Virus record (IMG/VR): IMGVR_UViG_2778261156_000003
Coordinates: 1 to 28,174 of that record
Origin: a virus
Lineage: Duplodnaviria; Heunggongvirae; Uroviricota; Caudoviricetes
Length of the DNA stretch: 28,174 bases
Direction: 5' to 3' (one strand)
In this document: positions 1-28,174 of the stretch, in pieces
How the letters are laid out: every line of letters starts with the position of its first letter
Numbering within the stretch: the first letter of the stretch is position 1
The notes under the pieces: model-generated
Told to the model about the DNA's origin: nothing
Databases searched by the model: none
What the model saw: only the letters and a program-made list of their open reading frames with translations
Position numbers and translations under genes: made by a program

Positions 1-231
1 TTTACTGTTGGAAACAAACCGACAGCAGTAACACCAAAGGAAACCATCACCCATCATTTCTTCGTTTCGGGAATTGGGCAGAAAAAAACTGTTGATGCAG
101 CCAAAATTTGTGGCGGCGCAGAAAATGTTGTTAAAACAGAAACCCAAGAAACATTCGTAAATGGATTACTCAGTTTTATCACTTTCGGCATTTATACTCC
201 GCTGGAAGCACGGGTATATTGCTCACAATAA
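1..231 (+). CDS. bor: Bor-like outer-membrane lipoprotein (Bor/Iss family), 3' fragment; 5' end outside window
   Basis: Frame 1 translates to ...TVGNKPTAVTPKETITHHFFVSGIGQKKTVDAAKICGGAENVVKTETQETFVNGLLSFITFGIYTPLEARVYCSQ with TAA at 229-231. This matches the C-terminus of lambda Bor as I recall it. It is on the strand opposite the lysis genes, as in lambda. Confidence 0.8.
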   Translation, partial: FTVGNKPTAVTPKETITHHFFVSGIGQKKTVDAAKICGGAENVVKTETQETFVNGLLSFITFGIYTPLEARVYCSQ

Positions 232-402
232 CTGCATGAGTTGCCCATCAAACGGGCAACTCTTTCTACTTTGTTCCTCCCCCCCGGAAACGGCGGAAGT
301 AAGAAATTATGTCATCGAATGATCACAAACATAGAATTTCATGCTTTCCGGACGCAAGTGACCCCTTCATTTTTCAGCAAAATATTCTGCTCTTACAGGC
401 GA

Positions 403-585
403 TCAGTTCTGCATACACTGCCGAACACCGTCGACAATTTCACAGACCTGAGAAGCCGTATCGAAAAGCTGGCGCGCTTTATCCAGGCTGACGCATCCCA
501 CCAAGAAAAAAGGCACCAGTATCGCTACCAGTGCCCATTTCGCCGCCGTTCGCGGCATTCTGTGTGTCCAGTGTTTTCGCGTCAT
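403..585 (-). CDS. Small putative lipoprotein (60 aa; signal peptide with lipobox LVGC), function unknown
   Basis: ORF-track translation contains MPRTAAKWALVAILVPFFLVGC followed by a short Cys-containing mature part. It sits in the Rz/Rz1 position between endolysin and bor, immediately after a 37-aa ORF (587-700) that has a GAGG RBS. Weak evidence. Confidence 0.3.
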   Translation of the reverse strand: MTRKHWTHRMPRTAAKWALVAILVPFFLVGCVSLDKARQLFDTASQVCEIVDGVRQCMQN

Positions 586-791
586 ATCACCACCAACGCA
601 CAGCCCAAATCAGAACAGCGACCGCCACAAGGCGAATTGCAAAGGCCGCAGCCCTTGTCAAATCAAGGCTCGCGGGAGTTTCCACTTCAATACCTTTCAT
701 AATGGACAACCTCAAAAAGAATCTTTTATACTTTCCCACGAGGATTTTCTCCGTACTCACTACTCACAATTTCCTCTTTGACGTGAAAACT

Positions 792-827
792 AAAAACCCC
801 GGACTGTTCCAGCAGCCGGGGTTTTTG
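792..827. terminator. Bidirectional rho-independent terminator-like hairpin downstream of the endolysin gene
   Basis: CCCCGG (797-802) pairs with CCGGGG (816-821) around a 13-nt loop, flanked by AAAAA (792-796) and TTTTT (822-826), so either strand sees a stem followed by a U-tract. Confidence 0.5.
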
Positions 828-919
828 CTATCTGATGCTGTACCCCTTACTTTCGCTCATCGTAACCCCAGAAAAGAGCCTGCGTGAGTTGAGGGTGTTC
901 AGCACTTCAGCGTCAGTTT

Positions 920-1465
920 TTAAACTGCTACGCGCTCTTTCATCCAGCCGTAGACAAACGACTCGTTGGCCTCGCGTTTTTCTGCCAGCTCCAGATAGCG
1001 GTCGCCCTGCGTGCAATTCAGCGCCTTCAGCATCACCAGTTCGCCGTCTTTGCCGCGTTTTTGCAGATAAGTCCGTAGTGCATTAATCGTGCGGGGGCCG
1101 ATACGCCCGTCTGCGTCCATATCCGGGAACAATTTGCCTTGCAGGTTGAAAACGTTCAGCCAGCGTTGGAGCATTTTCGATGCTACGGACGGCCCCATAT
1201 TCACACCGGTATCACACAACTCTGCAGCAATATCAGAGGATAATGCGGCCACCTGATCAAAGCGTGGTCCGAACCAGTAATCCGCCTCAAGGATTTCCAG
1301 TGCCTGTTCGCGTGTCAGGTCACGCATATCGCCCTGATATCCGTGAGCGCGGGCGACTTTTTCCGTAATACCCCATTTTGTCGGTCCGCCTTTATCATCC
1401 GGGTGATTGACGTAACCGCCCTCTTTTCCCAGTACTTCGTCAAAAATTTCATCTTTCGACTTCAT
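920..1465 (-). CDS. Phage endolysin, GH108 lysozyme-like N-domain with C-terminal peptidoglycan-binding domain
   Basis: Translation MKSKDEIFDEVLGKEGGYVNHPDDKGGPTKWGIT... is typical of GH108 phage lysozymes. ATG at 1465-1463 is coupled to the upstream stop (TGATATG). It is the last gene of a holin-membrane protein-endolysin cassette. Confidence 0.85.
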   Translation of the reverse strand: MKSKDEIFDEVLGKEGGYVNHPDDKGGPTKWGITEKVARAHGYQGDMRDLTREQALEILEADYWFGPRFDQVAALSSDIAAELCDTGVNMGPSVASKMLQRWLNVFNLQGKLFPDMDADGRIGPRTINALRTYLQKRGKDGELVMLKALNCTQGDRYLELAEKREANESFVYGWMKERVAV

Positions 1466-1466
1466 A

Positions 1467-1745
1467 TCAGCGTCTTCGTAATACAAAGATTTTTGAAACG
1501 TTCCCGCGTGCGCGAATCACCAACACGCAGAACAGCAGATTAAGCCCCACCGCCAGCCAGTTCGCCGCTAACGGGCGACCGCACAGATAACTGAGTGGTG
1601 CAAAGGCATAAAGCAGCATCAGCAGCCAGGCCAGCCATGACATCAGCGGTTTATGTCTGGAATCACGGCGACGATAAAAAAAGAGCGTCAGCACGATAAC
1701 CGTGCATAACGCCACATTCAGCAATCCGGGAAGGTTACTTAACAT
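1467..1745 (-). CDS. Small hydrophobic membrane protein in lysis cassette (putative second holin or antiholin)
   Basis: 92-aa product MLSNLPGLLNVALCTVIVLTLFFYRRR...LMSWLAWLLMLLYAFAPLSYL... with 2-3 predicted TM segments. Strong RBS GGAGGAGG precedes ATG 1745-1743. Overlaps the holin stop. Confidence 0.55.
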   Translation of the reverse strand: MLSNLPGLLNVALCTVIVLTLFFYRRRDSRHKPLMSWLAWLLMLLYAFAPLSYLCGRPLAANWLAVGLNLLFCVLVIRARGNVSKIFVLRRR

Positions 1746-2127
1746 TGCCGCCTCCTCCACCCCGCAGGCGGGAGAACAGACCGGATACCAGTGATGCAAT
1801 ATCCTGCTGGTGGATAAACGAGAGAATCTTCACCGACACCACTGACACCAGTACTGCACACAATGCGTCGACAGGTGCACCGTCAAACTCTGTATGCTTT
1901 ACCAGCCAGGATGCCAGAACTTCTGCCCCCAGCACACCAACAATGAACGACACCAGAAAATGTGCCGCCACACGCCAGGCTGAAAGCGCCTGCGGCATCG
2001 TTGCCACAAATAACGCCCCGGCAAACGCACCAAACACAATCCCGAAATCCGTTCCGGTAAACAGCCCGTACACCGTCGCCCCGCCGAGCGCCGCAGCCGT
2101 GCCGGAACCGGATAAGGGTTCAGACAT
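1735..2127 (-). CDS. Phage holin-like membrane protein
   Basis: 130-aa product MSEPLSGSGTAAALGGATVYGLFTGTDFGIVFGAFAGALFVATM... with several hydrophobic helices. RBS GGAGA precedes ATG 2127-2125. It is the first gene of the lysis cassette. Confidence 0.65.
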   Translation of the reverse strand: MSEPLSGSGTAAALGGATVYGLFTGTDFGIVFGAFAGALFVATMPQALSAWRVAAHFLVSFIVGVLGAEVLASWLVKHTEFDGAPVDALCAVLVSVVSVKILSFIHQQDIASLVSGLFSRLRGGGGGNVK

Positions 2128-2488
2128 ACTTTTTCTCCTGTAAATAAAAAAGGGCCACCAGCGGCCCGTAAAAAACACCCCGTGAAAGGCACCCGCAGAT
2201 ACCTTTTATGTGGTGTTATCTGATGTGATATGCGCCTGACGTGGCTCGGAGAAAATGAAATAAAGCTTATCTGAAATTAAGGTTAATCCGGGGGTTTAAA
2301 CCATTTTTAAAGCTTAGTAATATCAAATCGTCTCTTGGAGGAGACTGATGCTTATTCTTCTTCACGGACTTTGTCCCGCGGCGTTAATCCGACAGCCGCG
2401 CTTTTTTTGCGCTCAGTTCATTATTGGCTTTCATGGCCTTGCCACACGGGTAATATCAATGCCCGTGTATTCTTTTCTGAGTTCAGAA

Positions 2489-2514
2489 TAAAAAAAACCG
2501 CCCGGAACGGCGGT
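2489..2514 (-). terminator. Rho-independent terminator (minus strand) between the phage tRNA genes and the lysis cassette
   Basis: Stem ACCGCC (2497-2502) / GGCGGT (2509-2514) with a 6-nt loop. On the minus strand it is followed by eight U (plus-strand A-run 2490-2497). Confidence 0.5.
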
Positions 2515-2874
2515 TGAAAAATGCCAGAGATGAATCATTTTTGTAGTAGAAAAACAGAGGTGTCGGGTGCCCCCCCGAAGTATCCATCTCTCCATGAATA
2601 CTGTGGTTTCCCGCTAAACAGTTACATAAACCACCCTCGCACTGAGGAACACCTCTGTAGTGTTATTTACAACACCGGGATAGTGCATCATCGGCCCCTG
2701 TCAGGAAACGCTCAATTTCCACCGACAATGCACCATTCCGGTGGTGTAAAAAACAGCACTGTGGCTATAACCGACCTCAAATCACAGCCAGAAAACAGAA
2801 TGCCTTTTAAAAACAACCTGCTCCCACGCAATAAAAAATACGCCAGTGCAACGATACAATAAGGCTTGTTTCTC

Positions 2875-2949
<75 letters not shown>

Positions 2950-2952
2950 ATA

Positions 2953-3028
<76 letters not shown>

Positions 3029-3196
3029 ACAGGTTCCTCAAGAGAAATAAAAATGACCGCGCTTACATCCCCTTCGGAACCGGGTACCGATATTAATAAT
3101 GCCAGCTCTCTTTTCAATGGAAAATCATATCAAGATTTGTAAATATACGTATATATTTTTATTTTTTATGAAATAAAGAAATTATTAAATGCATAT

Positions 3197-4243
3197 TTAA
3201 CGATTATTTTTTATTTCAGTTACAGTCTGATTAAATCTCTCTTCTTCCAGTTCCACGCCAATTGCACGACGTCCCAGTGAAAGTGCTGCTTTTATTGTTG
3301 AGCCAGACCCCATAAAAAAATCAGCGACCAAATCACCGGGGCGACTGCTGGCAGTAATTATCTGACGCAACATATCTGCCGGTTTTTCACAGGGATGTTT
3401 GCCTGGATAATACTGCACAGGCTTGTGCGTCCAGACATCCGTATACGGAACAGCAGCTGATACGGAAAAATAACGCCGCAGGGATTTATACTCCTCCTGC
3501 AGGCTGACATATTGCCGGTTCAGTTCACTGTATGTGCTGACCAGCTGGTGGTGTGGCTTTTCCAGCTCCCCTCGCTGATGTTTTTCTGCCGCAACACGCG
3601 CAAACAACGCCTGCAATTTGTTGTAATCACCCTCGTTCGGTAACTGCCACTGACTGGTACCAAACCAGTGCGAAGCCATGTTTTTCTTTCCGGTGGCTTC
3701 CGCTATCTGTTTTGACGTTATTCCCAGTGATTCACGCGCATCACGAAAGTAAGAAATCAGCGGAGCCATGACGTGCTGTTTTAGCTCGCGCCCCTTTGCC
3801 GCATAGCCGTCATTTTTGGGCTGATATGGTCCCTGATAATGTTCTGCAAACAGAATGCGTTCTGTTGCCGGGAAATACGCCCGCAGGCTTTCCTTGTTGC
3901 ATCCGTTCCAGCGTCCGGACGGCTTCGCCCAGATAATGTGATTCAGCACATTAAAGCGTTCACGCATCATGATTTCGGTGTCAGATGCCAGACGATGACC
4001 ACAGAACAGGTAGAGACTTCCGGCAGGTTTCAGTACCCGCCAGAATTGCGCCAGACACTGATCCAGCCATTTCAGGTAATCATCGCCGCCCTTCCACTGG
4101 TTATCCCAGCCCTCGGGCTTCACTTTAAAGTATGGCGGGTCTGTGACTATCAGATCGACAGAGTTTTCCGGTAAGGTCTGGATAAATTCCAGGCAATCAG
4201 CGTTGATTAACTCGCAACTGGATATTTTTACAGTATTAGCCAT
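3197..4243 (-). CDS. DNA methyltransferase (N6-adenine or N4-cytosine, beta-class; motif IV DPPY near N-terminus, motif I FxGSGST near C-terminus), orphan
   Basis: Translation contains LIVTDPPYF (catalytic motif IV) and DFFMGSGSTIKAA (AdoMet-binding motif I) in beta-class order. No adjacent restriction endonuclease gene. Confidence 0.85.
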   Translation of the reverse strand: MANTVKISSCELINADCLEFIQTLPENSVDLIVTDPPYFKVKPEGWDNQWKGGDDYLKWLDQCLAQFWRVLKPAGSLYLFCGHRLASDTEIMMRERFNVLNHIIWAKPSGRWNGCNKESLRAYFPATERILFAEHYQGPYQPKNDGYAAKGRELKQHVMAPLISYFRDARESLGITSKQIAEATGKKNMASHWFGTSQWQLPNEGDYNKLQALFARVAAEKHQRGELEKPHHQLVSTYSELNRQYVSLQEEYKSLRRYFSVSAAVPYTDVWTHKPVQYYPGKHPCEKPADMLRQIITASSRPGDLVADFFMGSGSTIKAALSLGRRAIGVELEEERFNQTVTEIKNNR

Positions 4244-4384
4244 AGATCAATAAGCACTTCTCTGATAGGCTCATACCGCTTTTGCGCAAAGCAGATGGGC
4301 CTGAGGTTTGCTTGTGACCCCAACGCATGAGCAGATGGCTGGCAGGTGCCGCTAACACCCACCAGCCGCCCATTACCACAAATT

Positions 4385-4406
4385 AAAAAACCTTCACTGC
4401 GGAAGG
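4385..4406 (-). terminator. Rho-independent terminator-like hairpin (minus strand) overlapping the 3' end of the small ORF
   Basis: CCTTC (4391-4395) / GAAGG (4402-4406) with loop ACTGCG. On the minus strand it is followed by a U-run (plus-strand A-run 4385-4390). Confidence 0.4.
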
Positions 4407-4591
4407 CGTCTGTAACAACCGAACTGATAATCTGCCAGACCCGCCATAACAAGCTGGGTCAGTATTAACTGGCAACGTTCGCGTGAAAGGTAAGTATTCT
4501 GCGCAATTTCCCCGACGGTCGCCGGTTCGGTGACGCTTAATTCATTAAACACCACTCTGGCAGTTTCGGTCATATCCTGCTGTTTTAGCAT
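4394..4591 (-). CDS. Hypothetical small protein (65 aa), possible winged-helix DNA-binding protein
   Basis: ATG at 4591-4589 preceded by AAGGGA RBS. Product MLKQQDMTETARVVFNELSVTEPATVGEIAQNTYLSRERCQLILTQLVMAG... The longer upstream extension in the ORF track has no RBS. Confidence 0.45.
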   Translation of the reverse strand: MLKQQDMTETARVVFNELSVTEPATVGEIAQNTYLSRERCQLILTQLVMAGLADYQFGCYRRLPQ

Positions 4592-4713
4592 GTCTTTTTC
4601 CCTTTTCTGGTTAACGTGACATACCAATAACTCTTGTCGAAACAGCCAGCAAGCTGAAAGACCAGTATTCGCAACCACCAGCGCGTTTAACGTACTTCGC
4701 CGATTTTCGGGCA

Positions 4714-4736
4714 CAAAAAAACCGCTCATCGGCGGG
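4714..4736 (-). terminator. Putative tR'-like terminator of a short late-promoter transcript (minus strand)
   Basis: Minus strand reads CCGC-CGATGA-GCGG followed by TTTTTTT. It lies about 40-60 nt downstream of a -10-like element (TATTAT) on the same strand, as expected for a Q-dependent PR'/tR' unit. Promoter assignment is inferred. Confidence 0.4.
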
Positions 4737-4846
4737 TTTAAGCTGTGTGGCGTAGTAACCACTCTTAACACGATATAATAATTTTTGCGTACGCGTTAGC
4801 GTTTTTGTATATTCAGCCTAATCCTATGTATTTATGGAAAAATAAG

Positions 4847-5971
4847 ATGAGCAAGCGTGAAATCAAAACTAAAAAAATAATCTATAAAGAAGTCATAATG
4901 TCAGGTGTGTCAAAGACGCTCCAGTCGATACTAATGGAGCTGCTCAAAAAACACACTAAAGCAGATTCTCGCAAGGAAATGGTCAACCCTGGCGAGGAAG
5001 ACTTATTCCGACTAATTAATAAACATGAAGAGTTCCAAGGAATGTTGTTTTGCCAGCTTGTTGCCTTCGAACCAGGCCATTCTCAACGCTATATACAACT
5101 TAAAAATGATGCTGAATCTTATGAAATAAGATCCGTAACATCAGATGAACTTTCTAAAATGACTGTTGAAGAAGCTGAAGAAGCACGCACAGAGAGGGAA
5201 CAGGTTGTGCGTGAGTTTATAGATTCAATTCTTTATTTCGGTATATTTGGTAACAGCATCGTAGTAATGCAATCCAGATCTCTTACAACAAGAGAACTTG
5301 AAACACATCTGAAATGGTTACTTGGCTCTTTAAGCAATTACTTAGGCGCAGAAAACATCTTAAAAGTTTCCGATAAACCCAAAGAAGAGATCATTGAGGA
5401 AGTTCTAAAACGACCTGTAAAATCAGTCTCTATAGGCGCACCTGTAACTGCCGTTAACGAATTGAGACAAGGAAGCAAAAGCCCAAGCTGGGTTCCCGCA
5501 GGAACTGCCTCTGAACTCCTTAAAGCTATGTTAGCAGAGAAATGGGAAAGTTTCTTACGTAGTAGCAAGCTTGAAGATTGTCTTGATGACGCTAATCTTG
5601 AAGTAACACTGAAAATCACATACAAGAGGAAAACTTCTGATTCAGGAGATGAGGATTTATCTCGCAATGAACAAAGAAGGTTAACAAGTCTTATTAAAGA
5701 AAAAAGCCGGGCTACATTATTCATGCTTACGCTACAAATTTCGATAATAATTTTTGTGGCATTGATTAGCCTTGGCAATGAGTCCTCTTTTGTTCAACAG
5801 CACATTCATACTATAAGTGAATTCGTTGTTTGTGCTTTGGTTTTTTCACTATACTCATTAATTCCTGTTTTACTAGGGGTAAAGGAAGTCATTGATTTTG
5901 AAGGATTAATAAAAACACGAAAAACATTAAACAAGCGTAAAAAATCTGCATTATCCAAGCTTGGGAAGTAA
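4847..5971 (+). CDS. AT-rich moron: 374-aa protein with acidic soluble N-terminal domain and C-terminal two-helix membrane hairpin; function unknown (candidate abortive-infection or superinfection-exclusion effector)
   Basis: ATG at 4847 (MSKREIKTKK...) with a -10-like GATATAAT at 4772-4779 upstream. Codon usage is visibly AT-rich compared with flanking phage genes. Two hydrophobic helices (ATLFMLTLQISIIIFVALISLG and ISEFVVCALVFSLYSLIPVLLGV) are followed by a basic tail KTRKTLNKRKKSALSKLGK. It is on the strand opposite all neighbouring phage genes. Confidence 0.75.
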   Translation: MSKREIKTKKIIYKEVIMSGVSKTLQSILMELLKKHTKADSRKEMVNPGEEDLFRLINKHEEFQGMLFCQLVAFEPGHSQRYIQLKNDAESYEIRSVTSDELSKMTVEEAEEARTEREQVVREFIDSILYFGIFGNSIVVMQSRSLTTRELETHLKWLLGSLSNYLGAENILKVSDKPKEEIIEEVLKRPVKSVSIGAPVTAVNELRQGSKSPSWVPAGTASELLKAMLAEKWESFLRSSKLEDCLDDANLEVTLKITYKRKTSDSGDEDLSRNEQRRLTSLIKEKSRATLFMLTLQISIIIFVALISLGNESSFVQQHIHTISEFVVCALVFSLYSLIPVLLGVKEVIDFEGLIKTRKTLNKRKKSALSKLGK

Positions 5972-5992
5972 TCCAAGCTTGGGTTCGCACTC

Positions 5993-6325
5993 TTAAATCA
6001 TTCTCAAAACACCATCAATAAAACCTAAAGCAGTTTGCAATTCCTTTCTGATCGTACCGTCCGAGCATTTTCGCTTCTTTGCAATTGTACGGAGTGAAAT
6101 CCCGATAACAAAATGTGCGATTATCAGTTCATATTCTTCAGGCCTATATTTACGTAACCGAGCCACACAGCCGTCTATCATAATGCCTTCATCATCATCG
6201 CATTGGAGTCGTGACTTTTTACCATGTGGCAAAAGCCCCTTGAAGCCCGCTGCTATCGGTTGCCAATCGACACCACTATTTTCTGCTGCAGCCCATGCCC
6301 CCCAGCGGTCTAAAACCTCATACAT
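5993..6325 (-). CDS. Late-gene antitermination protein Q (QuuD-like small Q family)
   Basis: Product MYEVLDRWGAWAAAENSGVDWQPIAAGFKGLLP...CDDDEGIMIDGCVARL... resembles small lambdoid Q proteins. ATG 6325-6323 is coupled to the rusA stop (TGATATG). Confidence 0.8.
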   Translation of the reverse strand: MYEVLDRWGAWAAAENSGVDWQPIAAGFKGLLPHGKKSRLQCDDDEGIMIDGCVARLRKYRPEEYELIIAHFVIGISLRTIAKKRKCSDGTIRKELQTALGFIDGVLRMI

Positions 6326-6326
6326 A

Positions 6327-6698
6327 TCACGCCCCATTACTATCACCTCTAATTTCGCAAATCTTCACGCCCAGCCGACCACCAGGAACGAGCTTACCGC
6401 GCACAATATTGATTTCATCAAACTGCTCGTCGTCTATGAGAAGCCCCGCATGCGTCAGTGCATCCAGCGGTGCTTTCAGGATATTGTCCAGGTCCCGACG
6501 GCGCTTATCCGGCGGCTCTGCAGTAATTTTTATTGCCAGCCTTCCGGACAGGTTTAATTTCAGCCGCTGCTGGCGGACAATAAGTGCCACATCCCGGCGA
6601 TAACGCTCACCGGCTTTTGATACAAAATATGTGCTGCCACGACGACGCCAGTAGGTGTTCACCGTCGGCGGGTAAGGCAAAACAAACTCTATACGCAT
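6327..6698 (-). CDS. rusA: Holliday-junction resolvase RusA
   Basis: Product MRIEFVLPYPPTVNTYWRRRG...DKRRRDLDNILKAPLDALTHAGLLIDDEQ... carries RusA hallmark motifs. RBS AAGAGG precedes ATG 6698. Confidence 0.9.
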   Translation of the reverse strand: MRIEFVLPYPPTVNTYWRRRGSTYFVSKAGERYRRDVALIVRQQRLKLNLSGRLAIKITAEPPDKRRRDLDNILKAPLDALTHAGLLIDDEQFDEINIVRGKLVPGGRLGVKICEIRGDSNGA

Positions 6699-6710
6699 CA
6701 GTAACCTCTT

Positions 6711-7688
6711 TTACCCGAGCACGCCGGTTGCAAAGGCGCGATCAAGAAAACGAAAAATTAAATCAATCTGGGAACCATGCTTTTCTTCAAATGCCAGCGG
6801 ATCAGCATGAAGTTCGTTGTGATGCTCCCGGCACAACGGTAGCGTGAAAATATCGTGAGATTTTGTCCCCATTCCGCCCTGACCATGACCAATCAGGTGA
6901 TGGGGATCGTCGGCTGGCTTACCACAACACGCACACGGCTGTGTCTTCACCCAGCGTGTGTATTTCTCGTTAACCCAGCGGCGACGTTTAGGTCGTTTCA
7001 TGAAAGATTCCGGAGACTCCGGATCAACGGCAATGCTGACCACCGTCTTTTCCTGTGGCGGTTTTTGTTGCTGGTGGGCGTGAAGTGGTAGCACAATATT
7101 TTTTGTGCGCTGCTTCAGTATGCTGGTGGCAGTCTGCTCTCCCGGCATGATGTCGCTTTCGCGGTACACAGAGCGAATTTTTTCCGCACGCAACCCCAGA
7201 GAACGACGTAATACTGCCTCCGGAAGCGCGTCCGCTACCTGATTGCAGACCGACCACCAGGATAATTCAGCCAGCGATAATTCCCGTTCCTGCGTGCCAT
7301 TCATTGCATGGCGTATGACGTCAATCATCCATGCTGACAGGTTTTGATGAGCAAGTTGCCCGAGTGATTCGGATGTCTGGTCACGCAACTGGTTGTCGCA
7401 GTGCCAGCACAACACCATCGCGCCGGTACCGTAACGATGTATGACGATTTCACTGTGATGATAGTCACCATGAGGCCACTGGCAGGATTTGACATGACGC
7501 AACAGCCAGTCAGACAGTGCCCCAGCGCCGCCAGCAGCACGAATCACCCGCTCATCGCTGAAAAATGGCAGTAATGATTTATCCTCCGCCAGCGGCTGGC
7601 GAACGGCAGGGACGACTCCGGACGGCAGACCGCGCATGCTTTTCGGTTCAGGCTCCACCAGCACTCGAGGGTTATGAAATACTTGCAT
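6711..7688 (-). CDS. DUF968/YdfU-like lambdoid protein with C-terminal HNH-like zinc-binding motif
   Basis: C-terminus has CACCGKPADDPHHLIGHGQGGMGTKSHDIFTLPLCREHHNELH (HNH-like). Start chosen at internal ATG 7688 (MQVFHNPRVLVEPEP...) to avoid a 71-nt overlap with the upstream gene; the true start could be 7832. Confidence 0.7.
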   Translation of the reverse strand: MQVFHNPRVLVEPEPKSMRGLPSGVVPAVRQPLAEDKSLLPFFSDERVIRAAGGAGALSDWLLRHVKSCQWPHGDYHHSEIVIHRYGTGAMVLCWHCDNQLRDQTSESLGQLAHQNLSAWMIDVIRHAMNGTQERELSLAELSWWSVCNQVADALPEAVLRRSLGLRAEKIRSVYRESDIMPGEQTATSILKQRTKNIVLPLHAHQQQKPPQEKTVVSIAVDPESPESFMKRPKRRRWVNEKYTRWVKTQPCACCGKPADDPHHLIGHGQGGMGTKSHDIFTLPLCREHHNELHADPLAFEEKHGSQIDLIFRFLDRAFATGVLG

Positions 7689-7761
7689 GGATTCACGGCC
7701 CGGCCTAAGGACCACCAGCCCGAGTTCCGGTACCAGAACAGGTCGAAGTAATATCCGCACG

Positions 7762-8040
7762 TTACCTCCAGATCCGTTGCTGGTATGTGCGGGATGGGCG
7801 CGGTGGGCGTTCGGAATAAGGGAGCCTGACATAGATTATCCAGTGACGATAATCGAGGCTGAGGGCTTTCTTAATCTCGTATCCGCGTCTGCGATAGTTA
7901 TGAATTAGCCATTCGGCCTGTTCTTCAGTACATGGGTCATGCTGGAACCAGTCAGATTTGAAAGTGCGGGAACGCCGCCCGTGCCTGCTGGCAAAGACGG
8001 CAGAATCATCAGAATTGTGTAATTTGGTATCGTGCGCCAT
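7762..8040 (-). CDS. Hypothetical lambdoid nin-region protein (92 aa)
   Basis: ATG at 8040-8038 directly downstream of a minus-strand terminator. Product MAHDTKLHNSDDSAVFASRHGRRSRTFKSDWFQHDPCTEEQAEWLIHNYRRRGYEIKK... has no recognised family. Confidence 0.5.
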   Translation of the reverse strand: MAHDTKLHNSDDSAVFASRHGRRSRTFKSDWFQHDPCTEEQAEWLIHNYRRRGYEIKKALSLDYRHWIIYVRLPYSERPPRPSRTYQQRIWR

Positions 8041-8112
8041 CGGTTGTCTCTGCTGGCGCAGCAGGTGCCAGTTGTTCAGGCTGGCGTGCGAATTGTAAAC
8101 CAGAATGCCAGG

Positions 8113-8137
8113 AAAAAACAAAACCCGCCGAAGCGGG
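8113..8137 (-). terminator. Rho-independent terminator (minus strand) downstream of the lipoprotein moron
   Basis: Stem CCCGC (8124-8128) / GCGGG (8133-8137) with a CGAA loop. On the minus strand it is followed by a U-rich run (plus-strand A-run 8113-8123). A degenerate copy of the same motif sits at 8783-8803. Confidence 0.5.
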
Positions 8138-8336
8138 TATGCTAAAACAAACTGAAAGTAATATACCGGACTTGTAAAGGAACGATAGAATAATTATTGG
8201 ATTAAACCCTGACTCAATCCAGATTTCATAGGCAACAACTACGGACTAATCATCACAGTCATGTTTGATAGACTTAGTCCACATTGGGTGAGGGTTTACG
8301 GCGTTTTCACTAATAATTTATCGTCCAAGCTATACA

Positions 8337-8729
8337 CTACTGCCCTGTTTTAACGAAGTTTTTAAAGGAAACAACTGCCTGATAGGGGTTTGGTTGACAG
8401 CCAAACATATTATCGCAAAAAGGCTTGATGAAAATTCTTGAGGATCCATCTTCATTTGGCATTTTACTCACTTGATAAGCGAGGAATGGACTATTTGGAG
8501 AGGGATTATAAGTGGAAATTAGCGTGTCTGTCGCCGTTTGAATTTTCCATGAGGAATTATTAGCCAACCAGAATTGCGCTCGTTTCCAATAAAAGTCACA
8601 TTGCTTTTCATCATTACATGTTAGTGGCTTCATTGCTTCTGCTTTCAACGCTGGATCGATCTTTGCTGCACACCCTCCCAACATTACTGTTGCAATCATT
8701 ACACCTGCGACTAAAACAAGTTTCTTCAT
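8337..8729 (-). CDS. AT-rich moron: secreted lipoprotein (130 aa; lipobox LGGC; four Cys in mature part), function unknown
   Basis: Product MKKLVLVAGVMIATVMLGGCAAK... is a classic lipoprotein signal peptide. Strong RBS AGGGAG precedes ATG 8729. Low GC. Flanked by terminator-like repeats. Confidence 0.75.
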   Translation of the reverse strand: MKKLVLVAGVMIATVMLGGCAAKIDPALKAEAMKPLTCNDEKQCDFYWKRAQFWLANNSSWKIQTATDTLISTYNPSPNSPFLAYQVSKMPNEDGSSRIFIKPFCDNMFGCQPNPYQAVVSFKNFVKTGQ

Positions 8730-8872
8730 CTCCCTGCCCCATCAATAAAAGTTCGGTTCTCTAATAACTAGAGTTAATCAACGGAAAAAACGCCGAAGCG
8801 GGTTAAGTGCGGGTGCGTTGAGGATGCCTGACACATCAGAGGTGGCGAGGGATTTCTCCCCCGCCAGGTCTC

Positions 8873-9028
8873 TTACTCCTCAGGTTCGTAAGCTGTGAAG
8901 ACAGCGACCTCCGTCTGGCCGGTTCGGATTCGTACCTCGCAGAGGTCTTTCCTCGTTACCAGTGCCGTCACAATGACGGTTAAACAGATGACGATCAGGG
9001 CGATTAACATCGCCTTTTGCTGCTTCAT
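8873..9028 (-). CDS. hokD: Hok/Gef-family type I toxin (HokD/RelF-like)
   Basis: Product MKQQKAMLIALIVICLTVIVTALVTRKDLCEVRIRTGQTEVAVFTAYEPEE matches HokD/RelF as recalled. An in-frame upstream ATG at 9085 could give a mok-like extension. Confidence 0.85.
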   Translation of the reverse strand: MKQQKAMLIALIVICLTVIVTALVTRKDLCEVRIRTGQTEVAVFTAYEPEE

Positions 9029-9264
9029 AGCCTGCTTCTCCTTGCCTTTCGGCACGTAAGAGGCTAACCTAGATTTGCCGTTCATAGATTGAGCCTCAGA
9101 TTAATGTTAAGCGTCTTGCAGGACGCGTAATGTTAACTGGGGCTTTTCTCTATCTGCCTTTGGTGTTCATGCCTGAGACAGATAGCCTCAAGCACCCGCA
9201 GCCATTCTACTTAACTCCCGTTACCTCGCCAATATAAAATCAATCAGAAAGGTGATCCATAAAA

Positions 9265-9951
9265 TCACTCCTTCTCTTCTTTTCCGTAGTGGAGTTGGCC
9301 AATTTTGATAAGAGGGCGTCCCTGAGATTTGCGGTGTAGATTGGTATCGCGCAGAGAATACACACAGCCACAATATTCCTGCTGATAGAATTTTTCGCGC
9401 TTGCTGATTTCAATCATACGGGACGAGCCGCCCTGCTTGCGCCAGTTATAATCCCAGTACACCATACCCGGATAATGCGCAACAGCTCGCCGCCCACACT
9501 CGTTAACCTGCTGCATATTTTTCCAGCGTGAAATGCCCAGTGAACTGCTGATCACACTGAAACCATTTTCAGCAGCGTACAACGCTGTCCGCTCAAAACG
9601 CATGTCAAAACACATGGTACAACGGATCCCCCTCTCAGGCTCCCATTCCATTCCTTTGGCACGTTCAAACCAGTTGTCGGTGTCGTAATCAGCATCGATA
9701 AACGGCACGCCGTGTTGTTCAGCAAAGCGAATATTTTCATCCTTACGAATTAAATACTCTTTCTGAGGATGAATGTTCGGGTTGTAGAAAAAGATGGTGT
9801 AGTCGATTCCCGAGGCCTGAAGCGCCTCCATCACTTCACCGGAACATGGAGCACAGCAAGAGTGCAGTAGTAGTTTGTTTGCCCCGTTTGGGAGCTCCAA
9901 TTTAGGCCGTTTGAAATCAGCAATAGTCATAAATATTTTTATTGGGGTCAT
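9265..9951 (-). CDS. DUF208 protein, epoxyqueuosine reductase QueH-like
   Basis: N-terminal [14 protein letters not shown] motif plus downstream conserved Cys ([17 protein letters not shown]) are characteristic of the QueH/DUF208 family as recalled. Confidence 0.65.
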
Positions 9952-10104
9952 GAAAATAGCACAGAGTGTAGCATCAGAGCAGGTCTATCGGGAATATATG
10001 TCTAAATCTGGTAATATCTGGTTTTGACGCAAAGCGGACAACCACGCTGGCTCTACCCTGCGCCATGAAAATGTCAATTCACATCTGAACTAATGCTCTT
10101 TAAT

Positions 10105-10530
10105 CTAGTAACGTCTAAAATACCTAACATTTCCTTGATAAAATGCCAGTACACGCTGCATAGCTTCGCTCTTCCGGCACTCGCGACAGATTATATTCAG
10201 GCGCCTGTCGTAGCGGCGTATTTCGCCGTCTGGTAACGACCAGATAAGGTCCGGATCAACCACTGCAGGTTTCTTCACCTTTGCCCTTGAGAGTTTTTTG
10301 CGAGCATTTTGCCAGTCCTTACGCGCCTGTTCAGACGGGAATAACCCGTAACCAGAGTTGTATACATCGCCACTGGCAACCAGCTCTCTGGCGAGAACAC
10401 TCATCAGATATCTTGTCGCACCTGTCCTGGCTTCCAGTTGCCGCAACGTCTCGCGACCGCTCAGACGTACAAGTTCAACAACCTGCCCTTTAATTTTTTC
10501 CCGCTCTTCTTGTGTAAATACTTTTGCCAT
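10105..10530 (-). CDS. Hypothetical lambdoid nin-region protein (141 aa), possible DNA-binding protein
   Basis: ATG at 10530 with GGAGG RBS. Product MAKVFTQEEREKIKGQVVELVRLSGRETLRQLEARTGATRYLMSVLAREL...CRECRK... Confidence 0.6.
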   Translation of the reverse strand: MAKVFTQEEREKIKGQVVELVRLSGRETLRQLEARTGATRYLMSVLARELVASGDVYNSGYGLFPSEQARKDWQNARKKLSRAKVKKPAVVDPDLIWSLPDGEIRRYDRRLNIICRECRKSEAMQRVLAFYQGNVRYFRRY

Positions 10531-10545
10531 AAGCGCCTCCGGCAA

Positions 10546-11316
10546 TCACTTTTCCGATACAACACGGCGGGAAGAATCAGTAATCTGTCGAACAATATCC
10601 CGGTGCTTGTTCAGCTCCCGCAGCGCGGCGCAGACTCGCTCCCACTTCTGAACATCACTTTTCGCCCTGCGCAGCGCCAGGTTTGCCCTGCGAAGGGACG
10701 GAAAAATCAGCTCATCTGCTTGCGTTTCGGTAAACGATGGCAACGGCTGCACAATGTCCGCCACAGTTTCTGTTTTAATTTCTTCCTGTGTTGCGGCTTC
10801 CCGGACTGGTAACGCAGCACCTGCTGGCTGAGGAAAGGCCTTACCATCACTTTCCGTTACCAGCGCGGCTTTCGGCTCTGCTGGTAAATTATCGCCCGGC
10901 ATGCAGTAACGAAATTTACCGTTCTGATTAACGCGTGCCAGCCGCCCCGTTGCGGTTACCACCGCCAGCGTGGAAGCAACCTTGCGAGTACTGACACCGA
11001 ACTTACCCGCCAGTTCCTCACACGTTTTAGCCCCATCCTGACCGATAAACTCAATCATCATGTCTGCGGTAACTTTTTGTTCGACCTCCCCGGTCAGCAT
11101 ATCCTGTGCTTCAGATTTTACTGGCCGCTCTTCGGTTACCCGGGATTCACCTTCGCCAGCCAGAAACCAGGTGTGACCAGTTTTATCAACGACGCCTTTT
11201 CTTTTGAGTTCCCACAGCTCGTTGACAGCCTCTTCACGACTGATTCCAAGGCGAGCTGCCACCACATGTGAAGAGGCTTTTTTCAGTGCTTTCAGTGCGT
11301 CAGATACGGTTTCCAT
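10546..11316 (-). CDS. Phage protein with two winged-helix-like segments (DUF1627-like), function unknown
   Basis: Product METVSDALKALKKASSHVVAARLGISREEAVNELWELKRKGVV... with a second HTH-like segment EELAGKFGVSTRKVASTLAVVTATGRLARV. Family name is from memory and uncertain. Confidence 0.6.
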   Translation of the reverse strand: METVSDALKALKKASSHVVAARLGISREEAVNELWELKRKGVVDKTGHTWFLAGEGESRVTEERPVKSEAQDMLTGEVEQKVTADMMIEFIGQDGAKTCEELAGKFGVSTRKVASTLAVVTATGRLARVNQNGKFRYCMPGDNLPAEPKAALVTESDGKAFPQPAGAALPVREAATQEEIKTETVADIVQPLPSFTETQADELIFPSLRRANLALRRAKSDVQKWERVCAALRELNKHRDIVRQITDSSRRVVSEK

Positions 11317-11337
11317 TAAAATTTCCTCCGGACAAAA

Positions 11338-12084
11338 TTACTTCACAACCCTCATATTGCTGACATTTGGACGCCAGCTATCCCAGTTAAACGTCACCCA
11401 TCGACCACCGTTCATGGTCATGCGGTCCATAATCCTCTCACCAAGAAGCGTACTCATTGCGGCATGATTCAGGTTTGTTAACATCCCGACACTGCACAGT
11501 GATGCTGTCCGGCGATCAATTATCTGGTGCAATACCACCTGCTCGTTTTTCGTCTCCCGCTGAACGCCTATTTCATCCAGGACCAGCAAATCAACCCCGC
11601 AAAGCTCCTGTAAAAATTTTTCCCCGGATTTGCCGTTGTCGTAGCTGTCATGCAACACGCTCATGACGTCAGACACGGTGACGATAATCACGCTGCGCCC
11701 CTTCACCATCAGCCGGTTGCCCATCGCCGCTGCAAGGTGATTTTTCCCGGTGCCGGTTTTACCGCTGAACACAAAATTCGTGCACCCGGTCATCAGTTCG
11801 TCAGCTATGGATTTGGCCTGGCTCAGCGCGTATTTTTGCCCGTCGTTCTGCACCTGATAATTTGCAAACGAGCATTTGCTGTGCAGAGGCTGGATGCCCG
11901 AACGATTCAGGATTTTTTCCACCCGCAACTGGCGATTCTGGCGGTTAATCTCCTCGCTGCGTTTTCGTCCTTCAGCAAGTTGCCATTCCCGCCACTCCTC
12001 CACCGTCCGGTACGGTGGAACCGACCCCTGTGGTGCAAGTCTGCGAATACGTTCAAGAACCCCAACTGCCGCAATGTTTTTCAT
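11338..12084 (-). CDS. DnaC-like replication helicase loader (IstB-type AAA+ ATPase)
   Basis: Walker A motif FSGKTGTGKNHLAAAMG and Walker B LLVLDEIG. Lies downstream of the O-like initiator, as in lambdoid replication modules. Confidence 0.85.
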   Translation of the reverse strand: MKNIAAVGVLERIRRLAPQGSVPPYRTVEEWREWQLAEGRKRSEEINRQNRQLRVEKILNRSGIQPLHSKCSFANYQVQNDGQKYALSQAKSIADELMTGCTNFVFSGKTGTGKNHLAAAMGNRLMVKGRSVIIVTVSDVMSVLHDSYDNGKSGEKFLQELCGVDLLVLDEIGVQRETKNEQVVLHQIIDRRTASLCSVGMLTNLNHAAMSTLLGERIMDRMTMNGGRWVTFNWDSWRPNVSNMRVVK

Positions 12085-12090
12085 GACACG

Positions 12091-13053
12091 TCACCCCCTG
12101 AATCCCGGCGGTATTTCAGTGTCCGGTTCAGAAATGTGATTCACGCAACGCTGCGCAGGCGAACGCCCCAGGCGGATAACCAGTTCATCCCATTTTTCCC
12201 GGAGTTTTGCCGGACTCATGATGTTTTTTACCCAGAACGAATCCCGCTGGAGACGCCCAAACATTTCACAAATTTGTCTGTGAGTTCTGCCATCCAGCAT
12301 CCGCATTGTGCGAACGTCATTGGCCCATGCTGTCCAGTTGGGTTCTTTCGGTCTAGTGATCTCGCCATCATAGCTGGCCGCCTGCTCGTAAAGACTCACG
12401 ATTCGTCCCCAGATCCACTGTGCGCACACCAAATCTTCCTGACTTCCCCACTGGCGTTTTTTCGCACTGAACACAACCGCGTCAGGGTGTCGGGTTAAAA
12501 AATCCTGTTCAGCCGTCTGCGGGTCCGGTTGCGAAGCGTCCGGACAAGAAGATCTTTTATCTGACGGATCAGGTTTTAATACTGACGGATCGGGGTCAAT
12601 CATCGCCCCCCTAATCGGCAGTTTTTTATCAACAGTTGATCCATCAAAATTTGACGGGTCAACCGTTGAGGGGTCAATATTTGACGGGTCAACTGTTAAC
12701 GGGTCATTTTTTGCCGGGCTAATTTTTCTTTTCGGTTTATATGACTCACGCGCCGCCGCCGCAGCTGCTTCGAGTTTTTCCACATTAAGCCGATAGATAT
12801 TGCTTACATTACGCCCACCGACCTTACGCTCTTCCTTCGTCAGCCAGCCCTCTTTCGCCAGTTCTGCAATAGCCGATTTCACTGTGGATTCACTTCTTGC
12901 ACCGATCTGACGCCGGATAGTTTCAATGGCAGGCCATGACACGCCCTCGTCATTGCTGTAGTCTGCAAGACGGGCCATAACCGCCACCCTGGATAAGATC
13001 ATGCCGGTGAAGGCGCACCCTTCCCAGACAAGACCATGAAGCTTGCTGCTCAT
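12091..13053 (-). CDS. Replication initiator (lambda O-like), with iteron-encoded peptide repeats
   Basis: N-terminal winged-helix region (LHGLVWEGCAFTGMILSRVAVMARLADYSNDEGVSWPAIETIRRQIG...). Internal repeat DPLTVDPSNIDPSTVDPSNFDGSTVD is encoded by the iterons, as in lambda O. Start chosen at ATG 13053 (GGGGG RBS). Confidence 0.75.
   Translation of the reverse strand: MSSKLHGLVWEGCAFTGMILSRVAVMARLADYSNDEGVSWPAIETIRRQIGARSESTVKSAIAELAKEGWLTKEERKVGGRNVSNIYRLNVEKLEAAAAAARESYKPKRKISPAKNDPLTVDPSNIDPSTVDPSNFDGSTVDKKLPIRGAMIDPDPSVLKPDPSDKRSSCPDASQPDPQTAEQDFLTRHPDAVVFSAKKRQWGSQEDLVCAQWIWGRIVSLYEQAASYDGEITRPKEPNWTAWANDVRTMRMLDGRTHRQICEMFGRLQRDSFWVKNIMSPAKLREKWDELVIRLGRSPAQRCVNHISEPDTEIPPGFRG
12636..12707. 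repeat. Replication origin iterons: five palindromic 12-bp units at exact 15-bp spacing inside the O-like gene
   Basis: TTGATCCATCAA (12636), TTGACGGGTCAA (12651), TTGAGGGGTCAA (12666), TTGACGGGTCAA (12681), TTAACGGGTCAT (12696). Confidence 0.65.
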
Positions 13054-13075
13054 AAAACCCCCGAACACCGTGCTT

Positions 13076-13501
13076 TTAGTGCATCACCACAGCATTCCCT
13101 GCCGGGCCGCCGCGATTCATCTGGTCATACAAAACAACCGCTGACGCAACAAAATCATCGACATCCTTCACCAGCCGATCCCTCCGTTCGACGATCTCAC
13201 GGTAATATTCAGAACTGTGGCTGCGCATACGGGCCACCAGCAAAGGCGGCATCGCCTTTTCGATCGCCGGTAACAGAGCCTGCATTTTTTCAACAGCATC
13301 AGGGGTGTCTTTCTCTACCCAGCGGAAAATTTTCTGGGTATTGCGAGCCAGGGCTTCCGGATGGCTGTCGTCATACAGTTCTGGGAACGTCATACCCAAC
13401 TCAAAATAAGCCTGGGTTATTCCAGCTGCTGGAACTTTTTCGCCATCAGGACGCGCCCAGGCATTCATCGCCATGCGGATGTGTTCATGCTTGATTTTCA
13501 T
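13076..13501 (-). CDS. YdaT-like / CII-position regulatory protein (141 aa)
   Basis: AGGAG RBS precedes ATG 13501. Lies immediately downstream of the cro/YdaS-like gene (17-nt overlap) and upstream of the replication genes. Family assignment is from position and memory only. Confidence 0.5.
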   Translation of the reverse strand: MKIKHEHIRMAMNAWARPDGEKVPAAGITQAYFELGMTFPELYDDSHPEALARNTQKIFRWVEKDTPDAVEKMQALLPAIEKAMPPLLVARMRSHSSEYYREIVERRDRLVKDVDDFVASAVVLYDQMNRGGPAGNAVVMH

Positions 13502-13766
13502 GAATCAAGCTCCTAGAAAGTGGTTGTGTTAACGTTTTGGTATCTTCCAGCTCGGGCCAAATATTCATCCAATCAAAAGGCCTTAGTTGCTGACGTGTAA
13601 CTTCACCATTACTGGCTCGCTCAATAAGGACACATAACGATGCCCCTAACACTTGACCTTTACTCAATGCCTTTCTTAGATAACCGATGCTGGTACCACA
13701 CTCGCATGCAAACATACGCTGTTCATCTGACGAAAGAGAATTGAGAAATATTCTTAATTCTTCCAT
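13485..13766 (-). CDS. Cro-like HTH regulator (YdaS family)
   Basis: Product MEELRIFLNSLSSDEQRMFACECGTSIGYLRKALSKGQ... contains an HTH. Divergent from the CI-like gene across an operator-containing 100-bp region. Confidence 0.7.
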   Translation of the reverse strand: MEELRIFLNSLSSDEQRMFACECGTSIGYLRKALSKGQVLGASLCVLIERASNGEVTRQQLRPFDWMNIWPELEDTKTLTQPLSRSLIHENQA

Positions 13767-13795
13767 AGCTACTCCTTAGTAAACACAGCAAAGAA

Positions 13796-13839
13796 TACCC
13801 ACAGGTAAACAAAAGTCAATACCCACAGGTTGTTTACCT
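13796..13839. promoter_or_regulatory. OR-like operator region between the cro-like and CI-like genes
   Basis: TACCCACAGGTA (13796-13807) and TACCCACAGGTT (13820-13831), 24 bp apart, plus inverted arms AGGTAAACAA / TTGTTTACCT. A TATTAT -10-like element precedes the repressor ATG. Confidence 0.5.
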
Positions 13840-13866
13840 TGCGGTAATCGCATCTATTATTTACCT

Positions 13867-14286
13867 ATGGACAAATATGAATTTAGACGACAGCAACTCA
13901 TCAAAATTCGTGATGAGAAATGCGATGGTAAAGCGGTTAACGTGGCCAGAAAGATCGGGCGCGAGCCTTCTTATGTATCAAGAATGTTGTACCCAGAGGG
14001 GAAAAAGGGAAAAAAACGGATCGCTGATGATATGGTGGAGATTATCGAAGAGTCCTTTGGGTTACCCCGGGGATGGATGGATGGTATCGTTTCATCATCA
14101 ACGAACACAGCCTCCAGTTATGAAACAAGGGTTCTAACGCCACGACAACGTATTTTTTTAGATCTCTTAGACGAACTGCCAGAAAGTGAAGCGGATAAAT
14201 TATTAAAAACTCTTGAAGAGAAAAAACAGTATTACAATATGATCTACGAAGAAATCCGTAAAAAGAAAGCACAAAACGCATCATAG
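13867..14286 (+). CDS. CI-like prophage repressor (HTH, no peptidase domain)
   Basis: Product MDKYEFRRQQLIKIRDEKCDGKAVNVARKIGREPSYVSRML... has an N-terminal HTH. It is divergent from cro-like and bracketed by operator palindromes. Confidence 0.75.
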   Translation: MDKYEFRRQQLIKIRDEKCDGKAVNVARKIGREPSYVSRMLYPEGKKGKKRIADDMVEIIEESFGLPRGWMDGIVSSSTNTASSYETRVLTPRQRIFLDLLDELPESEADKLLKTLEEKKQYYNMIYEEIRKKKAQNAS

Positions 14287-14328
14287 CTCACCAAACAACT
14301 AGTCACCAGTTAAGACACCGCAAAAATT

Positions 14329-14365
14329 TACCCATGGGTATTTACTTTTTAAATACCTATGGGTA
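14329..14365. promoter_or_regulatory. OL-like operator pair upstream of the early-left operon
   Basis: Perfect palindrome TACCCATGGGTA (14329-14340) and TACCTATGGGTA (14354-14365), 25 bp apart. Same consensus as the sites at 13796 and 13820. Confidence 0.45.
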
Positions 14366-14551
14366 TCCTTCTTTTCATACCAACCCACCCCGCCCCACAG
14401 AATGCAGGGCAATACTTCGAGTTACCAGGCAGTGGTCAGGGGTTAAGTAGCCAGCCCGAGGCGTAAGAACATGACGGCAGGGTTCAACTTTAATAACTAT
14501 GCAGCAGGTTTTTGTTCCGCTACCCCGGCGTTAAGGGGAAATGAGGTCAAC

Positions 14552-14707
14552 ATGGATACTATCGATCTTGGCAACAACGAATCTCTGGTGTACGGCGTGT
14601 TTCCAAACCAGGACGGCACGTTCACCGCAATGACGTATACCAAAAGCAAAACGTTTAAAACCGAAAATGGTGCCCGTCGCTGGCTGGAAAGAAACTCAGG
14701 TGAGTGA
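14552..14707 (+). CDS. ydfA: YdfA-like small protein (DUF1391), early-left operon
   Basis: Product MDTIDLGNNESLVYGVFPNQDGTFTAMTYTKSKTFKTENGARRWLERNSGE matches Qin YdfA as recalled. GAGG RBS. Confidence 0.8.
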   Translation: MDTIDLGNNESLVYGVFPNQDGTFTAMTYTKSKTFKTENGARRWLERNSGE

Positions 14708-14708
14708 T

Positions 14709-14837
14709 ATGGATTTCGACACAATCATGGAAAAGGCTTACGAAGAATACTTCGAAGGCCTTGCCGAAGGCGAAGAAGCTCTCAGCTTCAGTGAGTTTAA
14801 ACAGGCGCTTTCCAGTTCGGCAAAATCTAACGGCTGA
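14709..14837 (+). CDS. ydfB: YdfB-like small protein (42 aa)
   Basis: Product MDFDTIMEKAYEEYFEGLAEGEEALSFSEFKQALSSSAKSNG. Start is 1 nt after the ydfA stop. Confidence 0.8.
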   Translation: MDFDTIMEKAYEEYFEGLAEGEEALSFSEFKQALSSSAKSNG

Positions 14838-14866
14838 TAAGCGAAACAGCACCGCGAGGAATCAGT

Positions 14867-15085
14867 ATGCAGAAACGAGAACCCGTCATCATCGCGCCAG
14901 ACTATACCGATGATGAACTTTATGAGTGGATGCGCCAGAAAATTAATGCAGCGCAGGATCTGAAATGGGCTAATGAAGCCAGGGCTAAGCAGGCTGAAAA
15001 TCTGTCCGCTCTGGAGCAGGATATCACCAATCTGGAAAAAGCAGCGGCATTAAGCATTGCCAGAATGATTACATACCCGCGTTAG
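14867..15085 (+). CDS. ydfC: YdfC-like protein (72 aa)
   Basis: Product MQKREPVIIAPDYTDDELYEWMRQKINAAQDLKWANEARAKQAENLSALEQDITNLEKAAALSIARMITYPR. Confidence 0.85.
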   Translation: MQKREPVIIAPDYTDDELYEWMRQKINAAQDLKWANEARAKQAENLSALEQDITNLEKAAALSIARMITYPR

Positions 15086-15425
15086 TAGCTAATCAACAAA
15101 GCTAAGGTTAGTAATTAAGGAGTTCTCCACGGGTGAGGTGGAGTGCGTGCGCCGGACACGGGTGCGCATCCGGAACTGACAGTTTACTGAAAGGATATTT
15201 CCCTGAAAAGTCAGACCATAACGCGAAAGCGCACGGCGAGGTAGCTGGTTCATAGATAGCCTGTCGTTAAATTATCGTCGACCGTGCGCTTCCGGTTGTG
15301 GCACTCCGCGAAATGGCGCGGCGGTAAGTATGGCGGGGTTATTCCTTCACCGTTGAGGACACCGGGTTGTCAGGTTGACCATACGCTTAAGTGACAACCC
15401 CGCTGCAACGCCCTCTGTTATCAAT

Positions 15426-15478
15426 TTTCTGGTGACGTTTGGCGGTATCAGTTTTACTCCGTGACTGCTCTGCCGCCA
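15426..15478 (+). ncRNA. dicF: DicF small regulatory RNA (ftsZ-inhibiting sRNA processed from the early-left transcript)
   Basis: TTTCTGGTGACGTTTGGCGGTATCAGTTTTACTCCGTGACTGCTCTGCCGCC followed by ATTTTT matches DicF as recalled. It lies between ydfC and dicB, as in Qin. Confidence 0.85.
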
Positions 15479-15652
15479 TTTTTAAAGTGAATTTTGTGAT
15501 GCGGTGAATGCGGCTAAGCGCACGCGGAACAGTTAAAACCAAAAACAGTGTTATGGGTGGATTCTCTGTATCCGGCGTTAATTGTTAACTGGTTAACGTC
15601 ACCTGGAGGCACCAGGCACCGCATCACAAAACTCATTGTTGAGGGCGCGATA

Positions 15653-15841
15653 ATGAAAACGTTATTACCAAACGTTAATACGTCTGAAGGTTGTTTTGAA
15701 ATTGGTGTCACTATCAGTAATCCTGTATTTACTGAAGATGCCATTAACAAAAGAAAACACGAACGGGAGTTATTAAATAAAGTATGCATTGTTTCAATGC
15801 TGGCCCGTTTACGTCTGATGCCAAAAGGATGTGCACAATGA
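15653..15841 (+). CDS. dicB: Cell-division inhibitor DicB
   Basis: Product MKTLLPNVNTSEGCFEIGVTISNPVFTEDAINKRKHERELLNKVCIVSMLARLRLMPKGCAQ. Confidence 0.9.
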   Translation: MKTLLPNVNTSEGCFEIGVTISNPVFTEDAINKRKHERELLNKVCIVSMLARLRLMPKGCAQ

Positions 15842-16029
15842 ATCCAGTATTTGCACTTATTCTGACGGTTTTTCTTGTTTCCGGAGAGCCAGTTGATATT
15901 GCAGTCAGTGTTCACAGAACAATGCAGGAATGTATGGCAGCAGCAACCGAACAGAAAATTCCAGGCAACTGTTATCCGGTCGATAAAGTTATTCACCAGG
16001 ATAATAACGAAATCCCGGCAGGATTTTAA
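15838..16029 (+). CDS. ydfD: YdfD-like small membrane lysis protein
   Basis: Product MNPVFALILTVFLVSGEPVDIAVSVHRTMQECMAAATEQKIPGNCYPVDKVIHQDNNEIPAGF. Its ATG overlaps the dicB stop (ATGA). Confidence 0.85.
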   Translation: MNPVFALILTVFLVSGEPVDIAVSVHRTMQECMAAATEQKIPGNCYPVDKVIHQDNNEIPAGF

Positions 16030-16122
16030 AACAGCACCGTAATAAATATCCAGTTTCATTCTTATATGTCAGCAATGGCAGAGATTTGTTCACCCTTAAA
16101 TCTGTGATGAGGTTTACCAATA

Positions 16123-18564
16123 ATGAGCACTGATAAAGAAGAATTTGCACTATATTGCGAAGCAAAAAATGACAAAGTAAGAAAACGCCTAGGAATTAAA
16201 GGTGGTTTTTACTGGACTACAGCAAAAAAATTATCTGTTGCAATCTCCCGCTGCATTACCGCAATGGATGACAACGATTATGATGAAGACGACTTTAAAA
16301 AACCCGTCCGCGTCAATTTGCCCGTTGTTGACGACCTTCCGCCAGAAGGCGTGTTTGATACTGAATTCTGCAACCGCTATGAAAAAGGCGGGAAAGATGG
16401 CATCACAATGACATTTATCGGCCCTTCCCCCTCTGTTCAGGACAAACCAGCCAGCACTGACAATACCAACATCAACGGCGAAGACATGACTGAGATTGAG
16501 GAGAGCATGCTTCTGCCTGTCTCCGGTCAGGAACTGCCCATTCGTTGGCTTGCTCAACACGGCAGCGAAAAACCAGTAACGCACGTTTCACGCGACGAAC
16601 TCCAGGCATTACACATTGCACGGGCTGAAGAACTACCGGCTGTTACTGCCCTGGCTATTTCGCATAAAACCAGTCTGCTCGACTCGCTGGAGATTCGCGA
16701 CCTCCACAAACTGGTTCGTGACACTGACAAAGTTTTCCCTAATCCTGGTAATTCAGACCTGGGACTAATAACTGCTTTTTTCGAAGCATACCTGGACGCT
16801 GACTACACTGATCGGGGTCTGCTGACAAAAGAGTGGATGAAAGGAAATCGTGTTTCACGCATCACCCACACGGCTTCCGGTGCTAATGCTGGCGGTGGGA
16901 ACAAAACCGATCGCAATCCGAATTTAGTACACACCCTCGACACACTGGATGTGGAGATTGCAGCAGCCACACTTCCGATGGATTTTAATATTTATGAAAT
17001 TCCGGGCAGCGTTTATCGTCGCGCAAAAGAAGTAGTCCTGAACAAAGAAAGTCCGTTCAAAGAATGGTCCGCAGCACTTCGTGCAACCCCGGGTATTCTG
17101 GACTATTCCCGCGCCGCTATTTTTGCACTTATCCGAAGCGCACACCCTGAATTTTATCACTACCCGGGACGCCTTCAGGGGTATATCAACGCCTATTTGA
17201 CGGAAACTGATCACGAGAACCCCAGCAAGGAAACTCTCACAACTGCCCGGCATACGCCGGAAAAAGATATCCTGGAAGAAATTTACCGCGAGGTGGTTAC
17301 TGAGCGTGAAACAGAAGAAGAAAAACCACAACCATCTGACGCAATGGCAGGTGAACAGGCAACAACTGAAACAATGGAACCGGATACAACTGAACATGGC
17401 CAGAACGCGCAGTCGCTGGATGCTCAGTCGCAGGTGAGTTCCGCTAACCAAGTAAAAGTCACCGCTGACGAAGTAAACAAAATTATGCAGGCAGCCAATA
17501 TCAGCCAGCCTGACGCCGATAAGTTACTTGCTGTATCGCGTGGTGAATTTGTTGAGGGGATTAGCGACCCTAATGATCCGAAATGGGTCAAGGGGATCCA
17601 GACTCGCGATTCTGTGAACCAGAACCAGCATGAATCGGAACGGAACAACCAAAAAGCGGAACAAAACAGCCCAAATGCGTTACAAAACGAGCCAGAAACG
17701 AAACAATCCGAACCAGTAGCGCAACAGGAACCGGAAAAAGTCTGCACCGCCTGCGGTCAGAGCGGTGGCGGCAACTGCCCTGATTGTGGCGCGGTGATGG
17801 GCGACGCAACATACCAGGAAACATTCGATGAAGAGAATCAGGTTGAAGTTCAGGAAAATGATCCGGAGGAAATGGAAGGCGCTGAACATCCACACAAGGA
17901 GAACCCTGGCGGCAATCAGCATCACGCCAGCGATAATAAAACTGGCGAGGCGACAGATCCCTTAATTAAGGTGAATGGTCATCATAAGCTCACATCCACC
18001 AGCAGAGCGGGGATTCATCTGATGATCGACCTTGAAACCATGGGAAAAAATCCCGATGCCCCGATTATCTCAATAGGCGCAATATTTTTCGATCCACAAA
18101 CCGGAGATATGGGACCGGAATTTAGCAAGACCATCGATCTGGATACTGCTGGCGGAGTCATTGATCGTGACGTCATTAAATGGTGGCTAAAGCAATCACG
18201 TGAAGCGCAGTCTGCCATTATGACCGATGAAATCCCGTTAGATGATGCACTACTGCAATTGCGGGAATTTATCGACGAAAACTCCGGTGAATTTTTTGTT
18301 CAGGTCTGGGGTAATGGGGCCAACTTCGACAACGTGATTTTACGCCGTTCATACGAACGACAGGGTATCCCCTGCCCGTGGCGCTACTGCAACGATCGCG
18401 ATGTACGCACAATCGTTGAGCTGGGGAAAGCCATAGACTTCGATGCCAGAACTGCTATCCCATTCGAAGGTGAGCGCCATAATGCACTTGATGACGCTCG
18501 TTACCAGGCAAAATACGTTTCAGCTATCTGGCAAAAACTGATCCCGAGTCAGGCTGATTTTTAA
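16123..18564 (+). CDS. Large early-left protein (813 aa): long acidic N-terminal region with zinc ribbon, C-terminal DnaQ-like DEDDh 3'-5' exonuclease domain (YdfE/RecE-N-terminal-like)
   Basis: C-terminus carries Exo I (MIDLETMG), Exo II (VWGNGANFDNVIL) and Exo III (HNALDDARYQAKY) motifs. A zinc ribbon CTACGQSGGGNCPDCG is present. N-terminal segments (e.g. NGEDMTEIEESMLLPVSGQELPIRWLAQHGSEKPVTHVSRD) resemble the N-terminal region of RecE/YdfE as recalled. GAGG RBS. Confidence 0.8.
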   Translation: MSTDKEEFALYCEAKNDKVRKRLGIKGGFYWTTAKKLSVAISRCITAMDDNDYDEDDFKKPVRVNLPVVDDLPPEGVFDTEFCNRYEKGGKDGITMTFIGPSPSVQDKPASTDNTNINGEDMTEIEESMLLPVSGQELPIRWLAQHGSEKPVTHVSRDELQALHIARAEELPAVTALAISHKTSLLDSLEIRDLHKLVRDTDKVFPNPGNSDLGLITAFFEAYLDADYTDRGLLTKEWMKGNRVSRITHTASGANAGGGNKTDRNPNLVHTLDTLDVEIAAATLPMDFNIYEIPGSVYRRAKEVVLNKESPFKEWSAALRATPGILDYSRAAIFALIRSAHPEFYHYPGRLQGYINAYLTETDHENPSKETLTTARHTPEKDILEEIYREVVTERETEEEKPQPSDAMAGEQATTETMEPDTTEHGQNAQSLDAQSQVSSANQVKVTADEVNKIMQAANISQPDADKLLAVSRGEFVEGISDPNDPKWVKGIQTRDSVNQNQHESERNNQKAEQNSPNALQNEPETKQSEPVAQQEPEKVCTACGQSGGGNCPDCGAVMGDATYQETFDEENQVEVQENDPEEMEGAEHPHKENPGGNQHHASDNKTGEATDPLIKVNGHHKLTSTSRAGIHLMIDLETMGKNPDAPIISIGAIFFDPQTGDMGPEFSKTIDLDTAGGVIDRDVIKWWLKQSREAQSAIMTDEIPLDDALLQLREFIDENSGEFFVQVWGNGANFDNVILRRSYERQGIPCPWRYCNDRDVRTIVELGKAIDFDARTAIPFEGERHNALDDARYQAKYVSAIWQKLIPSQADF

Positions 18565-18622
18565 TGTTCAACCCTAATTGCCGCTAACCGTATATAGTTA
18601 GCGGCGGTTATGAGATATAGCT

Positions 18623-18826
18623 ATGAGCAGCTTATTTTTAACCGAAGATGAATTGCTAATATTAACGGGCTGCAAATATGCAAGCCACCAGCGAAAATGG
18701 CTAATGGAAAACGGGCTTCCGTTCTATACCAATCGTAGTGGCAAACCGATTGTCAGCCGGGATCTATTTACCTGCAATAAAACTTTACCACCACGCGAGG
18801 TAGAGCCGAATTTTGGTGCGATCTGA
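18623..18826 (+). CDS. Excisionase-like protein (Xis/DUF4224-like)
   Basis: 67-aa product MSSLFLTEDELLILTGCKYASHQRKWLMENGLPFYTNRSGKPIVSRDLF... lies immediately upstream of the integrase, overlapping it by 1 nt (ATGA). Confidence 0.7.
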   Translation: MSSLFLTEDELLILTGCKYASHQRKWLMENGLPFYTNRSGKPIVSRDLFTCNKTLPPREVEPNFGAI

Positions 18827-19851
18827 TGGGAAGACGAAGGAAAAATCCTGAACACGAAAAATTACCTCCAAATGTATACCCAAATAAATATAGTTATGTA
18901 TGGAAACCAACATCCAGAGAATCTGTCACACTAACCGCCATCAAGGATGGTTTAGCTGCTTTATGGAAAAAGTATGAGGAAACTGTAAATAATCGCGATC
19001 GTGCAATGACATTCGGTCGCTTGTGGGAAAAATTCCTCGCCAGCGCCTATTACAGTGACCTTAGTCCAAGAACACAAAAAGATTATCTGCAACATCAAAA
19101 AAAGTTGCTTGCCGTATTCGGTAAGGTACCAGCGGATTCCATAAAACCAGAACACATCCGTCGATACATGGACAAAAGAGGGGAGCAGAGTAAAACGCAA
19201 GCCAACCATGAAAAAAGCAGTATGTCCCGTGTTTACAGTTGGGGGTATGAGCGAGGGTACGTGAAGGCTAACCCATGTGCAGGTGTAAGTAAATTCAAGG
19301 CCAAAAACCGCGAACGATATGTAACCGACAAAGAATACCAGGCAGTATTAAGCGTTGCACCTCTTCCTGTTTTTATCGCAATGGAAATTGCCTATCTGTG
19401 TGCAGCGAGGGTTTCCGATGTGTTATCGCTGAAATGGGAACAGATTGGAAACGACGGGATATTCATCCAGCAAGGGAAAACCGGAAAAAAACAGATAAAA
19501 GCATGGAGCCCACGATTACAGGCAGCGATCGAAAAAGCAAAACAGTTACCAAAATCTGCCTATGTGATCAGCAATCAATACGGCAACCGATATATGTACA
19601 AAGGCTTTAACGAAATGTGGGTAGATGCAAGAAATCGTGCTGGAAAAATTTCAGGTATTTTAACCGACTTCACCTTTCATGATCTGAAGGCGAAAGGAAT
19701 TTCAGACTATGAAGGAAGCAGCCGGGATAAGCAACTTTTCTCTGGTCACAAAACCGAAGGGCAAGTGCTAATCTATGACAGGAAGGTTAAAGTTTCACCA
19801 ACACTTGATGTCCCGTTACCTGAAAATATTCCAAGAAAATATTCCAAGTAA
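18826..19851 (+). CDS. int: Tyrosine-type phage integrase
   Basis: 341-aa product with an ARVSDVLSLKW box and C-terminal HDLK...GHKTEGQVLIYDR catalytic region. Adjacent to the tRNA-Ser 3' end. Confidence 0.9.
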   Translation: MGRRRKNPEHEKLPPNVYPNKYSYVWKPTSRESVTLTAIKDGLAALWKKYEETVNNRDRAMTFGRLWEKFLASAYYSDLSPRTQKDYLQHQKKLLAVFGKVPADSIKPEHIRRYMDKRGEQSKTQANHEKSSMSRVYSWGYERGYVKANPCAGVSKFKAKNRERYVTDKEYQAVLSVAPLPVFIAMEIAYLCAARVSDVLSLKWEQIGNDGIFIQQGKTGKKQIKAWSPRLQAAIEKAKQLPKSAYVISNQYGNRYMYKGFNEMWVDARNRAGKISGILTDFTFHDLKAKGISDYEGSSRDKQLFSGHKTEGQVLIYDRKVKVSPTLDVPLPENIPRKYSK

Positions 19852-19903
19852 TTCCAAGTGTGATTTTTGTCACTGACTTAATGATGTGTAAGTGATTGAA
19901 TTT

Positions 19904-19993
19904 TGGCGGAGAGAGGGGGATTTGAACCCCCGGTGGAGTTGCCCCCACTCCGGTTTTCGAGACCGGTCCGTTCAGCCGCTCCGGCATCTCTCC
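19904..19993 (-). tRNA. serU: tRNA-Ser (anticodon CGA); prophage integration target
   Basis: Reverse complement GGAGAGATGCCGGAGCGGCTGAACGGACCGGTCTCGAAAACCGGAGTGGGGGCAACTCCACCGGGGGTTCAAATCCCCCTCTCTCCGCCA. Long variable arm and anticodon loop CTCGAAA. Confidence 0.9.
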
Positions 19994-20086
19994 GTTCAGA
20001 TGGTTGCCATGATGCCAGGAAATTTGGCATTTTAACAGTCCCTGTCCGTGCAATTTTGTTCAAGTGACGAGTTTGCGAGCAAAACG

Positions 20087-20884
20087 ATGATTAAGTGGCC
20101 CTGGAAAGTACAAGAATCAGCACATCAAACTGCCCTTCCCTGGCAGGAAGCACTATCGATCCCCCTTTTAACGTGTCTGACGGAACAGGAACAAAGCAAA
20201 TTAGTCACTCTTGCCGAACGTTTTTTACAGCAAAAGCGGCTTGTTCCTTTACAGGGCTTTGAACTGGATTCATTAAGAAGCTGCCGGATAGCACTTCTAT
20301 TTTGCCTACCCGTTCTGGAGTTAGGACTGGAATGGCTGGATGGTTTTCATGAAGTCTTAATTTATCCTGCGCCATTTGTGGTCGATGATGAATGGGAAGA
20401 CGATATCGGTCTGGTGCATAACCAACGTATTGTTCAGTCAGGTCAGAGCTGGCAGCAAGGGCCTATCGTTTTGAACTGGTTGGATATACAAGATTCTTTT
20501 GATGCTTCTGGTTTTAACCTGATTATTCATGAAGTCGCTCATAAGCTGGACACCCGTAACGGCGATCGCGCCAGCGGAGTTCCCTTTATTCCGTTGCGTG
20601 AGGTTGCTGGCTGGGAACACGATCTTCATGCTGCAATGAACAACATTCAGGAAGAAATCGAATTGGTTGGCGAGAATGCGGCGAGCATTGATGCTTATGC
20701 TGCCAGTGATCCTGCTGAATGTTTTGCCGTACTTTCTGAATATTTCTTTAGCGCCCCAGAACTTTTTGCTCCTCGTTTCCCTTCATTGTGGCAACGTTTC
20801 TGCCAATTTTATCAACAAGATCCTTTGCAGAGACTGCATCGCACTAATGATACAGACTCGTTTTCGGCGACGAATGTTCATTAA
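20087..20884 (+). CDS. mtfA: Mlc titration factor A (zinc-dependent peptidase MtfA)
   Basis: 265-aa product starting [23 protein letters not shown]... with an HEVAH zinc-binding motif. Matches E. coli MtfA as recalled. Confidence 0.9.
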
Positions 20885-20937
20885 TTAACAACTTTGCAGA
20901 TTAATTAACCAATTGAAATGACTTATGAAATTTAGTG

Positions 20938-20966
20938 TTGACAGACAAGGTACCGCTAAGTAATAT
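20938..20966 (+). promoter_or_regulatory. asnT promoter (sigma-70 -35 TTGACA / -10 TAATAT, 17-bp spacer, GC-rich discriminator)
   Basis: TTGACA at 20938-20943 and TAATAT at 20961-20966 are followed by GCGCCCC, typical of stringently controlled tRNA promoters. Confidence 0.6.
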
Positions 20967-20984
20967 GCGCCCCGTTCACACGAT

Positions 20985-21060
20985 TCCTCTGTAGTTCAGT
21001 CGGTAGAACGGCGGACTGTTAATCCGTATGTCACTGGTTCGAGTCCAGTCAGAGGAGCCA
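20985..21060 (+). tRNA. asnT: tRNA-Asn (anticodon GUU)
   Basis: TCCTCTGTAGTTCAGTCGGTAGAACGGCGGACTGTTAATCCGTATGTCACTGGTTCGAGTCCAGTCAGAGGAGCCA is the canonical E. coli tRNA-Asn. Confidence 0.95.
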
Positions 21061-21150
21061 AATTCTAAAAATTCGCTTTTTTAGCGCAATGTCACTGACC
21101 TTAGTTGAACATTGTTTTTTAACGGATAGCGGGTTTTTAACATCTTAAGC

Positions 21151-21182
21151 GCCCTCGACCTTTATGGTTGAGGGCGTTTTGC
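21151..21182 (+). terminator. Rho-independent terminator downstream of asnT
   Basis: GCCCTC (21151-21156) / GAGGGC (21170-21175) hairpin followed by GTTTT. Confidence 0.6.
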
Positions 21183-21373
21183 TATGAACGCCATCACCAT
21201 TTTCCCCTCGATTATAAAACTTGAGTTATTCAGTAGTCTCCCCTCTTGCAACTCACCCCCAAAACTGCCTAACGAAAAGTTATTAATTTTCAATCATATT
21301 GCTATCAGGATTTACATTTTTTCGCTGTGCTAGAAAGGGCGCATGTATGTTAGCTCGTTCAGGGAAGGTAAGC

Positions 21374-28000
<6,627 letters not shown>

Positions 28001-28004
<4 letters not shown>

Positions 28005-28174
28005 GCGAGGTTCTGGTTTTCAAATTGTTCCGGACTGAGGCCACCACACCAACTGTGCCGCCGCCACCGATTGTAATCACATTCGATATAATTAAATACC
28101 GTTGCCCGCATTATTTCCCGGCTGATAAAGTGTTCTCCATGGATACATTCCACTTTCAGCGAATGAAAGAAGCT
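28001..28174 (-). CDS. IS3-family transposase OrfB, C-terminal fragment (5' end outside window)
   Basis: Minus-strand translation ...[57 protein letters not shown] with stop at 28003-28001 matches the IS3 InsF C-terminus as recalled. Confidence 0.8.

Follow-up and report, generated by a model that had tools for sequence, protein, structure and literature searches.

A 374-residue prophage protein is probably a recently inactivated copy of a RexAB-type exclusion module

We analyzed a 28,174-bp stretch of a virus genome (Caudoviricetes; all of positions 1 to 28,174 of IMG/VR record IMGVR_UViG_2778261156_000003), which we call the window. Next to the gene for the antiterminator Q, the window contains an open reading frame (ORF) of 374 codons. 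This ORF joins parts of two neighboring genes, which we call A and B, in one reading frame, and it is the product of a deletion. We think that it is probably a recently inactivated copy of a widespread RexAB-type exclusion module. An initial annotation of the window, made without database searches, had instead described it as a single-gene defense or exclusion candidate, with a sensor domain of about 290 amino acids and a membrane effector of two helices. The novelty resides in the A-B family, not in the window copy.

Much of the initial description of the ORF agrees with our calculations. All of the called neighbors of this plus-strand ORF are on the minus strand (Table 1), according to both the ORF list and the gene calls. 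(The ORF list also includes a longer version that starts with TTG at position 4805.) The ORF is AT-rich, as had been proposed: its GC content is 37.3% (GC3 31%), whereas the flanks are at 49.1% (left) and 52.0% (right) and the window as a whole is at 48%. It is convergent with Q, and 21 bp lie between its stop codon, which ends at 5971, and the stop codon of Q, which starts at 5993. Finally, the encoded protein does end with a hairpin of two hydrophobic helices (residues ~287–349) and a basic tail, with 10 lysines or arginines among the last 29 residues.

Table 1. Features of the window around the fused ORF
Feature	Position	Strand	Basis
Fused ORF, 374 aa, ATG start	4847..5971	+	ORF list and translation
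Composition of the ORF: A(1-267), hybrid codon D268, B(74-179), stop	4847..5971	+	
A-derived part: residues 1-267 of the 343 in A, which has a predicted RexA fold	4847..5649	+	
Deletion junction: lacks 439 bp that intact relatives have; microhomology of 0-1 nt; reading frame restored	5649/5650	+	blastn pieces; three-way junction comparison
B-derived part: C-terminal 106 of the 179 residues, with half of the cytoplasmic loop, TM3, TM4, and the basic tail	5651..5971	+	phrog_16807; B family alignment
Two hydrophobic helices that were kept (TM3 and TM4 of B)	5705..5893	+	Kyte-Doolittle windows 287-316 and 320-349
N6/N4 methyltransferase	3197-4243	-	called neighbor
65-aa ORF	4394-4591	-	called neighbor
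RusA and DUF968 genes		-	called neighbors
GC stem-loop	4722-4735		
T7 run	4715-4721	-	
Conserved backbone block, left edge of the cargo slot, outside the insert	4719..4812 (~95 bp)	.	four-prophage alignment
TATAAT, inside the conserved block	4774-4779		
Antiterminator Q gene, right boundary of the cargo slot	5993..6337	-	PF06530 (Phage_antitermQ); Q family protein in the annotation of relatives

The evidence for a deletion comes from close relatives of this region, which we found in 13 of the 5426 complete E. coli genomes and in two Stx2a-converting phages, 1447 and WGPS2. With blastn, our 1351-bp query aligned to these in two pieces that correspond to ~1785–1790 bp. The annotations of the relatives show two genes, A (343 amino acids) and B (179 amino acids), which are in different frames and overlap by 8 bp. 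What had been taken for a single gene is these two overlapping genes, fused by the loss of 439 bp; and the putative sensor domain is a truncated A that lacks the last 76 residues. Because 439 mod 3 is 1, the deletion joins the frames of A and B, with a hybrid codon (GA/T) that encodes D268. The B-derived part is 100% identical, over 401 nucleotides, to the intact B of E. coli 47-1826, whose A-B locus is at 3987671–3989460 of NZ_CP184839.1. The PHROG families split the protein in the same way: phrog_3482 matches residues 1–269 (E = 7.5e-100) and phrog_16807 matches residues 260–374 (E = 1.3e-54). Both are listed as “unknown function,” so membership in them gives the protein a name without a mechanism. 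We rejected a microhomology-mediated deletion, as the two ends of the junction have at most one base in common: the motif AGGAT occurs near both ends, but one base out of register.

Over 10.7 kb, the prophage in the window is 99.95–100% identical to that of E. coli 47-1826, and the sole differences are the 439-bp deletion and an IS3 insertion in the DUF968 gene of 47-1826. Because the flanks are so similar to those of an intact relative, the deletion must be very recent. It follows that the fusion's open reading frame is uninformative about selection. The exact fused protein is on record in only two places: the window's own record (GCA_002467125.1, NJNC01000043.1) and one Logan contig, from SRR9002277. 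The Logan contig matches the window with 100% identity over 6220 bp, and the two may represent the same strain. The fused protein was not found in any of the 5426 complete E. coli genomes, nor was it found in a collection of 5.8 billion protein clusters: there were 28 matches at E ≤ 0.001, and none of these covered more than 73% of the query.

We then considered the intact proteins. We used AF2, with an alignment of 28 sequences, to model the structure of A (pLDDT 73.7, pTM 0.72). Comparing this model to the PDB with Foldseek gave two matches below E = 0.001, and both were chains of 8twq, which is RexA from phage lambda (E = 2e-6, probability 1.00). The global TM-score of the model to 8twq is low, as one would anticipate for two domains with a hinge between them. 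The next matches were IML3 (7.2), CHL4 (7.2), RdgC (7.0), and CENP-N (6.9), which is the set of structural relatives that was given with the crystal structure of RexA (PMC11077077). As judged from the model, A has the fold of lambda RexA, with the split globular domain and the dimerization domain of the RexA/RdgC fold. The initial annotation could not assign the protein to any named family and suggested a structure model with a Foldseek search; that check gave a clear match, and, given the fold of A, RexAB is the closest known system. We note that the RexA fold is also found in RdgC and in kinetochore proteins, which are not defense proteins.

Comparisons at the level of sequence did not link A to RexA. 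PF15969 (RexA) had no match at E ≤ 1 to the fusion, to intact A, or to distant homologs of A; the lambda RexA control scored 323 bits. When we used hhalign to compare the A family (164 sequences) to the RexA family (28 sequences), the probability was just 0.7%, and a single-sequence comparison was also negative. Searching the sequences in the PDB with a profile of A gave chance-level matches only (E ≥ 0.07). More broadly, nothing meaningful came from scans of the fusion, of the two intact proteins, or of distant homologs against Pfam, NCBIfam, and PADLOC. PADLOC-DB 2.0.0 has no family for the fusion, for B, or for two distant homologs of A, and A itself had only a chance-level match to PtuA (E = 0.018). 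The initial annotation had proposed a PADLOC search and had raised the possibility of an AbiZ-like or SLATT-type effector; the search returned no defense family for the fusion, and neither the fusion nor intact B matched SLATT in Pfam or AbiZ in PADLOC at E ≤ 1. In the databases, all of the A and B proteins are named “hypothetical protein.” The A family is large: clustering at 50% identity leaves 724 representatives with E ≤ 0.001, of which 231 reach E ≤ 1e-30.

Intact B, as modeled with AF2, contains four long helices (residues 16–37, 45–73, 78–114, and 125–177). The protein has four hydrophobic regions, as expected for a small inner-membrane protein with four transmembrane helices, and its charges fit an orientation with both termini in the cytoplasm: the N-terminus has a net charge of +3, the outer loops are short, and the tail has a net charge of +7. 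The loop between helices 2 and 3 has 32 residues, including 8 lysines or arginines. We found no match of B to PF15968 (RexB), for which the lambda RexB control scored 305 bits. Aligning the B family (21 sequences) to RexB-like proteins from 17 loci with hhalign gave a probability of 0.2%, and a single-sequence comparison was negative as well. The model of B had no significant match among predicted structures of viral proteins (BFVD; best E = 0.15); the third-ranked match was a 165-amino-acid protein from phage Sbash, which is also not significant (E = 0.56). The similarity of B to RexB is architectural only, as is also the case for RexBpp from Pseudomonas putida. Separately, we observed that B fragments of 82 amino acids are common in Klebsiella and E. 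coli.

To see if A and B are found together, we examined 21 loci (the E. coli relative, three distant homologs, and 17 genomes from different species). These range from Enterobacterales to metagenome-assembled genomes of a Firmicute (Ureibacillus) and an Actinomycete, and the 17 genomes also include Marinobacter, Pseudomonas, and Chromohalobacter. In all 21, A is directly followed, on the same strand, by an ORF of 161–225 amino acids with four hydrophobic regions and a tail that is rich in lysine and arginine. The gap between the two genes is roughly -80 to +31 nucleotides, with the start codons being uncertain. The partner ORFs align with B. A gene for a RexA-like protein and then a co-oriented gene for a membrane protein is the layout of RexAB-type modules. 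The conserved pair also speaks against a single-gene system: across these loci we see a two-gene operon, which is the widespread and ancestral arrangement, and the ORF in the window is a rare product of a deletion.

In all ten distinct neighborhoods with gene calls that we examined, the context of A-B is a prophage, but the position within the prophage varies. In E. coli, Serratia, and Franconibacter, A-B has Q on one side and lysis or late genes on the other, and it is on the strand opposite to theirs. This includes the Stx2a-converting phages, in which A-B lies in antisense orientation next to the late operon with stx, between this operon and Q. In Providencia, A-B is directly downstream of a cI-type repressor, on the same strand as the repressor, and SieB is nearby. 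In Proteus, A-B is in the matching early-left region; no repressor gene is seen there, as the contig stops a short way upstream of A. In Microbulbifer, A-B adjoins a pair of HTH repressors, and in Xenorhabdus, it is at the end of the prophage beside tail-fiber genes. So, A-B is carried by temperate phages, either beside a repressor (Providencia and Microbulbifer) or in the Q slot or at the end of the prophage, and it moves among these positions as mobile cargo does.

In the window, the left edge of the Q slot is marked by a block that is near-invariant among four prophages: the window, E. coli 47-1826, E. coli AZ146, and Shigella phage SfII. To the right of this block, the cargo differs completely. 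(For 157 E. coli genomes, the conserved block is the only part of our query that matches.) Three unrelated cargoes are seen there, each on the strand opposite Q. In AZ146, the slot contains a DUF262 protein that matches NsnA (E = 5.6e-46) and PD-T4-2_A (E = 4.3e-27) from PADLOC, along with a HEPN nuclease. In SfII, it contains the PADLOC candidate system PDC-M53A/B (E = 2e-32 and 3e-54). We considered the SfII_50/49 pair as potential relatives of A and B, but it is this PDC-M53 system and is unrelated to them. The slot between Q and the conserved block appears to be a hotspot for defense genes, based on the three cargoes seen. The variable cargo downstream of Q that the initial annotation thought worth looking for is thus present in related prophages. 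Its broader view of the ORF as defense cargo holds in part: the ORF does lie in cargo that has a foreign composition and is on the opposite strand, the slot holds defense genes elsewhere, and the ancestral design would pair a cytosolic sensor with a membrane effector, as in abortive infection, but the copy in the window is probably dead.

We also doubt the proposal that the ORF has its own promoter. The predicted -10 element, TATAAT, is present, but it lies inside the block that prophages with unrelated cargo have in common, and for this reason we consider it part of the backbone rather than of the AT-rich insert. No -35 hexamer that matches at 4 or more of the 6 positions accompanies it, and a promoter scan did not list it. 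The scan did not identify a clear late promoter on the minus strand either. The -10 element is nearly palindromic (GATATAAT / ATTATATC), so it may serve either strand. The conserved block has a GC stem-loop with a T7 run after it on the minus strand, and it is probably a promoter/terminator unit for Q-dependent late transcription.

Given these models and gene arrangements, we place A-B among the RexAB-type modules, as a family that is new by sequence. RexA from lambda is a dimeric sensor that binds DNA non-specifically (PMC11077077). In the pairs from lambda, Sbash, CarolAnn, and P. putida, a cytosolic protein of the RexA type activates a membrane partner with four helices, and growth stops (PMC12894663). 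Besides the fold of A, the resemblance to lambda RexA/RexB (PF15969/PF15968; 8TWQ) includes the location of the Providencia pair, which is downstream of cI as rexAB is. The differences are substantial. Neither A nor B has detectable sequence similarity to the lambda proteins. Both are longer (343 versus 279 amino acids for A and 179 versus 144 for B), and B has a charged loop of ~30 residues between helices 2 and 3 and a basic tail of ~30 residues. Also, in E. coli, Serratia, and Franconibacter, A-B is outside of the immunity region; and the copy in the window is a fused and truncated remnant.

Another Rex-like system is RexABpp from prophage P1 of P. putida (PP_5643/PP_5644; PMC12894663). The proteins are similar in size to A and B: RexApp-His is 37.5 kDa and RexBpp has at least 181 residues. 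Defense requires both genes, and overexpression of the RexA-like protein leads to growth arrest that depends on the partner (PMC12894663). However, HHpred ties PP_5643 to RexA with a probability of 98%, while the A family has no such profile signal. We asked if RexApp could belong to the A family, and it does not seem to: the ends of the proteins that are encoded by the published primers (MHRTATFV... and ...VYNKQSRLMV for RexApp; ...LYYLGYKLQE for RexBpp) are unlike A or B, and no primer matches any of our loci. By this comparison, which is of the primer-encoded gene ends alone, RexABpp and A-B are probably separate families. The Rex-like systems of actinobacteriophages (gp30/gp31 of Sbash, gp44/gp43 of CarolAnn, and gp30/gp31 of Butters) combine RexA-like proteins of 337–372 amino acids, which is close to the length of A, with membrane partners. 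These systems are expressed from prophages and exclude other phages (PMC11077077; PMC12894663). They differ from A-B in having actinobacterial hosts, and in Butters, the roles are reversed, with the cytosolic protein as the effector. By early 2026, no more than five Rex-like systems were on record (PMC12894663), and our search of the literature found no paper on the A-B family.

By analogy to these systems, we infer a Rex-like mechanism for A-B. Gene A encodes a cytosolic protein of 343 amino acids with the predicted two-domain fold of lambda RexA. Gene B, which overlaps the end of A, encodes a predicted inner-membrane protein of 179 amino acids, which has a basic tail and whose four helices leave both termini in the cytoplasm. 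Most likely, A would detect the infecting phage, as proposed from lambda RexAB, Sbash gp30/gp31, and P. putida RexABpp, and would then activate B. B would damage or depolarize the membrane, so that growth stops and the infection is aborted. We lean, if only slightly, towards the intact A-B family being a large branch of Rex-type immunity. In the window, where the 439-bp deletion joined A(1–267) to B(74–179), exclusion has most likely been lost.

The losses affect the conserved parts of both proteins. The 76 residues that are missing from A include 10 invariant and 6 near-invariant positions of the alignment. They correspond to the conserved C-terminal third of the second domain and the terminal helix, and they cover the best-predicted blocks in the C-terminal half of A (pLDDT 81–94 for residues 291–340). 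B is missing 73 residues, from its N-terminus through helices 1 and 2 and into the first part of the cytoplasmic loop, and these contain 29 of the 83 invariant positions of the close family. Both of the prolines that are invariant even in distant homologs are lost. Because both proteins are truncated in conserved regions, we judge that the copy in the window is inactive, and very likely it does not function as an exclusion system. With two of the four helices of B remaining, it does not have the four-helix membrane protein that is characteristic of the RexB family, and exclusion by the pairs from lambda, Sbash, CarolAnn, and P. putida depends on both proteins (PMC12894663). Other copies in E. 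coli were broken independently: one has an insertion of an IS4-family element in A, and elsewhere we found a fragmented A with a shortened B.

Could the fused protein be functional? The fusion point is in the cytoplasmic loop of B, so the chimera could still enter the membrane in its native orientation, and it may have residual, altered, or new activity. The initial view, that a single gene here encodes a genuine and functional protein for abortive infection or exclusion, in which a soluble sensor is joined to a two-helix effector, draws on the open reading frame, on a plausible topology (with the A part and the junction in the cytoplasm, followed by the hairpin and the basic tail), on the defense genes that occupy this slot in other prophages, and on the fusion of sensors to effectors being a known evolutionary route. 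But the fused protein is known only from the window's record and one identical contig, and it is absent from the complete E. coli genomes and from the protein clusters. Furthermore, as the flanks are identical to those of a two-gene relative, there was no time for selection; the conserved cores of both parents are gone; and an in-frame result has a one-in-three chance. We consider this view to be very doubtful. That the fusion works as a single-chain Rex-like protein, rather than being debris, seems highly improbable to us. If it were true, then a truncated RexA-fold domain would be tethered at the membrane beside a two-helix hairpin in its native orientation; the protein could be a new type of one-protein sensor-effector, or a dominant modulator of Rex-like channels, and it would be an example of a two-gene abortive-infection system collapsing into a single gene. 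A different concern is that the deletion might be an artefact of assembly and the true genome might have an intact two-gene module. The two assemblies with the deletion are identical over 6.2 kb and are perhaps from one isolate, which is in its favor, but two assembly pipelines (the submitter's to NCBI and Logan's) gave the same junction, and with just 0–1 nucleotides of homology at the junction, there is no repeat for an assembler to collapse. An artefact is barely credible.

For the intact family, we considered two roles other than Rex-type exclusion. Lambda RexA biases the switch between lysis and lysogeny, and RdgC modulates recombination. A could be a DNA-binding protein of the RexA/RdgC type that serves the life cycle of the prophage in one of these ways, with B as a membrane anchor or regulator, instead of being an anti-phage protein. 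We think that this is unlikely, as the strict pairing with a four-helix membrane protein at 21 of 21 loci is the pattern of Rex and not of RdgC. Also, the module behaves like cargo: it shifts between unrelated positions (the Q slot, the cI slot, and the end of the prophage), its base composition is foreign, it has a slot in common with defense systems, and it is dispensable, with several copies being broken. The other role would be superinfection exclusion at the membrane, with DNA entry being blocked (as by proteins of the Sie or Imm type) and no arrest of the cell. B is a small inner-membrane protein, and the Providencia module is near the SieB gene, in a classical exclusion region, which would fit. 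On the other hand, proteins that block injection usually act alone, without a cytosolic partner of 343 amino acids and a DNA-binding fold, and the RexA fold of A points to sensing within the cell. A block to DNA entry is quite improbable, and we prefer the Rex-like mechanism for A-B.

The window illustrates that an intact-looking ORF for a “single-gene sensor plus effector” can be a fresh scar from a deletion. The A-B family itself combines the predicted RexA fold with an unrelated four-helix partner, and it has hundreds of diverse members across the Proteobacteria and beyond, including in prophages of E. coli and Klebsiella. How Rex systems sense infection has been a question in the field for 70 years. 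If A-B is active, then it would be a second Rex-type system, with an independent sequence, in the classic host E. coli. It would help to distinguish the essentials of the mechanism from the features that are specific to lambda. It would also help to test an idea that was raised previously (PMC11879866), as a question: that different Rex-like systems are the targets of the diverse rII modules in lytic phages.

The Q-proximal slot, which holds the fused A and B genes in the window, is bounded by the same conserved block of ~95 bp in E. coli Ecol_AZ146 and in Shigella phage SfII, where the cargo differs and, as in the window, lies on the strand opposite to Q. In Ecol_AZ146, the slot encodes a DUF262 protein resembling NsnA/PD-T4-2_A, accompanied by a HEPN nuclease and a Dcm methylase. 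The SfII slot contains PDC-M53A/B, a PADLOC candidate. In this lambdoid prophage group, the site thus has the look of a hotspot for defence genes.

Among about 16 copies of the A-B module (the putative RexAB-type pair) in E. coli, we found three different lesions. Besides the deletion in the window, gene A is split by an IS4-like ISVsa5 element in strain OkiPb01677, and in strain A34, gene A is fragmented and B is cut to 153 aa. The modules of OkiPb01677 and A34 are inactivated independently of the window copy.

P0042, P0253, and their relatives form a cluster of proteins of 82 aa that corresponds to the C-terminal part of B. Hundreds of contigs (68 + 170 and more), including some from Klebsiella, carry these B-like proteins, and most are without names. 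The proteins may be additional truncated remnants, or a small ORF that was called separately. When the predicted structure of intact B was compared to the viral predicted structures in BFVD, the third-ranked match was a 165-aa protein from mycobacteriophage Sbash, which was not significant (E = 0.56). A Rex-like system, gp30/gp31, has been described in Sbash (PMC11077077, PMC12894663).

The prophage of E. coli 47-1826 is nearly identical to the window's; one difference is that an IS3-family element interrupts its DUF968 gene, which is intact in the window. As for the tRNA genes, the position of the tRNA-Gly/tRNA-Thr pair is occupied in Stx phages by ileZ-argN-argO and stx, and tRNA-Ser and tRNA-Asn may mark a prophage boundary.

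Features of the window and of the comparison loci (coordinates in nt)
Feature	Sequence	Coordinates	Strand	Remarks
tRNA-Gly(tcc), tRNA-Thr(tgt)	window	2875-3028		between methyltransferase and lysis genes
65-aa ORF	window	4394-4591	-	WP_000917767.1 in relatives
Conserved block	window	4715-4812		GC stem-loop 4722-4735, T7 next on minus strand
DUF968 gene	window	6711-7832		intact
Hok/Gef-type toxin gene	window	8873-9085		early region; hokD by annotation in relative
Epoxyqueuosine reductase QueH gene	window	9265-9930		early region
tRNA-Ser(cga)	window	19904-19993
tRNA-Asn(gtt)	window	20985-21060
Slot equivalent to window 4813-5992	Ecol_AZ146 (L012)	3646-5495
Slot equivalent to window 4813-5992	SfII (L013)	3635-5249
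Interrupted DUF968 gene	47-1826 (L001)	8451-10836
Fragmented A, shortened B	A34 (L036)	1645-3195
Split gene A	OkiPb01677 (L037)	807-3176

The 65-aa ORF accompanies the conserved block whether the cargo is A-B or DUF262 (in the window, 47-1826, and AZ146), and a holin gene takes its place in SfII. Its winged-helix-like matches were weak, with nothing stronger (Pfam TrmB, E = 0.0025). It is the first gene past the presumed late promoter.

Within the block there is a near-palindromic -10 element (GATATAAT), and the stem of the GC stem-loop is kept between phages while the loop varies. The block is probably a Q-dependent late promoter and terminator, in which case late transcription would begin downstream of the cargo, without reading through it.

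What the first reader, a model, noticed from the sequence alone, without database searches (positions are those of the whole stretch)
8113..8803. AT-rich lipoprotein moron bracketed by two copies of a terminator-like motif
Seen in sequence: a 130-aa lipoprotein (signal MKKLVLVAGVMIATVMLGGC, four Cys in the mature part) with a strong RBS and low GC. It is flanked by GGAAAAAAC...CCGCCGAAGCGGGT (8111-8137) and a degenerate copy GGAAAAAACGCCGAAGCGGGTT (8783-8803). Inference: the gene looks like a self-contained transcription unit dropped between nin-region genes and hok. Small phage lipoproteins in such positions are often superinfection-exclusion factors or envelope-modifying virulence factors.
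Basis: partly seen in the sequence, partly recalled or inferred. Interest (0 to 1): 0.5.

Follow-up and report, generated by a model that had tools for sequence, protein, structure and literature searches.

The report
Prophage lipoprotein cassette in hokD terminator
A small AT-rich gene cassette sits inside the transcription terminator of a prophage killer gene in E. coli; it encodes an outer-membrane-type lipoprotein from a large, unstudied prophage family that probably alters the cell envelope of the lysogen, most likely to keep other phages out.

Summary
The 130-aa lipoprotein ORF (8337-8729) lies on the minus strand. The two flanking motifs are direct repeats of the hokD rho-independent terminator. 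The copy downstream of the gene (8111-8138) is intact. The copy upstream (8783-8804) no longer folds into a hairpin.

About 2,150 of 5,426 complete E. coli genomes carry the same site uninterrupted, with one terminator. 254 carry the cassette, always with the same junction. The cassette has 38-41% GC against 52-59% in the flanks, and dN/dS is 0.11-0.15.

The protein matches no Pfam, NCBIfam, PADLOC or PDB sequence. It belongs to a family of at least 1,140 clusters of ~125-aa lipoproteins with four invariant Cys and a KA1/BamC/Flpp3-like fold. Relatives sit as inserts at several junctions of lambda-type tail-tip gene clusters, directly behind CI-type repressor genes, or beside a porin gene. They are almost absent from sequenced phage isolates.

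This is a genuine moron. Superinfection exclusion by masking an outer-membrane receptor is the leading inference and is untested. The protein is not a Cor, Llp or Bor homologue. In this allele its own promoter looks degenerate, so read-through from the hok promoter is likely.

The parts
8337..8729 (-). Lipoprotein CDS, 130 aa. Signal peptide is residues 1-19 (8673-8729). Lipobox LGGC is at 8670-8681, with the lipidated Cys20 at 8670-8672. Mature protein is ~110 aa with Cys38/44/105/111.
   Evidence: ORF list. PHROG 16082 at 2.9e-84, function unknown. dN/dS 0.11-0.15. AF2 model with mature part pLDDT >90. RefSeq annotates it as hypothetical protein WP_000737634.1.
8111..8138 (-). Intact rho-independent terminator, ACCCGCUUCGGCGGGU + UUUGUUUUUUCC. 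It is identical to the single hokD terminator of uninterrupted sites and ends the lipoprotein transcript.
   Evidence: Terminator scan; fold -18.3 kcal/mol, z -3.65; identical to the empty-site sequence in L003 and L008.
8783..8804 (-). Degenerate upstream terminator copy, AACCCGCUUCGGCG-UUUUUUCC. The stem is reduced to 3 bp. This is the left recombination junction between the hokD 3' end and the cassette.
   Evidence: Repeat family D1; no stable hairpin, z +0.43; the same junction in all 54 E. coli-type IMG/VR loci whose junction could be read.
8730..8782 (-). Cassette leader. It contains the small palindrome CTCTAGTTATTAGAG (8759-8773), the remnant -10-like hexamer TATTAG (8761-8766) and the G-rich RBS (8730-8740).
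   Evidence: Alignment with the leaders of Enterobacter L011, L081, L080 and Pantoea L082; hexamer scoring; no consensus promoter in the scan.
8139..8336 (-). 198-nt 3' untranslated region of the cassette. It includes a ~69-bp segment (about 8221-8290) that is absent from a minority allele.
   Evidence: Alignment with L004 and L010. The segment is single-copy and found only in this cassette, in 225 genomes. The fold is not significant, z -1.76. No Rfam family matches.
8873..9232 (-). Upstream neighbour, the hokD/sok type I toxin-antitoxin locus. It comprises the hok promoter-like site (9204-9232), the Rfam sok/hok-leader match (9023-9197), the hokD CDS (8873-9028) and the fold-back element CCUCAACGCACCCGC (8809-8823), which is complementary to the mRNA 5' end (9186-9199). 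Its terminator is the insertion target.
   Evidence: Pfam HOK_GEF 3e-23; Rfam RF01794 at 110 bits; promoter-like site; the complementarity was read directly from the sequence.
7762..8040 (-). Downstream neighbour, a 92-aa hypothetical gene (PHROG 1212), followed by the DUF968/YdfU gene (annotated 6711-7760). It marks the right border of the insertion site.
   Evidence: RefSeq annotation of the identical region; PHROG hit; Pfam DUF968.

Best explanation
What is shown. A ~665-bp AT-rich moron was inserted into the intrinsic terminator that ends the hokD killer-gene transcript of a Qin-like lambdoid prophage. The insertion most likely occurred once, by recombination within that terminator. It left a broken terminator copy upstream of the new gene and the intact copy downstream.

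What is inferred about the protein. The gene encodes a Sec/Lgt/LspA-processed lipoprotein. [quoted passage not shown] The mature protein is ~12 kDa, probably has two disulfides, and has a compact KA1/BamC/Flpp3-like alpha+beta fold.

The most likely role is prophage-conferred envelope modification. Specifically, it would bind the periplasmic face of an outer-membrane protein that serves as a phage receptor, so that further phages cannot adsorb or inject. This would be superinfection exclusion of the Llp/Cor/Rtp45 type by an unrelated protein.

What is inferred about expression. In this allele the gene has no convincing promoter of its own. It is probably transcribed by read-through from the constitutive hok promoter in the lysogen, and by antiterminated early transcripts during lytic growth. 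Transcription would stop at the intact terminator copy.
For: Insertion.
- The uninterrupted site (hokD 3' end, one terminator, next gene) is present in ~2,158 of 5,426 genomes. The cassette is present in 254.
- The left junction is identical in the 54 IMG/VR E. coli-type loci whose junction could be read.
- GC is 0.38-0.41 against 0.52-0.59 in the flanks.
- The two terminator copies differ in stability: only the downstream one folds.

Real gene. dN/dS is 0.11-0.15. The ORF is intact in all loci examined.

Prophage accessory function.
- Relatives lie at four different junctions of lambda-type tail-tip clusters: H|M in Enterobacter, M|L in L087, I|J in Pantoea, and just upstream of gpI and gpJ in L081. 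L080 looks like a further tail-cluster insert, judged from ORF sizes only.
- One relative lies inside a different siphophage tail module.
- In L143 and L145 the gene lies immediately downstream of, and on the same strand as, a CI-like HTH+S24 repressor gene, the rexAB-type position.
- Other relatives lie next to immunity regions.
- A 218-aa relative lies beside a porin gene.
- Some chromosomal relatives are fused to PDZ domains.
- Among 50,697 sequenced phage records, the family appears only in two induced E. coli prophages. This points to a function in lysogeny.

Expression.
- No promoter is found in the leader.
- The conserved TAGGAT of relatives is TATTAG here.
- A hok promoter-like site lies at 9204-9232.
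- The upstream terminator is disabled.
Against: - There is no experimental datum of any kind, and no sequence or significant structural similarity to any known exclusion lipoprotein.
- Known receptor-masking lipoproteins are about half this size, ~6-7 kDa (PMC12685063, PMC9586334).
- In this window the gene is not next to tail or receptor-binding genes.
- Family members also occur in apparently non-phage chromosomal settings, so the ancestral function may have nothing to do with phages.
- Read-through from hok is inferred from sequence alone. A weak or non-sigma-70 promoter in the leader cannot be excluded.
- The terminator core CCCGCTTCGGCGGGTTTT is very common in phage genomes, so its presence upstream of relatives in other contexts may be partly coincidental.
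Confidence: 0.45

Rival explanations
1. The lipoprotein is a lysogenic-conversion factor that benefits the host in some way other than phage exclusion, for example serum or complement resistance like Bor/Iss, adhesion, or tolerance of envelope stress.
For: The genomic evidence is the same as for the best explanation: a moron architecture, a position behind the repressor gene and lysogeny-restricted distribution. Many host genomes are clinical or avian-pathogenic isolates such as APEC IMT5155 and ST131. The closest fold match, Flpp3, is described in its PDB entry as a Francisella virulence determinant.
Against: There is no match to the Bor family or any other Pfam family. Repeated insertion specifically into tail-tip gene clusters next to the receptor-binding protein J is more typical of receptor-linked exclusion genes. 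The family is widespread in environmental metagenomes, where host-serum functions make no sense.
Confidence: 0.25
2. The lipoprotein is a periplasmic immunity protein or inhibitor against an envelope-targeting enzyme or toxin. Candidates include a lysozyme inhibitor protecting against endolysins, an immunity protein to a T6SS or colicin effector, or a modulator of Hok.
Against: There are no hits to the Ivy, MliC/PliC or PliG families or to any Pfam family, and none of these appear among the top structural matches. No toxin or effector gene accompanies the relatives. The hok neighbourhood is unique to the E. coli allele.
Confidence: 0.1
3. The protein acts in the lytic cycle or in virion assembly, as a tail-assembly accessory or lysis component, rather than in the lysogen.
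For: Several relatives lie inside tail gene clusters, in the same orientation as the late genes.
Against: The position within the tail cluster differs from phage to phage. Insertions are bounded by their own terminators. Most related phages lack the gene. Other relatives sit behind repressor genes. A lipid-anchored, exported protein is unlikely to act as a cytoplasmic tail-assembly factor. The family is absent from sequenced phage isolates.
Confidence: 0.07
4. The terminator repeats are a target-site duplication made by a transposition-like or site-specific mobile element, not a product of homology-driven recombination.
For: The repeat boundaries are sharp on both sides of the insert. One phage record labels a small opposite-strand ORF in the 3' UTR 'mobile element protein'.
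Against: The cassette has no transposase or integrase and no terminal inverted repeats. Its DNA is single-copy per genome. A 21-28-bp duplication fits no common IS family (from general knowledge). The upstream copy continues into sequence homologous to the terminator-plus-leader found upstream of relatives in unrelated contexts, as expected if a cassette-borne terminator crossed over with the hokD terminator.
Confidence: 0.05

Closest known systems
Receptor-masking superinfection-exclusion lipoproteins: Llp (T5, FhuA), Cor (phi80/T1/N15, FhuA), Rtp45 (Rtp, LptD)
   Same: All are phage-encoded lipoproteins with a classical lipobox and disulfide-stabilised mature part, presumed to sit in the inner leaflet of the outer membrane. 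Relatives of the window protein sit beside the tail-tip and receptor-binding genes, as llp and cor do (PMC9586334, PMC12685063).
   Different: There is no sequence relationship. The Cor PHROG matches only the signal peptide at E 0.009, and no PDB sequence hit was found. The mature protein is ~110 aa against ~60 aa, with four Cys instead of two and a different alpha+beta fold. The family occurs in temperate prophages only, whereas Llp, Cor and Rtp45 come largely from virulent phages. In this window the gene lies in the nin region, not near tail genes. No exclusion phenotype has been shown.
Classical lambdoid morons (lambda bor and lom, HK97 gp15) as defined by Hendrix and colleagues
   Same: It shows presence/absence polymorphism between collinear phages, deviant base composition and its own downstream terminator. 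Relatives are inserted between late genes.
   Different: This allele has no recognisable promoter of its own. It is inserted within a terminator, which is thereby duplicated and half destroyed. It is not homologous to Bor or Lom, and there is no Pfam hit.
Genes co-transcribed with the prophage repressor (lambda rexAB type position)
   Same: In L143 and L145 the relative lies directly downstream of, and on the same strand as, a CI-like HTH+Peptidase_S24 repressor gene.
   Different: The protein type is unrelated: an exported lipoprotein rather than cytoplasmic or inner-membrane Rex proteins. This arrangement is not the one found in the window.
Flpp3 (DUF3568), BamC N-terminal domain and eukaryotic KA1 domains (structural neighbours)
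   Same: All share a compact helix-plus-antiparallel-sheet fold of ~100 residues. Flpp3 and BamC are also outer-membrane lipoproteins.
Rem (E. coli K-12 Qin prophage), the alternative cargo at the same site
   Same: It occupies the same interval, between the hokD terminator and the small gene upstream of ydfU.
   Different: Rem is an unrelated 83-aa cytoplasmic-type protein. It is not flanked by a second terminator copy, and the hokD terminator stays intact there.

Membership tests
Bacterial lipoprotein (Lgt/LspA/Lnt substrate) | N-terminal signal peptide with a positive n-region and a hydrophobic h-region | tested here: met
   MKK followed by 14 hydrophobic residues; conserved in character across relatives.
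Bacterial lipoprotein (Lgt/LspA/Lnt substrate) | Lipobox [LVI][ASTVIG][GAS]C with an invariant Cys at position 15-35 | tested here: met
   L-G-G-C20. Cys20 is invariant in 44 of 44 aligned relatives, most of which have LSGC or LAGC.
Bacterial lipoprotein (Lgt/LspA/Lnt substrate) | Actual lipidation and outer-membrane localisation (residue +2 is not Asp) | not testable with these tools
   Residue +2 is Ala, which predicts Lol export to the outer membrane by the E. coli rule. This is inference only.
Moron (Hendrix/Juhala definition) | Present in some and absent from other otherwise collinear phage genomes, with precise boundaries | tested here: met
   The empty junction is in ~2,158 genomes and the cassette in 254. 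Junctions were read base by base.
Moron (Hendrix/Juhala definition) | Base composition different from the surrounding genome | tested here: met
   GC 0.38-0.415 against 0.52-0.59.
Moron (Hendrix/Juhala definition) | Own downstream terminator | tested here: met
   Intrinsic terminator at 8138-8111. Relatives each have a terminator after the gene.
Moron (Hendrix/Juhala definition) | Own promoter that allows expression from the repressed prophage | tested here: inconclusive
   No site reaches 9 of 12 matches in the leader. Relatives have TTGCCG/TTGCGT, a 15-16-nt spacer, then TAGGAT; L087 has TTAATT-N16-TGgTATGAT. This allele has TATTAG, which lacks the -7 T. No transcript data are available.
Cor superinfection-exclusion family (PHROG 1119) | Sequence homology over the mature protein | tested here: not met
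   The hit has E 0.0088 and covers residues 1-43 only, that is the signal peptide and a few more residues.
Llp / Rtp45-type exclusion lipoproteins | Sequence or structural similarity to the solved Llp or Rtp45 chains | tested here: not met
Llp / Cor / Rtp45-type exclusion lipoproteins | Blocks adsorption or infection by binding the phage's outer-membrane receptor | not testable with these tools
   This requires plaque and adsorption assays and binding studies.
Llp / Cor / Rtp45-type exclusion lipoproteins | Gene adjacent to the receptor-binding or tail-tip genes | tested here: inconclusive
   Not met in the window, where the gene is in the nin region between hokD and ydfU-like genes. Met in the Enterobacter, Pantoea, L081 and L087 relatives; L080 appears similar from ORF sizes only.
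Lambda Bor / Iss lipoproteins | Match to the Bor family profile | tested here: not met
   No Pfam family matches at E <= 0.1 apart from a spurious C4 hit. No NCBIfam match.
Periplasmic lysozyme inhibitors (Ivy, MliC/PliC, PliG) | Match to the family profiles or folds | tested here: not met
Known anti-phage defence system proteins (PADLOC-DB) | Match to any PADLOC model | tested here: not met
   No families matched the window protein or two relatives.

The most novel reading that the evidence does not exclude
This four-Cys lipoprotein family (at least 1,140 clusters, in no curated database) may be a previously unrecognised, widespread class of prophage receptor-masking proteins. It would dock onto the periplasmic side of porin-type or other outer-membrane receptors used by lambda-J-type tail tips. 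Its chromosomal PDZ-fused and porin-adjacent relatives would reflect an ancestral outer-membrane-protein-binding role. In the E. coli allele, the cassette would have captured the constitutive hok promoter by destroying the hok terminator, coupling a killer-gene transcript to an exclusion gene.
Probability: 0.25. Interest if true: 0.65.

Novelty: new variant of a known kind. Interest (0 to 1): 0.42.

Why it matters
Prophage genes that alter the bacterial surface determine which phages can infect a strain. That matters for phage therapy, phage typing and prophage ecology. The few exclusion lipoproteins understood so far (Llp, Cor, Rtp45) are tiny proteins, mostly from virulent phages. No equivalent is known for the very common lambda-like temperate phages of enterobacteria.

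This family is large, uncurated and almost confined to prophages. It sits in the positions where exclusion genes usually sit. One cloning experiment plus a phage panel would test the idea.

The locus also gives a clean, base-resolved example of how a moron arrives: by recombination inside a terminator. The insertion may have rewired transcription of a neighbouring toxin-antitoxin locus.

Tried and rejected
- Pfam, NCBIfam and PADLOC gave no family for the protein. PHROGs gave only unknown-function families.
- A PDB sequence profile search gave nothing. A BFVD viral fold search gave nothing significant. The AlphaFold DB library was unavailable.
- The scan of GTDB genome contigs returned no confirmed locus. 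The broad alignment A3 was too diverse for pattern scanning.
- Literature searches by accession and by topic found no paper on this protein.
- MITE or transposon origin was considered. The cassette has no terminal inverted repeats, its DNA is single-copy, and the 69-bp 3'-UTR segment occurs nowhere else in E. coli. Rejected.
- A small RNA in the 198-nt 3' UTR was considered. There is no Rfam match, and the fold z-score of -1.76 is unremarkable. Rejected.
- I considered whether the upstream terminator is a signature unique to this cassette. The core CCCGCTTCGGCGGGTTTT..CGTT is a generic phage terminator, with at least 120 IMG/VR matches in unrelated contexts. Only the terminator plus leader together is informative.
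- A sigma-E or sigma-54 promoter in the leader was checked by eye. No match to either consensus.
Full report
**1. What is in the sequence**

The region lies in the early-right (nin-like) arm of a Qin-type lambdoid E. coli prophage, and all genes there read on the minus strand. In order of transcription they are:
- QueH (9265-9951)
- the hokD/sok locus (hokD CDS 8873-9028; Rfam sok/hok-leader match 9023-9197 at 110 bits)
- the 130-aa ORF (8337-8729)
- a 92-aa hypothetical gene (7762-8040)
- a DUF968/YdfU gene
- RusA

GC content is 0.38-0.415 over 8100-8800, against 0.52-0.59 on both sides.

The two flanking motifs are real direct repeats. ACCCGCTTCGGCG occurs exactly twice in 28 kb, where 0.06 matches are expected by chance, and the copies are 665 nt apart.

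On the coding strand, the copy downstream of the gene (8138-8111) is a textbook intrinsic terminator, ACCCGC-UUCG-GCGGGU followed by UUUGUUUUUU. Its fold is -18.3 kcal/mol with z = -3.65. The copy upstream of the gene (8804-8783) lacks 7 nt, keeps only a 3-bp stem, and folds no better than shuffled sequence (z = +0.43).

**2. It is an insertion into the hokD terminator**

I searched 5,426 complete E. coli genomes with the joined flanks. The commonest arrangement is uninterrupted: the hokD 3' UTR ...CACTTA, then one terminator ACCCGCTTCGGCGGGTTTTGTTTTTTCC, then TGGCATTCTGGTTTACAAT... leading into the 92-aa gene.
- About 2,158 genomes have this junction.
- 254 genomes have the cassette, always on chromosomes and usually in one copy.

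Base-by-base comparison shows that the filled allele equals the empty allele plus ~665 bp. The terminator is present on both sides of the insert. In all 54 E. coli-type loci retrieved from IMG/VR whose junction could be read, the left junction is the same degenerate copy. This points to a single ancestral event.

The same interval holds other cargo in other prophages:
- rem in K-12 Qin
- a 72%-identical rem allele
- a 318-bp AT-rich segment with no convincing ORF

In those cases the hokD terminator is intact and is not duplicated.

**3. How the insertion probably happened**

Relatives of the gene in an Enterobacter hormaechei prophage (L011) and in contig L081 sit in quite different genomic contexts. 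Both are nonetheless preceded by the same kind of terminator followed by a homologous leader:
- L011: GCCCGCTTCGGTGGGTTTTGCCGTTAAC...
- L081: ACCCGCTTCGGCGGGTTTTTGCGTTGCCCTTAAC...
- this window: ACCCGCTTCGGCG-TTTTTTCCGTTGATTAAC...

The upstream copy in the window therefore continues into cassette-type sequence, while the downstream copy is identical to the resident hokD terminator.

The simplest reading is a crossover between a cassette-borne terminator and the hokD terminator. This could be Campbell-like integration of a circularised segment or an equivalent unequal exchange, and it would leave a copy on each side.

There is a caveat. The terminator core is generic: at least 120 IMG/VR stretches match it in unrelated contexts. 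Only the combination of terminator and leader is informative.

That combination also precedes different cargo genes in two other prophages, L207 and L218. It therefore behaves as a portable 5' module for morons.

A transposition-type origin is unlikely. The cassette has no transposase, no terminal inverted repeats, and only single-copy DNA.

**4. Transcription**

In four relatives a conserved hexamer TAGGAT lies 27-33 nt upstream of the start codon. A TTGCCG/TTGCGT -35 element overlaps the U-tract of the upstream terminator. Another relative, L087, has TTAATT-N16-TGgTATGAT. Those relatives look like self-contained units with a promoter and a terminator.

In the window the homologous hexamer reads TATTAG, and TATCAG in variant alleles. 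It lacks the key -7 T. The consensus scan finds no promoter between hokD and the ORF.

The hok promoter-like site (9232-9204, TTGGCG-N17-TAGAAT) and the hok fold-back pairing are intact. The pairing is between 8823-8809 and the mRNA 5' end at 9199-9186, read directly. The terminator that should end the hok mRNA is disabled.

I therefore infer that, in the lysogen, the gene is expressed mainly as the distal part of a ~1.1-kb hok transcript that stops at 8138-8111. During lytic growth it would be expressed from antiterminated early transcripts. This is inference from sequence, and no transcript data were available.

**5. The protein**

dN/dS is 0.15 against a variant E. coli allele and 0.11 against the Enterobacter homologue, so the gene is functional.

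It matches no Pfam, NCBIfam or PADLOC model and no PDB sequence. PHROGs places it in family 16082, function unknown. The Cor family matches only the signal peptide.

An exhaustive profile search found 1,140 clusters (50% identity) at E <= 1e-3 and 532 at E <= 1e-10. Nearly all members are 125-135-aa lipoproteins with the signature C...QCD.YW.RAQ.W...NS.WKIQ..TD..I.T...P...AY......CDN.FGC.P....A..FK.(F/Y)V. The lipobox Cys and three of the four mature-part Cys are invariant in the 44-sequence alignment, and Cys111 is nearly so.

Some longer members carry a C-terminal PDZ domain, and one is a tandem duplication.

The AlphaFold model has pLDDT 84 overall and above 90 for the mature part. It is a compact alpha+beta domain of two long helices packed on a four-stranded sheet.

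Residue +2 is Ala, which predicts sorting to the outer membrane by the established Lol rule. This is inference.

**6. Where relatives live**

The genomic contexts I found were:
- Enterobacter: between the tape-measure gene and gpM.
- Pantoea: between gpI and gpJ.
- L087: between gpM and gpL.
- L081: after an antirepressor-type gene and just upstream of gpI and gpJ, followed by a second, unrelated lipoprotein gene.
- L080: the same two-lipoprotein arrangement, apparently within the tail-tip cluster. The neighbouring genes there were judged from ORF sizes only, not scanned.
- Phytobacter: next to a gpM remnant.
- A metagenomic siphophage of another type: inside the tail module.
- Two phage types: beside the immunity region.
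- L143 and L145: directly downstream of, and co-oriented with, a CI-like HTH+Peptidase_S24 repressor gene.
- One chromosomal copy beside a transposase fragment.
- A 218-aa relative beside a porin gene.

Nearly every phage-borne copy whose downstream flank I read has its own downstream terminator.

Among 50,697 sequenced phage records, only two induced E. coli prophages carry the family, even when the search used distant members.

The family thus inserts repeatedly and independently at different junctions, favours the tail-tip/J neighbourhood and the repressor neighbourhood, and is restricted to temperate elements. This is the pattern expected of a lysogen-expressed accessory gene, and these are the classical positions of exclusion genes.

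**7. Interpretation**

Shown:
- A real moron-type insertion in the hokD terminator.
- A selected gene that encodes a lipoprotein.
- Membership of a large, uncharacterised, prophage-associated family.

Inferred:
- Outer-membrane localisation.
- Two disulfides.
- Expression by read-through from hok.

The leading functional hypothesis, at roughly 0.4, is superinfection exclusion by masking an outer-membrane receptor from the periplasmic side. This is how Llp acts on FhuA and Rtp45 acts on LptD (PMC9586334, PMC12685063). The PDZ fusions and the porin neighbour give weak support for an outer-membrane-protein partner.

The protein works, at most, like those proteins. It is not a member of their families: it is twice their size, has a different fold, and shows no sequence relationship.

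The rival explanations are another lysogenic-conversion envelope function, an immunity or inhibitor role, a lytic-cycle role, and a transposition origin of the repeats. All rank lower, for the reasons given in their entries.

**8. Verdict**

The finding is a new, unrelated variant of a known kind of element, a prophage moron that encodes an envelope lipoprotein. It is of moderate interest. It is not surprising in kind, but it defines a large unstudied family with a cheap decisive experiment, and it gives a clean example of moron insertion inside a terminator with possible rewiring of a toxin-antitoxin transcript.

Noticed in passing
window 8041-8138 and 8783-8872; loci L002, L005, L006, L007: The interval between the hokD terminator and the TACAAT box upstream of the 92-aa gene is a cargo hotspot. 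It can be empty, or hold the lipoprotein cassette, rem (K-12 Qin), a 72%-identical rem allele, or a 318-bp AT-rich segment without a convincing ORF.
   Followed up: partly
L207 about 3751-3830 (+); L218 (minus strand) about 4409 from the reverse-complemented start; L081 4880-5000: The same terminator-plus-leader module (CCCGCTTCGGCGGGTTTTT(G/C)CGTT..., TAGGATT or TTACTTATGGGGATAGGGATGTG) precedes different cargo genes. In L207 it is a 300-aa FtsK-gamma-like winged-helix protein. In L218 it is a 139-aa non-lipoprotein ORF. Each is followed by another lipoprotein-like ORF. The module looks like a portable 5' element shared among morons.
   Followed up: partly
window 8809-8823 and 9186-9199 (minus strand): The hok fold-back element CCUCAACGCACCCGC, directly upstream of the broken terminator, is complementary to the predicted hok mRNA 5' end GCGGGUGCUUGAGG. 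The cassette therefore moves the hok mRNA 3' end 665 nt downstream, which could change 3' processing and activation of the toxin mRNA.
   Followed up: no
window about 8221-8290: A 69-bp segment in the 3' UTR of the cassette is absent from a minority allele (L004, L010). It contains an internal inverted repeat (GGACTAA/TTAGTCC) and lies within the inverted repeat 8203-8218 / 8283-8298. It is single-copy and occurs only in this cassette.
   Followed up: yes
L080 5374-5784; L081 5344-5679: In the two Pantoea-like prophages L080 and L081, the lipoprotein gene is immediately followed (overlapping or abutting) by a second lipoprotein gene. The second genes are unrelated to the first and have no Pfam family. 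The L080 and L081 versions also differ from each other.
   Followed up: partly
proteins P0034, P0101, P0103, P0134, P0117; loci L085, L086: Distant family members are fused to a C-terminal PDZ domain, and one is a tandem duplication of the domain. A 218-aa relative lies directly downstream of a Porin_4 gene in two metagenomic contigs.
   Followed up: partly
window 9265-9951 (-): The prophage carries a QueH (epoxyqueuosine reductase) gene between the replication genes and hokD. This is a queuosine-pathway gene in a temperate phage.
   Followed up: no
window 2875-3028, 3197-4243, 15427-15478, 18826-21060: Other features of the window:
- phage tRNA-Gly and tRNA-Thr genes
- an N6/N4 DNA methylase gene
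- the DicF sRNA
- an integrase gene next to tRNA-Ser(CGA), followed by the host genes mtfA and tRNA-Asn and a 2,147-aa ORF

The prophage is therefore integrated at the serU-type tRNA-Ser locus.
   Followed up: partly
L002 4306-4602 (K-12 MG1655 1644305-1644601): K-12 Qin has DNA 84% identical to the window's 92-aa gene region, but no CDS is annotated there. One phage record (ON470583) labels the homologous gene 'toxin to Rem', which I could not substantiate.
   Followed up: no

Follow-up and report, generated by a model that had tools for sequence, protein, structure and literature searches.

A lambdoid prophage of Escherichia coli carries a conserved QueH homologue that probably completes queuosine without cobalamin

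The early half of a Rac/Qin-type lambdoid prophage lies in a 28,174-nucleotide stretch of DNA (hereafter, the window). The prophage is integrated beside tRNA-Ser(CGA) and was found to carry a gene for a protein of the QueH family. Taking the lines of evidence together, it is probable that the gene encodes a functional cobalamin-independent QueH which was captured with its promoter, is carried as a prophage moron and completes queuosine synthesis when cobalamin is scarce. This reading is built on the protein family, the fold and the conserved residues, the position of the gene within the prophage, its co-occurrence with queG, the purifying selection acting on it and the chromosomal origin of its relatives. 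QueH would act as an iron-sulfur enzyme reducing oQ34 to Q34 on the host tRNA-Asn, -Asp, -His and -Tyr, and would thus duplicate the QueG reaction in E. coli. The gene would stem from the chromosome of a different bacterium of the Enterobacterales and would apparently have brought along a short promoter of its own; it would now travel as a moron (cargo dispensable for phage growth) immediately behind the ren-like gene in lambdoid prophages of the Rac/Qin type. Its most likely selective value would be that lysogens or infected cells could finish queuosine under cobalamin scarcity. Such a benefit would arise because QueG needs cobalamin and E. coli does not synthesize this cofactor de novo.

The ORF listing of the window contained a single long minus-strand ORF of 228 aa at exactly positions 9265..9951. 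The sole Pfam match of this ORF was QueH (PF02677; E=1.1e-65). The score of 221.5 bits (cut-off, 23.5) is far past chance level, and the match to the family is full-length, covering positions 1-174 of the 175 in the profile. The ORF contains an N-terminal Cys motif at residues 27-37, followed by RCTMC (C111, C114) and YCGCVYS (C194, C196). The earlier note had proposed a QueH/DUF208 homologue at this place, and this significant match to the DUF208/QueH profile bears the proposal out, as do the fold and the residues described below. No NCBIfam model matched the protein, although it is named by PGAP. RefSeq already gives the exact protein the name 'epoxyqueuosine reductase QueH' (WP_000150294.1, 221 aa) in about 1000 E. 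coli genomes, so we are dealing with a known enzyme and not with a new kind of system.

The coordinates of the ORF had been given correctly in the earlier note, but its first ATG, at 9951, is probably not the start codon. As judged from sequence comparison, translation of queH most likely begins at the ATG at 9930. This is the start called by RefSeq, and the first residue of the chromosomal homologues aligns with M8 of the ORF; in addition, the upstream ATG is replaced by ATT in two relatives (L174 and L094). The seven codons between both ATGs encode amino acids that vary among prophage alleles, and they most likely form a non-coding, 5′ untranslated leader. No recognisable Shine-Dalgarno sequence was found before the ATG at 9951 or before that at 9930. 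In PHROGs, the protein was assigned to phrog_3217, labelled 'unknown function', whose profile aligns only from residue 41 onwards. This late beginning indicates that starts in the underlying phage records were probably mis-called downstream, with the CCxPC motif cut off, and this may be the reason why phage annotation pipelines miss QueH.

Comparison with solved structures was in agreement with the family assignment. A phmmer search against PDB sequences retrieved the QueH protein of T. maritima (7lc5; E=8e-22, residues 27-203). When 1.8 billion cluster representatives were searched, 4775 matches at E<=0.001 were obtained; from these, 34 family members with 35-86% identity were aligned, and the alignment served as input for an AlphaFold model of the queH product (mean pLDDT 95.4, pTM 0.91). 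In Foldseek, this model matched 7lc5 with a TM score of 0.92 (target-normalised), an rmsd of 1.3 Å and E=8e-15, and the next-best folds were distant tRNA enzymes of the adenine-nucleotide alpha-hydrolase/ATP-pyrophosphatase type (E>1e-5). The prophage protein keeps 16 of the 16 residues that are invariant in the 34 sequences (in 221-aa numbering, C25, C26, C29, N52, Y59, R62, E99, R103, C104, C107, R111, K137, Q184, C187, G188 and C189). The Cys motifs are also kept: CCxxC near the N-terminus, CxxC in the middle of the protein and CGC near the C-terminus. The prophage protein therefore resembles T. maritima QueH (7lc5, 7lc7, 9deu) in its fold, Cys motifs and full-length profile match, whereas it is only 30% identical, has about 20 extra residues at each end and is encoded on a prophage. 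A further difference is found at T. maritima D13, the residue mutated by the PDB depositors in entry 9dco, since the corresponding position in prophage QueH is a Cys that is invariant across the 34-sequence alignment.

Analysis of the gene neighborhood placed queH at the boundary of the replication module. On the minus strand, genes for a YdaS-like protein, YdaT, an O-like HTH protein, a DnaC/IstB-like ATPase, DUF1627 and DUF977 precede queH. It is followed by hok/sok, a small lipoprotein gene, DUF968, RusA and antiterminator Q, and then by a DNA methyltransferase, tRNA-Thr and tRNA-Gly, and holin and endolysin genes. The host genes mtfA, tRNA-Asn and yeeJ lie on the right side of the window. 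This lambdoid neighborhood confirms the earlier view that the gene is prophage-borne, and its placement in the nin region also stands, as queH sits between the replication genes and Q, where the nin region of lambda begins. The coordinates of the main features are given in Table 1.

Table 1. Features of the queH region in the window.
Feature	Coordinates	Strand	Remarks
mok/hok ORF	8873..9085	-	Within hok/sok context
hok/sok toxin-antitoxin RNA element	9023..9197	-	Rfam RF01794, 110 bits, E=1e-25; 3′ limit of the queH cassette
queH CDS	9265..9930	-	221 aa; stop codon 9265-9267; epoxyqueuosine reductase QueH (DUF208, PF02677)
Upstream in-frame codons (n=7, MTPIKIF)	9931..9951	-	Extend the maximal ORF to 228 aa
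TGCTACACT, extended -10-like sigma-70 element	9965..9973	-	Putative queH promoter; 43 nt upstream of the start codon
DUF977 gene, Ren-like	10105..10545	-	Last gene of the replication module, upstream of queH; PF06163, E=9e-28; PHROG 142 'Ren-like exclusion protein'

A survey of 80 IMG/VR prophage contigs with an identical QueH protein revealed that the upstream neighbor was DUF977 in 70 of the 72 contigs that could be assessed, as it was in all the E. coli loci inspected. Of the 73 contigs whose downstream side could be assessed, 51 had hok there and the remaining 22 had other cargo, and in other E. coli strains this slot is occupied by a KwaB-like defence gene or a DUF1971 gene. The insertion point of queH is thus fixed after DUF977, while the cargo downstream is variable. 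This arrangement resembles that of lambdoid morons, nin cargo and auxiliary metabolic genes, which share with queH the insertion at a module boundary and the variable neighboring cargo; judging from the sequence, queH would also share with morons its dispensability for phage growth and may, like them, have a promoter of its own. The gene is inserted between conserved phage genes and is missing from 82% of E. coli genomes. It differs from typical morons in that no terminator was found and in a G+C content (about 0.45-0.48) that is only slightly unlike that of its flanks. The hok/sok element lies 68 nt downstream of queH in the window; in strain WCHEC4533 (L175) its 5′ hairpin is kept, and hok is replaced by a hypothetical gene and a KwaB-like (Kiwa) gene.

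The closest relatives of the protein outside Escherichia and Shigella showed 77-92% amino acid identity and belong to Enterobacter, Scandinavium, Kluyvera, Kosakonia, Erwinia, Pantoea, Pectobacterium, Dickeya, Serratia, Rahnella, Sodalis, Providencia, Proteus, Photorhabdus and other genera. For the chromosomal QueH proteins of Enterobacter, Kluyvera, Erwinia, Pectobacterium, Serratia, Providencia, Proteus and Photorhabdus, the identity was 80-92%. No lambdoid neighbors were observed in 78 genome loci outside Escherichia and Shigella. Judged by gene content in the loci inspected (Providencia, Erwinia, Photorhabdus and Enterobacter), the setting is chromosomal: the Erwinia gene lies in the order purL-queH-glrK, that of Providencia adjoins tmcA, purC, bamC and dapA, and that of Photorhabdus is located amid ordinary chromosomal genes. 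The chromosomal proteins have the same length and a matching start, whereas the prophage copy differs from them in its location between a ren-like gene and hok/sok. The fact that the closest relatives are chromosomal and have no lambdoid neighbors indicates that the E. coli queH is a captured enterobacterial housekeeping gene. Nucleotide BLAST of the Enterobacter flanks against those of Erwinia gave no useful synteny beyond same-species matches. In E. hormaechei CP170191.1 (L094 5181..5885), a queH gene 91% identical lies beside the budRABC (acetoin) operon and adjoins a fragment of 234 aa of the phage integrase family, so that this copy may be on a small mobile islet as well.

Inspection of the region 5′ upstream of queH revealed a putative promoter, TGCTACACT, which has the form of an extended -10 element without a -35 and is conserved with the closer chromosomal homologues. 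A simple promoter scan did not list it, as there is no good -35. In the prophage copies L092 and L093, as in the chromosomal genes of Enterobacter, Scandinavium and Kluyvera, the block TGCTACA[C/A]T was found 42-44 nt ahead of the start codon; in one Erwinia sp. (L104, L008) it was found at -40. In most other Erwinia loci, GTGACA is followed at promoter spacing by TACACT or TAAACT, so that a promoter-like element is common to the Enterobacter, Scandinavium, Kluyvera and most Erwinia copies. Apart from this block, the upstream flanks of prophage and chromosomal copies could not be aligned, and its conservation amid unrelated flanks suggests that queH moved together with its promoter. From this element the gene may be expressed in lysogens. 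No intrinsic-terminator-like sites were detected in 8700..10600, and hence none flanking queH; the hairpin downstream of the gene is part of the hok mRNA. The lack of a terminator between queH and the upstream pR-type operon makes read-through upon induction likely too, and queH expression might even be chiefly lytic read-through instead of lysogenic. A search of the queH leader for a preQ1 riboswitch or any other Rfam family, carried out with a permissive E-value, returned no match other than hok/sok, located downstream.

Among 5426 complete E. coli genomes, queH was present in 994, nearly always as a single copy, and absent from 82%, K-12 included. Identity to the gene of the window was at least 99% in 706 of the 994 carriers and went down to about 91% in the others. 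At least 80% of the gene was kept in 984 of the 994, and all of the 60 records sampled across the ranking of the carriers are annotated in RefSeq as 'epoxyqueuosine reductase QueH'. Carriers include O104:H4, ST131, some O157:H7 and O111 strains, as well as the laboratory strains B, REL606, ATCC 11303, C and ATCC 8739, where the gene resides in a Qin-like prophage. The allele of B, REL606, C and ATCC 8739 showed about 94% nucleotide identity to the window (loci L173 in E. coli B-ZidR, NC_012967.1 1619686..1621786 in REL606, NZ_CP029371.1 in C and NZ_CP043852.1 in ATCC 8739). The 45 listed carriers of the strain-B allele did not include BL21(DE3), and nothing is inferred for that strain.

The queG gene was found in 5425 of the same 5426 genomes. 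These data support the earlier statement that E. coli normally uses QueG, and they indicate that the prophage QueH is an addition to the host pathway and not a substitute for it. With regard to phages, a close copy was carried by a single cultured phage, the temperate Escherichia phage HannyBb, in a set of 50,697 deposited phage genomes, and its position there matches that in the window prophage. The remaining tblastn matches fell in faecal contigs without annotation or in doubtful 'phage' records of implausible size. With looser search patterns, the confirmed matches in IMG/VR rose from 187 to just 213, which indicates that almost all copies in viral contigs belong to this E. coli lineage. 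A 2019 survey of viral deazaguanine genes reported no homologues of QueA, QueG or QueH in the viruses analysed (PMC6884629), and in the literature searchable here no paper discussing a prophage QueH was found. The enzyme family and the RefSeq name are thus known already, while the phage-borne setting is not discussed within that literature.

The possible contribution of the gene to the host pathway is linked to its cofactor. According to PMC4646009, which refers to Frey et al. 1988, E. coli depends on cobalamin for the final reaction of Q synthesis, and the cobalamin dependence of the QueG step is also reported in PMC5175355. QueH is described as Fe-dependent (PMC13443448), and PMC5372724, citing Zallot et al. 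2017, presents it as a non-orthologous replacement of QueG. Both enzymes have the same predicted reaction, oQ34 to Q34 on tRNA, and their genes occur in the same genomes, but fold and cofactor are unrelated, as QueG needs cobalamin and QueH does not. The two enzymes are carried jointly by S. aureus (PMC13443448) and by S. pyogenes and S. suis (PMC12632869). On the other hand, the pathway of S. pneumoniae naturally ends at oQ (PMC12632869), which counts against a strong claim for the fitness value of the final step. The earlier note had spoken of a manipulation of host tRNA modification, a claim that exceeds the evidence. With 80-92% identity to chromosomal QueH and a shared promoter-like element, the gene looks like a captured housekeeping enzyme that carries out its normal reaction. 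To our knowledge, no phenotype separates oQ-tRNA from Q-tRNA.

Genes for a 7-deazaguanine pathway and the tRNAs of the phage were also searched for. In the prophage part of the window, 20 ORFs were searched, including all of those with at least 180 aa, and none was a homologue of TGT/DpdA, QueA, QueC, QueD, QueE or FolE; the annotation of a related prophage likewise contains no 7-deazaguanine genes between the integrase and the major capsid gene. The absence of visible dpdA and queCDE genes, already remarked upon from the letters, is consequently borne out by family searches for ORFs of at least 180 aa. The suggested role in a 7-deazaguanine DNA pathway is not supported by these data, as DpdA/TGT-like and preQ0 genes are missing in both the window and the related prophage. 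The set of DpdA/TGT-like and FolE/QueD/QueE/QueC proteins typical of phage DNA-modification systems does not accompany queH in either. In its phage part the window encodes tRNAs for Gly(UCC) and Thr(UGU), and the arrays of 48 related queH loci consist of Ile(CAT)-Arg-Arg or Ile(CAT)-Lys-Thr-Gly, with no Q-substrate tRNA in any of the 48. The earlier observation that the phage tRNAs are not queuosine substrates therefore holds in the window and in these loci. An enrichment of the phage in NAU codons, which Q decodes, was considered and rejected, the NAU fraction being 0.56 in phage genes and 0.63 in the flanking host genes (n=2). Altogether, what the earlier note observed is confirmed, and its interpretation is partly supported and mostly correct.

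The gene is under strong purifying selection within the prophage lineage, with dN/dS values of 0.04-0.065 among prophage alleles at dS up to 0.43 (Nei-Gojobori). This includes defective prophages such as that of strain B, whose late region is disrupted by IS elements and whose queH is intact.

This result bears on the alternative that QueH serves the phage and not the lysogen, being expressed from the delayed-early pR operon to top up Q in lytic growth for translation of late genes. We regard this as unlikely. The pR operon would comprise cro-like, O/P-like, ren-like, queH, rusA and Q genes, queH is co-oriented with the replication genes and Q and lies between them, there is no terminator-like site on either side of the gene, and the cultured temperate phage HannyBb has queH at the matching position, all of which would fit a lytic function. 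However, the promoter-like element of the chromosomal relatives has been kept, phage genes are not enriched in NAU codons (0.56 vs 0.63 in two flanking host genes), and a Q-substrate tRNA is present in 0 of the 48 related loci. Moreover, many carriers are defective prophages in which queH is nevertheless intact with a dN/dS of about 0.05, which suggests that the lysogen benefits. A role in the service of the phage alone is therefore considered less likely.

A recruitment of the protein to another substrate is far less probable. QueH could in principle act on another epoxide, on a nucleoside or free base, or in counter-defence, modifying the anticodon loop against a tRNA-cleaving toxin. The neighbors are accessory or defence cargo such as hok/sok and, in another strain, a KwaB-like gene, and PHROGs labels the family 'unknown function', as would be compatible with a new role. 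On the contrary, the protein is 80-92% identical to chromosomal QueH proteins encoded amid housekeeping genes, every family-invariant residue is kept, PADLOC gave no defence-system match for queH, and no fused or co-varying partner genes were found, the downstream neighbor being variable.

Still less credible is the reading of queH as a passenger, neutral or in decay, that no longer has a function. It would fit this reading that queH is redundant with queG in essentially every carrier and is missing, with no known consequence, in K-12 and in 82% of E. coli genomes. These points are outweighed in our view by the dN/dS of 0.04-0.065 at dS up to 0.43, by the retention of at least 80% of the gene in 984 of 994 carriers and by the QueH annotation of 60 out of 60 sampled copies. 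Finally, we know of no oQ or Q in DNA, which counts against participation in a phage 7-deazaguanine DNA-modification pathway, the least probable of the readings considered. Although preQ0-derived bases are used in phage DNA (PMC6884629), DpdA/TGT-like, QueC, QueD, QueE, FolE and QueA proteins are missing from the prophage part of the window, none is annotated in the related prophage from integrase to major capsid gene, and for the viruses covered by the same survey no homologue of QueA, QueG or QueH was reported.

Returning to the completion of queuosine in the lysogen as the preferred reading, queH is a well-conserved spare gene in a host that already has QueG. What makes it noteworthy is that it is phage-borne, common and strongly conserved, with B12-independent completion of queuosine as a simple and testable explanation. 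The last step is regarded as strictly cobalamin-dependent in E. coli because K-12 has only QueG. Provided that the enzyme is active, queuosine would be finished without B12 in about 18% of E. coli strains, among them B, C and major pathogenic lineages. The strain background would then alter the oQ/Q status of tRNA in B12-free media, which would matter for comparisons between B and K-12 and for tRNA-modification studies, and the view that phages carry no Q-specific genes would have to be corrected. QueH-positive and QueH-negative laboratory strains already exist naturally.

More tentatively, queH could be a lysogenic-conversion gene that renders the last Q step cobalamin-independent in about one fifth of E. 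coli strains (ST131, O104:H4, some O157:H7, and laboratory B and C). In that case, carriers would have Q where other strains have oQ in B12-poor niches, with possible effects on NAU/NAC decoding, on biofilm formation or virulence, or on sensitivity to anticodon-targeting toxins, and this would be the first documented phage gene specific to the tRNA-queuosine branch. Links of queuosine to virulence and the formation of biofilms have been reported, and it influences how codons for Asn, Asp, His and Tyr are decoded (PMC10570037).

Two further ORFs and the tRNA array of the window deserve mention. A 181-aa ORF at 15514..16059 (minus strand), opposite the dicB/RecE-like exonuclease region, gave no Pfam, PHROG or PADLOC match and may be a spurious or uncharacterised gene. 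An ORF of 388 aa at 4805..5971 (plus strand, opposite to that of its neighbors) is located between Q and the DNA N6/N4 methyltransferase; it matched PHROG 3482 and 16807 (unknown function), had no Pfam or PADLOC match and looks like another cargo or moron gene. The tRNA array at 2875..3028 (minus strand) contains only Thr(UGU) and Gly(UCC). In the AR_0077 prophage, otherwise 98.7% identical, the array (L003 5002..5311) holds four tRNAs, Ile(CAT), Lys, Thr and Gly, the Ile(CAT) being of the lysidine type and read as Met by ARAGORN. In the window, the region adjoining the array instead holds the methyltransferase and the 388-aa ORF, and their presence beside the shorter array suggests module replacement.

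Follow-up and report, generated by a model that had tools for sequence, protein, structure and literature searches.

The window analysed here is a single stretch of 28,174 nucleotides (positions 1 to 28,174 of IMG/VR virus record IMGVR_UViG_2778261156_000003, Caudoviricetes), and it contains part of a lambdoid prophage. The genes of interest follow one another in the order cI-like repressor, ydfA/B/C, DicF, dicB, a ydfD-like gene, the 813-aa gene, xis, int and tRNA-Ser(cga) (Table 1). The original prediction had called the 813-aa ORF on the plus strand and described dicF, dicB and ydfD beside it with xis-int downstream; the ORF is in the ORF listing, and the neighbours were seen with Rfam, with Pfam and in the RefSeq annotation of a nearly identical locus. 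The ORF is intact and starts with ATG, with a GAGG about 12 nt 5' of the start codon. The ORF in the repressor position has no Pfam match in the window copy; the 139-aa gene in the same position of related loci (L042) has HTH_3/HTH_31, and the Tritos annotation for it is "CI repressor."

Table 1. Features of the early-left region and domains of the 813-aa protein
Feature	Position (nt)	Strand	Residues (aa)	Basis
ORF heading the leftward operon, CI-like repressor gene position	13867-14286	+		ORF listing
DicF small RNA, same operon as the 813-aa gene	15427-15478	+		Rfam RF00039, 73.4 bits
dicB, upstream of the 813-aa gene	15653-15841	+		RefSeq annotation of 99.8%-identical locus L001
ydfD-like DUF1482 gene, directly 5' of the 813-aa gene	15838-16029	+		Pfam PF07358, L001 annotation
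Whole CDS, RecE N-terminal scaffold plus predicted DEDDh 3'-5' exonuclease	16123-18564	+	813 aa	ORF listing, Pfam PF06630 and PF16473
N-terminal alpha/beta domain	16123-16422	+	1-100	
All-helical core domain	16483-17322	+	121-400	
Low-confidence acidic linkers, two short helices (aa 448-472) and SDPNDPKW motif	17323-17742	+	linkers 401-447, 492-540	
Zinc-ribbon-like CxxC-x8-CxxC, CTACGQSGGGNCPDCG	17743-17790	+	541-556	Seen in sequence
Acidic linker with swap junction; RecE similarity ends at aa 615 (nt 17967)	17824-18015	+		BLASTP, NF007259
Predicted DEDDh 3'-5' exonuclease domain	18016-18561	+	632-813	Pfam PF16473
Motif DLETMG	18028-18045	+	636-641	
Motif WGNGANFD	18307-18330	+	729-736	
Motif HNALDDARY	18478-18504	+	786-794	
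Excisionase-like DUF4224 gene (xis), directly 3' of the 813-aa gene	18623-18826	+		Pfam PF13986
Tyrosine integrase (int)	18826-19851	+		Pfam PF00589
tRNA-Ser(cga), prophage attachment site adjoining mtfA	19904-19993	-		ARAGORN, RefSeq context

The 813-aa gene forms the distal end of a repressor-controlled pL operon and occupies the slot that holds recE-recT in Rac and exo-bet-gam in lambda. The order dicB-ydfD-nuclease-xis-int is constant despite differing integrases and attachment sites. In a promoter and terminator scan around the gene, sites were no more numerous than in shuffled sequence, and no plus-strand promoter-like site was seen 5' of it. RefSeq CDSs at 99.8% identity to the protein are named "3'-5' exonuclease" or "exonuclease," and "3'-5' exoribonuclease" is another frequent RefSeq name.

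The N-terminal three-quarters of the protein is a RecE scaffold, as had been predicted. Residues 58-615 are 58% identical to residues 50-591 of Rac (K-12) RecE over 565 aligned positions (BLASTP), and Pfam PF06630 (Exonuc_VIII) matches aa 57-189 with an E value of 3.4e-36. Residues 1-616 also match positions 1-603 of the 877 in the RecE equivalog model NF007259, at 945 bits, which falls below that model's curated cut-off of 1269 bits. The best-conserved motifs of the family lie in the helical core, namely TASGANAGGGNKTDR (aa 250-264) and LDYSRAAIF (aa 326-334). Beyond the core, AF2 pLDDT is below 50 for aa 403-445 and 492-535, within the acidic-linker and SDPNDPKW segment that is conserved both in RecE and in Tritos. 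The anticipated CxxC...CxxC zinc ribbon follows; it is kept in RecE (BLASTP), has a weak Pfam DZR match (E 0.11), and is modeled at a pLDDT of about 65 to 70. A search for fold relatives of the scaffold gave no informative one.

The similarity to RecE stops in the linker that, in RecE, comes just before the nuclease: the BLASTP end point pairs query residue 615 with RecE residue 591, and pLDDT is below 50 across the junction (aa 568-615). Membership of the RecE class was defined by a C-terminal PD-(D/E)XK 5'-3' nuclease (PF12684, or RecE residues 564-866). K-12 RecE has PF12684 at aa 615-850, in agreement with what had been said of its nuclease, and the 813-aa protein has no PF12684 match in Pfam. 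The nuclease domain of RecE is tetrameric (PMC11611040). Instead, aa 632-803 match PF16473, the Rv2179c-like 3'-5' exoribonuclease domain, with an E value of 3e-66 across model positions 2-177 of 177 and a score of 222.9 bits against a gathering cut-off of 27. The three DnaQ-like motifs that the original prediction had read near the C terminus are all in place. The catalytic residues D636, E638, D736, H786 and D791 do not vary in an alignment that includes T4 DexA, stand-alone homologues and the EcD type, and a dN/dS of 0.11-0.13 shows strong purifying selection on the DEDDh domain (0.3-0.4 in the scaffold). The proposal of a domain swap on a RecE scaffold thus stands: the protein can be described as a RecE scaffold joined by a flexible linker to a predicted, catalytically intact DEDDh exonuclease of the Rv2179c/T4-DexA family, which by its motifs and profile match takes the place of the 5'-3' PD-(D/E)XK nuclease of RecE.

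The absence of a RecT partner, also predicted, extends well beyond the window. A search of the prophage ORFs in the window turned up no annealase; eight genomic contexts of the gene likewise lack RecT, Bet and Erf, and tblastn with these three as queries, over up to 10 kb, recovered none of them in 73 IMG/VR DEDDh loci (0/73). Lambda Exo, Gam and Abc2 were likewise found in 0/73 of these loci by tblastn, and RecT was present in three of the six RecE-type loci from the same IMG/VR set. The lack of a RecT, Bet or Erf partner is therefore systematic across DEDDh loci. The roughly 20 kb of prophage inside the window, which is only part of the prophage, has 12 Chi sites, eight on the strand equivalent to lambda's top strand and four on the other, where base composition leads one to expect about 0.2 per strand. 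According to a 2025 Genome Research paper (PMC12315714), DnaQ-like nucleases count as members of lambdoid Rec modules, and a "Tritos" class has a nuclease, no annealase, no anti-RecBCD function and many Chi sites. The early-left operon fits a module of this type, with a nuclease present and annealase, anti-RecBCD and SSB genes absent (the last judged solely by scanning the listed ORFs with Pfam), and the abundant, top-strand-biased Chi sites of the window's prophage part match a trait of the class.

The gene is real, very common and already catalogued in E. coli prophages; it is not new. Thousands of genomes have it annotated, and related classes were described in the 2025 paper, so it is less novel than was assumed at the outset. 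Of 5426 complete E. coli genomes, 4064 (75%) carry the DEDDh module and 1736 (32%) the nuclease domain of Rac-type RecE, which makes the DEDDh module the commoner of the two. The literature we searched, on Rv2179c/PF16473 in phages, on DicB with exodeoxyribonuclease VIII and on ydfE, held nothing specific to the 813-aa protein.

What might such an enzyme do for the phage? Its sequence and setting point to a mosaic nuclease of the early-left operon of a lambdoid prophage. Beyond this, we tentatively suggest, at somewhat less than even confidence, that it processes DNA ends in the service of host RecBCD/RecA-dependent phage growth. Following induction or infection, the gene would be transcribed from pL; the scaffold would bring the enzyme to the usual site of RecE, presumably dsDNA ends or recombination intermediates, and the DEDDh domain would trim 3' ends there. 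Because the phage is Chi-rich and lacks both an annealase and an anti-RecBCD protein, the nuclease would most likely aid host RecBCD-Chi-RecA-dependent recombination and replication rather than serve as one component of a RecET-type single-strand-annealing system. The scaffold is tied to recombination enzymes, since proteins that share it carry the RecE nuclease or, in the case of P0322, a RecT-like segment; given that it has no informative fold relative, the idea that it targets DNA ends comes only from its association with RecE. ExoI and RecJ reportedly contribute to Chi-stimulated lambda recombination (work by Razavy et al. in 1996), which favours end processing. However, PMC12315714 states that 3'-5' DNA exonucleases usually inhibit recombination and that DnaQ-type genes located "very near int" are often outside canonical Rec modules, possibly with other roles, both of which speak against this reading. 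So do the name of PF16473, which comes from an exoribonuclease and means that the substrate could be RNA, and the report of a 37%-identical stand-alone homologue, EcD, as an anti-T4 defence.

That report raises the possibility of exclusion, in which the DEDDh domain would degrade the modified DNA of superinfecting phages and benefit the lysogen, not phage replication. Plasmid-borne EcD ("HREX," a 5hmC-recognising exonuclease) is described as guarding E. coli against T4 and as cutting T4 DNA, not unmodified dsDNA (PMC12153337), and the EcD family belongs to the same Pfam family as the domain studied here. Int-proximal prophage genes are often cargo (morons), and elsewhere in these prophages the defence cargo varies, with RES, Lit and a Cap4-like nuclease as examples. 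However, the HREX claim comes from a single over-expression study, and EcD-type genes lie in the early region of P2-like phages, not in a defence island. The residues proposed to recognise 5hmC are not conserved in the 813-aa protein, where DexA W152 corresponds to C756 and D169 to K769, the latter equivalence being less certain as the alignment there runs through a loop. D708, the equivalent of the tetramer-forming Asp of DexA (D90), is retained, and it is the loss of this residue (Ala78) that marks the "dimer-only" EcD. The position of the gene at the far end of a repressor-controlled operon, with no promoter-like site of its own in the scan, also argues against exclusion, which we consider unlikely. 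We also tried the protein as a known defence-system component; PADLOC-DB 2.0 gave only a weak, generic Cas-associated DEDDh match (E 1.3e-4, 20.7 bits), and we rejected this identification. If the enzyme instead acted on RNA, it might trim or degrade host or phage RNAs during takeover or restrict RNA phages; roles that come to mind are mRNA turnover, nucleotide salvage and the maturation of RNAs from the operon, DicF among them. PF16473 was built around the M. tuberculosis exoribonuclease Rv2179c, "exoribonuclease" recurs among the RefSeq names, the gene shares a transcript with DicF, a processed sRNA, and there is a precedent in the "TONDOs," DEDDh exonucleases of prophages that have auxiliary domains and that, according to a 2026 preprint, protect against the RNA phages MS2 and Qbeta. 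The search that identified the TONDOs covered ISG20-like DEDDh exonucleases of fewer than 500 aa, so the 813-aa protein is not among them. With T4 DexA, the closest solved relative, being a DNA exonuclease and the scaffold being common to DNA recombination enzymes, an RNA-directed role appears quite improbable.

Early expression beside the host-takeover genes dicF, dicB and ydfD, together with the predicted 3'-5' exonuclease chemistry, gives circumstantial grounds for counter-defence, that is, for the removal of nucleic-acid components or 3'-OH intermediates of host immune systems. Suggested targets are retron msDNA, primed spacer intermediates and linear oligonucleotide signals. The substrates of DEDDh enzymes are linear 3' ends, not cyclic signals, and the profile libraries searched showed no similarity to described anti-defence families; counter-defence is very unlikely. 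The mosaicism of the gene could also mean that it is a functionless relic that arose when prophages exchanged segments, illegitimately or by homology, and has been carried passively since. Its N-terminal two-thirds is nearly identical to that of phage 640R1, unlike the C-terminal domain (pS 0.21), and split or truncated alleles occur, one at locus L010 with ORFs of 456, 157 and 183 aa and another in the IS2-cut ydfE of K-12. Yet in 62 of 71 IMG/VR DEDDh loci the ORF runs unbroken for 780 aa or more, and the gene is carried by viable phages (Tritos, mEp460 and vB_Eco isolates). These counts, the low dN/dS in both nuclease domain and scaffold, the invariant catalytic residues and the presence of the module in three-quarters of complete E. 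coli genomes make a relic extremely improbable.

Besides these two nucleases, the scaffold is joined to at least two other, unclassified kinds of C-terminal module. Among representatives of 50%-identity clusters (an N-terminal search alone was saturated by 99%-identical sequences), 21 scaffolds end in PD-(D/E)XK (5'-3') and 15 in DEDDh (3'-5') domains, and two further conserved C-terminal modules, seen in 11 and 14 representatives, have no Pfam or PDB sequence match. The RecT-like segment noted above occurs in one representative. In the 44 representatives with neither nuclease, Pfam matches were confined to PF06630, a single RecT and a single DUF3799. A motif likeness of the class-3 tail (KKSLTDAxKKALSxLGF) to Rad52/Sak-like annealases was also followed up and not confirmed, as Foldseek gave no match with E below 0.2. 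It is tempting to regard the N-terminal region of RecE as a portable targeting platform with interchangeable C-terminal effectors, not a dispensable appendage, although we hold this to be rather doubtful. If true, the DEDDh chimera would be a self-sufficient, scaffold-targeted 3'-end processor with its specificity residing in the scaffold; this would explain why full-length RecE and its nuclease domain behave differently, and would give a handle on the binding target of the scaffold.

Proteins of this type are widely mislabelled "exodeoxyribonuclease VIII/RecE" despite a predicted chemistry of opposite polarity and the absence of an annealase. Those who mine prophages for RecET-type recombineering pairs, or who infer recombination capacity from annotation, will be misled as a result. 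With the same scaffold joined to several alternative C-terminal modules, the long-unexplained N-terminal region of RecE becomes experimentally approachable, and the 813-aa gene is a candidate for how annealase-less, Chi-rich lambdoid phages exploit host RecBCD.

Among known systems, T4 DexA (exonuclease A) belongs to the same Pfam-level family and has the same DEDDh catalytic set, and its structures (8KEL/8KEN) are the only solved ones matched by sequence (E 3e-5 against PDB sequences). It is a stand-alone protein of 227 aa with extra loops and 24% identity, and its W152, D169 and S87 are not conserved here. By profile score, the domain shares its Pfam family with Rv2179c, the founder of PF16473, which phmmer against PDB sequences did not recover; the reported substrate of Rv2179c is RNA, and it has no phage context. 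EcD/"HREX" shares a PF16473-type DEDDh domain carried by temperate phages, with the EcD type aligning to aa 634-806, but it stands alone, with about 189 aa, and its gene lies in the early region of a P2-like phage. At DexA W152, D169 and D90, the EcD type has W, E and A78, respectively, compared with C756, K769 and D708 in the 813-aa protein. We identified the EcD family through its forward primer (ATGATTGACACCGAAAC) and the A78 position; the EcD sequence HAK9828821.1 is not among the cluster members listed, and the reverse-primer 23-mer has no match in IMG/VR. Closer to the C-terminal domain (59-90% identity) are stand-alone int-proximal DEDDh exonucleases such as the 189-aa Salmonella protein P0116, which are also the last early-left gene before xis-int but lack the RecE scaffold.

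RecE of Rac, on the other hand, shares the scaffold, including the zinc ribbon and acidic linkers, and the early-left slot upstream of xis-int; it differs in its PD-(D/E)XK nuclease, and no recT follows the 813-aa gene. The nearest relative is the 823-aa "exonuclease VIII" of Tritos (with mEp460 and PPompW relatives), encoded in an operon of identical layout (cI, ydfABC, DicF, dicB, ydfD, nuclease, xis, int) and nearly identical to the 813-aa protein from aa 444 to the end, the DEDDh domain included. Residues 270-440 are about 30 to 40% identical between the two proteins, whereas the first 250 or so residues of the Tritos allele are of another sequence type, the YdfE type, with kinship at the profile level only. 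K-12 YdfE (Qin pseudogene b1577) sits in the same slot, right after dicB-ydfD, and Qin ydfA..ydfD is 97% identical to the window until about position 16114, roughly 9 nt before the ATG. The resemblance to YdfE that the original prediction had proposed holds only in part: direct similarity had to be rejected, as neither BLASTP nor tblastn linked K-12 YdfE/Qin to the 813-aa protein, but a relationship emerges with hhalign against its N terminus (probability 73%, E 3e-5) and through the Tritos allele, whose N terminus is 99% identical to YdfE aa 1-256. Cut by IS2 and without a nuclease domain, YdfE is, by these alignments, the IS2-truncated front end of a Tritos-type sister allele, which explains the origin of this K-12 pseudogene.

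The original prediction described the 813-aa protein as a RecE-like N-terminal region joined to a DnaQ-like nuclease, and both halves are borne out. Its reading frame is preceded by GAGG ∼12 nt 5' of the ATG. Pfam assigns aa 57-189 to the enterobacterial exonuclease VIII N-terminal family (PF06630, E 3.4e-36) and aa 632-803 to the Rv2179c-like 3'-5' exoribonuclease domain (PF16473, E 3e-66, 222.9 bits, whole model covered). The DnaQ-like motifs DLETMG, WGNGANFD, and HNALDDARY lie at aa 636-641, 729-736, and 786-794, and the predicted CxxC-x8-CxxC element is present at aa 541-556. In BLASTP, aa 58-615 align with aa 50-591 of K-12 RecE at 58% identity, with no alignment past query aa 615 or RecE aa 591; RecE's own PD-(D/E)XK domain (PF12684) occupies RecE aa 615-850, and PF16473 stands in its place here. 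The NCBI RecE equivalog model matches aa 1-616 only (945 bits versus a cut-off of 1269). Since both matches stop at aa 615/616, we place the exchange point in the acidic linker near aa 615 (nt 17967). The domain-swap reading was therefore correct: judged by these alignments, the protein is a genuine replacement of the C-terminal module on a RecE scaffold. Mosaicism extends to a finer scale too: comparison with phage vB_EcoS-640R1 shows near-identical first 400 codons and a pS of 0.21 in the DEDDh domain.

The DEDDh catalytic set (D636, E638, D736, H786, and D791) is intact, being unchanged across an alignment of this protein, T4 DexA, one protein of the type of EcD (an E. coli DexA homologue), and 4 stand-alone homologues. 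Purifying selection acts on the domain (dN/dS 0.11-0.13) and on the scaffold compared with RecE (0.3-0.4). The gene is abundant and annotated, and its class has been described before and is not new. It occurs whole (at least 80% coverage) in 1242 of 5426 complete E. coli genomes, the DEDDh module by itself in 4064 (8088 places), and the Rac-type RecE nuclease module in 1736. RefSeq names it "exonuclease" or "3'-5' exonuclease," and phrog_2082, phrog_20376, and phrog_14078 already cover it in PHROGs. The usual label in phage records, "exodeoxyribonuclease VIII," is misleading because the nuclease domain is another one.

The RecE N-terminal domain has no known function (RecE review, PMC11611040). 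An AF2 model of aa 1-615, with 65 sequences as input, predicts two domains with confidence, one alpha/beta (aa 1-100) and one all-helical (aa 121-400), both mostly with pLDDT >90; the zinc ribbon has moderate and the acidic linkers low confidence. The scaffold family is narrow (268 matches among 1.84 billion cluster representatives). Among 80 representatives of at least 450 aa, the C terminus is a RecE nuclease in 21, DEDDh in 15, and neither in 44, whose tails form two conserved families with no Pfam or PDB sequence match. One tail family, ending ...DDLPxMAxxLAxxV..QE, is phrog_26058, of unknown function (homologues P0353, P0366, P0371, P0383, P0384, P0393, P0416, P0420, P0421, P0424, P0430, P0436, P0438, and P0458). 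They may correspond to the nuclease-less "RecE-2" proteins of a survey of lambdoid Rec modules (PMC12315714, Genome Research 2025). In another homologue, P0322 (703 aa), the scaffold (aa 3-550) runs straight into a RecT-like segment (phrog_148, aa 528-701), which may reflect either natural loss of the nuclease domain by deletion or a fusion made in gene calling.

The suggested resemblance to YdfE, the K-12 Qin pseudogene product, failed in direct comparison (no similarity by BLASTP or tblastn) and stood only by way of a sister allele. From ydfA through ydfD, Qin and window DNA share 97% identity, the match ending ∼9 nt before the start codon of the nuclease gene. The first 256 aa of YdfE are 99% identical to the N terminus of the 823-aa protein of phage Tritos, which is almost identical to our protein from aa 444 on; YdfE is thus what remains, after truncation by IS2, of a sister allele that occupied this gene slot. 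When the YdfE/Tritos-type and RecE-type N termini are compared as profiles, the result (probability 73%, E 3e-5, 187 columns) suggests, but does not prove, remote homology.

A lambdoid prophage, whose right-hand part falls in the window, is integrated at tRNA-Ser(cga) adjoining mtfA and carries the nuclease gene in its early-left operon.

Features of the prophage and its surroundings in the window
Feature	Position	Strand	Remark
Early-left 1: ORF in CI-repressor position	13867-14286
Early-left 2: ydfA/B/C homologues
Early-left 3: DicF	15427-15478		Rfam 73 bits
Early-left 4: dicB
Early-left 5: ydfD-like DUF1482 gene
Early-left 6: 813-aa nuclease gene	16123-18564	+	single uninterrupted frame, ATG start
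Early-left 7: DUF4224 excisionase-like gene
Early-left 8: integrase
Chi sites	1806, 3544, 7070, 7122	+
Chi sites	2155, 4359, 4675, 7655, 7712, 13234, 17996, 18685	-
tRNA-Gly(tcc) and tRNA-Thr(tgt) adjoining N6/N4 DNA methylase gene	2875-3028, 3197-4243	-	phage-borne
388-aa ORF	4805-5971	+	TTG start
hokD/sok to DUF977 gap, with QueH	9265-9951	-	epoxyqueuosine reductase
2147-aa ORF	21561-28004	+	outside prophage, after tRNA-Asn

As predicted, xis and int follow the nuclease gene directly, and no RecT partner accompanies it, an annealase domain being absent from all window ORFs. The same succession (dicB, ydfD, nuclease, xis, int) is seen in 8 distinct chromosomal contexts and also in mEp460, vB_EcoS-640R1, and Tritos, viable phages whose integrases differ. 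Among 80 IMG/VR loci encoding relatives, 73 carry the DEDDh module, 70 of these with dicB; RecT, Bet, Erf, lambda Exo, Gam, and Abc2 occur in the flanks of none of the 73, and 3 of the 6 RecE PD-(D/E)XK-type loci have RecT. Of 71 loci, 62 keep the fusion as one intact ORF (at least 780 aa). In a split allele (locus L010, 737-3127) the gene is broken into ORFs of 456, 157, and 183 aa, and the 183-aa one consists of just the DEDDh domain; since its product represents 277 clustered sequences, the nuclease domain may be produced unfused as well.

Elsewhere in the window, the hokD/sok-DUF977 gap is a variable cargo site, holding RES-domain and Lit protease genes, a LysR regulator, a 932-aa Cap4-nuclease/AAA/SEC-C protein, or an IS in related loci (L001, a RefSeq locus with a 99.8%-identical nuclease gene, and L041-L048). 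The 388-aa ORF, opposite in strand to its neighbours and without a Pfam match, lies in the window's lowest-GC stretch (0.37 at 5001-6000) and may be a foreign cargo gene. The tRNA/methylase group is upstream of the lysis genes; sister prophage L001 has four tRNAs at the same place. The 2147-aa ORF is one long open frame, the counterpart of an inverse autotransporter (invasin/Ig-like) that strain PF9285 carries as a pseudogene.

What does the enzyme do? We tentatively favour a role in which the gene would be expressed from pL, the scaffold would target the enzyme, and DNA 3' ends would be trimmed, aiding host RecBCD/RecA-dependent recombination or replication; the searched annealase and anti-RecBCD families are absent and the genome is Chi-rich. 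That the gene is a functionless relic is very improbable, given its selection and catalytic residues, and a counter-defence enzyme seems scarcely more probable.

An exclusion or defence nuclease is unlikely, though a parallel has been claimed. The sole PDB sequence match of the protein is T4 DexA (8KEL/8KEN), solved in a study (PMC12153337, NAR 2025) in which EcD is claimed as an anti-T4 defence recognising 5hmC DNA ("HREX"). We traced the EcD family, via the EcD primer and Ala78, to a 189-aa protein 37% identical to our DEDDh domain. DexA W152 and D169, proposed for 5hmC recognition, align to C756 and K769 here, and D90, the "tetramer" Asp, is kept as D708, so by this residue test the specific HREX mechanism is not transferable. 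The gene for this EcD-type protein (locus L035, 5681-6248, minus strand), a type presented in that study as bacterial defence, sits among the early genes of a P2-like prophage, beside Cox, integrase, DUF4754, DUF4761, a ParE-like toxin, Dam methylase, and DUF4406. An RNA-directed exonuclease, as the name of PF16473 would allow, is somewhat less probable again. Prophage ISG20-like DEDDh nucleases with auxiliary domains restrict RNA phages (PMC13344964, bioRxiv 2026 preprint), but those candidates are ISG20 homologues of <500 aa, a set that does not include the 813-aa protein.

The tentatively favoured role in recombination or replication can be set beside known lambdoid Rec modules. The prophage part (window 1-19900, ∼20 kb) has 12 Chi sites (GCTGGTGG), where base composition predicts ∼0.2 per strand, and 8 of the 12 are on the strand equivalent to lambda's top strand. 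The PMC12315714 survey distinguishes four nuclease types in such modules, of which DnaQ-like 3'-5' nucleases are one, notes DnaQ-type genes "very near int," and defines a "Tritos" functional class as nuclease positive, negative for annealase, SSB, and anti-RecBCD, and Chi-rich. The window's prophage fits this class of Chi-rich lambdoid phages without anti-RecBCD.
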